From: Thalia democratica
Lineage: Eukaryota
Direction of reading: 5' to 3'
Length of the DNA stretch: 64,000 nt
NCBI GenBank assembly: GCA_965202585.1
Contig: OZ241831.1
Span: forward strand, 15,624,001 to 15,688,000
Shown here: positions 1-64,000 of the stretch, one piece after another
How positions within the stretch are numbered: position 1 is the stretch's first letter
How the letters are laid out: every line of letters begins with the position of its first letter
Position numbers and translations under genes: made by a program
Notes under the pieces: model-generated
What the model was told of the DNA's origin: nothing
Databases searched by the model: none
What the model saw: only the letters and a program-made list of their open reading frames with translations

Positions 1-215
1 GTTACCATATCTATGAAGTATATTTTTCACACTTAATCAGAAGTTTTACAATTTTATTTTTGAGATTACCGCTTTGCGTGAAGTAAGTTGTGAAAAGTAA
101 ACTTATTTACAAATTTAGTTTTAGGTGTCCAATTTTTAAATTTGGTAAAAATATTTGAAATTATAATTATTTGTTAACTTATAAATCTTTTTTTTACAAA
201 TATATTTTTTCTTAG

Positions 216-1570
216 AAACTGGGTTGATAAGTATTTATGAAAAAAACTCCAACACCGAAGAATATGCTCAGTTGGATTTGAGGAAATTGACATGGAAAAA
301 TGTTAGTAATTATAGTAACTAATTATGTAAACAGACAAATAACTATTCTTTGACTAAAATTCATACATTGTTAAACAGTTTGGCGTACATTTTGTGGCGA
401 AACCAAACTCCATTCGATCGACGCTCGTCCTAGGAAACCGCATTTATTGCGTCACAGAAAACTTTCTTGCCAGTCAGGCGACACAAAAAGAATTCAGACA
501 TTTCAGAGGGAAAGTTAATTTTAATTTGACTGAAATAGCGGGAGGTGACTCTGTAGGAAGTAGGAAGTTTTCATTTATTTGTATTATTACGGTACCAACA
601 TAATCTGTTCAAAAATAACGTATTTCATTGTATTAAAAACATTAACTGTTTTAAACATGAAAAATTTTTTAGGTGAGATGTATGTTCTAGGAATAATTAG
701 AGATGAATTTGTCGCCATTGAATGCTTTAGCGAAAGTCATAAGTTAGATACTAGCTGTTCCAGTACCTTGATAATTACCTTAAAAGAGTGCAAAAAGCTA
801 ATAAACCAATCCGTTTGCTGTTTTCAAGGTTGTTTACAAAAAAAAATATTATAAACTTTTAAGAGTCAATTGTAAATTATATCTTTAAAAGACTCACTGT
901 GCTATTGTGTAAAAAAAAACCTCTTTATCATAGAAAACACTATTTTCAGGACAAGTTTTTGTGCTTGGTGGAATAGAGTTGCTTGAAGACGGTGAAAAGA
1001 AAACGAGCAACTTAGTTTGGTCTGTCAGGCCCGGAAGAAACGCAACCATTCGATCCAGAGCCAGCATGATAGTAGCCAGGTCTCATTTCACTGTCAATCA
1101 TATAAACGGGTACATCGTCGTTGCAGGTAAGTCTAACTAAACTGCTTTTTACTAAATTTAAAGCAAAGTTTTATACAAGTCAGAATAGAAGTCACTAATT
1201 CAACATGCCAAAACTTAAAAAATAGGTGGCAAAGATGAAAATGGAAGAGCCCTGTCATCTGTGGAGTACTACTGTCCGAATTTAAACGAATGGAAGTTCC
1301 TAACTTCCATGCTGCACCTGAGAATTAGTCACTCGTCATGCATGATCGACGATCGCCTATACGTAGTAGGAGGGTTAGTTAAATTAAACTAGTTAAGCTC
1401 TAGTTCTATAACTAGTTAAAATATTATTTTGCAGGTATAGCCTATCGAAAGAAAAGAAGAAAACGTTTGTGAAGTCTGTAGAAAGGTACGATCCAATCAC
1501 TAACCTTTGGCACCTCGTCACTGAAATGAACTTTACTCACCATCTAGGATCTTGTATTGCTTATGTGTGA
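216..1570 (+). CDS. Kelch-repeat protein, 3' exons only (5' end upstream of the window)
   Basis: Well-supported exons: 673-828 (GEMYVLG...SVCCFQ), 950-1126 (GQVFVLGG...MIVARSHFTVNHINGYIVVAG), 1226-1373 (GKDENGRALSSVEYYCPNLNEWKFLTSMLHLRISHSSCMIDDRLYVVGG) and 1435-1570 (YSLSKEKKKTFVKSVERYDPITNLWHLVTEM...AYV*, TGA 1568-1570). All junctions are GT-AG and in phase. GG doublets, VERYDP and W are kelch hallmarks. Probable upstream exons 216-301 and 379-~545/560 have uncertain junctions. Confidence 0.85.
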
Positions 1571-4500
1571 TTGAATGCAACAATTTTGTTGATATGATAA
1601 TTTCAGTTTGGTACTAAACCATTAATTTTTATAATTTATTTTATTTAAATTGTATAAATTTAGTTTTTTTCGAAAAATTGCTTTTAAAAATCAAGTTCAG
1701 CTCAATTAAAATCAAAATCTTTGTTTAGCTGAATGAAATTATAAATATAATTCATCGTTTTAAATTCAACTTTTATAACTTCGCTATCTAATGTTCATAT
1801 TTACTGTACTATTTCAAACCTTGCCAAATAAATGATTAAAAAAATGATTTGTTAACTTTGTAATAAAAAAATAAATATTAATTGAAAAAAAAACATCTAT
1901 AAATATTAACGGATCAACATACTATTGAACATAAGAAAAACAAACTAGAAAAGTAACTCTCACATCGGGTTACCATATAAACATATGTGACTATAAATTG
2001 TAAAGTTCGTTTTTTATGAGTTTCAATTCTAACATTATATTGAAACGCATATCTAAGACTTGAAATTAGTAGCATTTACACCTCAAACTTACGGATATGT
2101 TGAGTTAACTTAAAAATTAAACTAAATTATTAAAGAACGAGTAAACAGGTAAACCAGTATTTTAGAACCTCTTGAAGAAAAAACTCGTCCAAATAAAAGT
2201 CTGTATCGCCAATGTTTCACATAATCTTTTAATAGATAATATAAATCAATATTAAATCAAATACAAAAGTATAACTAGGTTAATAGTTATTTTTGAATGA
2301 TCTATGACTTGTCTTAAAATAATTTTTTCTGTATTTAAGGCCAAAATGCATAAAAGCCTACTATGTAAATCGTGAAGCGTTCCTACTTTTTTTATTATAC
2401 ATAGATCACAAATGAAAAAAAATTAAAATGGAACTATTTGTTATTTAGAAGGGACCTTATTAATGTTTTATATTATTTAGAGTTTATATAGTATGTTTTT
2501 CTTTATCACGAAATGTTTTTCTTTTGTAAACTTAAATAGTTTATTTTTTGAATAGTCTGTCATTTTTAGTTTTTTTACAGAATTGCAGTTTGATAATCCG
2601 TTCAGCGGTGAAACTTAATAGCTGTCTGAGTCTGTAATAAACATAAATATTTAAGTCATATCAAAATTAACCTCCAAAGTTAAAATTAAAGTACAAAAAC
2701 TTTCATTATAGTAAACTTACAATTTATTTTTTATTAACAGTAACTACCTATTTTTTAAAGTATGTTAAGAATTGTGATAAATGTTGTAAGTAAAGTTTTT
2801 TTTATAACTCGCGGTTTAAATTAAAGTTGTTTGTCAAAAAATCGTCAGTTGTTTAAAAATTTATTAGAATTATTAAATAATAAATTTAATAATAAAATTT
2901 AAAATGTTGTTTAAAATTATTTCTTAAAATGATTTCATCACTTGCCTTTAACTATCAATAAGCATAACTTAGCTCATCTTATACTTATTTTAAGCGAGTT
3001 ATGAACTATTCAATTTTCTTCAAATGATTCTCTAATTTTTATTATTAGCTTTAAATGATTTTTACCAATAACGTGAATATGTATAAAAATTTTGGATTAT
3101 TTAAAGCTTTTAAGAGTTCTTGAAAGAAAACTTAGTTTGCTAAAAATTTTTTGGAAAACTTAAAATTATATTATGTCATGAACTTTAAAAGTATATATTT
3201 TAAAGTTGAACTAAGAATTTTCAAGACTTCTTTCTAATAAAGTATACGTAAACTATTTTAGTAATTTACAAGCTTTATAATTTAAACTTTTTATTTATGT
3301 TAATTTAAAATTCCCCATTAGCCTTTTACTCACCGGAATTCTCGTGTATGTTTTATTTTGTTGGCTTTTTTTTTCTAAGTATTTTTATCTTGCTAATCTA
3401 ATTAAAAATTGAACCGAACACTAATACTTAATTATTTAAAAGTCTAAACTACCAGTAATTTGTTTTTTAAATAAGTATAGTTTTATGACACTATGAAATT
3501 TTGTAGTACTATAGTTATATAAGTAACATGTTTTTAATTTATTTCACTTTTCTTTAAATGGTAATTTAGTTTCGAATTAAAAAAGTAATAATATAACTAT
3601 AAATTGCACTTTTCGATTTTGAATTAACAGTTTTATAAAAATCTTATTTGTTAAACCATGTTGATTGTTTTTCTTTTTGAATAAAAAAAAATCAATTAAG
3701 TGTTTATTTGCACTAAGTGATAATTGTCTCATTTAATACACTATTTCAATTGAACTTCATACAAAAAAGTCTAAAAATAATCGAATTAAAGGAAGCTTTG
3801 ATCAGTTAGAAAAGTTTCTTTCATCAAAATATAATGTTTTAAAGATTGATAAGGCGTCAGACTAGTACATTTTTGACTGTATGTACTAAAAGTTTTTGTT
3901 TGTTAAGTTTTTCAAGTATTGCTATTTTAATAGCTTAAACTACAATTATTTGCGTACATTAATAGTATATTTTTTTCAGTAAACAATATTTTAATTCTAT
4001 TGTTGTTTTTTTTAACACTTCTTTAACTTAATAAACATAAAGAAAAAAAAGTGATATGTCAATTTAAATTTGTTCTTATTCTGTCTAACTAATTTAAATT
4101 CTATCTAATGCCATTGAAAATAACAGCTTACAACCTTTTCAATAGAAAATGGTTATAACTTGAAAAATCGCTTTAGTATATTGTTTGTTATCACCTGTTT
4201 TCAAAATGTACTACTTTTTAATAGCTTAATTAATAATTATTATTTGTCTAATTTATCTCATATACGTGTTTTATATTTAAAATAAACACAGCTAAATACC
4301 GAATAGTTTCACTTACTGTTCAGAATAATAAAAAAAAACACATTTGTCAGATAAACTGAAAAAGTGAGGTATATGTTTTCTTTTTACTTGATCAGGTACG
4401 TTGTTATTTTGAATTTTAGTTTTTCCTGTAACTAATCAATGGCTATCTTTATAGTTATTTAACTAAAAATAGCACGAAAAGTAAGAAAAAAAAGTTTATA

Positions 4501-5947
4501 AGTACTCCTAGTAAGTGTACAAATTTGATAATTGTTTAGGATCTAATAATTGAGATAAACTTGACTGAGAAACTTAATTTTTACAATTAGTTTTCTTCAC
4601 AAAAATTACAACATTTTAAAGTAAACATAAAATGTTTTACTTTATTTAAAATAAACATGTTTTTTCACAAATGAATCTTAATTTTAATTGTTGTGTTAAT
4701 AGTTAAAATTTAATTTTTGTTAATATTTAGCTTAATAACTTATGTAAGTTGACAGAATTCACCCGAACAAAGGTTATAAATCACGCGAGTTTTAATTTTT
4801 AGCAACTATTTTTTTGTGTTTTATAACTAAGTTATAAAAAAAATTTTATTCATTTATTTTTAGAAAAGTTTAAATAAAACAGACTAGTGATGAAAAGAAG
4901 TTTGAATCGACGATAAACTTATGAATTAAAGTGAATGATAAAATAAAAACGAAAAGCACATAAAACAGTACAAAAGAAAAATTTATATACAAAGAAATTA
5001 CTTAATTTTTTTATAAATAAAGTTACAATGTAGTAAATAAAAAACAATCCAAAATTTGCTTTTTTTATAAACTTTTACACAAATTATAAGTATACTTAGA
5101 TAAAATTTTTACTGATAACAAAAAAAGATTAAAAAAGTTTAATTAATATTCTTGTACTACTGTAAATAAAATTTTGTGTATCTAGTTATATTATTCAAGA
5201 CAGTAGTTTTTAACAAGCTTAACAAGTTGTGCTCACTGCACTATCTAATATACAACTTATTACCAAAAAAACTATAACTGTTTTTGTTTTGCTGTCTTAA
5301 TAGAGTTGTAAGTTAAAACTGAGTAAATTCTATATTAAAAAATAAAAAGATAATCTGTTTACCTATTTTAAGCTCTTTTCAGACCATGCATAATTGTTTG
5401 TTTATATTAGACAACTTCTATGCACACATATATGCACTATTAGGGAACACCCGACTAATTTTAATTATACACTAACAAACATAAATTAAAATTATTTAAT
5501 CCATCTATAATTATATAAAACAAAGATTAAATAAAATGCATAAAAACACTTTCAAACTTTACATTTCATAGACTTAAAAAACTACAGATTAGTCAAAGTT
5601 CTCCACATGAACGCAGTTTAAAATACTTTTGAGTGTTCAATTTTTTGCAAAAAATGAGTGAAAAAGCTCAACTTTAATAGATTCATAGTAAAAAAAAAAA
5701 GATCAAATTGTTTTCAAACTAAAGATTAACTTGTATAATTTTTTTTAATGTAGCTTTTACAACTAAGCAAAATGTTTAAACGACTAATTTAATAATACAC
5801 TTTTATAGCCTCTACACTTAACTTTTGTAATCTGTATTTTAGAATACATTAGAATAATTTTCTTTATAAAACTGTGTTAATTTCGAAAAGTATAATTAAT
5901 TACAGTTTTTGTTAAATTAAATAAGCGTCAACCTGTAAATACGCATA

Positions 5948-7460
5948 TTAAACGAATTTTTTACATAAAACTGGGTACTGGTTCTCACAAGGTACACAAA
6001 TCACCTTCATTTTATTAGGAGATAGAACAGTACATGTGTTACTACTGTTTTGTTTATCTTCTTTGCAGTCATTTGTATAACCAAAATCACGAAGATTTGA
6101 CTTGCCTTCTTTGTTTAGTTCTTCAAAAGCAATCCAAACATCAGAACTATTTTCTTTACGTAGTTCCGCTTCTAGTTTGCTAATTTGTAAATGTTTTTAT
6201 TTATTTTATTACAAGCAACTTTGTGTAATGATTATTTAATGTATAAAATAATTTAAGATTTTTGCTTCCCTAAAATTTTGTTTCAATGTAACAATAATAG
6301 AAAATAAACAAAATGTATTCTTTTTTCTATTATTTATCACATAAACTTTTAAGTTCATTTTGAATTAATAAATTCAAAATTAAATATAAGTTATCAAACT
6401 ATTTACAACGTTTTATATTATTAAAGTGTATTTATATATATATTTATATTATCATACTTTACATATCATTTTTACTTTATTTTTATTTAAATAGTAATAT
6501 TGTTTACAAAGAAGGTTTGTTATTATTTTTCAAAAGGTTAGTAGTCATGTTTTTTGTTTTATTTATTGTTATCTTAAACTTTCAACATATACAAAAGCAT
6601 CAAAACATGGCTACTGTTTGTATTAATTAAAAAACATCAATGTGTTTTTTTTATATCAAAGTTTTTGTGTTAATATAATAATGAAACATGTTTACAACTA
6701 TTTAGGAATAAAATATTCTATCTATTTAGCAAAAGTACTTAATTTAAAAAACTCACTCTCTTGCAAAAATGTTTTTTTCATTAAACGTTTTATAGACTAC
6801 ATCACCTTCGAGGTCTTTGCACATTTCTCTAGACTGATTGAAACTTTCTTTTTTGTAAGTACGAAAGAAAACTACTGAGGTGTACTTTCGAAACTCTAAA
6901 AAGAGGAATTTAGTTTTAAATAGTTATCAAAACAATTTTGATCAACAACAGACAAAAAACTTTAATTGGTTTAACTTTAGGTTTAATTGCTTTTTTAACT
7001 CTTTATTCGTAGTTTAAAAGTTCATAATTGGTTTACAAGTTGATTATGTTAGTTTACCAAAACAAAATGACTAAAAAAAACCTTCTTTTAAATAAGTGAT
7101 GTTGTTCTGGATCTCAGTAACTTTATTAGAAACCATGATATCATGTTGAGCATCAGTAATGTTTCTTTTTTTGAAATACTCCATGTTTGATTCAAGCTCA
7201 TCAATACGTTTTCTGATGATTACTAATTCAGGCTCAATTTTTGAAATGTTTTGGCTTTTTATATCCTGAACATCATGGTAAAGTGAAGTAAAATTTATTT
7301 CTTTTCCTGTTTTTTTAGGAACGTCTTCATTAAAGTTATGGTTTGGAATCTTTACTTGGTTGTTGTTGACGGAAACATGTAACGCTATGATCGCTAATAG
7401 TGCTGTTATAGACAGCAAAACCCACGTAATCCTCAATTTATTTGTATAACTTATTTCCAT
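5948..7460 (-). CDS. Type II transmembrane C-type lectin-domain protein, 3 exons, 239 aa
   Basis: Exons 7460-7082 (phase 1), 6895-6787 (phase 2) and 6179-5948 (TAA) join in frame with GT-AG introns. Protein: ~10-aa cytoplasmic tail, TM (ITWVLLSITALLAIIALHVSV), coiled-coil-like neck, then a CTLD with FNQSREMCKDLEG, VWI (WIGL-like), NTC and terminal VPCENQYPVLC. Confidence 0.8.
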
Positions 7461-7969
7461 CAGTTTTTATTGCTTTATAAAATAAGTTTGATATTAATTA
7501 TGTGTATATATTACAACAAAGACTTGTAAATTTGTTCTTTATTAGAATAATATAAAATAACTAATATTTTTAAATGTTATTTTTAAATAATATCTTGATA
7601 AACACATGAAGAAATACTTTTTACTAATTCAGATTTTTTTTAATGTGTTGTTCATAATTAGTAAGTATAAAAACAAAAAGCTATAAAACATAAATCTTCT
7701 ACTTTGGACTTGTAGCTCATTTTTTTAATGTTTAAAAAACTCACTAAATTAAAAATAAGTAATCAAAACTTAAACTTTTAACTTGTAGACATATCCTAAA
7801 TTTAAATATTTTTTGAATACTTTTGCTAAGAAGCAGTTCATTTATCAGCTACAAGAAATTTTTAGAGAATCAATAGTCTGTTTAAAACTAAACTGTTTAA
7901 CTTATTTTATATAAGAATAAAACAAAGAAATTATGGAGTTGTAGACGTCATTAATGGTTTAGATTAGAT

Positions 7970-9316
7970 CAGGGTTTCCCCATATAGGTCACATGGCTCC
8001 CTTGGGGGCCATTACAGAAATTTAGGGGGCCGTAACCAGCATTGGGGCCACAGGGGGTCATAAAGCCATAACTTAAAACTTACACTAGATATTCTGGTTC
8101 GATGATAAGAGCAAATAAAAATTATAGGCGTATTCAAAAGTAATTTTGAAACTTTTACTAGATATTATGGGAAAATCTTAGAAATTATGGGAAACTAAGG
8201 GGGCCATAAGCTGTAAAAGGGGGAGCCACAGTGCCATAATCTAAAATTATACATGATAATCTGGAGTTGATAATGAAGTGCAAAAATAATGTCGTAGGCA
8301 TATTTAATTGTAGTTTTCCCAAAATTGTTGTCGAGAGGGCGCTTATATCTTGTTTATTGAACGATAAAAAAAGCGCTCAAAAAGTTTGGTCTAAGGACCT
8401 GGTGTACGTAGAAACCTTTCAGTTATCGAGTCGTACACCACATGCTTAAAAAAATTCTTACGAGCTATTATACATAGTTTTTTTATCATTAAGATATTTA
8501 AATCTTTAGTAATAAAACAATCAGTTAAACGAAATGAAAAATGAAAGAAAACAAAACTAAACGAAAATTAACTGAATTTTGTGTTTAATAATGTACTATG
8601 AATCTTGTTTGGTAACATAAGCACTAAAAAATATACATAACTTTAATTTAACTTTTAAAATGAGATAAACAACACTTATAACAAACGTGTGAATACTTGA
8701 ATTATCGTTAATGTTAAACCTCTTTAAAGAAAGTAAAATGTAACACGCTGAAATATCTTTACGAAAAAAAAAATATAAGTATTTTGTGTTAAAAAGGTTA
8801 ATTTTATTTTATTTAATAATTTGATTAACAGTAAAAATAATTTTACATTTGAATAATTAAATAAACTATTGTCATTTTTTTAAATAATTTTAAAGAAGTG
8901 ATTTTCACTATAACTGAACTTAACTTTTATAAATTAAAATATGAAGATAAGTACTGTAAAATTTATGCTTTTAATAATAAGTTAATAACAATAATAGTTT
9001 CAACAATAATGATATTAACAACAACAAATTTACTTCTATTTTGAGTTAAACTTTTTTTTTTGAATACTTGTCCAAGTCTAAAACTGTAATAATAAAAATG
9101 CAAACATAAAAAAAAGAATTTTTTCTTTGATCTCCTCGAAAATAAGAATTTTTTTTAACTTAAGTTTGATTGAAACAGTTATCTCAGCCTACTATTTAAA
9201 AACTTTATTTTCTTTTAAAGTATAAACATCTATAACTGTTTTTTACATTTGCATGCTAAATATAGATATTTTTATTTACATAAAGGGGGCTTCTGAAAAA
9301 CGTTTGGGAAATCCTG
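7970..9316. mobile_element. Non-autonomous hAT-superfamily DNA transposon (1347 bp)
   Basis: Imperfect TIRs CAGGGTTTCCC (7970-7980) and GGGAAATCCTG (9306-9316). Exact 8-bp TSD GATTAGAT at 7962-7969 and 9317-9324. GGGGGCC-rich subterminal motifs. No transposase ORF. Confidence 0.88.
8352..8441. repeat. Copy A of a ~90-110 bp dispersed structured repeat
   Basis: Aligns by eye with 61593-61700 and 63451-63536 (core ...cctggtgyacgwagaacctttcrgttatcgagtcgtacaccac...). Confidence 0.75.
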
Positions 9317-12300
9317 GATTAGATGTTTTAAGCTATCCTGCTATTTATCATTAAAAATTATAGCTTTTCAAACTAAAACTAAATTTTAGAAAAAAATATT
9401 TCACTTGCAGCTTGTTAATATTTCAAACATTATAATTCAATTTTTCTAAAAGCTTACTAACTTAATTAGACGAAATTAAAAACTCTTATCAAATAAAATT
9501 AAACTCATCTGACACAAATTGTTTCCGTTTTCTTATTATTTCCCTTTTACTTTCAAAGAAATAATTAAAGCTTTTTTACTAGGAAAGGTAAATCGATTTT
9601 TTTTGTTTTATCTTATTTAATTGTTATATTTTTAAGCACACTGCAATTACAAAATAATTTAGAGTCAACCCTTTTTTAGTTCAAGTTAACTTTGTGTTGT
9701 TTTCAAAAGGTCCTCAGTAAAAGTAATTTTTTTAAATTTTGAAAAAAATTGTATATTGCTTTGCTTTTTATTTATTTAATAATATGTTCTTCAAGATTAT
9801 TTTTCTTTTTACTAAAACTACAACCGTCTTTTTGTAAATAACTTGATGACATAATTTCCTATTTACAAAAAGTCAGTAAAGAAGCCAAGTGTTATAAGTA
9901 AAATACTAAATTTTTCTCCTTGACTTAATTTGTAAGTAGAATCAAGTTGTATGAAAGCTAAGTAGTTTTAAATTAAAAAAAATCTTTTAGATATTATTTG
10001 TGTGACTTGTTAAACATAAATTTTACGGAGATGTAACACTCTTCAGAGTAAATCATTAAAAGAGTTGGTATTTATTGTTTTACAAATTTGACTAAAATTA
10101 AGTCTATTTACAAACTTATAAATAAACTAACTGAATCGACCAGATTAACACCAGGTTACGATTACCTACGTTTAACAACATAGCTCTACATACTTTGAAA
10201 AAACAAGCAAATGTATTAAACTTTAATTAAACTGTTAAATTAAAACTTAATCTAACAAGTTACAAACTAATGTTAGAAACTGCATGTTTTTTTCACAGTT
10301 CTGTTGGTTGTTTTTCAAAAACATATACACCTAGCATTAGTTGAATACTTTTATTCTCTATACACTATAAACTTACAAACAAAAATTACAACTGCACTCT
10401 CTCTTAAGTACTAAAGCTTATAATTCTAATGATAAGTTTTTTACAGTACAATTGGTATAATTATGATAATTGGTTTTAATTGAATATTTTCTGATGAAAC
10501 CTCTAACTATTTACTTACTCGAAAATCTAATTTTAAAATAAGTTGCTTACAAAAGAAATTGATAAGCTAAAATCGATTTTACTTGTTTGGTTAATAAAAA
10601 TGTTTTTGAATGAACCATGTCTCAAATTTCTATTTCATACAATACAATTAAGAAAGCCGCATGACATGCAAATTAAACTTAATGTTCAAAAGTAATTTAA
10701 TAATTTACAAGTATTGTTTTATATTAGAATAAGTGATATTTTAACTAAATTAGTAAAAAATGTTTTATAAAACAATTAAAAAAACAAAAATCAAATGTGA
10801 ATCATTTGGTGAAATTTAAAATACTATGAATGAATTTTGTTAATTTAATTAGTTTTTGACATTTAAAAAATGTCTGCGATATTTTTTGTCATTTTAAACT
10901 TTAACATGGTTCATATTTCTTTAGATTATGTTCTTAACTTCAATTACAAACCTTCCTTAAATTTTATATGCTCTACAATAAATATTTCGTAAACTAGTAA
11001 ATAGTTTTAAATATCGAACAAAAATACAGGCTCAAACTGTCTTTATTAAGTTAACTATTGACAATCTAAAAACGACTTATGATCAAGTATCTGAATTTTT
11101 TACTGAACTCCATACAACACACGAAAAGTTCTAATTGTTAATTTCAAGCTATAGTATAAATGAATTCTAATAATTTATTGGGTAATAACTGATACTTGTT
11201 ATTTTGTGAAAATAAAAAACTTTATTACTATTTTTAATTAAAAATATTTTTTGTTTAAACTTATAATTAATTTTTCTAGAAAAAGTGTTGACTTAAGATT
11301 ATTTAAAAAAATGATATTAAAGCAAGATAATAAGGTAACAAAAAAAATCAATATTTTTTTAGTTTCAAATTAAGTATATATTAATCTAGTATAAACAAAA
11401 AATAGAGAGAACGAATACTATAACTGATTTATTAATACTCCAAAAACAACTTTTTAATGAAAAGTGTAAAGTATATTTATTTTAAAATAGAAATATGTGT
11501 ACAATTAAAAACTAATCCAACAAACTTTAAAATACATCTAAAAAAAGTTTTTAATAGCTTTAAAACTGTTTATCTATTAAGTACTCAACCTTTGATTACA
11601 AGATTTTAATCAATTTAAGAAATTAAAAATTTTGAACTTAAAACGAAAATATTATCATTGTAAGTTGCATATAGTAAAACAAAAAAACGTTTTGAATTAG
11701 CTGTTGTATTATGTTATATATATTAATCGCTATTAAAATTTGTTTAAATTTTTTTTTTAAAGAAGTAAACAACTGTGAACTTATTTGCACTTATTAACCT
11801 TATTTGCTTCTTGTTTTTAATTAAATATAACAACAATGTTTCAAAATTCTTGATTTCAATAACAATTTTAGTCTTTTATAAAAGTTAATTTCATATAAAA
11901 ATGTTTTGTGATTAATAAGGTTTAAAAATGTTAATTGTTTTTTTTCTACATACATGTTTCTTATTTTAAGAATATTGCTGTCTAAGTAGCTGTGATGACA
12001 GTAATTTTTTTTCTTAAAAATAATTATGCTATTTAACTATAAGTGTTCGGTAAAAGCAAATTAATCCTAATTGATTGTTAGTTATTAAAAAAAGTCCTTA
12101 TCTTGTTTCATTAAAGAAGAAACTGGTTATTTAGAAAAACCAAAATCTATACTATAAATTTCTGAAACTTTTGTATGTTAGAAATAAAAACATACAGTTC
12201 TTCAATTTAAAAAGTTTTTTTTATTCCATTTAAACCAATCGCTTTAATACATCGTTTCTGCTACATAGGCTCAAACAATAGTTATACACAAAAGTATGTG

Positions 12301-13189
12301 TACAATTATAAAACTAAACTTTAGTTTGTTGCGAAAAAAACTTAAAAGATGAATTTTTTTTTTAAATATTTAAAATTCCTGTTACTTTTTCAACAGCGCA
12401 AAAAAGCGATAGCTATTGTTCTATTTATCTGTTTAACTTTTATTATATACGAATAATAATTAACTCCATTAACGTAATGCTTGTGTGTTGGCAGTTTTTT
12501 AAATAATTTTTAACGTTAGTAAATAACTTTTTGACATTTTTGTTTTGTGAAAATAATTTTACAGTAGTCCGCAAAACAAGTTTTACCATATAATTTAAAC
12601 TATAAAACATTAAAAAAATTCGACTATAAAAAACTGTTTATAAAAATATTTTTTTAGCTTACATACTTTAATTAATTTGTTTTACCAAATCACACCAATA
12701 AAAACTTAAATGTTAATGCTAAAACAGATAAATAGCGTTTTAAATTTGATAATCAGTTTTCAAAAAAATTAAGTATGGGTGAAAGTCGACTATCAATAAA
12801 GTTAAGTTTATAATTAAAGTTTTTTAAATCAAAGAGTTTAAGTAAACTACTTTTAACTACTATTTTTATTAAATTATGTAACTTCTTAAGTTTAAAAAAA
12901 TTTAAAGTTTATTGACTCTTTAAAACCTCTTTATAATAGTTTTTAACTTGCGTTTCTTAATATAAGTTTGTTGTACCTTTTAAATATATTTTAGTTTGAT
13001 AAGTAAAAAACTTTAGCAAAAAACAACAAATGATTAATTTTAGTAAGCTAAGTTCTTTTGGACCAAATGCACTCTTTGTTTTCAAGGAGAGAAAAATATT
13101 TTGGAGACAATTTAATGCAGTAACTACCAGAAATACTGAAAATGATTTCTTTTTATTTACTTTTAGAAATAAAGCCCTTAAAATTGAAT

Positions 13190-13221
13190 CCGGCTTATGG
13201 GAGATGCTTTACCGATCCCTG
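13190..13221. mobile_element. Solo hAT-like terminal sequence
   Basis: ACCGATCCCTG at 13211-13221 (reverse complement CAGGGATCGGT) resembles the CAGGGGTCGGC end of the 51.5-kb element. No partner end found. Confidence 0.35.
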
Positions 13222-13614
13222 CATTAATTAAATCTACAAAGAATAAAGTAAACTATCTAAAAAGAATTAGGGTGTTATGATGAGCTTACAATTAATGATA
13301 ATACAATTAATTATAATATTTAATTTAAAAAAAATGTTTTTCAGTTACTTATAAATGTTAGTCTTAATCATTTTCAGGTATTTATTGTTAAAATATCCGT
13401 CATTTATACAAAATTATTTTTAATAAATTTTCAGCGTAACAAGTTTTAAAAAATATTTTGAAATTAGGTGTCTCCCAAGTAAAATAAAACTTTTTAAACA
13501 CTATATAGTGAGATAACTATATATTTGTCCGGATAAACTTTATATTGCGTTTTTTATTTGAAAGTAATTTACAGAGATTACATTTGAACTAATACTAATA
13601 ATAAACGTTTAGCG

Positions 13615-13920
13615 TACGGTTTTCTAAATTTTGCCATATGGCCTACTTGGGGTCCATTACAGAAGTTTAGGGGGCATGAAACAGCAAAGGGAACAAAAGA
13701 GGGGCCGAGAGTAGTAAAGCGGTTACAGAGGGGCCATGAGGCCATAACTCGAAACTTACGCTAGATATTATGGAGTTGATGATGAAGAGCAAAAAAAATT
13801 AATAGGCGTATTAAAGGGTAGTTTTAAAACTTACGCTAGATATTATGGAGTTGATGATGAAGAGCAAAAAAAAATCATAGGCGTATTAAAGGGTAGTTTT
13901 GAAACTTACGCTAGATACTA
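13615..13920. mobile_element. Truncated left arm of the same hAT family as 7970-9316, with an internal 75-bp tandem repeat
   Basis: Shares ggggtccattacagaartttagggggc, gccataact-aaacttac-ctagatatt and ataggcgtatt with 7995-8170. The unit starting aaacttacgctagat recurs at 13752, 13827 and 13902. Confidence 0.75.
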
Positions 13921-14689
13921 TAGAAAATTTTACTAATTTTAATTTAAGCTCCATTAATAAAACTTGTATAAATTAATAAATATTCATTTTTATATGAAAC
14001 TTGCGTAACAAAAAAAAATAGCATACTTGCCTGAACGAACTATTTATAATTTGTTTTGCAATTTTATCCTACTTTATTTTTAAAGCCACATTTCATAAAT
14101 TAAGTTTCATACAATTTGCTGTTTTAGAACTTATATATTTGGTCTTAATTTATCAAGGCTAGAAGCTTTACGATCTAAATTAGAGAAATACAAATTCACA
14201 ACCGCTAGAATTACGCCACACTCTATTTCTTGCAACTATCTGCAAGTACTTTAAGATATGTTTTTCTTCATTGTTACTCGCATAGATCATTCCTTAGATT
14301 AACAAAATAAGAACATATAAAAATTTAATATAATTCACAATACTGTTTTGTACTTACAACTTTTTTTTGGAAAAATGATGCATGTACGTACACATTAGTA
14401 TATTTAGTTGCTGTAAATTTTGTTTTCTTTTCAATTGTAATGTTTCTAATGTGTTTAGTTAGTTGTAATAATAGCTTTTAAACTAATAAAAAGAATTTAT
14501 ACTTTATTATGTTTGTTTTCGTTGAAACACTTTAGTGGAATCATACATTTTTGATACTTTACACAGTATTTAGTTATAAAAAAAAAATAAAAAAAGTTTA
14601 AGTTAGAAATTAAAAGTTTAATTTAAATCTTAATAATCAATACAAAGTATCTAAGAGCAAAAAAAACTCTACAAAAAAATATACAAATA

Positions 14690-14900
14690 ACTACAGGAGT
14701 TTTACTACCTGTGCGGTGCTTTTTTCTAGTTTAGTAAGTATTAGTTAAACATTTCAAGAATCAAAATGGGCGAAAAGGACTTTTATTATTTGCGCACTTT
14801 ACGCTTGAATGAACGGAAAAAAAGAAAGGCTTAAATCTCGCTCGAAGCATTTTGATATACTCGCTGTTTTATGTTGATAGACTTTGTGAAAGTGCTTTGT
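14690..14900 (+). promoter_or_regulatory. Candidate Notch promoter region
   Basis: Only a local CpG/GC enrichment 0.7-0.9 kb upstream of the ATG against an AT-rich background. No TSS evidence. Confidence 0.25.
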
Positions 14901-15628
14901 TTACTTTTTTTATTACATTTTTATTTGTATTATTTGTTTTGTTTCCTTCATATACAGTTTAGCTAAATTCAAAAGTTTAAGTTGCTTTTTTAGAGTTTTA
15001 AATTTAAAATAAAAAAACTGTGACATCTTGGTTTTAGAATTTCGGTTGTTTGAAAAAACTATTTTTTAATGGATATAAGAAACTTAATCATTCTAAGACG
15101 TTTATTTTAAAAAAAGTAACAATTGCAGTGAAACTTAAAAAATAAAATTATATCAAACAATAAATTAAATGTTTCTTTTGAGTCAGAAACCATTTTTCAA
15201 CAGATTTGAACAAACTTTTTTTTTAAGAAAATAAGAATTTTGATGAGAAGTTTTATAAAATCAAAGCATTTAAATTTGTGTGTAAGGTTTCTTAAGTTAG
15301 ACTAGTAAATTTAAAAACTATTTATTTTATACATTTTATTTCTCTTTAAGTTAATAAAATGTAAGAACTTACATTAGCTACTCTTGCTAAACTGTTTACA
15401 GCAGTTTAGTAAGTTATATTAGTATAAAAATATACAAAAAGGTTTATAGTAGTATAATAGTTATATTATTATATGAATCTAAAAGTATATTTATGTTGAC
15501 ATATTTTATTTTCAGATGAAAAAAGTTTAAATAGTGTTTTTAAGTAAGAAATTATTTTAAACTCAATCTGATAAGTTACTTTTTGGATAAACAATTACTA
15601 ATACTAAAGTGAAAAATTAAGTAAAAAA

Positions 15629-15692
15629 ATGAGGGGCAAACTTGGCCTTCTTATTATATCTCTATGGATGTTCAACACAGTCTATGCTCAAG
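15629..15692 (+). CDS. Notch: Notch exon 1: signal peptide
   Basis: [21 protein letters not shown]: basic N-terminus, hydrophobic core, VYA-Q cleavage-like site. Phase-1 donor matches exon 2. Confidence 0.88.
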
Positions 15693-18600
15693 GTTAGTTT
15701 CAATTATTTTAAACATATATAGAAAAATAAAAAAGCGTTTTTAAGCATAAAGCTTGTCAATACTACATTTATTTTACAATACATGCTCACAATTGTATAC
15801 ACTTTTTTTAGATTTTAAACCATGTAAGTCTCAAAAAGATTGTCCTTCAACTCACAGATGCAACAGGGGACAATGCAGGTTAGTATTGCTATGTACTGTA
15901 TTCACAATAATAAGTTTTTTTGCTTTAACTTTTTCAACAACTTATAAGGTGTTTATTTTGTTTTCCTACAACATATTGTAACTTATTGTTAGAATTACAC
16001 AAACGAGTTGATAAATATCGAGTTACTATCAAAACTAATTTTTTAACAAAAGTGCTTACTAGATGTCCATACGAATACTTTGGAAAGAATTGTGAGGAGA
16101 AAATGACAATGTGCAACCCTACTCCCTGCATATCTGGAACGTGCAGTCTTGTGTACGACTCTCTCGGTCGCGAAGATTACGTTTGCCACTGTTACTCCGG
16201 CTGGACTGGTCAATAATAGTTTTTTCTAATATGAACATTTATTCGTATATAATATTGATAACATTTTTTATGTTTAGTATTCTTTTAATACTATAAACAA
16301 AATAAAAACTGCATAACGTTGCTTCTCGATTTTACTTTTTGTGTGAGTATTAAAAAGAATAAAATTAGCAGTAGTTCAAAAAAAAATCAGTTTAAAGTAT
16401 ACAGTATTTTTTCTACCTCAGGTATGGACTGCGACATTGAGGACCAGTGCAAACAGGACCCGTGTGAAAACGGAGGTTCCTGCTCCATGAACAACGACAC
16501 GTTCACTTGCTCGTGCAGCGAAGGTTACCATGGCGACACGTGTGCTAACGATGTCAACGAGTGTGAACCTAAAAATCCCTGCCAGGTATGCACAATCAAT
16601 ATAAAAATTATGAAAATTTTAACAATAATTGAAAGTTGTACTTGTAACAGCTGTAAATATAAAAAAATAAAGCAATGAATTCCACATATAGTCATATACT
16701 TAAAAGTTTTATTTACCGAATAAAATCATCGTTACGTAAATTCAGACAGCTTTTACCCTTGAAACTCAGTCTATAATTCAACTTAACTGTCGAATGGGTA
16801 TTTTTCATTTAGTACAAAACAAAACTTTTTTATTTTATTTACATAATTATCACTACAATACTTTTAAAAGCGGATGTAAAGTGTTTAAATAACTTAACTT
16901 TGAAAGTTGATCGAATTAGCTTTGTAACTGTATGAAAATTCGTTAAGTAACATCTTCTAAGTTGTTTTTAACTTAAGACTTTTATTGATTTGTGTTAACA
17001 AATTAGGCTGTCATGTCGCATAAGTACTAAAGCAGCAAGTAATATACGCAGGTTTACATAACCTTGATTTTATTAAAATAGAATTTAAGATTTGAACAAG
17101 AAAATAGATAATAATCTTTTAAATTAAAATAAGTAAAATAAATACATAGTTATACTATATAAACAATAAAAAGTTTATAGTAAATTGTTGTTGAAATTGT
17201 TCGTTGCTCAGCTAACTAATAAAAATTGATGTGTAGAAAATTACTTAAACACTAAGCACAAAATCATGTTTAAAACTTTGTCAGAACGACGGTGTGTGTG
17301 AGAACCAGATAGGGACGTTCACTTGCCACTGTCAGAAGGGATTCACCGGTCCCACTTGCGAGTACACCATGTTCAAACCTCGCGAAGCCAGCTGCAAGCA
17401 CAACATGTGCAAGAACGGAGGAACTTGCTCCATTGTCAGGGACAGCGGACAGGCCATTTGCAACTGTTTAGAAGGTTTGATCTGTTGATCTAATTAATTA
17501 TGATTTTTATTAACATTGAAAAAAAACTGTCTTAAATTGCAACAAAATAATACCCTTTTCGTATTTTTAAATTGAGTTAGCAAAAAAGATAAACAACTTA
17601 TACTTGATATAAATCGTTATTTATATATTTTATTAACAGACTTTCAAGGAGTATTTTGCGACCAACTGGCACGGTGCACTGCATCTAACTTTTGCAGGAA
17701 CGGAGGAACTTGTAAAGACGACCTTGGTTATGCTTATTGTGAATGCGAAGATGGCTGGCTCGGTTTGTTTTGTTAATACAACTTGATGCAAAGATGGGAA
17801 TTTTATTAATATTTTATATAAATACAGGAGAAAACTGCGAAAAAGACTTGGACGAGTGCACTACTTTTCCCAACTACTGCAAAAACGGCGCCACTTGCAA
17901 CAACTATTTAGGTATACTTAAAGTTTAAAAAAAGACGTTAAAAATGAGTTTTTTAAAGCTAAGCTTCTAAGTACAAATTAAAACTCAGTAATGAAAACAA
18001 CATAGAATATTTCAAGCAATGAAAATATAATTCAAGAACAAACTAAGTTCAATAAAAGTTTTCAACGTTGTTTTTTACTATTTTTTCATACCAACATAAT
18101 AGGAAGCTTCGAGTGCATTTGTGTGAACGGGTGGCACGGAATAGACTGCAGCCACAATGTTGACGATTGCGAGAACAACGGGTGCTTTGCCGGATCGACA
18201 TGCGTTGATGAAGTTGGTACTTTCAGGTGTGAGTGCCCTCCAGGAAAATCTGGTTGGTTCAAAAACTTGTAAAAGCTATGTTTTATGTACAACTTGTGTT
18301 GCAGGGTTTAGTGATTTTGTGTTTATAGTAAATTGATAAGGCTATGAACAAAAAATGTTTTACTTAATACTTAAAACCTTAACTATAGTTGTTAAAATAA
18401 CAGCTGATTTTATCAAAATTGAAACTTTTTACTTGTGTAACCTTGGTAACGTTGTAAATTACCAGGGTTTTTATGTCACCTTGACGACGCCTGTCACGGG
18501 GATCTGAACCCCTGCAAGGACGCTTCAACGTGCACAACCGAGAAAACAACGGGGGAGGCGATCTGTTCGAGCTGCCCCTCTGGCTATAGCGGCATCACCT

Positions 18601-21600
18601 GTCACAAAGACATCGATGAATGCAACAGTGGTTTGTCAAAAACTTAATTTTTAGTCATGAACATATAAAAAGTGATGGTATCATAATCTTTAATTTAAAA
18701 ATAATGCTAAAATTTAACAAATCATATTTACGTTACATACCAAGGACTAAACTAATCGTAATCTATATTCACAACAAGTGGTGAGTAACTTGAATGTTTT
18801 TTACCTTTTTACTTTCCTAGGACAAGCGATATGCGAGCACGGCGGCACTTGTGTGAACACGGATGGCAGTTTCAAGTGCATGTGCCATCCGGGATTCACC
18901 GGAAGTTTGTGCGAGCAGATCATCAACGAGTGCGATCCCGATCCGTGTCCTAAGAACACCTCCTACTCGTGCCTGGACAGGGTTGGAACTTTTCTGTGCG
19001 TATGCCACCCAGGTAGGAAAATTTGAAAACTTTAAACGTAACAAAAATGATTAGATATATTTTCTTCTACGTCAAAATTACTTTTACAATAATGTCGTGC
19101 TCTTATCAAACAAAACATACATTTTGCTAATTAAGTAGTTTGTTTCATATATTAATTATCAAAGCTGGTAATCAGTTTACCAACAGCTTTTACCGCTTAT
19201 TATGTATTAGGGTGATATGAACGCTACGAGTTCAGAGTTTAATTAAAAATTACCTGCTTGTAAAAACAAAAGATTTCAAAGCTTTTACTCGCTTATTCAA
19301 ATTTATAAAATGCGTGTTTCGGGTCATAGGTCGACTGTAAAACTAATAACAACATTTTTTAATTATGCTGCATCTGCTTTAATTTGTTTGACCTTTCAAC
19401 TTTGTACGTAAGCTTGTCAAATTTTACTATAATTAAAAATATCTTTTTTTAATATTTTAACCTTTAAGCTAATTGTAATTTACATTAACTTTAAGTACAA
19501 AAAGCTTTTCTGCAACTTTATGCATTGAATATACGCTTAAAGTTTTTGTTTACGCTTACTTAAAAAGCACCAAACAAGTCTAATATGTAATATAAATAAA
19601 ATAATATAGCTATAAAATATTTTTACACTTAAGCTTCTAAAAATTCAAATTTTTCAAACTGTCTTTTTTTTTGATAACTTTAACCGAAAACAAGCAAAAC
19701 AAACTTATTTCAAGAGATTGCCCTTTCACTAATACTTGAAAATAAAGCAAACGCAGCGGTGATAGTAGTGTGAGTTGATAAACAACTTCATGGTTGATCG
19801 GTGTGCTTGCTCCACACTGCTGCACACATGATTGTCTTTCATTTACATGTGCCCTTCCACTTTCCTAACAAAAAAAAAAAAAACATTAGATGCCCATCTG
19901 CTTTGCTTGAAAGTCTTTTTGTTTAGTTTTGTGTTAGGATTTGGCTCAGCTGTTGTGAAAATTAGTGACGGATGACGGCAAATGACTGTGCGAAGCTTGA
20001 TAGTTTGCGGTGCGAATTTCCTTTCATTCGCCAGCTACAACCATTTGAATTATCGAGGAATTTTAATACGCGCTGGGCACAGACTTTTGCCAAGTAGCGA
20101 ACCACACGCTCGCACCTCATATTTACACCTTATCCATATTTCACAAGGCTGGAAGCTCAGCACAACCAAAACAATTTAGCGGCTTTCGGTCTGGGCATAC
20201 ATACGAATATGTGTTAAAAAAAATTCAAACCGAGCGCGTCGTGTTTTGCCATTTCTTCTCGCCTTGCCTCTCGCACGACTGCGAGGAACAAGTGAAGAGA
20301 AAGCAGCTGGAAACTTCCTTCTCCTTTTTATCTTGCTTGCGAGTGGAAGTAATCGCCACCGACACTTGAAGAAAGCTCGAAGGTGCTTGAAATTGCGCTT
20401 TTCGCTCGTCGCACCTTAGCGAGGTGTAAGTCGTCGTTTGTTTAATTTTGCGAGTCAACCTTAATGTTTGTATGGCTGCCACGGCAAGCCTGTTTTTTAA
20501 ATGAGATGCCAATGACTTTAGTGTACATATTTCTTAGCACTTGAGCCTTTTGCAGTGTCATAATGACGCTCTTATCAGTGCACTGCAGTGCGAAGGAGAT
20601 TTTCGTATTCGTTATGTAATGAACAAGAAACGTAATCATCAAGCTGTTGATTTTCAAACAGATGTTGTTTTATCACTTGCGTTGTTAAAACACCTTATTG
20701 TAATTTGAACTGCTTGATATAATTATCAAAAACAACTTTATTTTTTTAAGTGCTTTTAGGCATTTTGAAAAACCAATTTAACCGTGAAAGCAATAAACTT
20801 TGCGTTTAAAGCAAAGTGTAACGAGATACAAAAATACTCTTACTGACTCAAATTTTATTACTTAAACGCTTATCTTGAAAATACGTCTACAAATTGCCTG
20901 AACTGAAAGCGCTACCCGTACCTATCTTTACATCAAGGGCATTTATGACATTAACACATCTTTTACAACTTGTTATGAAAATCTAATGACAAACGCATTT
21001 TTGAACGAGTTGCTTATCGAAGCCTTTGTTGTGCGCAGAAAAAAACGCTGATAAGTATCCGAGCCGCTGCTGTCGAGAGCATGCTTTTATTCAGCTGAGA
21101 TAAAAACGAAACTTGAACAAGCAGCGCAGCGGTCATCCTCAACATCTCTGAACAATGAAAAGTTTACAAGTTCAATGAAATAACAATTTTAGTCTACTGT
21201 TACCGGCTCAACTCAAAATTGCCCGAGGGTCGCACAGCCGTGCATACTGGCTGCTTGTTTGCGCTATTATTGTGCTCGTGACGATTTCAAATTTAAACTG
21301 TTTGTGTTATTCAAAAATTGCCCATTGAAGATATTTATAGAAGCCTTTGAAAGTTTGAGTTGCCTTATTGGTGCAATTTGCAGTTGACTTGAGTTTAATA
21401 AATATGTGATTTTAATTTAAAAGAAATGTTTTTGATAATTAATTGAGCGAGTAAATTGTACAAAAGTATGACAAAAACGGAAAACTGAATGAAAACAAGC
21501 TTAATTAAGCTGTATGGTAGAACTAATGCCAAAAAAAAAAAGAGAAAATGATTTTTAATTACACTCGAATAGTTAAAAATTTCTTAAAAAAGCTTAAAAG

Positions 21601-24600
21601 AGATAAGTTATACTTTTTTAAGAAAAGAAAAACAAATTCAAGCACTGTGCATTTAGCAAAAACACCTTTTAAAGTAATAAAGTTTTGAAAAAGTGAACGA
21701 TTTGGTTTGGTGATAAGTAACTCAAGTGTGCTGTTAAATAAACACGCAACTCATATCTCGAAGAAAAACGTTTGTTAAGGCCGAGTAAAAAAAGCACATA
21801 CTCAACTCTTAAAACAGACTTAAAGTTTTTTTTGAGACGAAATTGAGAAAATGTTCGCTCAATGTGTGTGGGTTTATAAACTTTTTATAATGTTATGCTT
21901 CGTTGAAAGATCTTCTATAAGTTTCCTACGTGCGTTTCGTCACAAAAGGCACAAGTCTCAGGCAGCCTGTTGAGAAGTCGTCGCTACGCGCAGCAGCGGT
22001 TGCCATGGAGAGAAGTCGTTGTTGGGGAGAATAACGGGGAGTGAAAGCAGGTGCAAGTTTATTAGTAGTGCTTCTTTGTGCTTGAAATGTTCTCATGTCT
22101 CGCGCTTTTGCCTTGCCAACTTAATCTGCGCTGATTCAATTTGCCTTTTTCAACTCCATCACCCGCCTTCCATCATAATTAGCGCTGATAGTTTACATAT
22201 TTCCCGCAACAATGTTTCAGTTTTGACCAAAACAAGTGGAAGCTAACATGAAAACAAAAATATTTTTTTCATTTGTTGAACTTTTTCTCAAACAAGCAAC
22301 TCGTGATTGAAGTGAGAAAACGCTAACGAGTCGGGTGATTCCAATTTCCAGTCTGAGAACTTTCTGCTTTTCACGGCCACCACACGCTCACACGCAAATT
22401 AAGGCTCTGATGTTCACGGCCACGATTTCGGGCTGCTTTTGATGTCGGGCTGCTCCGTTGCACGCTTAATTTGCTGCGGCTTTATTTGATGGAAGAAACC
22501 GTAAACCTTCCATCCATATGTATATATATTCGTTCGTAAATTGTTTTGATTACATTAGTAATTTTTGTTTGATGGTTTTCTGAAAGCTTTTGCTCGCAAT
22601 CAAAGTTAAAAGAGAATAAAAGCTTAAGGTTTGTTGAAAATTTTAATTTTTAACAGTTAATATTAATCAAAAACTCGACAGGTGAATTTGATTAATTAAG
22701 ACTTCAAAAGCACAAACCGTATACAAATGAGCGTGTTTTTTTTTAAAAAGAATAATGTTTGCACTTAAAAACTTACAAACTATATATGGACAATTTTCTA
22801 GGAAAACAAAGCCTGCTCAAATTTTTTTCTAATATTTTTTTATTTGAAACTCAACAGAGTTAAATAACAAAGCACAAATTTTACACAGGATACGAGGGAA
22901 AGTACTGTCAGAAGGAAATAGACGAGTGCAGGGACCTGCCCTGCTTGCACGACGGACAATGCATAGACGGCGTCGCATCATTCACTTGCGTTTGCCCCCG
23001 AGGTACAAGTTTCTATTGTTTACAGTCAGCGTCAATCAAACAGCAATCAGCGCGCTGTTTGAGCGGTAACTTTTATAAAACAAGCTTGAAATAAAACTAC
23101 CAAAGTAGTTAAATTTAATGTTTCGTTCATCGATTTTTTATCAATAGATTTCGATTATGTATCGCACTAGTTTAGATTCCCGAAGTGTTAAACTAATCCG
23201 ACTGAACTTGCTTCCGAAAAGCATGTTTTACGCGTGAATCTTGTTAAAGGAAGCGCAAAAAAGAGAGTTTCCGTGCGAAACTCTGCAGATTCTCACGTTG
23301 AAAAAACTCTGAAGCCGAGTCTCATTACGGATTCAGCACAAATTGTTCTATGTAGCAATGATCATCGAGGTATTATGACGTCACAGCGCGCGGCAGGTTG
23401 AAGTCGGGTGAGAAAGGAGCGATTTGAGTGCGGCAGATGTTTAATGCTTGAGAAGTTGCTAAGAAGTTGGTCAAATTCGAACTTCCCTCGCAAATTCACA
23501 TTCAGGATTCTTGTTATGGCCAAACTTAAAAAAAGAATTATCTAAATTAAAGAAACGCTATTCGAATATTTAAGAATATGCTCTCCAAGCTGGCCTCTTG
23601 TTTGCAGGTTTTTTAAATTTAAAACTTAAAAAAGCCTAAGATTTTGGAATTTAGTATAAGTTGTTAGGTTTTATTTTATCTCACAACTTTTATGTTGTTT
23701 AAATTCACTGCAACATGAAAAAAACATGAAAAGGGGTAAATTTACTTTAAAAACGTTGTTCAATCCATTTAAATGGCGTTAAAAAAAAAGCACAATACAC
23801 AGCCAATATTTGCAGTCTGATTCGTTTTACAACATCCGCTTGCGCACAAACGTGCAGTTCACACAAAAATAAAGATCTATCAGTCAACAAAAGCCCAGGC
23901 TTTCAATACAACATCGAGCTCGCTCGCTAGAGTAAACAAAAAGCCAATAAAGGGATTTCTTTTGCGCGATGAAAAGTCGCGTCCCCGCATGATTAATGCA
24001 AAACCTGAGCTGGAAAAAGTAGGTTTTCATATAAAGTGGCGAGCTGGACGCGAAAAGAAAAAAAATCACAGTGTGTGTGTGAGTGTGAGTAAGCCGCGCA
24101 GTCACGGCTGACTTAACGCGAACACTGCAGGAGATTTGGCTGACGCTGTCCTTTGCCTTTCGACTTTGCATCGCCTCACGCCAGCCAAATCCAATGAGAT
24201 TCGAAGCAAATCAGTCCTCGCTCCGAAAACTCGCCGATCGGCTTAATTTAGACAGATTGAAGGTAAATTATTAGCTCGGCGCCTCGGATTTGCAGAAATC
24301 GCCGAATTTCGTTACTGGCAGTTTGTTTTTTTTTGTTGGTACGCACATCGGCGGTTTCGTCTGTCTGCAAGTTGCTTATTGGCCTCTGTGTTTTTTCAAG
24401 CTAACACGCACAATTAGCGATTTAAACTTGCTTTTGAGCGGATTTAGTTAAGCACCATTTCAGTTTGATAATGCCCCTTGTTTTCCAGCAAAAAGTTCTT
24501 TTGAGTTTGAGCACAGTATAATAACTAATTTAGGCAGTTTATTTTTGTTATCTATTCATCTTCAACTTAAAATATGTAGCACTACTGAGAACAGTTGCTA

Positions 24601-27600
24601 CAATTTTACTATTCAAAAGTCTTTGTTACACAGGTTTTAACAGTAAGCATATATTAGTTGATAAGGCAATTTTATAAAGAATGTAACAGAAAACTTGCAT
24701 TTTTACATGCTCAAAGTTTTCAAACATATTCCAGTAAAAAAAACACTAGCATGTTTTATATGCTCGCGTTTAGTACAGCCCTTCCTCACAAATAACTAAG
24801 CGAGCGACACTTTATTAGCTGAGCTGAATTTCAGGTTTTCTATTGCAGATCGTGATGCTGATAGAAAGATTATTGTTATTAAAATTCACCTTGAAAATAC
24901 CTCGCTTCAGTGTTTAATAACTAAATAATTGATCGATTAATCTGGTGAGATATTTCTGTGTGAAAGATTTCTTGGTGTTAATGATTTTTGTGCTGTACAT
25001 GTAAACTTGTATATTGAAGTTTGTTAGAAATAGTTCACACTAATTAGTAATTTAGACTATTTTCTCTTACTAGTTATTTTTTGAGTTTGTATCAACACGT
25101 TATACTTGTACGGTTTTTTAATCAGTTTAATAATAATTTATCGGTTTACAAATGCTTTTCAACATAAACTTCACAATTTAAAAAGTCTAAGTTATAAATT
25201 AAAAAAATATTAATGAACACAAACCAAACTTATACACTCACCCAATTAAGTTTATACGCTCACCCGATTTAACTTCCACCCTGACAACCAACTAATTTCA
25301 CCCTGGCAACCAACAAATTTGCAGGGTTCACCGGGGAGACGTGCGAGGTGAACATCGACGACTGCGCCTCCACCCCGTGCCACAACCACGTCAGGTGCAT
25401 CGACGGGGAGGACGACTACCTGTGCGAGTGCAAGCCGGGGTTCACGGGGAGAAACTGCGGGACCGACATTGACGACTGCTCCCCCCAGCCCTGCCACTAC
25501 GGCAACTGCACGGACGCCGTCAACGAGTTTGTTTGCATTTTGAACTTTTTAAAGTTTTCAACTTTTTCATGAGACGTGATGTTTCTCTTTAATGCATAAT
25601 TTTTTCATTTTTTGTACAATTTTTGTCAGATTTCAATGCACAGATTTTCACAAACTAAGCTAAAGTAAATTAATTTGTGTTTTTTTTGTTATCAGTAAAA
25701 TATAATATTATAAATATATTCGCTTTAAAGCTTACTTATTTGTGAAAACAGTGTCTTTGTAAAGGCTTTTACAAAAAGTATCGGTAATTAAACGTTGAAA
25801 CTCAACAAAATTAGTAGCACATTTGTGCTGCGACAATAAAGTTTAAATTGACTATATTAACTCTTGAGCTATTTTTACTGCCAATTTTTCTGCTGCTTAA
25901 ACTCTGCATGTGGTCGTTAAACGCTCGAAATTTTTACGACTCGAAATAGCAAACAATATGTGCTTGCTTTTGAGCAAGTTTTTATAGCTTCAATGTGCTG
26001 CTTTCACTTTAGAATACCAAGTTTTTTATAGTCTGCTTTTCTAAAATTGCTACAATGAATACACTTTTAACAATACTCTCGTGCGAACTTCTCAAAACTT
26101 TATAGACTCTTTTATTTGAGCTGTCGAGCTGAGATACTTTGCTAAAAATATCTATTAAAAAAAAAAAAAATTTTTTGAGCATTTTACTTATAAAACTCTG
26201 AACGTTGTTCTGTTAACAAGATATTTTAATAAACAGCACAAAAAAAAAAGAGAATTTTTTAAAAAGTTCTAAAATTTTTAAATATAAATTTAAACTTTAA
26301 GTATAATGCCTTTTACGAAATCAAATTCGCTCCAAAAAACTAAACCAACGTTTTCACAGTTTCATGTGCACGTGCGAGCCGGGATACACGGGAAGATACT
26401 GCGAAAGCGAGATCAACGAGTGCCAGTCGAACCCGTGCCACAACGGCGGAAGGTGCATCGACGGCAAGAACTCCTTCACCTGCGACTGCCCGGCCGGCAC
26501 CAAAGGAGACAGGTTTGTGTGTGAAATCTGATTAGCATTTTTACGTGGGTGCTGCCACTCGCGCTTTGAGTGGCTAACATGATTATAATAAAAAGTATAA
26601 TAAGGCGCCAAATGAAGCGCTTGTTAAAGACACTTGTGTATTAATTTCAATTTGGTCAATTTCGTTAATCCGTGATCGCGCTAAACCCCCTCGAATTAAT
26701 GGCATTTCCCAGTACAACACAACATGTAAATGCGATTAATCGCTTAAGAACCCTTTTGGGATTTTGTCACTTGGACGGCGGCCAATGAACAGTTGTGATG
26801 CACCGACAAACTATTTTCCCTTCAACTAGTTAACAAATATGTACGGCAATAGCATGTATTGCGGGCCTTATTGCGTGGGAAACGTGCGCGTTGGGCTTGA
26901 GAACTCGGCACAACAAAAACAAAGTGCTACTCACATGAACTGATTGAGTGCTGTGTGAATGCGTGATGGCAATGAAACAGTTGCTGATGCAGTCGGCTGC
27001 TGGTGGATATGCGCGCTGGCGATAACAAACCGAAATGCTCATTATTATTCATTACGCCTTCCACACACACATACAAGTAGAAAAAATAAAACAAAGGGGA
27101 GATTAAGGGAGATGATAATGGGTCGATATTCTCTGCGCTTCACCTATGAGATGATTAATGCAACGACAACCATGTTTATTTCCATTGCCCGTTTTATACT
27201 TGAGAGTATCCGATGATGAATAATAAAGCTTGTTTTGCTGTGAGATCCGATAAGACAGCTGCTTTGCGCGATCTTTTTAATTTAAATGTGTACTTTGAGC
27301 GGATTACTTAAATTTGTTTAGCTAAATTCAAATGTTACCTTTTTTTAAATGTTAAAATTAATACCGTTTGTAGATGTTCTGTTTTTAGTAAAAAATCATT
27401 TTAAACTTGTTTATTTATCATTTCAACCGGATGCGGCAACAATGTGATCGATTTTAACGCATTTTATTTTTTAGGTGTGAGATAAATATTGACGACTGCG
27501 TAGGAAGTCCTTGTCGAAACGGCGCCACTTGCTTGGACTTGCTCAACGACTTTTCATGCTCCTGTGTCAAGGGCTATGCGGGTGAGTGGTGAAAAAATAA

Positions 27601-30600
27601 TAACGAAAATTGTTTTAACGAATCATTATTAATTATGGTGTGTATATAAATTTTGCTAAAACCACATATTCTTTTCAAGTTCGATTTTTTTGTAGGTTCC
27701 TTGTGCGAGCACGAAATAGACGAATGCCAGTCGAGTCCTTGTGTTAACGGAGGAACTTGCATCGACGGTATCGGAGGGTTTACATGCCAGTGTCCCCCCG
27801 GTAATAATTTTTATAAAAGTCTAAAAAATAAAATTTGCATAAGTTATATACGTATAAACCATTGCTCAGTTTTTATTGACTTTAAAATGTTTAAATTGAG
27901 ATTTTCACTTTGGATAAAACTTATAAAACGATAAAGCTTACTTATGAACAAATTTACAAATATAAGCTTTGATTTCTAAATAACAAGAACACCTTTCATT
28001 AAAAAAAATAAGCTGAATTTTTTCACAGGAAATAATAAACTTTGATTGAAATACAAAAGTATATAATAAAAAGTTTTCGATTTTCAATGCTTTAGTCTTA
28101 CAAAAAATAAAAGTAAAAGTAAAACTATTACTATTAATAAGCTGAGTAGTAATATAGTTAAAGTTTGTTGCATTTAGTTAAACCACTTTGTGCAACATAA
28201 ATTTTACTTACGTAAAAATTTCTATTTTTATATCAGTCTTGATTGGCTATAAGTTAAGAAATAAATTAAGCCAACCTTAAAGACAAATAATTATTACAAA
28301 AAATGTAGCTTCGACTTTCTATTGCAACTCGCAGTTAACTAAATTGCGCCATAACCAGTTCTGTTGGGAAAAAACTCGCATTCTTTTGTTGCAAGTTACT
28401 GCAGCAAAATTAACAATTGCCGTTTAGTTGATTGCGGATCAGTTTACATTGGCGTCTTCCGCTGACTGCACACCTTTAGTTTCGAATTGCCGGTCACGAC
28501 AAAGGATGTGTAATTGGATATTTTCTCGTGCTTTGTGTGTTTTCAACACCGGCTTTGCTGGAAAAGAAAAATTAAAAAATATAAATATGAAGCCACAGCT
28601 GGCGCTTTAATAGTTTTCCTTTTATATTGTTTAGCTTGCCTTTTCTTAGAAGTCTACATGGGTTTTAGTGTTGTATAAAAAAGATGTTTTCTTTAATCTG
28701 ATTTGTTTCCCTTTTTACTTGTTTATAAACTAATTCAAAAAACTTTGCAACTTTTTATTGTTACTGCTAACTTTAACGACCGTTGATAAAATCAATCATA
28801 ATTTCGATTTAACGCGAAGTTCAAACGCCGTTAAACTCGCAGTAAAACCGCTCCACTACTTTGTTAAAGTCATGCATTTTTGTGTGCAAAAGGCAAGAAT
28901 TTTAATGCCCTGTTATTATAACTTTATGGTTGGTATTTAAATTTCTAGCTTGTTTGTGCGCTCTACGCGATTTGCCATTCTGTGATTTATAAGCCCGTTT
29001 TAGTGTTCACAGCGTGCGCAGTGCGTAGTAATTTCTAGTCAATGTTTAACTACTTTTTTCGTGCACATGCAAGTCTGCCCTATAAAACGTGTTTGCTTTG
29101 ACGGGAAGCTCGACGGAGTTCAAACAAGCTTTGTGACGTAATTTTTTAAACAAACAGGCTTCAAGGATTCCAGGTGCTACAGGGAAATAAACGAGTGCAA
29201 CAGCGACCCGTGCCAAAACGGCGGAATTTGTCACAACAAAGTGAACGAGTCAGTTTTAACTTTGTTGAATTGCGTGCAAAAGCTTGAACTGTTTAAATAG
29301 TACAAAATACAAATTTATTGTATTTTATAGAAAGGTTAGTTTGCGGTTGAGCTTTTTTAACCTTGCAAACATTTTTGAAACTAGCTTTGTTGATATTTTA
29401 GAATATTAATCTAAAATCTATAAAACAAATTAAAAAAAAAAGTTCAAACTTAAAAGAAAACACTTTTATTTTTTAATCTAGTTATTGTTTTTTTTTCCAA
29501 ATATCTAGTAACTCTCCGAACTACTAAACACACAACTCTTAAAAACAAAAATTTCATCCATACCCATTCTAAGACCATTTTAACAGTCTGTTAAACGACT
29601 TTCTATTCGCAGATATTCTTGCCAATGTCTGCCCGGCTTCCACGGACTGAATTGTGAGTACGACACTGACGAGTGCCGGTCCAATCCGTGCCACAACAAG
29701 GCCACCTGCGTGGACAAGGTGAACGGGTACGAGTGCCGGTGCCAGAACGGGTACCAAGGTGATTTTTCTTAAATTGAAATCCGCGTATGCTAAAACATGT
29801 GTAAAAATAGCAGTAGTTTTGTTTTCATCAAAGTTTGTTAAAAGGTTGACAAGTTTGTTTTTATACTGGTTACATGCTAAAAATGTTTTGGAAAATTTTT
29901 AATGTTTTTTTAAAGATTAAACAAAAATAAAACTTTACAAAACTTTTTCAATTAAACTAAAATGAGTGTTTTTAGAATTTCAAAAATAAATGTTATTTCT
30001 AAGCCAACTTTTTTCATGCTTGTTTTTTATTTTAATACAATTACACGAACCTTACAAACTTATAACAATGGGTTTAAAAATTTCAATAAAAAACAGGTAA
30101 AAACTGTCAAATACAAATAGACGAGTGTGAATCGAACCCGTGTTTAAATAATGGCAAATGCTACGACTACATCGGAAAGTACAAGTGCCAATGCCCACTA
30201 CAATATTCTGGTTTGTTTATCTTTAAAATAAAATATCTACATTTTATTTCTAGTTGTCAAAAACAATGTAATCCGCTCTTTAACAACTTCCAAACCCAAC
30301 AACATTTTCCTAGTGTAATTTGAAAACTTCTCTGTGTAGCTGCCAAACCACAAAAAATTGTATTAGTAATCAGAGGTGTAAACATTGGCTCAGGTATTGT
30401 GCTGAACAAAAGAAAAACATCCGTCTTAATGTGACACTCGGTCAATTTATCATTATAACACCGATCGTCTGCGCCAACTAAAACCATTGTTTTTGTTTTC
30501 ACCTTTTGTTGTTACTTTTCGTTATCGTTTAAATTAATTGACTGAAATAAGTTGTTGTTTTTTGTTTAGTAAACTGTGTACGGTTCCCAACAAAAGACCA

Positions 30601-33600
30601 ATCTCATCAAAATTTAGCTGTTTTGTTGTTAATTTTGCACGTCAATATTAACTGTTTATTGTTACCTGTCTCGCCTAGCAGTTTTATTTGTTTACCGAAA
30701 AAGCTAAAATGAAAATACACAAACAGCTTTTGTTTTGCATTTAGCTGTTTGTTGGCAAAACAATTTTTTATCTCATCTTAACTTGATTACACCGTTTGTT
30801 GATGTTTATTTGCTTTTTAATTACCCGTTTACAAAATTAAGATGCGCATAAGTATCGGAAATTTAAGAAATTCAAAGTTTGTTCGCAGTTAAGTCGGTGA
30901 TGCTTGGCAACCGCAGTCGGAGGAAATATTGCGGGCAGAATTATTGCGGTTGTCATGTAAACGGGGCGAAGCGTGTGAAAGTGGCGCGCTACAAATTAGA
31001 TTTCGCCGGAGGCCTTTCGTATGTCTGACCCATATTTAGGATGATTTTCCCACTTTGTAATTTTTTTGTTTTGTGTATTGAAGTAAAGTGCTTATTTAAA
31101 AAAAGGAAATACGTAATTTATTCTGTAAAACTTTTTTTATAATTTTTTTTTGGTCAATATTTTTTATATTTTGTATAACACTTTTTATTGTTTCTTAAAC
31201 AAAAAGTTTATCAAAATTCAAACTAAAAAATTGGACACTGTTTACAACAAGAGCGCTGAAACAAACTTGTTTTTAACACTTTACATTCACCAGGTGAACG
31301 GTGCGAGCACAGACTCACTCCATGCTACCCGAGTCCTTGTAGAAACTCAGCAGAGTGTCAAGTCACCAAGGACTATAAAGGCTTTATCTGCAAGTGCCTG
31401 CCTGGATACCAAGGTAAAAGTCAAGTTTCGTTGAACCATTAAGCTGTCATTTCAAACCTACTTACAGCTATTGGTTTTTTGCGCAATAAGTTTGCTCAAA
31501 TTTCATTGCTCGAGAGCGTGTTCTAACAAAAGCAACAAAAATACTCAAACATTTTTTTGACTACATTTAAAAAAATTAGGTTCAACTTGTAGCGAGGATA
31601 TAGATGAGTGTGGGAATTACCCTTGCATGAATGAGGGTCGTTGCATCAACCACCAGGGAGGGTACAAGTGCGACTGCAGACCCGGTTTCCAAGGCGACAG
31701 GTGCCAAATTGACGTTGATGAGTGCTTGTCAGGTTCGTATTCTAATACTACCACATATGAAACATTAAAGTTTAAAAATTAAAGAGTAGCAACAACTATT
31801 TTGATGCTTCATATACAAAGCCAGACAAAATACCGTCAACAGACCCGTGCATGAACGGAGGTAACTGCGTGGACGAGGAAAACACGTACAGGTGCGAGTG
31901 TAGGGCAGGGTACAGTGGTCAGAGATGCGAGTACGATGTGGACGAGTGTGCCAGTAACCCGTGCAGAAATGGGGCCAAGTGTACCAACTACCTCAACTCA
32001 TTCGTATGCACCTGCCCTGTAAGTTTTACCTTTTGATAAGTTTTGTTAAAGTCTAATTTACTGAACTAAAAAAATACTATTGTCCTACATCTGGTTTAAA
32101 ATCCTGTTATATTATTATAAAAAATGTTTGTTTGATTATTTAAACAGAAATGTTGAATACAAAAACATTAATACAAGCTTGTTGTGTTTTGAAGTTGCGC
32201 ATTTGAAATGTAAAATCACACAAACAAAGCAAGAAGAGGTGTTTCGATAGTGAAACAATTATTGGCTTATTTTTATAGTTTTTTAACTTTAATAATAGCT
32301 ATGTAATACTTTTATGTGAAATGGGCTTAAAACTAAAAATAAAACTAAAAAGTTTTCAATTTGAAAATTTACTTCTGACATAATTTAAATATTCAAATAA
32401 GTTTTATACTTACTATCAAAAAGATATAACAACACATATTTCATGAATAATTACTTAAGTACTTTTGACTAAGTCTTATTAAAACTGTATCTTAGCAAAC
32501 TTAACTGAAATTATATACTTTTTAGAATTACTCAAATAAAACTTTCTTGCTTATAAATTTAAAAGTTGCTACTTAATTCATTGGATTTTTACAAATTTAA
32601 GTTTATTTTTATATTATTAGTAAATTCATCATATAGTTTTCTTATAATTTTTTTTAAGCTACTTAAATGCTTTATGCACAAAATCACTGAAAAATGTTTA
32701 AATTTTCTAAATGCTATAACAAATTTTATGTAACGGAAGGAGTACTAAGCATCGAGTATTTATATATTTACTAAAATTAAGTTTTTAAAAACGTATTTAA
32801 TTGCAATAATTGGTTTCTTAGAACTTTTTTTCGTAAACTTTATTCTTAGTTTTGTTTACTTTGAACGAGAAAAAGTTTTTCTAATGTTGCAACGATTGTT
32901 ATTTGATCAACATTTATTTAGTATACTCAACTAAGAACTATAGTTTGTTTTTTTACTTTATTTATCTTTTTGAAATGAATACCGAATTAAGTTTTTACGG
33001 TTTTAGTCAGCTCTAAAAACTGCTAAGGATTTAATGAAAAACTAAGATTTCATGCTTTTAAGTAATTTTTTGAAAATTTTTGTAAAGGTAGAAAGTTAAA
33101 AAGTAGTTTGAACATTAATTAAAAATGCACATCTTTATAAGCGATTATTTTTAAGCATATTTATAAATAGCATTTCATGAAAAAGTGCAAACAAAGTATA
33201 TAATAAATTTTTTGAGCTCTTTTTTTGATTAATTTGTGTGTAAGTTATTTCAAGTGCGACTAATGTTTATTTCAAGATATTTAAAACTCAAGTATAAATA
33301 GCAAAATTGCACCTTTAAGCTTTTATAATAAATCGGTCATCATCACTACAAGGCACCTGCATCGATGAAAAAGTCACTTATCGCGTGCATAAGTGTTCCT
33401 TTAATAAAATATTTGCTTTTTGATAACGAAACGAATAAAAGGCCCATTGCAGCGTTTAGCTTGTCAACGGCAGTAACAATTTCGCGATAAAGCATATCAG
33501 TAATTGATTTTATCAAGTTAAATTGTAAGCTGCTGTAGCTAGTTTCAAAGAAAATTTGTCGTTAAACGCTTTTTTTAGTTTACTTTTGAATGTTTATTTA

Positions 33601-36600
33601 TGTGTAGCGGTTTTTAACTCTCTCAACTCTACATTAAGTAGTCAATGAAAAAATATTAAAAGGATTTTATACTTTGTTTTATAGTTTTAAACAGTTAAAG
33701 TAGTTTTAAAGACTTTCAAAGTATTTTAATAGCAGTATTAACATATTTAAAATTCAAAAACTTTTTAAACATAGTTTATACCTTTAAAAAAAATTTAATG
33801 TATTTTTTTTTTTAATTTTTTAGTAATTTGATAAGTTCAGCCTCTTATACACACAGTTATTTTTTAACAAAATGTTACAGCCTGGATACAAAGGACTGCA
33901 GTGCGAAATAAACATAGACGAGTGTAGCAGTGGTAGTTGCATAAATGGAGGCACATGTAGAGATGCCATAAACTCATTCACTTGCGAGTGTACTCCTGGT
34001 TTTAAAGGTTTGAACTTACAAAAAAAAATTTACAAAAGGTGCTAATTGCTTAGTGTACGTAAAAAATAGTATACATGTGTTCTATTTTGTATCTTTTTTA
34101 CCAACAATAGTGTCTATCAATACTAAACAAACTGTAATTGTGATTATAGTTTTTTAAATAAAAGTAAAATACATTGTTTTATTATAAAATAAATCAATGT
34201 TTGTGATAACTTAGTTTATAGCACCTGCATTTAAATAAGTTTCAGTTAAATAACTTGCACAAATTTATTACTAATAGTTTATAGTTACTTTTGGTCAAAA
34301 TCATGAGATTTTTTAGTTTATAACAATAAATGACTAACACTAAATATGAATCACAAAAACAAATAACTGCTAACTTAGCGTGAAAGGTTAGCATATTCCC
34401 TTATGGTTGTAAATTAATGTTTTGGCGGTAATCTATACTGTTGTGAATCATCAATTAACAATTTAATTGAAATTAAAGTTAGTCTAGTTTGTAAAACAAT
34501 TTAAGCATTTTAAAGTTCAGAAAGTTAGCAAACTCTAAATGTTTTATGATGATTTTATGCTACAGGAAAGCATTGCGAAATTGACGTTGACGAGTGTCTG
34601 TCAAACCCTTGCGAACACGGAGCGGAATGCGTGAACGGAAAAGATTCTTACAAATGCATTTGCCCTGCCGGTTACCAGGGCGAACGTTGCTCGGTCAGTT
34701 CACTTTCAGAATGTTTTTAATATCTGTGTTTAAAGTTTTTTCTTTTTTATTTTTATAATTTATTTTATCTATGTTTTAAAGTTTTCTATAGGAGCCTGTC
34801 AAAATTAGCTCAAAGTTTTGTTATATAGAGAATATGTATCAAATTTTAAATTCCTTAAATACATTTTTCAATACTGTACAAATTTTAGTCGTTGGTGAGT
34901 AGATGCGACAAAGATGACTCGCCTTGCATCAATGGAGGAAAATGCATACAGACCGGAACTGATTTCAAGTGTGCGTGTAATAACGGGTTTACCGGTCGAA
35001 TTTGTGACGTTCCCAACATTTCTTGTCAGTCCATGGCCGAAAAGAAAGGTAAACTGTTATGAGTAAAATATATTCCAATGATGTCAATCTTCAATACTTT
35101 ATTAGCTGCAAAAACTTGTCATTTAAAATTGTTCGTCAAAAATAGTTTTCTTAAAATAACAATATAACAAGTAAAACATAATGTTAAAAATTCAGATTAT
35201 TATATTTTTTGATTGTAGGGGTGGCAGTGTCGGATGTGTGCATGCACGGAGGAAGGTGCATCGATGAGAACCTCACTCACAAGTGCGAGTGCAGCAGAGA
35301 GTACGAAGGTGATTACTGCGAAGTTGATGTAGACGACTGTTACTCCAATCCGTGCAAGAACGGAGGTACCTGCAAGGATTATGTCGGAAGGTTGGTGAAA
35401 ATTTCATATCATTTGTTATAAAATTTGAAAAAAATATTATAAAAGCGTTTGAATATTGTTTTATTTAACTAAGCTAAAAAAAAATTGTTTGCAAAAAAAA
35501 AGTTAAACTGGGTTGTTAATGGGAAGATAAACACGAGTTTATCTTCCCATTAACAACTTAGTTGAAGTGTGTTGATTCGTTAACACACAGAAACATATGT
35601 TAGTACAATAAAGGAAGATTACTGTAATATTTGTTTTTAATTATATTCGGTGAATTTATTTCACAAGGATCTTTTGTTAGCAAACGATTAAACCTATATT
35701 TTGAACACTTATACTTTTAAATTAATAAAGTTACAAAAGTAATTTTTTACCAATTTATATTACAAAACTTAAAGCTCATAGACCTATTTGTTTATTTTTC
35801 TTAATATTGTCACTATATTTCAATAAAAGGAATTTTATCAATTAAGACATATTTTCCCGTGGGGTATAAAGCATTATAAAATATTACAACTACGTATTTA
35901 ACTATGCTATATTTGTTCTAACTTAAAAACTTGTATAACTATTATTTATAATTCCTGCGATAATTTTAAAGTTTACTTTTTTAAATATCATCTACTTTTT
36001 TTTAGAAGTAAATTAGAAATTTATCGACTTTAAGGCAACTAATGAAATATTGAAACTTGCTTTATAGCAAATATTTAAGATTTCATATAATTTATAATAA
36101 GCAATTTATAACCAAATTCATCTTAATACCTTGCGTTGATAAAAATCGATTTACGCTGGAAGCTTAACAAAAACGTTAACTGAAACAAAATCATAAACAC
36201 ATTCCTACATTTAGTTGATTTTGAAAAAATTCAAAAGAACCTATTAGAAACTAAAAAAAATCCCTGAACAAAAACTAAAATACACAAATTGCAGGTACAC
36301 ATGTCAGTGTGCGGCGGGATACACTGGTCCGACGTGCACCGTGGAAATTGACGAGTGTTCATCAAATCCGTGCCAGCATGGCGGATCGTGCGTTGATCTC
36401 GTTGATGATTTCTTCTGCGATTGTCCTCCCGGAACGCTCGGTTCGTTTTTGAATGAAACTTTACTAAAACAAAAATCAATCACGGTTTAAGATTGTTTAA
36501 ATGTAGTTTATAAAGGGAAGTTATATTATACATAATTTTGTAACTAAAATGCCGATAAAAGTTTTTAAGCTTAAGGTATAATCTTCATGATACAGTTTTT

Positions 36601-39600
36601 TTTCATAAACAGTCTAACTACCGATATGCTTTTATTAAAGGTCGTTTCACTACAACGGACTTTAAGTAAGTTCAAACTCTGTTTAAGGTGTAGTCATTTT
36701 GAAGCTTATGTCATGCTCGCTATTAACTACTGATTTTTTTTTCTTCAGCCAAGTTAAAAAAACATGCGACGAGATAAAACAAACACGGTATGTATGGTAA
36801 GGAAAAGCGAGTTCAAAAAAGTTCAAAACACTATGCAGTTGTAAAAGTTACTCGGTGACGACTTTCGCTTTTATTTATTTATGAGTTTAGAGCTCGTTAC
36901 ACTTAAAAATTGAGGTTTTCGCGGCGATTTTAAGCAACTTCAACGGTAGCTCAAACAAGACGAAAAATGTTAAAAGAACTTAAAAGTTTAATAAAAAAGT
37001 TAAAAGAGTTCAAATGCAACACTTAAAACGTCCCAGCCAAGTTATGATGGATGCAATCTATGATGAAAAACTTTTTTCATAAATGAACTTTTTCTAAGGC
37101 AAAGTTAAATAAATATGATAAAGTGCAGAACTTTAGATTAGCTATTTGTCATTTTAAAGTACGTTTCATGTGTAAACTTACACTTTTCGATGTAATTGAA
37201 AACCCAGGCATTTCACGATGTGTTGGTTTCAGCTTGCTAAGTCAACAAAACTTCCTTTTCATTAAATAAAAAATGGCAAAATAGTATTTTTTGTTAAAAA
37301 TAAAAGTACGAAAACAAATAGAAAGCTAAAGTTCAAAAAAACAGGTTTCATTTTTTAGAGACAGTAACTTCAATTTTTTTAAGTAAAATATAATAAAACA
37401 AACGTTTCTTTACAAGTTCAACGTATCATGATTGTTTAACTTATACCTCGATTATCTGCAGGCAAACGTTGTGAAACGGATATCGACGAATGCGCGGACA
37501 ACCCGTGCCAAAACCACGGAAGATGCCGCAATCTGATTGGTAGGTTCAAGTGCGACTGTCGTGACGGGTTCGTTGGCGACCGCTGCCAGGGAGATGTCGA
37601 TGAGTGCGCATCTAACCCTTGTAGTGAGGAGGGTTCTGTGGAGTGCATCGAAGGGATCAACTACTACACTTGCAAGTGCAAACCTGTTAGTTTATTACAA
37701 CACTTTTGATGTTTATTTTCTGAATTTGTACCTAACCTTTGAACCTCACAGAAAAGAACTTAAGAAAAATTAATTTTATCAATATTTTTACACTTTTTGG
37801 CGTTTCCGCTTAATTAATTTTCTTTTACAACTTAACTTCATTTCATTCAAGTTTTACAAAAGCTTAGTAAATAATTTATAAACATATCTTAAAGTTTAGA
37901 AATAATGAATAATTTCATGAAGGGTTATTCTGGTAACCAGTGCCAGATAAAGACTTCTAGTTGCGCAGCGAGGCCTTGCAGAAACAATGGAAGATGCGTT
38001 GACAGCATCACCGAAACTGCTGGCTACAGGTGCATGTGCGAGAAGGTGAGATATTATTTATTAACTAACTTCTTTTGTACCTAATATTACCTATTTTTTT
38101 AAATGAAAAGTTACCTAATCCTGCTTGACATAAATAATTTTGTCAACTTTCAGGGTTTCAGAGGACCGAAGTGCGAAGAAGTAATGTCCAAGTGCGAAGT
38201 CGGAGACCTGATATGCTACAACGGAGGCACTTGTGTTGTTGACATGTGCAACTGCTTGAGTGGCTACGGTGGTATTGAGTGTCAGTACAAAATAAAAGAC
38301 CAGCCCGCCGCCCCCGGAAAAACTGTGCCCGACCCTAAAAAGCTACCTGCAGTTGGTAAGTGTATTATTTGTTAATTTTTCGTGTCGCAAAAAATTTATA
38401 TGATCAAACTATAACGGTCATATTGATTACAGAAAAGAAATGCTTAGTTGCCGAGTGTGCGAGCCTTTCTCACAACGGAGTCTGCGATGTAAGTTTTGCG
38501 AAAATGATTTACTGAATACTTGTTCATAAACACAAGCTACAACATAACTCTTTTTTCTAACAGCGTCAATGTAACTCGTTCGAGTGTGAGTACGACGGCG
38601 GCGACTGCTCATTGGGTATTGAAAATCCCTGGCCCAAGTGCAACACCGCCCTCATGTGTCAGGAGCTGTTTCACGACGGAAGTTGCGACCAGCAGTGCAA
38701 CACTGAAAACTGCTTGTTTGATGGATTCGACTGCGAAAACTCAGCCGAGGAAGATACTTGCCCGTAAGTTGTAACTTTTTGATTTAATTTTGATTTCTTG
38801 CATTTTTTTTTAACTTTTAGCATCAATAAATGTTATTTGCCAAAGAATAAAGTAGCTTTTGTTATGTTACAAAATAGTAAGTATTGGGATTATGATTTAA
38901 GAATATGTGTGAAACTTGAGTTTTTATCTTTCAATTTTTTGAGTTGTAAAAGAACTGACAACTAGATTTATCGTTTTATTTTTTAAGGAATCCTTAATGA
39001 TGTAGACTATTGCATTTAAATTTAATTTAATCTGTTTTTTTTTTGTACTGCTGGTTTTTTTCTTGAAATTTATTGACTTAAGTAACAACTTAATACTTTC
39101 AAATAGCATTTTCAGTTATTCTTTTTCAGCTTTTGTTATGAAACAGAGTTATTTATTTAAGAAACAACAACTTCCTGTGGTACTATTTTTAGTACTTTTT
39201 AATAAACATAAAGTTTAGTTATGTTTAAAACTTCATAACTCTTTGCTCAAATTACAATAACTGTTATTTTATTAAGGAGGTTTTTATAAAAACATAATTT
39301 ATTACAAATCTTAGTATGTCTTTTGTTTAACAAAGACTAACAATATTCTATTAGTGTAAAAAAGAACTAGATTTATCTGTTTACCTTTCTTATCTATTAA
39401 ACTGTGTGAAATTAAGGTCTTAAAAATTTGTAAATATTTACTTTACTCGTAGTCATTGTTCAGAAATTCGATCGTTTGTTTTGATTTTAATAACGAATGC
39501 AACACTTTAATAGTATAACTTTACCATCAGTTGTTTAGTTACATCTTTTTATAGATATTTTTTTACAGGACCAAGTACGACAAGTATTGTACTGACCACT

Positions 39601-42600
39601 ACGGCAACGGTCACTGCGATCAGGGTTGCAATTCGCAAGGTTGTGGTTGGGACGGTCTGGACTGTTTCGAAAAAGAGGACGACAAATATGCAAACGACTT
39701 ACTTGTTTGTCTTTAGTTTGAACTAAAACTTTGAATAATAATAAAGTCACAATAAGCTGACGAAGTATTAATGTTTTTATAAGAGATTAACTCTATTGTC
39801 AATATTTATTTAATTTAACTTTTGCTAAAAATCATTGTATCTATAGAGTAATTATTTATTTTTTTAATTTACTCGTTTTGTATACTAAGCCTATTGTCTT
39901 ACTAAATATCAAACCCGTAACATTTGCAGGTACTTAAAGTAGACGTAGATCCAACGGAGCTTCGTAAGAAAAAAAACGACTTTCAGAGAATGCTGGGAAA
40001 CATCCTTAAATCTGTGTGTAAGCTGCAAACCAACTCGCAAGGTGTCGTTGAAATTGACGTGGAAGATGTCATGGTTAGAATTGTAAAATTGTTTGTTAAA
40101 TAAAAAAATCATCATCGATTAGAAACAACAAACAGTGAAAATATGCTTTTGAAATATTTTTAATATGAAGGACTAGTCCATTTAAAGAAATAAAATGTTT
40201 CTTATATATTTTTCCAAGTCATAAGCAAGCACATTTTCAGGCAATCCGACAAAAAAGGTCGCTGTTCATGTCGTTTTTCATGGGCTCGGAAAGCGACGAC
40301 GTCACGACGTACTCGAACGAAACTCTCGTCCGCCGCAAACGATCGTCCATCAACTCTCAGTACAGTAAGGTGTCGGTGACGCTGAACAACCAGCAGTGCC
40401 GCAAGGAGGGCCGCGAGTGCTTCAACTCAGCTGCGGGGGCGGCCGACTACTTTGGCGCGAGGTACGCGACGGGCACGCTCAAAACGGGCTACAACATCGT
40501 TTCGGTTGGGTACAAGCCCAACAAGAAAAATCAGACTCCCATGTACCATCTGATTGCGGCGGCAGGAGCGGTCATCGTGGCAGGCTTCGTCGTGGTGGTG
40601 GTGCTGACGAAGAAGCTGAAAAGGCAGAGAGGAAAGTTGTGGGTGCCCGAAGGGTTCCAATTTCTTGCGAAGAAGGCACGAAGAAGGGAGCCAATAGGAT
40701 CGGCAGATTTCAGCTTGAAGGTTTATATTTTATGCGTGCAAAATAAACTTACAATATAAAGTTATTAGTTTACCTCTTATACTTTGCTTTTGTTTTTCTG
40801 CGTTTTTCTTAAACTGTTTTTTTTTTCTTAACGTAAAATTAATGTGTTTTAAACTTACTGCAGACAATGACTGCTAAACAAAACGATGATAATTATAACG
40901 ATTGGAGCAATCCGAACATGAAACAAACAAAAGATAACCTCAACTACTACCATGTTTGTTTACTTTAAGTTGTGTATTTACGTAAAGATTAAAGTTTATC
41001 TGAGTTATTGTAAATAAACACTCGTAAAGTTATTTAATGAAAAATATTTTTTTTGTAGCATTAAAAAAAAAAAACTTTTTGCAACTAAATGGTGATAGTA
41101 AATTAAATACTTACAGCAAAATAGCAACAACTTGAATCGACATTGGAATCAACACAGCATGGATGCCACAGAGGCACTTATTAGCAAAAACAACATTCTG
41201 ACACCACCAAGAGATAATGACTATCACACAGATCCTAATGGACCAGGTATGATAACGTCATTGCACTTTGTTTTTTAATTACTTCTCGTTAACAAATTGA
41301 GTGCAAAAAAATATTGTTTTCTTTAACATATTTTAATTGGCTAGTTAACAATTTTTCAATTAAGTTATTTTGTTAGGTGCCCTTTAATTAGTCACTTCTT
41401 TTTAAATATGTGAAAAGCAAGTTATTTAAATAACAAAACCAGAACATCCACTATACTAGCTTGTAAGACATAAAAACGTGATGCAGTTTGTTTTAGTGAA
41501 CATGAGTTTATGTTTACGTTCAGTTCACAGACAAACCGTGTTTTTGAAACTAAACCAACAAAAGTGAAACGAGAACTAAAAAAGATTTCCAGCGCTAAAC
41601 TTATGGTGCGCGCCAGCAGCTAATAACATAAAAAAAGTAGAGAAAAGAAGTAAAGTTTTTGTTGTTTGCACTAACCATGAATCTCAACAAGACTAAATAT
41701 TTACATTCCCACATAATTTTGCGTTTGCACTGAAAAAATGTTTGCCTTCTTAATTTTCTTTTCCTACGACGAGCGTCCCGCTATTTCTAACTTTTTTTCA
41801 TTCTTCTTTTTTTTGTGTTTTCTTTTGTTTTTTAATGGAGCCACTTGAAGTTAATCACTTATTTTTTGTGGAAAATATTTCATAATTGGTTCGAGGTCAA
41901 AGTGTGAAGGACGCTCATGTAATCAGCCCAAACAGTAATTAAATCTTGCCACACTTCAACGTTTTACACGAAAACTGACTTTCTTAAATACATTTTAATT
42001 TAGTTTCAGACACAATGTAAAACAATTACATTTAGTTTACACACGTTCTACACAATAAACTTGTAAGTTTTAACATGACTATAAACTTATTTAAATTGAT
42101 TGCTTTATTAAATGTTATGTTTAAACTCTAAATAACTTGTTGCTGGTTCTTGAATTTATGACGCATATATTATATAACTTAGAATACTTGTTTTATTCTA
42201 AAATATACAAAATTTGATTATAAAAATTTGCCATTACGCAAAGCTTACCATTTTAGTACCTTATTAAACGACGTTCGTCTTTTATGATTTATAGGAGTAA
42301 GCCGTGTGAGAGATTTATGTAAGAGTTAGTAATGAGGCTTGTTGTTTCAGATGGAATGACGTCATTGTTAGACGACGCTTCAAACGATGACGTCATACAA
42401 AACGGAGTGGAAACGGCTCAGATTCGCACACACAAGCATTTAATTGACCCTGCCAGTTAGTATTCGTTTTCAAACTATATTCAAATATAATTTACAGAAT
42501 TCTACGATTACAAACCTATTTACTCGAAAAAGAAACATCTTTTCACTTTTAATTACTAAGTAAAGCCATTGTTTTAGAATTCAAATTTTAATAAGTTGTA

Positions 42601-45600
42601 AAAAAACACAATACATTTAAAGCTATTGCATAAATGTTCTTTTCAAAACTTTCAAGTTTATTTTTCCCCGAGACAACAAATAACATTAATCGTAGAAACA
42701 AACAAATAAACAATGAACACTTTTAGAAGCGACCGATGGTGAATCTCCGCTGCACATCGCGGTAAGGAACTGCCGAGGTGACCAGGTGAAGCAGCTGCTC
42801 GAGCAAGGAGTGGACCCGAACTGCAAGGACAAGAAGGGAAGAACGGCCCTTCACGCCAGTATTCAGTCCGAAGTTCATCAGATATTCCAGTTGCTGCTCA
42901 GAAGTCGCGCGGTCGACATTGATTCTAAGTACGTCACGAACTTTTCTATTTGTTGATAAAACAAAAAGTTGCTGTTGTATAACTTAAGAGTAGTAGCTAA
43001 GTATTAAATTGTGGTGAAGTTTCTAAAAAAACCACTGTTAACTTATAAAAAAGTTCTCATAAGTTTTTTACTAGATAAAGTTATTTTCAAACTTTCCTAC
43101 TTGTTAACAAAAACATAGACAAACCAGGACATTTTTTAATTTTGATTGTTAATTTTCAATTTACTTACTAACAAAAATTCCGTAGAATGCAAGACGGTTC
43201 GACTCCCCTTATTCTGGCTGTAAAACAAAACCATAAGGAAGTTGTAGAAGACTTAGTAAACTCACAAGCTGATTTGAATGCTGTGGACGATACTGGTTAG
43301 TTTTAAAACACTGTTATTCAATAGAACATAAATAAAGTGGAAAAAGTTGAGTTTTAGTAGTTTTGGTTTGTTTACAGACAAAGTTAAGAGTTTTAAAAAT
43401 TAAACTGTTGTACCTGTTACGGTAATAAAACTATCCGTAGAAAAAAGTTAAAATATTTTCAAATAAAAAAATTTCTTTTAAATTATAACAAACATTTGTA
43501 TACTTGGAAGTTGAAAGTAGGCAACTACTAACTTCAAGTAACTTTACTTTTTCAAGAAAACTCATGTTTTTATTAATTCGGTTTATTAGGAAACATTAGT
43601 TAACAGTGTAAGTACACTTCCGACCGTTTCATTCCGCAAGAACCTTACCTTAAGCTAAATTTTCTAATAAACTTCATAACTAACAAATCTATTTTTAAAG
43701 ATCGATAGCATCTCGCAACCGCTTCTAGTTCACGCAAGTGCGCATCGCCAACAACTTTTCATGTTTTTGCCACCGGAGCGGTCTGCGTTTAATTAAGGCT
43801 GCGGCCTGCTGATTGGTTGTGTTGAGGTCTCTCCGGTCGTTGTTGATTGCGTAATCGAGAAAAAATTTGTGGTCGATACGGCTGCGGAAGAGAAGTTTGC
43901 CGAAAACTTGAGAACTTTTTTTTTTGCTTCGAAAATCGTGATCGAAGGGCTAGTTTCAGCAGATTTTCGTGCACATGCAGTGTTTACCTTCGTGTTTTGC
44001 TGATATGATAACAAAATCAACGTGCTCTTTTCCGCTAACTAAAGAAGTTAATCTCAAAAATATCAGCGCAAATAGAGTTAGCACGTATAAGCGAAAACAA
44101 TACTGCAACATCATTTGCGTATAAGCTCAATTGCTTATGGATAGTAGAAGCGCTAAAATAGAAAATAAGTATTAAGTATTTTAATTTTTGCGTGCACAAA
44201 ATTTAAATGTAAACCTAATGCTGTCATAACAGATTAGAATAAAGTTGTCAAAGACTAGACTTTTTATTTTTTTGCGAATTTTTACCCTTAAGCAGCTACA
44301 GTCTAACTAATTTATAATATTCTAAATAGCATATTTGTCAACAGGAAAGGCTGCTTTGCACTGGGCCGCAGCAATGAACAATCTCCACGCGATGGCGGTG
44401 TTGCTGAGAGCAGGAGCCAATAGGGACGTGCAGAGCGAGTTGGAAGAAACTCCCCTTTTCCTGGCCGCCAGAGAGGGAAGCGACAGAGCGGTTCAGATGT
44501 TGTTGGACTTCCAAGCAAACAGGGACGTCACCGATCACATGGACAGGTGACTGTTTATTTAAAGTGTTTTATGAATTTCAAATTTTTGGTTGAGATAAAC
44601 CTTTGTTCAAAAAAAAAGTTTTTTTTTTACTTTAAAGTTAGTAATAATTTTTGTTACGAATTTTAACATTTAAGTAATAAATGTACACTTTTAGTTATAA
44701 TTGTATGTATTGCTCATTAAAAAGAAATGTAGCACTTTATCTACATACTGTAAAACAATACAAACTATGTGTTGTTTTGTTTAAGTTTTATACAAAGATA
44801 TTTATTATTAGAATGAATATTTTGAAATACAAAAACAAAAACAAGTTTCGTTTTATTATGATTGATTTAAAGATTACTCAATAAATTTAGAAACTGCAAA
44901 ACAAGTTATAATAAACATCACAAGTTGTTTAATAAACTTTGCAAATTCTTGAAACGTTTTTCTCTTTAACTTTATTAAGCTTCATGCTCGATTGTGAATT
45001 CGCAAATTACTAGTTTCAACTTTAATGTCAGGTTTTATCAGATTAACACAGTATATTGCGTTTTGCACTTCTCAGACGTGTAAACAGCCAATTTCGTAAG
45101 CAACACTCACAAAATGACTATCATGTTTGGAAGTATATAGTTTTGTTTGTATATATGTAGTTATTCGTTATTTAAAACAAATAGTTTTTGCAATAACGAA
45201 TTAAGTATATTTTTTTTTGTTTTCAACAAGCTTTAAGAAGTTGTTTATTCTAGTTCCCAAATAATATAGTCATTAAAACGCTTTTACAAGTCAATATAAA
45301 GTCATACTTATGTTGTTTATCGCAACTAATTAGATATTTGTCGATCATATACACACAATATAATGTAAAATAACAAGTACTTCAGAGGAACATTAACTAC
45401 TACAATAACTTTTATTGTTTATACTAAGTATGTGAGAATGAACTGGAATGATTATAAAGTACAATGCTAAATAATAAAAGTAGAAATACAAAAGAGTTTC
45501 TAATCTATTTAGAACTTTGATAAAAAATTTACTTGGTGCTTTTATAAGATTAAATTTCTAATTATAGAATGAGAAATAAAGTTAGAACACAAAAGCTTTA

Positions 45601-47886
45601 AGTTTTTTGTCTTTATGGTTATATGACATTAGAACAATACAAATTAATTCCCACGTAAACCGTTCAGGTTGCCACGCGACATCGCCATGCAACACCGGCA
45701 ATTCGACATCGTGCGCTTATTGGACGAATACAACTTGTCGGGGCAACACCACGGGGGGATGGTCCATCACGCCGGCTTTCTTTCCCGCGACCCGAACTTC
45801 GTCAAGATGAGCGGCAGCAAGAAGCGGCGGCAGAGCAGGCAGGCCGAGTCCAAGGCGAAGCGGGGCAAGAAAGCTGCCGTCCACCAGCCGCGCCTCCCCA
45901 TCGTCACTAGCAATGGCATGCAACAGAACCTGCCCCCACCGCCCGTCCAACAGCAACCCTCGTCCATGCTCTTGATGAAGGGATTTTCTCCGAACCAGGC
46001 CACCACACTTTCGCCACCATCGGCGTACACAAGCGACTCGACGCTCTCACCACCTTCGGGAACCGCATCAGGGGGAATGCAGCCAGCAGGCAGGGGTTTT
46101 CCCCAACAGCAGAATCAGAGGGTCGGTCTGCAGCAGTATCCGTCCCCGCCGAATCAATACAACAGGTTAGTCATTTTGTCGAAACGTATTCATAAGCTTC
46201 TTTGATACTCGATGTAAAACTGCTAATTTGGCTTAAAAAATTGATGACTAACTCTTATTTAAAATTTAGATTTACGACATTTGCGCCTCAGCAAATGGTG
46301 GCGACGAGTCAGCCTCAGCAGATGAGGCAGCAAATGCAAGCTTCAGAGGCGCAACAGAGGTTCGAAATGCAGCAGCAACAGAAACAACAGCAAAGTTTCG
46401 CCAATCAACAACAAAGTGTACAACACAACAATCAACAGGTTGGAGTGTTTTCAAAACGTGTTAAGCTATAATAATAGTTTTTATTCTTATAATTTTTTTA
46501 AACAGTAAACTAGGGGTACTTCCTTACAAATAATTTATTTAGTTTTATTAAATTAAATACAACTTTGTACACATATTAACTTTTCTACTACTCAATCAGT
46601 TATGTGTTTTTGAATCTAAATTATCATTTGTAGATTAGATTTTAGAATCCTTGCTTAAAAAATGCTACATGATTGTAAAAACAACTTTCTATTTTTAGAT
46701 GTTCATACATCAGAATGTTGAGGGGTCGCAACAGCAATTGGCCGCTACCCAGCAACAGAGACAGAACTACCAAGTGATGACGTCGCAACCATCGCAACAG
46801 GGTATCTCTCCCCAGCACCAGATGTTCCAGCACCCGTCGCACGATGGCAGCAACAAGCAGCAATCCCCACTTCAGAACCACGTATGTTATAAAATATAAA
46901 AAAAGTATTTACAGTTATGGATCTAACTTCTAAAACTTTAGCAACTAAAACTTTTAAAGCAAGTCTTTTTTCACCAAGTCGCCTAAACTAACTCATTCTT
47001 TATTGCGAAATTTCTTACCACGACTCTTAGAAGAGATATTTTATAAATAGATGCTAGTTTTATGTGAAGTGCGTCATTTAAAAGCACTTTTGCGTATAAG
47101 TTCACCTTGCTCAATTATTTACTTTATTTGATAACATATCTTGAAAAACTGAAAGTTTTCTTAAATTGTTGAACAAACACCTTTGAAGTTGCTTTTGTTT
47201 GTCGAGCGTATAGCTCGCTTGCTTTCAAACACAACAATTAATCACGTAACTACGAAAACAAGGCTGTCAGTTGCTGTTTGCTTCTGTCAAGTGCAGTCTG
47301 GTCGACTTAATTCCAAGCAGAGCATTACGAGCGTGTCGAAGCACTGCAATAAACGAGCATTCAAATCTCAATCACACAATAATACGACGTCGCCCGACCC
47401 AATTGAGGAAATAGTTGGTCGAGCGTAGCTGCCTGGCAGTTACGTCATTGCCCTGCGTTCCAAATGCTTTTCATCTTACCAAAACAACTTGATTTTCCAG
47501 TTAAAACGTAGACAAATGGGCGAAGTTAAGGCGAGATTCAATAATAAATTCATTTCAAAAGCAATGATAGAGTTGTTGTTGTTTTACTTGGAAAAAATAC
47601 TTTTGATTTTTGTAGTTAAAACTAGTAATTATTTGAAAATACGTCTGTTATTTTTTATTCAAAGCTAACTTTTCAACTACAGAGCAACTTGGACGGGACA
47701 ATGTACGAGACCAGCAGCCCGGAGACGCTCAACTGGTCCAACTCACCGCCGTCCGACTGGTCCGATGGCAGCCCGGCCGGCGGGTCCGTCGGTGCGCACC
47801 ACTTGCAGCCCTACCACCAGATATACCCGCCGCAGAACGGCGCAGCCACCGGTCTGGCGTGCCCCAGCAAGATGCAGGTAGCCTAG
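15629..47886 (+). CDS. Notch: Notch receptor, full length, 44 coding exons, 2338 aa
   Basis: Hand-spliced exons: 15629-15692,15812-15878,16063-16208,16422-16585,17285-17474,17640-17762,17828-17911,18103-18252,18466-18630,18821-19012,22889-23002,25325-25526,26360-26512,27475-27581,27696-27800,29158-29248,29613-29758,30097-30210,31294-31413,31580-31732,31843-32018,33881-34007,34566-34693,34889-35048,35219-35390,36295-36440,37462-37685,37923-38045,38154-38355,38433-38488,38564-38763,39569-39704,39930-40073,40241-40720,40864-40953,41117-41246,42351-42455,42727-42928,43186-43295,44345-44546,45668-46165,46270-46438,46699-46881,47683-47886. Total 7017 nt, every intron GT-AG and phase-compatible, no internal stop. 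Domain order EGF-LNR-HD-TM-RAM-ANK-PEST is diagnostic. Confidence 0.97.
15812..38355 (+). CDS. Notch: Notch exons 2-29: 34 EGF-like repeats
   Basis: Six-Cys repeats, many of Ca-binding type (xIDEC/xNIDDC). Landmarks include HLDDAC...GEAIC (EGF10-like), [11 protein letters not shown] (EGF22-like), CDVPNISC...[10 protein letters not shown] (EGF29-like) and [11 protein letters not shown]...GSVEC (EGF33-like). Confidence 0.95.
19735..22520. promoter_or_regulatory. CpG-rich non-coding islands in Notch intron 10 (about 19735-20660, 20980-21330, 21900-22520): candidate enhancers
   Basis: Locally raised GC/CpG with no credible ORF. E-boxes CAGCTG near 19949, 20303 and 21093; several GATA motifs. Confidence 0.4.
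23030..24480. promoter_or_regulatory. CpG-rich islands in Notch intron 11 containing a Su(H)/CSL site
   Basis: TTCTCACG at 23290-23297 is CGTGAGAA on the minus strand. Raised CpG density. Confidence 0.4.
26530..27290. promoter_or_regulatory. CpG-rich island in Notch intron 13 containing a perfect Su(H)/CSL site
   Basis: CGTGGGAA at 26874-26881 within CpG-rich non-coding DNA. Confidence 0.42.
35506..35563 (+). repeat. 58-nt inverted repeat (27-bp stem, 4-nt loop) in Notch intron 25
   Basis: aactgggttgttaatgggaagataaac-acga-gtttatcttcccattaacaacttagtt: 25 Watson-Crick pairs plus 2 G:U pairs on the + strand. Confidence 0.92.
38433..39704 (+). CDS. Notch: Notch exons 30-32: three LNR repeats
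   Basis: [31 protein letters not shown]; NPWPKC...[26 protein letters not shown]; [34 protein letters not shown]. Confidence 0.95.
39930..40720 (+). CDS. Notch: Notch exons 33-34: heterodimerisation domain, furin sites, TM helix, RAM motif
   Basis: HD-N ([28 protein letters not shown]), RQKR and RRKR, HD-C (VTLNNQQC...[14 protein letters not shown]), S2-like [49 protein letters not shown]. Confidence 0.95.
42351..45730 (+). CDS. Notch: Notch exons 37-41 (5' part): ankyrin repeat domain
   Basis: [58 protein letters not shown]...[10 protein letters not shown]. Confidence 0.96.
43690..44000. promoter_or_regulatory. CpG-rich, CCAAT-containing island in Notch intron 39
   Basis: Dense CpG; CTGATTGG (reverse CCAAT box) at about 43809-43816; no credible ORF. 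Confidence 0.3.
45731..47886 (+). CDS. Notch: Notch exons 41-44: NLS, Gln/Pro/Ser-rich region and PEST
   Basis: [18 protein letters not shown]; YPSPPNQY; Gln-rich exons 42-43; [21 protein letters not shown]; TAG at 47884-47886. Confidence 0.9.
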
Positions 47887-49017
47887 TGTGACGTCACACT
47901 GGCTGTAAATACGCAGTATTTTGTACATTAGATGAATTTTTCGTTTCTGTTTCAACTTTTTTTGTTTTTTAATTGGCGTTTAAGTTTTGTTGCACTGGTT
48001 TTTACTTTTTTATTTTGTTTTATTGTAAGCTTTTGAATGAGATGTTGCAGTTTTATTTTGATTAAGATCAGATGTTAAGTATATCCGAATCTTTTAGTTG
48101 AATGTTTCAAATGTTTTTAAAGTTTTTGAATATTTTTGTATAAAAACTTTTTAAAGCTTTTTAGCTCAAAGGCCTTTAAAGATTAAAATACCATAAAAGC
48201 ATTTCATTTGAAGCCTGTAGTTATTTGCTCTTAAAATAGTTAAGCCTTTAAACAGAATTTTGAATTTTTTTTAGTTCAGCTAGTTTTACTAATGTTTGTG
48301 CCTTTCTACTTTTGCTTAAACCAGCCTTTAATGCGGCTTTTAAGTCTCTAAAACTTTACACCGTTCAATTACATTCGAAAACTTTTAAGTACACATTTCT
48401 TTTAAATAATACATTGTGTGCTTCTGTACTGTATTTCTATCTAGTTAAAAGTTTACATGCCTGTATTTAACACTTAGCCTGATCAAATAACTCTCGTTGA
48501 ACAAATTAAGTGCTCATAAACGACCTCTTACGGTTAACTTTGGTGCTTTTTTTAAAGATGTGCCAATTTGAAAGAATAACTATCTATATACATGATGGCT
48601 GAATATTGTTGTACATTTGTCTTTCTTTTTTTTTAAGAGTTTTGATCAATTTTTTAAATGTAAGTGGTGTCGTTATTCTTATTTGAATAACTTAAACTTT
48701 TAATAATTTAGTTAAAGTAATTTGTGATTTAGCTAGCTACTAAACCACAATATTTTTATTGCATTTTCATGCCGTTGCTACAGCGTTAAAGTTACACTTT
48801 TGTTTATGATATCTAAAAATCATCATCTGATAAATTTACAATACTAAGCACTTGAATTTTTTAACATACATAGAAAATAATCGATAGAGTAAACAGTTAA
48901 TTTTATGAAAATAACTAAGATAATGTTAACAATTGTTACTACAATACTTTTACGCCTGCCTTTTTGTTGCAGAATTACTTGAAGTTTTCGTTTTTGTATT
49001 TTATTTGTTTTTTATTC

Positions 49018-49023
49018 AATAAA
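49018..49023 (+). terminator. Candidate Notch polyadenylation signal
   Basis: First canonical AATAAA I found downstream of the stop codon (about 1.1-kb 3' UTR). An ATTAAA lies earlier at about 48182. Confidence 0.3.
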
Positions 49024-50004
49024 TTAAGTACACAATTATTGGTCAGTTTTGAATAATATTATTTTATTAGGTCAATAAGTAAGCATACTTCTACAACATG
49101 TTTATGTCAGTAAAAATAACGAGTATTTTTGTATTTAATATAATTATAGGGCCACGTACTTTAGTATTTGTTCTGTACAAAAAGTTTAAATGCTTTTTTT
49201 ACTCTAGTTAATTGGGATTCTTTTTGGTTACTTTTTATTTATTTCGGGAGTTTAACAAACAAGTTATGATTTTTAAGTTAAACATACGGTGTGATAAATT
49301 ATTGCAATTTAAGGTTGTTTCAAATCATGTACATACTTACCACAAACTAAGAGGTAATAAAGATAAAAGTAATAAGTAGAACTAAGAGACTAATATAGTT
49401 ATATAAGCTTTAAGTAGTTTTTTATTAGCTAAAAAAATGATTTTTTTTTCCAAATAATATTTTCACCATTACTGATCCTTCCTAAATTAATTTATAAAAA
49501 TTTTAAGCAGTTGCTTTGAAAACTAAGTTTCAATATTTTCACTACATGTTGTTAGCTCTAAGTACGCAAATCTTTTACCTTTTTAATATTAGTTATCGTG
49601 TTTTATAGTTTGTAAGGTAAAAAAAATCAGAAGTTGCTTTAGACTTTCATGTAAGTTTTTAGAAAGCTCTAAGGACTAAACATAAAGAAAATATCTATTT
49701 TAAAAAGTTTTTAGTTTTTCTATGTACTTTTGCAAAAAATTGTAAACAAAAATATATTGTAATCTTAATTCATCTTACAGTTAGTATTTTTTACTTCAAT
49801 TTAAATTTTAGCTCGAAATTGTTGCTGCTGTTTGTGCTCCTCTAGATAAGAATTCTGTTCCTAAGATAGCTGTTGATAATAGTTTTGAAATTATTTATTT
49901 AAGTTTATGAAAAGTAGCAACTGTCTTTTAGTGGCATGAAAATGTCTTGTCAATATATTTCACCTATAGATACAGTTTCTCTTTACTTTATCAGTATTTT
50001 GATT

Positions 50005-50545
50005 ATGATATACATTCTACCGGATCTATAAAATTATTGTCCTGTCGGATCTGGATCCGGACCTTGTGTTAAAATTAGTACTCGAACGGATCTCAAATTT
50101 TGAAGTTAGGATCCGGCCGAGTTCTATAAGCTCTCAAATTTTCAAAATTTTTACGTAATATCTAGTGTAAATAAATTTCAAAATTTCCTTTAAATACACC
50201 AAAGAACTTATTTTTTTCTTTACACGAAGAACTCCAGCATATCTTCTGTAAATTTCAAATTTTCCAATAGTATATATTGTAAATTTTAAAATTACATATA
50301 AGTACAGCTAATACCTTTTTTTTTTTGCTTCTCACCATGAATTCTAGAGTATCTAGCTTTTATTTCTAAGCAGCCTTCAATGATCTACCTGATCAATAAC
50401 ATTAGGATCCAGCCGGATCCGGATATCTTTAAATAACGTTAAGGTCGGGTACGGATATTTTTTCAAATTGATACCTGTCCAGTTCCGAATGTTATGGATC
50501 CGGATATTTTATCAAGTTAGATCCGGATACTTTGATCCAGGAGAT
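50005..50545. mobile_element. Degenerate MITE-like element with clustered GGATCCGG motifs
   Basis: (G)GATCC(GG)/CGGATC motifs cluster at both ends (50021-50116 and 50405-50540) around an AT-rich core. Termini and TSD not resolvable. Confidence 0.55.
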
Positions 50546-52026
50546 AACTTATTTTAATTCATGGAATAGAATATAAAATTAAAATAAAACTTTTATATCG
50601 ACTGTTAAGTAATTATTACAAATCCATACACTTTCTGTTTATGATATAAAACATTTGACGTTATTCAAAGCGTAAAATATATCTAATTTTTAAGTGAAAA
50701 ATCCACTAATCAATCGATTTATAAGTAATTTATTTAAGACTGTTATTTTATTTTAAATTTTTTGATTGAAGTATGGATTTTTGGGTTTTAAGTACACTTA
50801 CAGTGTTTGTAGTTTGTACCATTTTAATTCATTACTTTATTATTAATCTTAATCTTTTTTTAGGCTTTAACTTTTATAATATCTTTATTCTGCTTCCCGT
50901 CATAAGATTATATTTTAAGTTTAGATATTTATTAAGGTACGCTATGAGTTATGCTTTAAAAAAAAAACAAGTAGTCAAGAAGTAAAACTATTTTTAAGTT
51001 TTTTAACATCTAAATAAATTAAATCTAGTAATTTAAAGGTTACTAATACAGCTTAGAAATAAAATAGCACGATTTATAAGTTTAACAAGATCAGTTTCAA
51101 CAAAATTTTTGCTTTAAATTGACTAAAACTAAGAAGATATCTCCATTTTTAAAAACCTCTGTAAGCCAGTTTTTTTTTGAATGTTGACGAACAGCTTAAT
51201 TATAAGTATTTAGTAGAAGGAAATCATTATTTATATATTTTTTTCAAGTTAGAGTTTTCTAAAAAGCTAGTTGTTTGAGATAGTAAAACTTGAGGTGTAG
51301 AAAAACAAATCTAAAATTCAAAGCTTTTAATTTAAGTGTAATGTGACATTTTGAATACGGTGAGTTAAAAACTTTGTTTCAGAAAGTTAGAAAGTCATTT
51401 ATACATTTAAAGGAAAACTAATTTTTAAAATTCTTATTTCGAGCTAATTGTAAACAACTTCCATCTATACCAGGGGTCGGCAAACTGCGGCCCGCGGGCC
51501 AAATGCGGCCCTCGAAGGGTAAATCTGCGGCCCGCGAGCACGTTTATTTTTAATGGAATGCGGCCCGCGGAAGAAAATTTTGTGGCCCGCAAGCATGTAA
51601 ATGTGGCCCGCTGAGCCAAAAAAATTCAAGTTAAACTTATTTTGGTTTTTTGTTTAATTTTATTAATTTCGTTTTAAGTCCCTGTTTAACATTTTAAAAC
51701 AAGCAGAAAACTTTAAAGTATCAGCTTAAAATGTAAATACAGATTAGCATTCCACCAGGTTTTTTCTCAGTTTCATCATAACTTTCTTTTTACAACAGCA
51801 AGTTTAGGTATTTTTTACATGTTTTTTAAAACAAAGTTTCTTTTGAAGATGTTTTATTACTAAAAGTTACATTTGATTGTGCACAAAAACATTTAAATTA
51901 ACATATTAGTGAGAAAAATTATGTATTTTATTTTGATTTTTACACAATTTGATATTTTTATAAGCTTTTTTAGCACTTTAAACTAATCCCTATGCACACA
52001 AATTTACAAAGATGCTCATATTTTAA

Positions 52027-52272
52027 TCGGCATACTGACAATTCCCACCCGCGATTATTCCCACCTGATCAAATCCCACCCGCGCACAATTACCACTCAA
52101 AAATGTTTTTAACTTTTATTATTTATTCCTTCTTTTTTTGATATTTTGGTTTATTTTTATTTAATATTAATTGATGTTTACCATCACTGTTACCCCTAAC
52201 CCTTGGTTTGTAAGCGGTTCTCGGATTTGATTGAGTTGGAAATAATCGCGGGTTGGAAATGAGCGGTTCCCA
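52027..52272. mobile_element. MITE with long imperfect TIRs nested in the hAT element
   Basis: Left arm attcccacccgcgattattcccacctgatcaaatcc matches the reverse complement of the right arm (atttccaacccgcgattatttccaactcaatcaaatcc). Confidence 0.7.
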
Positions 52273-52898
52273 TTTAACCACATTTTATTCAATACTTAAA
52301 TTAGATTAAGTTTAGTTAATACATAATTTTCTAAAATTATTGTTCATACACGTAGTATCTAGGTGTGTGAAGACATATTTAAAACATTACATGATATAAA
52401 ATAAAAATTTTTTGATAGGTATACATTTTAATTTTTCAAACAATGTTTTTTTGACAAACTAAGTTAATTTTTAAGCACTAATATACACAGTTACTGTTTT
52501 TTTGAACTACCTATTTAATACAAACTAAATTTAGGGATGGTAAATTTATAAGGTTTGTATATTGTTAATCGAAATAGCTCAAATTTAAGCAAATAAACAA
52601 CTAAACGTTGCCACACACTTAAACTATGACTATCTGTAGATTTCAAATCTCAAGTCAATTTAGTCATTTTTTTCAGTTTTTGGTTTGAATAAATATTTGT
52701 ATACTAAAATATTAGGCTAGTTTTTGGTTATTAGGCAGGCTTTTTTGCTTTATGAGCTGCAAATTAAATTTATGATGTATGTTTTGATCAATTTACAGTG
52801 TTGGTTTGAATTATAACATATATTAAACTCCAAGTTTTGCAGCTGATAAAATTTGAAATACTATTTATATAATGGTATACATATAGGTGTGAACAATT

Positions 52899-53310
52899 AG
52901 TGTTGCTAAAAAACTTGAATCCCGGAAAAGCTTGGAATTTGAAAATTTATGCTTAAAAATTCTAGAAAAACCTTGATTTTGAGAATTTGTGAAAGTTGCT
53001 GGAATTTTAAACGTCTTTTACGTGTAAAGTATGAAATTTTGATTTGACACAAAAAATTTACTATATAGATACTTTTTTAAACACATTAAAAGTAGTTTAA
53101 CAGTATTTATTTAGTACTGCTATATTACTAAAGACAGTTTTTTTGTTAATTGTAGTTTAATTTTATACCAAAAATAGAAGCAGAAAATTATACTTTCAAA
53201 AACTTTATGTAAATGCATTGCATCTTTGCTTTTAAAACGCCTTTACCTATTGTTGTGCATTGGAACTAAACCTAGAAATTTTTCTAAAATATCAAAGTCA
53301 GTAAAAACAC
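52899..53310. mobile_element. Possible degenerate MITE nested in the hAT element
   Basis: tagtgttgct-like left end and repeated ctggaattt/ctagaaa motifs at both ends; highly decayed. Confidence 0.3.
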
Positions 53311-53909
53311 CTCTAATAAAAACTCTCAGATGAGCAATATTTGTTGTACCAATTCTTTCATCTTAACAGATTGATTAAAGTTCTAATTTGATTTATGTTG
53401 CTTTATAATCTTAAGAGATTTACTAAGACGACTTATTGTTGTCATTGAAGAAATAAACAAAAAAAAAATTACTACCGCCATACATAAATACAACATAAAT
53501 TCTTAAAAAGTTTTAAATTCTAATTGTTATTTTACCTTAACAGTTTTTTCTGATCAGTCTGTAGAAACTGAATATAATCATTTGCTTTATTGAAACTGAC
53601 TATAGCTATTTTTTGTTTCTCGCAATAACTCCTAACTAAGGTTTTTTTAGTTTTTATAGCTCGTCTTATATTTCACATTTACTCTTTATATACAACATCT
53701 TTATTGTAGATAAAGAATTGATATAATTTTCAATAAAAAGTTAAGTTTTTCTACTTTATTAATGGCTAAATAAATTTTTAAATTTTGTTAAAAATGTTTA
53801 AGAAACGTAATTGTCCATTCAAGCTGACTTATGATATGAATTTTTGCTATATATTTAATTCACTGTTAATAAACTCCATTGTTTCTTTATTTTGTGACTT
53901 TATTTTTAA

Positions 53910-54191
53910 AAGGGTTGCCAAACATACAGTCTAGTTTAAAAATTTAAAAATTCAAACTAGGTGAACTTGTTTAAGACATTTAAAAGAAACTCAGGTAAAC
54001 TTTTTTTTCAAACACTTTAAATAAATCTTCGAATTCTCAGAACAGTTTTTATGACTGTAGTGTAGTTAACTAATTGTAGTTTTTTCTGGTCTACTTATAC
54101 ATTTTGTACTTTTTATACTGAAGAAATTTTAGTTAGGTATCTGAGATTGATTAATTGCAAGTTTTTTCGCTTTTCTAAAGTGGAAACCCTG
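53910..54191. mobile_element. MITE nested in the hAT element
   Basis: AGGGTTGCCA (53911-53920) and TGGAAACCCT (54181-54190) form a 10-bp TIR with one mismatch. TTAA lies on both flanks (53906-53909, 54192-54195). Confidence 0.55.
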
Positions 54192-57100
54192 TTAAAAGCT
54201 AATTAATTACTAATAAGGTACTATATTAGAGTATTCGACCATTAATTATATTAAAAAAAGTACACAGTTAATAAAAACTGAAGTATATTTGTCAATGTAA
54301 ATTTTACTCCAATAAATAATTTTAATTAAAAAAGGCATTCTATTTGTAGCTAAATACCATTAAAATTAATAAAGTGAACAAAAGTAAAACTTTCTTTAAT
54401 GTGACTAAAACTAAAATCAAAAGTTTGTTCAAATTTCACTAAAACTAAAACTGCGGCCCGCGAAGAGTTTGGAAACTTTAAATTTGGCCCGCGAGCATCA
54501 ACTGCCTGCCGACCCCTGATCTATACTAAGCTAATCATTTTAAACAAATACTTTGTTTAAAAATCCATTTATATATTTAACATACGTACAGTATTTTAAA
54601 TAAATACCTAAAGTTTTTTTTTAGTTTTTATACATCAAAGAAAAGGTTTTCAATGTTTTAACTATAGTTTTATGTTAGAAAAAGTTTTATCGGGTACAAT
54701 TATGACTTAAATTATTTTTAAAAAATATTTTTACTCAAAAAAAAACTATTAGTACAATTTTTTGTTTGAGAAACATCCTAGGGTAAGCAAAAATTACGAC
54801 CAGCGACGTACTTTTTTGTTTGAATACTACTTGAGAAAAAAAATCAAATCGAGATTTTACGTAAGAAAAACAAATTTAATATGCTTTTAATGTAGTTCAA
54901 GTACACAAAGTTTGTTATTAAACGTTTATTTTATTTTCAATTTAGTCTTAACAGTTCATTTTAACCAGTTCTAATACAATAATTTTAAAAAACACTTTGC
55001 TCCAAAGACATTTTTTAACAATTCTGGTTTGAAAAAAACTCTGCAAAATTTAGCCAACCGATAAAAAAAATTGCCAATTTCTAGCTTATACTGTTTATAA
55101 GTAAAGCAAACAGTGTGTTTTCTAACAATGTTTCTCCATTGTAAACAGAAATAAAAACTTTAAGAGTTTTAATTTTCATTGTTTTTATATTAGATAATTT
55201 ATGACATTTTATAGTTATTTAATATAAATAATATACTTCGCACATGTTTAAAAGGTTTAAAAATCACTAAATTTCATTAACGTAAGAAATTTTTATTATC
55301 AACCAGTTAAGTCGTTTTTATGTTTAAAAAACAATAATTTAAAGAAATGTAGAATAATCCTAACTTTGAAGTACTCATCTAACTAATAATTTTAACACTT
55401 TTGTTTAGCGTTATTGTATAGCTGTATTAAACTAAATATATACTTATTAATGAGACTATGGAAGTTAATAGCAAAAAAAAAGAATTTTAACTGTTTATAT
55501 ATTTTTTATTTTAGAGACTTTAAGACCTTAACTTTAATAGTACCGTTACAACTATTTCGTAATACATTTTTAAACAGCTTGTTTTTGATTTTTTTGATTA
55601 TTAATGACAACAGCTGAACATCACCAAAATAAATTTTTCACTTTTTTTGTGTATAACTTAAAGACTTACAACATTTTGATATATAATAACATAACATGCG
55701 GTGCATAACTATTCTCATGGTATTAAATATATTTTATTTATTTGGTATTACAATCAATTTAAAAAACTAAACGATAAAACTTTAAAATTTTTGGTATAAA
55801 GCAAAAAAAATAACAAAAAAATTAACAAACATAGATAAACTTTTTGTGTAAAGGTTTTATACAGCTGAATATTTTTTTTATCATGAAAACTAAACCTGTT
55901 TTTTAAATCAATTAATGCTGTAGACAAAGGATGTTTAGAATTTTAGTTACATATATGATACAATAAAGAAGATATTTTTACATCTTAACTACAACATAGT
56001 TTTAAACGATACTCGCTGATTTGTTCCAAGCTTTTTTATAGTTGTAAAGAGTAATTTTAATTTTAAATAAAACACAATTTATTTGAAATTAAACTAAACT
56101 TTATGAATGAACTTTTGAGAAAAGAAGTATTATATTTTTATATATCATATAATTTAAGTTAAAATATTATGTTGCTTTCTTAAAACACAATACACCTTTC
56201 TTAAACTTTTTAAAAATCATCAACATTTCTGTGCATACTATGAAAACACTTAGATAATCATTTTGGCTTATGATTTATGGCTCAATAAAATGTGTCTTTA
56301 TTAATAGTTTAAGTAGCGGTATCAATAACTAGTTATCAAAGTGTAAACTAACTACAAACTTATCAAAATTACAAAATATTTTAAGATCAGTTCGTTTGCT
56401 ATTATATATCTTTTTCCGAAGCTAAGTATGTAAAAACGTTAAAACAGTTCAAATTGAAAACTTTACTATTTTAATGTTTAAAATTTTTAATCAACTAAAA
56501 AACTAAAGTTTTCCATTTAAACTGTTTTAACATTTACATAAATCTTTTTTAGCAGATAAAAGTGTTGTTAAAAAAATTGTTAAAAACTAAAGTTATTTCT
56601 TCAAATATAAAATGTCATTAGTTATTAGTATAAAATAAAATACCATAAAATTACAGTTTTTAGACTTTTAGCTGTAAGTCTGCTTATGTTTTTTTTTTTG
56701 ATCAGTTTAAGTTTAATATAACTATTTTTTAAACTTACAACAAAAGGCTAATTATGTTAGCAAATATATAACATACTAGAAAAAAGTATGTTCACATTTA
56801 TATTTTGTTCGTCATAAACTTTAATTATGAAATTAAAGTTTAAATATTTAACTATGTTAGTTTTTACTGCCTTTTCCAATTGTATTAAACTTTTAATGAC
56901 CAGTGAGATAACAATTGTACGGTTAAGTAAATATTAAACACTATTTACAATAAATGAGTTTACTGCATATATGCAAACTATATAAATTTTATTATTACGA
57001 TTTTAGATAAATAAAATCGGGAGATCTTTGTTACGATAAGGTCAAATTTTTATTACAATTACTTTTTTAGAACTATGTAAAAAATCAGCTACTAGAAAAG

Positions 57101-58629
57101 CTGGAATTAAAAATGTCAAATGTTGTACAAACAGTTAAGTTACAAAATAGCTAAGTATTTTATAAACTATATAAGTATTATATAACAAGCTTTAAATTCT
57201 ACTTTAAACACAACTACAAGTATTTAAATATTCAAGTATGGTAATATAATTTAAAAGGTGTTCTTTAGTTTACATAAGTTTTAAAAAAGATATTTTTTTC
57301 TATAAAAAAAAAAAAAATTCAAACAATTTGTTTTCCAATACAGTATATGTAAAAATCAATAATATATACTATTGTATTAATACCGTATTTATAAATTGTA
57401 TATATTATGTAGTATTTTGTATTAAAATAATTAAACTTTGTAAATTATAAGTATTAAAGAGTATTTAAAAAACTAATATCTACGTAGAACTTAAGTTACA
57501 ACGACAAAAAAAACTATCATTTAAAAAGTAATTTTTTACTTAAATAAAACTTTAAAAAAGCTTATTATTGGTACTACTTTTGCTTTTATTAAGGTTTTTT
57601 ATAACTTCACTGCTATAGTTTAAAACAATCTAACTTATCAATTATACCTTCAGGATAATTTTGTTGGGAAAAAAGTCTTTGAAAGCATTTTCATATATAG
57701 TTTTTGCTTAGTTTAAAGTTTTCAAATAAAAATAAATAACTTACTGTTCTAAAATATGCATTACGTACAAAATAAGTTTAATTAGATAGTTGTTTATTAG
57801 CATTTTTGAAAAGTCAAATAGTAAACAATTTTACATGTTTTACAGAGGTTCATAACTTAATAAAATTCTTAAAACTTAAAAACGTTTATTGATGCATTTT
57901 TAGATACAAAGATTTGATAAGATTAAAGTTATATACTTAAAGTCTAGTATAGCTTTATAATTAATTAAAATAAAATAAGAGTTTAAAGTAGTATATATGT
58001 TCTAAGATATTAACGTACTCTTCGTAACTCATATTAGCTTTAGTTATTTAAAATATTGTCTTTCTTTTTACTTTTAAAACTATTTTAAGTTTGTTACAGA
58101 TAATTCAGTATACCTAAAAGTGTTTACACACTCGATTTTATATTTTGATTTTATAAAAATTAATTGTGCTAAACTAAAGTATTCGAGTGTACCTTACCAG
58201 AAACTAAACAAAATCAAAATAAATTTAAAGTTCTTGAAATGTACAAGATTATTTAAAACTTTAAGTTTTATTAAAATCTACTGAAAAATTTTAAGGTTTC
58301 TAACACTAAACTAAGTTTTTAAACAAGTAAAATCCAATGTATATACTACAAAACTAAGTCAATTTTGTATATACACTTCTTTTGAATTTTTATCAATACA
58401 CTTTTAATTTTATTTTTAAGGATTGTAATACTTTTACTCAACAGATAAAGTATTTAAGTTTTAAACACACTTTATTAGATTTTTAAAGATCATTTTAATA
58501 TACTTTAAAACATGAAAAAAAGTAAAAGTTTTTGAATAACTTTGGTTATTTTAAAAACTAATAATGTTAAAAAAATAAATTAAAAATAAATATTTTTTTA
58601 AAGAAAAGTTTTTCAAAAGTTTTATTAAA

Positions 58630-59770
58630 ATTTAAACGTTTTGTTTTTGTGATTGTTTAGGCTAGAAGAAAAGTTGTTTTTTTATATGATTCTGTATTTT
58701 TAGAAACGTAAACCTGATTAATGACATTTTGAAGAATCACTATTTTATTTTAAGTATACAAATGTAAACAAAAAAGAAAAAAATTAAGAATAAAACTTAA
58801 AAATTAATGCCTTTTTAACGAAGTTGGTTAGGAAATTGATTTTTATGGAGCTGATCGATCAGGAATATTTGTAAGAAAATTTAAGAAAAGTAAAGCAGTG
58901 TTTTAATAAAAACAATTAAAACTATACCAACTTAAAAAATAAGAAATGCAGTACTTTTTTTATACGTAGCTGAAAAAAAATTTAATAACTATTTTTGTAT
59001 CTAACAAGATTTGAAACAAGTTTAAGAAACTTATAAATTAGGACTTTTTATTTACTCAACACTTGAAATATCTTTGGTAACTTATACTGTTAAACAACTT
59101 TAACTTATTTTATTTTTTAGCTAACCATGTGTAGCTTTAAAATAATGAGTACCGATTGTGCATCCAATCATGAAACTAGGTCTAATGAATTGTATCTTGC
59201 TTATATACAAAGATAAATCTAAAACTAAAAGCAAACTAAAAGTATTTTTGAAAAACATTTCTAAAGGAAAATATAAAACTAAAACAGTTTTTAAGACGAA
59301 TACTGCTTTTAATTAATTTTATGCTTTGAAACCTGACTTAGACTATATACTAAATTATTGAGAATAAGATAAAACTTTACATTATTTTTGTGCTTATTTA
59401 TACCCTATTTTTAAAAAATGTTTGAATAAAAACAAAAACGTTTTGTTTTTGTGATTGTTAAGGTTACAAAAGTAGTTGTTTTTTTTTATTTTGTATGTCT
59501 AGAGACACCAATTAAGACGCCTGATAAATAACTCTTTGAAACAATATTGTTTTATTTTTAGTGTATAAACGTAAACTAAAAATAAAATAAAGTTAATTAT
59601 GAAAATCAACAAAGTAATACCATTTTATTAATCATTAATAAATTTACGAGATCTGTTTCAAGTAAAAGTTATTGTAATTTTTTACCAATGAATTTTTTGG
59701 AAAGTAATTACTGTTTTTTTTTATACCGAATAACGACTCACAAGAATTTGAGAAAAAGTAAGTCTAACTT
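58630..59770. repeat. Degenerate direct duplication, copies about 800 bp apart
   Basis: aaacgttttgtttttgtgattgtt-aggyta-aa-a-agttgttttttt...cctgat-aat...ttttatttt-agt-ta-aaa-gtaaac occurs near 58633 and again near 59436. Confidence 0.55.
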
Positions 59771-61592
59771 CAATTAATACTTTTTTAGTACTACTGTTTT
59801 AAATATTCATTTTGATTAGGTTTTAAGCTCGTGATTTAAAAAAATAGAGTATAAACAAACACAACAGTAACGTAATGTTTTACCTAATTCTCAATCGTTT
59901 AGTATATAATCTAAGCTTCAAAGAAAAATTAATAAAAAGCAGTATCAGTTTAGTTTAAGAACACTTATATTTGATACAGTACTTTCTTACAGCTTGTTTT
60001 CACCTTTAATTGTTTTTGTATTTAACTTTTCATTTTTATTACAAGACTATAGTGTATTATATTCTATTATTCAATTTAAACCTGTATATATTTCATTTAA
60101 AATAAATTTAAAAACTTTTGTTTAAAACAAAGAATATTAATCTTTATCAACGAATATTATACTTAACTTCCTGGTTATCGTCAAATAAAATATTATTTCA
60201 TATTTTAAAGTAAACTTAATTTGAATAACTGTAACTACAAATATATAATTTGAAAAATTTACATGGTGAAAAACCTCAAAGAATAAGCATAAGAAAAAAA
60301 TATATTGTAACACAATTACTAACAATTATAATTATATTAGTTGTTGTATTTTTTGTAAGTTTTATTGCTGAAGTGAACCTTACTTAAGTACACTTGTAAT
60401 TAACATATTTCATGTAAAGTATGATTTCGCACCCTTTTAAGTTTTATCAAAAGTTGACCTTGTTTTAAAATATAACTTATCTTATTTACATAAAAGTTGC
60501 TTTGTTTGTATAATAATTAAGATTTAAATAAAACATTAAAGTTTTTAAACTTTTTGTACTAAATTATGACTTAATCAGTTTTAATCTGATTGCTGCAAAT
60601 TTTAACAATTACTTTCACAACTCAGACAGAAATAAATAATTATTAACTTAATTTTTTACGTACAAAATGTTGAATGCCTTTTTAGTTTTAAATTTTACCT
60701 AACAAAAGTGTTTTCAAAAACGCTTTTAGTTTAGTTTTAGTTTTAGATTTAACTCTATACATAAACAAGCGAGATACAATACATTAGACTTATTTTTAAC
60801 ATTGGATGTACTATTGGAACGTTTTATTTGAAAGCTATCCACGGGTAGCTAAAAACAAATTTAAATTTAACTAAAACTTTTAACAATTTAAAATACCAAA
60901 GATATTACTAGAGCTGATTAAATACAAACTCCTACTTTGCTGTTGGAATATGAATGTATTAAACAAGTTTTATGTATGAATTATTTTCAAACCATGTAAG
61001 ATGCAAAAAAAAAAGTTACACTTTTTTCAGCTAAGTATTAAAAAATTGTACTTGTTTTAGCCAAGCATTAAAAAAGTGCTGCATGTTTTAATTCTATAAT
61101 TTGTTATACACACTTTTGTATAAAAGGAACGTTTTACTTTTTGTAAACTTACTAACGTGCCTAATCAAATTCATAAATTCTGTTACGCTTAATCTTATTA
61201 ATAATGCTATACTTAAAAGCCTATGTTTCATATAATTTGTAAAACTTTAAAAAGTTAAGCATTAGTACAATAGTTATTTTAAAGTTACATTTAAACTTGA
61301 AAATAAATATACTTAAATATAAAACTTATTAAAACAATTAATTTGGCCGAATACATATGTAAAATGTAAAAATAGTTTATAATGTTTAATTTTTTCGTAT
61401 TAGGCTCTATACAAAAAAAAATATTTTCAATTTTTTAAGGCAGTTTAATAATTAATTTATAAGAACTTATCGCAAAAACTAAATTTATAAACAGTAATAA
61501 TAAAGTATGAACATAAATGAACAACTTTACCAATAAAGTATTTAACCAAAATTTTTTCATTAATATGTATTAAATTGAAAATGAAATAATTA

Positions 61593-61700
61593 GTTTATTG
61601 AACGACTAAAAATATACGCTCAAAATATTTGGTCCTTGAACCTGGTGCACGAAGAACCTTTCGGTTATCGAGTCGTACACCACGGATACCTTTTAACGTC
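61593..61700. repeat. Copy B of the dispersed structured repeat
   Basis: Aligns with 8352-8441 and 63451-63536. Confidence 0.75.
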
Positions 61701-62590
61701 TGCTTATCTAACAATTGCTTCACTTTTAGTATCGAAATTAACTGACACTGATACTATATTTAATTGTTTTATCAGCAATATAAACTTTATTTTTAAATAA
61801 GTACTTTAATAAGTATGTAGTTTTAAAAATGTAGATTTAAAACTAAAATTTACCTTTTAAAACTTTAAAAAAAAAAAAAAAGCGTTTTTAGTAAACTCTT
61901 TTTTTTTTAATTATTGTTATTGCAAAGGTATAAAGTTAGTTTATAAATCTTTCTAAAGTTTTACCAAGATTACTAACACTGTAAGTCTAACAATAAACAA
62001 AAAGTAGTTCATATTTATTTGCAATACAAATATTTTTTTATTGTGCTTTTTATTGACCTTCGAAAATTTTTTTGTGACTAATAAATTGTAAGCTTAGCAA
62101 TTAAGAACGTTAAAATTTCTATTTAATTTCAATATAATGAAGCTTGGTACACTTATGAAAATCTGCAGGCAACGTATATTTAAAAAAAAACGCATTTTAT
62201 TTTCAATTCTTCAGCTTAGAAAGACTCTACTTTGCTAGTTTTATTATGCATTTATATTTAATTTAGCAATGCTAAGAGATAATTTTTAAACATAAAAGTT
62301 TTAACTTAACTTTTAAAGCTTTTAGTGTACTTATGTGTTACGATAAGATTTATTTTAAATGCTTTTTATGAAACTTATTTGCTTTTTTTTTCATTTTAAA
62401 AGTATTTCAAGAATAATGTTCAGGTGTAATAAAATATTAGAATAAGAAGTAAAAAAGGGAAAGATTTAAAAGTTAAACTTTATAACACAAAACTATACTG
62501 TTACAAATATTAAGTTATCAAATAAAACATAGGCTACAGAGCTTAAGCCAGGACTTTTAAGACAAGCTGAAGTTAACATAAAGTTTTGGT

Positions 62591-62891
62591 CATACCAATG
62601 CAATCATCAGATAAGACCAAAAGCTTTCGGTTTTGTTCTTATTTACACTCGTCAGTCGTCAGTCAGCCTGTCTTGCTAGTGGACAACGTTTTAAACGTTG
62701 CACAGTAAAAGACAATGCTGTCTTTACTGATCAGTACCAGCAAATGGTTGCTTTATGGTACAACATCATAAACTGTTTGTAGATTGACGACTGCAAGTTT
62801 TTCGGTTGAAGCTAACTGATAAGTTTAAACGAGAACAAAGCCCTGATCACAGTCTACCGAAGACTTGTGGTCTGATGATCAAATTGGTATG
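62591..62891. mobile_element. 300-bp element bounded by inverted repeats, with several internal hairpins (MITE-like or structured RNA)
   Basis: CATACCAATgcaATCATCAGA (62591-62611) versus the reverse complement of 62871-62891, CATACCAATttgATCATCAGA: 18 of 21 match. Internal stem-loops at 62684-62700, 62705-62727, 62734-62761 and 62845-62872. Confidence 0.55.
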
Positions 62892-63450
62892 TTTAAATCT
62901 TTATGTAAAAATAATTTGCTAAAAATACTTTTAAAACTTTGTTTAGTAATTGGTTTTAAAGCAAAATTTAATTAATCATACGTACAAAGGTTTAAATTTT
63001 TTCAAAAACTATAGTTTAAAGCTTAGACTTTAAACTTTTTTTTATTAATAATCGCTAATTATTTGAACTCTATTAAAAAATTGTTAAATGCGTAACAATT
63101 CATTGTTTGAGTTTTTTAAAAACAAAACCTTATATTTTGGATTTGTTGGGCCACAAAAAGATCTTACTTTATTGAAAAATTTTTCTTGTTTTGTAAAATT
63201 TTATTTGGATACATTTTGCAGTATACAAATATTGAAGTGGACTCTTCAAGGTCTTAATTAAACCGTTCTCATTTTCTTAATTCAATAATTTATGTATGAG
63301 TAGTGATGTTTCTTTTACAGCTTAGTTTATTTTATTTTGTTTTATAAAAAAATATTAGTTTTTATATAAGCAATTTCGGTACCTAATTATAACTCTAAGC
63401 CTTTAAACTTTTTATTCGTGTTGTTCAAGAATTGTCTTAACAATAAATTA

Positions 63451-63536
63451 TCGCTAATAATATTTGGTTTTAGGACCAAGTGCACAAAAAAACTCTCGGT
63501 TACCGAGTCGTACAGCACTTGGATACCTTTAACGTC
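63451..63536. repeat. Copy C of the dispersed structured repeat
   Basis: More diverged copy; shares atatttggt-taggacc-gtgcac...ctcggttaccgagtcgtac...ggatacctttaacgtc. Confidence 0.7.
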
Positions 63537-64000
63537 TTGTCCAGGACTTACCTGTCAATTTTTTTTTTGGTTGTTGGACCGTTTTTGTTGAGTGTCGCAG
63601 CTCGAATGCAGCATTTTCACTGTAGAATGTATCCTAATTTAAGCTGGAGAAATGTTTCGCATAGATTTGCAGCTACCTAACATTTTTGATCATGCTGTAT
63701 CCCTGCCCTGCTGAATCTAGTTTTAGTTGCCTAATGATATATTTTTTAAGAAATAATTTTATGAAAAATAAAGCAGTTTTATATTAGGTGCAATACTTAC
63801 TGTTGTTTTTAAATATTTGAAAATTACTACTTCTATAATCTATAGTATATTATACACAAGAATGAAATAAAAAAGTGAATGCTCACAACTATGGTCAAAT
63901 AGGTGGTGTGGAGAAAGAAATTTTGGTCATCAAGCCTCACACCATATATTTTGTAAACAACTTTGATAAATTTTAATTAGAACTTTAATAAAATTTAAGT

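Follow-up and report, generated by a model that had tools for sequence, protein, structure and literature searches.

The window analyzed here (i.e., the whole stretch of 64,000 nucleotides of Thalia democratica contig OZ241831.1, positions 15,624,001 to 15,688,000 of the forward strand) has a G+C content of 29%, and its plus strand contains a long series of short EGF exons, after which come the LNR and ankyrin exons (Table 1). The EGF exons were spliced by hand, keeping the C5-x8-C6 spacing across every junction; a signal-peptide exon was not located for the resulting model. Farther downstream, the exon matched by the Pfam NODP model also encodes RRKR, a hydrophobic helix, and LWVPEGF (the RAM W-x-P motif). 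The Pfam models Ank and Ank_2 match the exons at 42738-42929 and 44341-44547, and the ANK block is 65% identical to vertebrate Notch ANK. The NOD model PF06816 had no match anywhere in the exon-wise scan, and the controls were equally without a match. The gene is a canonical Notch receptor, with an EGF array, three LNR, NODP, TM/RAM, and ANK.

In the 802-Mb assembly, the ANK, LNR, and exon-10 peptides match this locus only. Therefore, there is no second Notch with a canonical EGF12, and a paralogue of that kind was rejected. An alternative exon in intron 10 was rejected as well, since the flanking introns contain no other EGF-like exon.

Table 1. Features of the Notch locus (positions are those of the window)
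Feature	Position	Strand	Basis
28 exons encoding a stop-free run of 34 EGF repeats	15812..38372	+	Hand splicing; five junctions RNA-confirmed
CKNGATC, strict O-fucose motif, EGF8 equivalent	17878..17898	+	Splice model; repeat parsing
Exon 10 of the spliced model: EGF11 equivalent beyond C1 and EGF12 equivalent through the third residue after C5	18821..19012	+	AG/GT borders; RNA joints
CEHGGTC, strict O-fucose motif, EGF11 equivalent	18832..18852	+	phmmer alignment; repeat parsing; 15-row alignment
Ile at first Ca-ligand position of EGF12 (human Asp452)	18919..18921	+	D or N in 14/14 orthologues
C1-C3 of EGF12-equivalent repeat ([14 protein letters not shown]; C1-DPDP-C2-PKNTSYS-C3)	18931..18972	+	Direct reading; HMMER alignment; 14 orthologues
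7-residue C2-C3 loop, EGF12 equivalent	18949-18969	+	2-residue insertion vs NOTCH1/2 and vs 14 orthologues
N-T-S sequon (AAC ACC TCC) within the lengthened loop	18955..18963	+	Direct reading
Ser codon adjoining C3; aligns with human NOTCH1 Thr466	18967..18969	+	HMMER alignment; model strand
Exon 11: end of EGF12 equivalent (YEGKYC; C6 at 22906-22908) and most of EGF13 equivalent	22889..23002	+	Splice model; RNA ends at 19013
Rest of Notch gene, after the EGF exons	38561..45881	+	tblastn chain to Notch proteins; Pfam on exon peptides
LNR exons	38561-38764, 39576-39713	+	PF00066, E 1e-18 (two stretches) and E 1e-11
NODP/TM/RAM exon	40331-40720	+	Pfam NODP, E 3.5e-11
ANK exons	42738-42929, 43184-43297, 44341-44547, 45666 onward	+	tblastn chain

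Exon 10, which is in phase 1 at both ends, encodes the repeat of interest, no. 11 of the 34 EGF repeats in the hand-spliced model. The Pfam models EGF_CA and EGF match its peptide, and its best phmmer matches in the PDB are EGF11-12 of NOTCH2 and NOTCH1 (E 3e-28 to 1e-24), with a single 2-residue gap in the alignment that falls in the C2-C3 loop of EGF12 (cpkntsysc vs cqnd--atc). In addition, taken in order, the repeats flanking the focal one match human EGF5 to EGF13. Relative to the 36-repeat prototype, one repeat toward the N terminus (EGF3 or EGF4) is absent, which makes repeat 11 the EGF12 equivalent. This identity had been proposed from the letters of the stretch, and it is borne out by the phmmer placement, the order of the neighbors, and the fold described below.

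The codons from C1 to C3 of this repeat (TGC GAT CCC GAT CCG TGT CCT AAG AAC ACC TCC TAC TCG TGC) differ from two textbook motifs, as the sequence-only reading had reported. POGLUT1 has the acceptor consensus C1-X-S-X-P/A-C2, and the repeat reads C1-DPDP-C2, with Pro in place of the O-glucose Ser. The POFUT1 motif C2-X4-S/T-C3 is absent too, in that six residues rather than four stand between C2 and the Ser (C2-PKNTSY-S-C3). That consensus, which covers the sites described so far (PMC11990869), is empirical and was derived from mammals and flies. The N-T-S of the same loop, also pointed out in that reading, is a predicted N-X-S/T site (X not Pro, secreted domain) and one of only six sequons across the 34-repeat EGF region. 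The claim that EGF12 has lost its O-fucose holds in so far as the strict motif is missing; however, a Ser is still found immediately N-terminal to C3 in what the model predicts to be a folded six-Cys EGF, and hence we infer, rather than observe, the loss of the sugar itself.

To place the loop among other Notch receptors, we aligned the window sequence with 14 orthologous EGF11-12 pairs (15 rows in all), i.e., fish Notch1, turtle and newt Notch3-type, horse and snake Notch4, a herring Notch1-like sequence, fly, tick, nematomorph, Trichinella, and two others. The C2-C3 loop of EGF12 has five residues in every one of the 14 orthologues and seven in the window sequence only, in agreement with the 2-residue insertion proposed earlier. 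Of these orthologues, 13 have a Ser or Thr before C3, the exception being a 292-aa herring fragment with Ile, and 13 have the O-glucose Ser. Among 436 fetched proteins, a regular-expression survey returned no loop length other than five residues after an 'EH..' EGF11. As for other tunicate Notch sequences, a search of a representative library with the exon, in which proteins were ranked by their number of EGF repeats, returned only vertebrate, nematode, nematomorph, and other Notch proteins, none closer than about 50%. A homologue search with the 63-aa exon peptide gave no candidate within the length range that it covered, and a profile made from a Trichinella Notch segment and six window exons, which the MAFFT alignment stacked on one repeat, returned distant EGF proteins at <=46% identity. 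A metagenome scan gave three unrelated EGF loci, and there are no Notch sequences among the supplements of PMC5882950. For tunicate Notch receptors, our literature search yielded no description of the EGF12 loop or of any O-glycan site.

An AlphaFold model of the exon 10 peptide, built from the 15-row alignment (mean pLDDT 90.5), superimposes on 4XL1, 4XLW, and 5UK5 with TM scores of 0.86-0.89 and an rmsd of 1.3-1.4 A; as modeled, exon 10 retains the EGF11-12 fold of NOTCH1. The extra loop residues are placed in the loop preceding the strand that carries the Ser and C3, and the Ser before C3 is predicted to open that beta-strand (48-53 of the exon peptide), like the acceptor Thr in both EGF11 and human EGF12.

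The stretch was found in sequencing runs under two organism labels (0.94-0.97 of sampled words), and parts of it occur in ocean metagenomes and metatranscriptomes. RNA contigs from three ocean metatranscriptome runs, analyzed over 17285-19100, cover exons only, with joints at 17474/17640, 17762/17828, 17911/18103, 18252/18466, and 18630/18821, and they continue past 19012 into the letters of exon 11. None of four runs contains an indel in exon 10. Exon 10 is transcribed and spliced as modeled.

The RNA contigs differ from the window by 1-6%. Among the listed coding differences, 29 of 32 are synonymous and the other three are R-to-H, D-to-E, and K-to-R; 38 less supported differences lie outside this list. 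The focal loop shows just two silent changes among the listed differences, CCT>CCC and TCG>TCT, the latter a synonymous change in the Ser codon before C3, and every listed RNA variant leaves the NTS sequon unaltered. These data are a strong indication that exon 10, loop included, is under strong purifying selection.

The sequence-only reading made no mention of residues outside the glycan motifs, and several contacts with calcium and ligand are altered as well. In human numbering and across the 15-row alignment, the near-invariant positions changed in the window are P422I, R448L, D452I, and S458P; further differences from human NOTCH1 are E473T, Q475L, I477V, and M479H, whereas E415, S435, F436, E450, L468, and D469 are retained. 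In human numbering, R448 sits deep within the DSL groove, P422 and D452 lie along the interface with DSL, L468, D469, and I477 touch the ligand MNNL domain, and the T466 fucose touches DLL4 His64, Tyr65, and Thr114 (PMC7922208). The calcium-binding EGF motif departs from the rule (D/N-x-D/N-E/Q ... D/N ... Y/F) at its first position (I-I-N-E-C) and keeps the later N-E, D, and F positions. Because D452 is the first residue of the EGF12 Ca-binding consensus, calcium binding of the EGF12 equivalent may be weakened. Judged from the aligned residues, the lengthened loop is one element of a wider remodeling of the side of EGF11-12 that meets ligand and calcium.

Elsewhere in the receptor, the strict O-fucose motif is kept in 14 of the 34 repeats, all other than the focal one, and these include the six consecutive repeats just N-terminal of it (the EGF6, 7, 8, 9, 10, and 11 equivalents); the O-glucose motif is kept in 12 repeats. 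The POGLUT2/3 site of EGF11 has the motif C3-x-N-T-x-G-S-F-x-C4, and the EGF11 equivalent keeps a C3-C4 loop with a Ser of this type ([10 protein letters not shown]), a predicted site. In NOTCH1, Ser435 of EGF11 carries O-glucose (PMC7922208). The motifs CEHGGTC in the EGF11 equivalent and CKNGATC in the EGF8 equivalent were both read where they had been reported, and the former had been put forward as something that human EGF11 lacks. A lineage-specific compensation for EGF12 by this motif was rejected, since EGF11 likewise reads 'EHGGT/S' in Notch4, a fly, a nematomorph, and a marine Notch.

The enzymes that would act on these sites are encoded in the genome. POFUT1 is an intact, intronless ORF of 372 aa (E 2e-95 to mouse/human POFUT1) whose closest named relatives are those of the tunicates Phallusia, Clavelina, and Ciona (47-49%), with other marine sequences at 90%, 69%, and 55%. 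These relatives support the placement of the animal, which is pelagic, among the tunicates. One intact Fringe was found, a 332-aa ORF with the DDD and DDC motifs kept (E 1.5e-52 to Manic Fringe); a tandem copy adjoining it has an in-frame TAA. POGLUT-type exons are present as well. Fringe-independent signaling, which had been raised as a possibility, does not apply to the pathway, given that POFUT1 and Fringe are intact and 14 repeats keep the strict motif.

On the ligand side, one DSL ligand was found. It is Jagged-like, with an MNNL exon closest to JAG1 (E 5.5e-13), and it keeps 'KEY', as JAG1 does, where DLL4 has 'KHY' (His64-Tyr65). An exon-wise genome search for a Delta-type ligand with PF01414, PF07657, and PF21700, which gives a lower bound, found the Jagged-like locus only. 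Weak DSL matches at C9:32.36-32.42 Mb were rejected as ligand genes and assigned to MEGF/laminin-type EGF arrays, and C1:70.08 Mb was rejected as a Delta-type ligand and assigned to a generic EGF/mucin gene. In published tunicate genomes, too, a single Notch is accompanied by one to three DSL genes that evolve fast (PMC5882950).

We propose that an in-frame six-base insertion would have lengthened the C2-C3 loop from five to seven residues (PKNTSYS), with nearby substitutions that would have removed the O-glucose Ser and created the N-T-S sequon. Because the putative acceptor Ser now lies six residues from C2 instead of four, and because POFUT1 reads the folded loop, EGF12 is most likely un- or poorly O-fucosylated. 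The Fringe-tunable, ligand-contacting sugar of flies and mammals would probably be missing or weak here, and the loop Asn would probably carry an N-glycan on the same face. The 14 strict-motif repeats, the EGF6-11 equivalents among them, would remain substrates for POFUT1 and Fringe. The rebuilding of the ligand and calcium face would be lineage-specific and most likely arose in co-evolution with the DSL ligand, which evolves fast in tunicates, a proposal that we draw from the literature.

Since known sites fit C2XXXX[S/T]C3 and the POFUT1 groove buries about one third of the EGF surface, a 2-residue bulge would be likely to impair fucosylation; overall, we give an even chance to the reading that this bulge beside the acceptor, possibly together with an N-glycan, impairs fucosylation of the EGF12 equivalent. 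The further step, i.e., that an N-glycan in this loop took the place of the EGF12 O-fucose, so that a sugar of another class would occupy the receptor-ligand contact, while Fringe control moved to the EGF8-11 equivalents, we consider unlikely. What had been described as a rewired glycan code at the ligand interface stands in one part, the motif and sequon state, which is expressed and selected; the suggested Fringe independence does not extend to the whole pathway, in which POFUT1, Fringe, and many sites are kept.

It is possible, if doubtful, that the site still works. POFUT1, recognizing the folded repeat, would then tolerate the longer loop and fucosylate the Ser before C3, and Fringe would extend the sugar; the glycan code at EGF12 would be functionally unaltered and only the spacing rule too narrow. 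The Ser directly adjoins C3 in alignment with Thr466, is predicted to open the same beta-strand as the EGF11 acceptor Thr, and has a variant codon that is synonymous only. With the acceptor at this canonical strand position, the POFUT1 of Thalia democratica, intact like Fringe, may still use it, and this argues against our preferred explanation. The JAG1-type 'KEY' of the ligand, at the place where DLL4 His64/Tyr65 touch fucose (PMC7922208), retains the Tyr and would fit a sugar that is still present. Moreover, T466S is a variant tolerated in mammals (PMC6781419). Weighing on the other side, the sites described so far obey C2-X4-S/T-C3 (PMC11990869), a bulge next to the acceptor likely matters for an enzyme groove of this extent, and a co-translational N-glycan on the neighboring Asn would hinder access.

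A second alternative, which we regard as quite unlikely, is relaxed constraint in a fast-evolving lineage, whereby the EGF12 sugars became dispensable, perhaps under mainly Jagged-type signaling, and the motif drifted while the fold was kept and the NTS arose incidentally. Several other near-invariant interface residues are altered too, and the Jagged-like gene is the only DSL ligand found, although exon-wise Delta searches give lower bounds only. In the fly, Serrate binding is enhanced when EGF12 loses its O-fucose site, and removal of the O-glucose site has no phenotype (PMC7922208), and tunicate DSL ligands evolve fast (PMC5882950). Yet the exon, loop included, is at present under strong purifying selection, and the adjoining run of six kept O-fucose motifs argues that the glycan system matters to the receptor. 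Finally, mis-assembly, a pseudogene, or an unused exon is very improbable, with nothing found in its favor, and an assembly error was rejected, given that the ORF runs without a stop over 28 exons, the exon is free of indels in the three RNA data sets and in the genome runs under both organism labels, the RNA is spliced at the predicted borders, synonymous and non-synonymous changes stand at 29:3 among the listed differences, and there is neither a second copy in the genome nor an alternative EGF-like exon in the flanking introns.

Impaired fucosylation of a remodeled EGF12 equivalent, our preferred reading, can be set beside several known systems. The O-fucose of EGF12 is regarded as highly conserved, ligand-contacting, and a main Fringe target, and on NOTCH1 Thr466 it is extended by Fringe. 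The EGF12 of mammalian NOTCH1/NOTCH2 (PDB 4XL1, 5UK5, 4CUD) is the same repeat by position, with ~48-53% identity over EGF11-12, and the predicted fold of the exon 10 peptide lies within an rmsd of 1.3-1.9 A of the EGF11-13 structures. L468, D469, EGF11 F436 and S435, and the PGYEG motif after C5 are shared, whereas the repeat described here has a loop of seven residues rather than five, lacks C1-X-S-X-P-C2, contains an NTS sequon, carries Ile at D452, and shows R448L, P422I, E473T, Q475L, and M479H.

In Drosophila, the O-fucose site of EGF12 is required for Delta-driven signaling. The fly repeat, which is the same one, keeps the strict motif (CQNEGTC) that is naturally absent from the EGF12 equivalent described here, and only a Jagged/Serrate-type ligand was detected in the animal studied here. 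A fly relative in our sample (Rhagoletis fragment P0198) has CEHGGTC in EGF11, as the window does. The mouse Notch1 12f allele (Thr466Ala) likewise disrupts the canonical acceptor context of this loop; it is an engineered loss of the EGF12 O-fucose and hypomorphic (PMC6781419, PMC2865454). In contrast to 12f, the state in the window is natural and selected and occurs in the sole Notch gene, with the Ser kept, the loop longer, and a sequon added. Other tunicates (Ciona, Botryllus, Botrylloides, Molgula, and Oikopleura; PMC5882950) also have a single Notch and one to few fast-evolving DSL ligands, and the Notch described here has 34 EGF repeats vs 36 in vertebrates.

The only Notch found in this animal is without the textbook EGF12 motif, yet POFUT1, Fringe, and many other sites persist, which amounts to a natural experiment. 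The 7-residue loop with a Ser before C3 offers an easy test substrate for how strict the POFUT1 spacing rule is, and the animal is also informative on how much of the Fringe effect requires EGF12. In addition, it would provide a concrete example, from the receptor side, of the receptor-ligand co-evolution that earlier work on tunicates had proposed solely on the basis of the ligands.

The strict O-fucose motif, C2-X4-S/T-C3, has been gained in the EGF10 equivalent of the window Notch, whereas human EGF10 lacks it, and therefore each of the EGF6 to EGF11 equivalents carries the motif. The EGF12 equivalent (repeat 11) also departs from its orthologues at the first calcium-ligand position, which is Asp or Asn in all 14 aligned orthologues and Ile in the window Notch (window 18919-18921, reading I-I-N-E-C). 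In human NOTCH1, ligand binding requires calcium binding to EGF12. Among vertebrates, the EGF12 of a 292-aa herring "Notch1-like" fragment (P0275) reads CQNNAIC, that is, a loop of 5 residues without a Ser/Thr acceptor.

Following C6 of the EGF12 equivalent, exon 11 encodes Q-K-E in the window (22909-22917) and Q-N-E in one ocean RNA variant, which appears at loose contig ends in the RNA data. This non-synonymous difference adjoins the EGF12 equivalent and lies just outside the repeat.

Many Notch exons end in phase 1 inside a Gly codon of the P-G-x-x-G motif. Beyond the GT, the 5' splice sites of the Notch exons are weak: of the 27 donors, 7 read GTTTG and 4 read either GTTGGT or GTTCGT. Intron 10 is longer than every other intron in this stretch of the gene; several ORFs of 40-95 codons, distributed over both strands, lie within it, and it may harbour a repeat or mobile element.

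Features of the window Notch gene and of related loci in the 802-Mb genome assembly (G000; C, assembly sequence; L, locus)
Feature	Position in window or locus	Genomic position or detail
EGF10 equivalent, exon 9	window 18468-18629	C-KDAST-C
27 donor sites of Notch exons	window 15878-38045	
Intron 10	window 19013-22888	3.9 kb
MEGF/laminin-type EGF units, tandem array	L029-L033	G000:C9:32.36-32.42 Mb
POFUT1	L009 1426-2541	G000:C5:65.345 Mb
Fringe tandem pair	L001 1306-2304, L002 1306-2304	G000:C1:71.434-71.438 Mb

Elsewhere in the assembly, the array on C9 does not encode Notch ligands: its full-length, weak matches to the DSL model are MEGF/laminin-type EGF units (C-P-x-G-Y/F-Y/F-G-x-x-C ...). 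In this intron-rich genome the POFUT1 ORF is single and uninterrupted over 372 codons and may represent a retrogene that replaced a split gene. Two intronless Fringe genes stand in tandem, spaced ~3.2 kb apart. One has an intact ORF of 332 aa; in the other, an in-frame TAA divides the ORF into 220 and 111 codons, and this copy is therefore possibly a young pseudogene or an allele.
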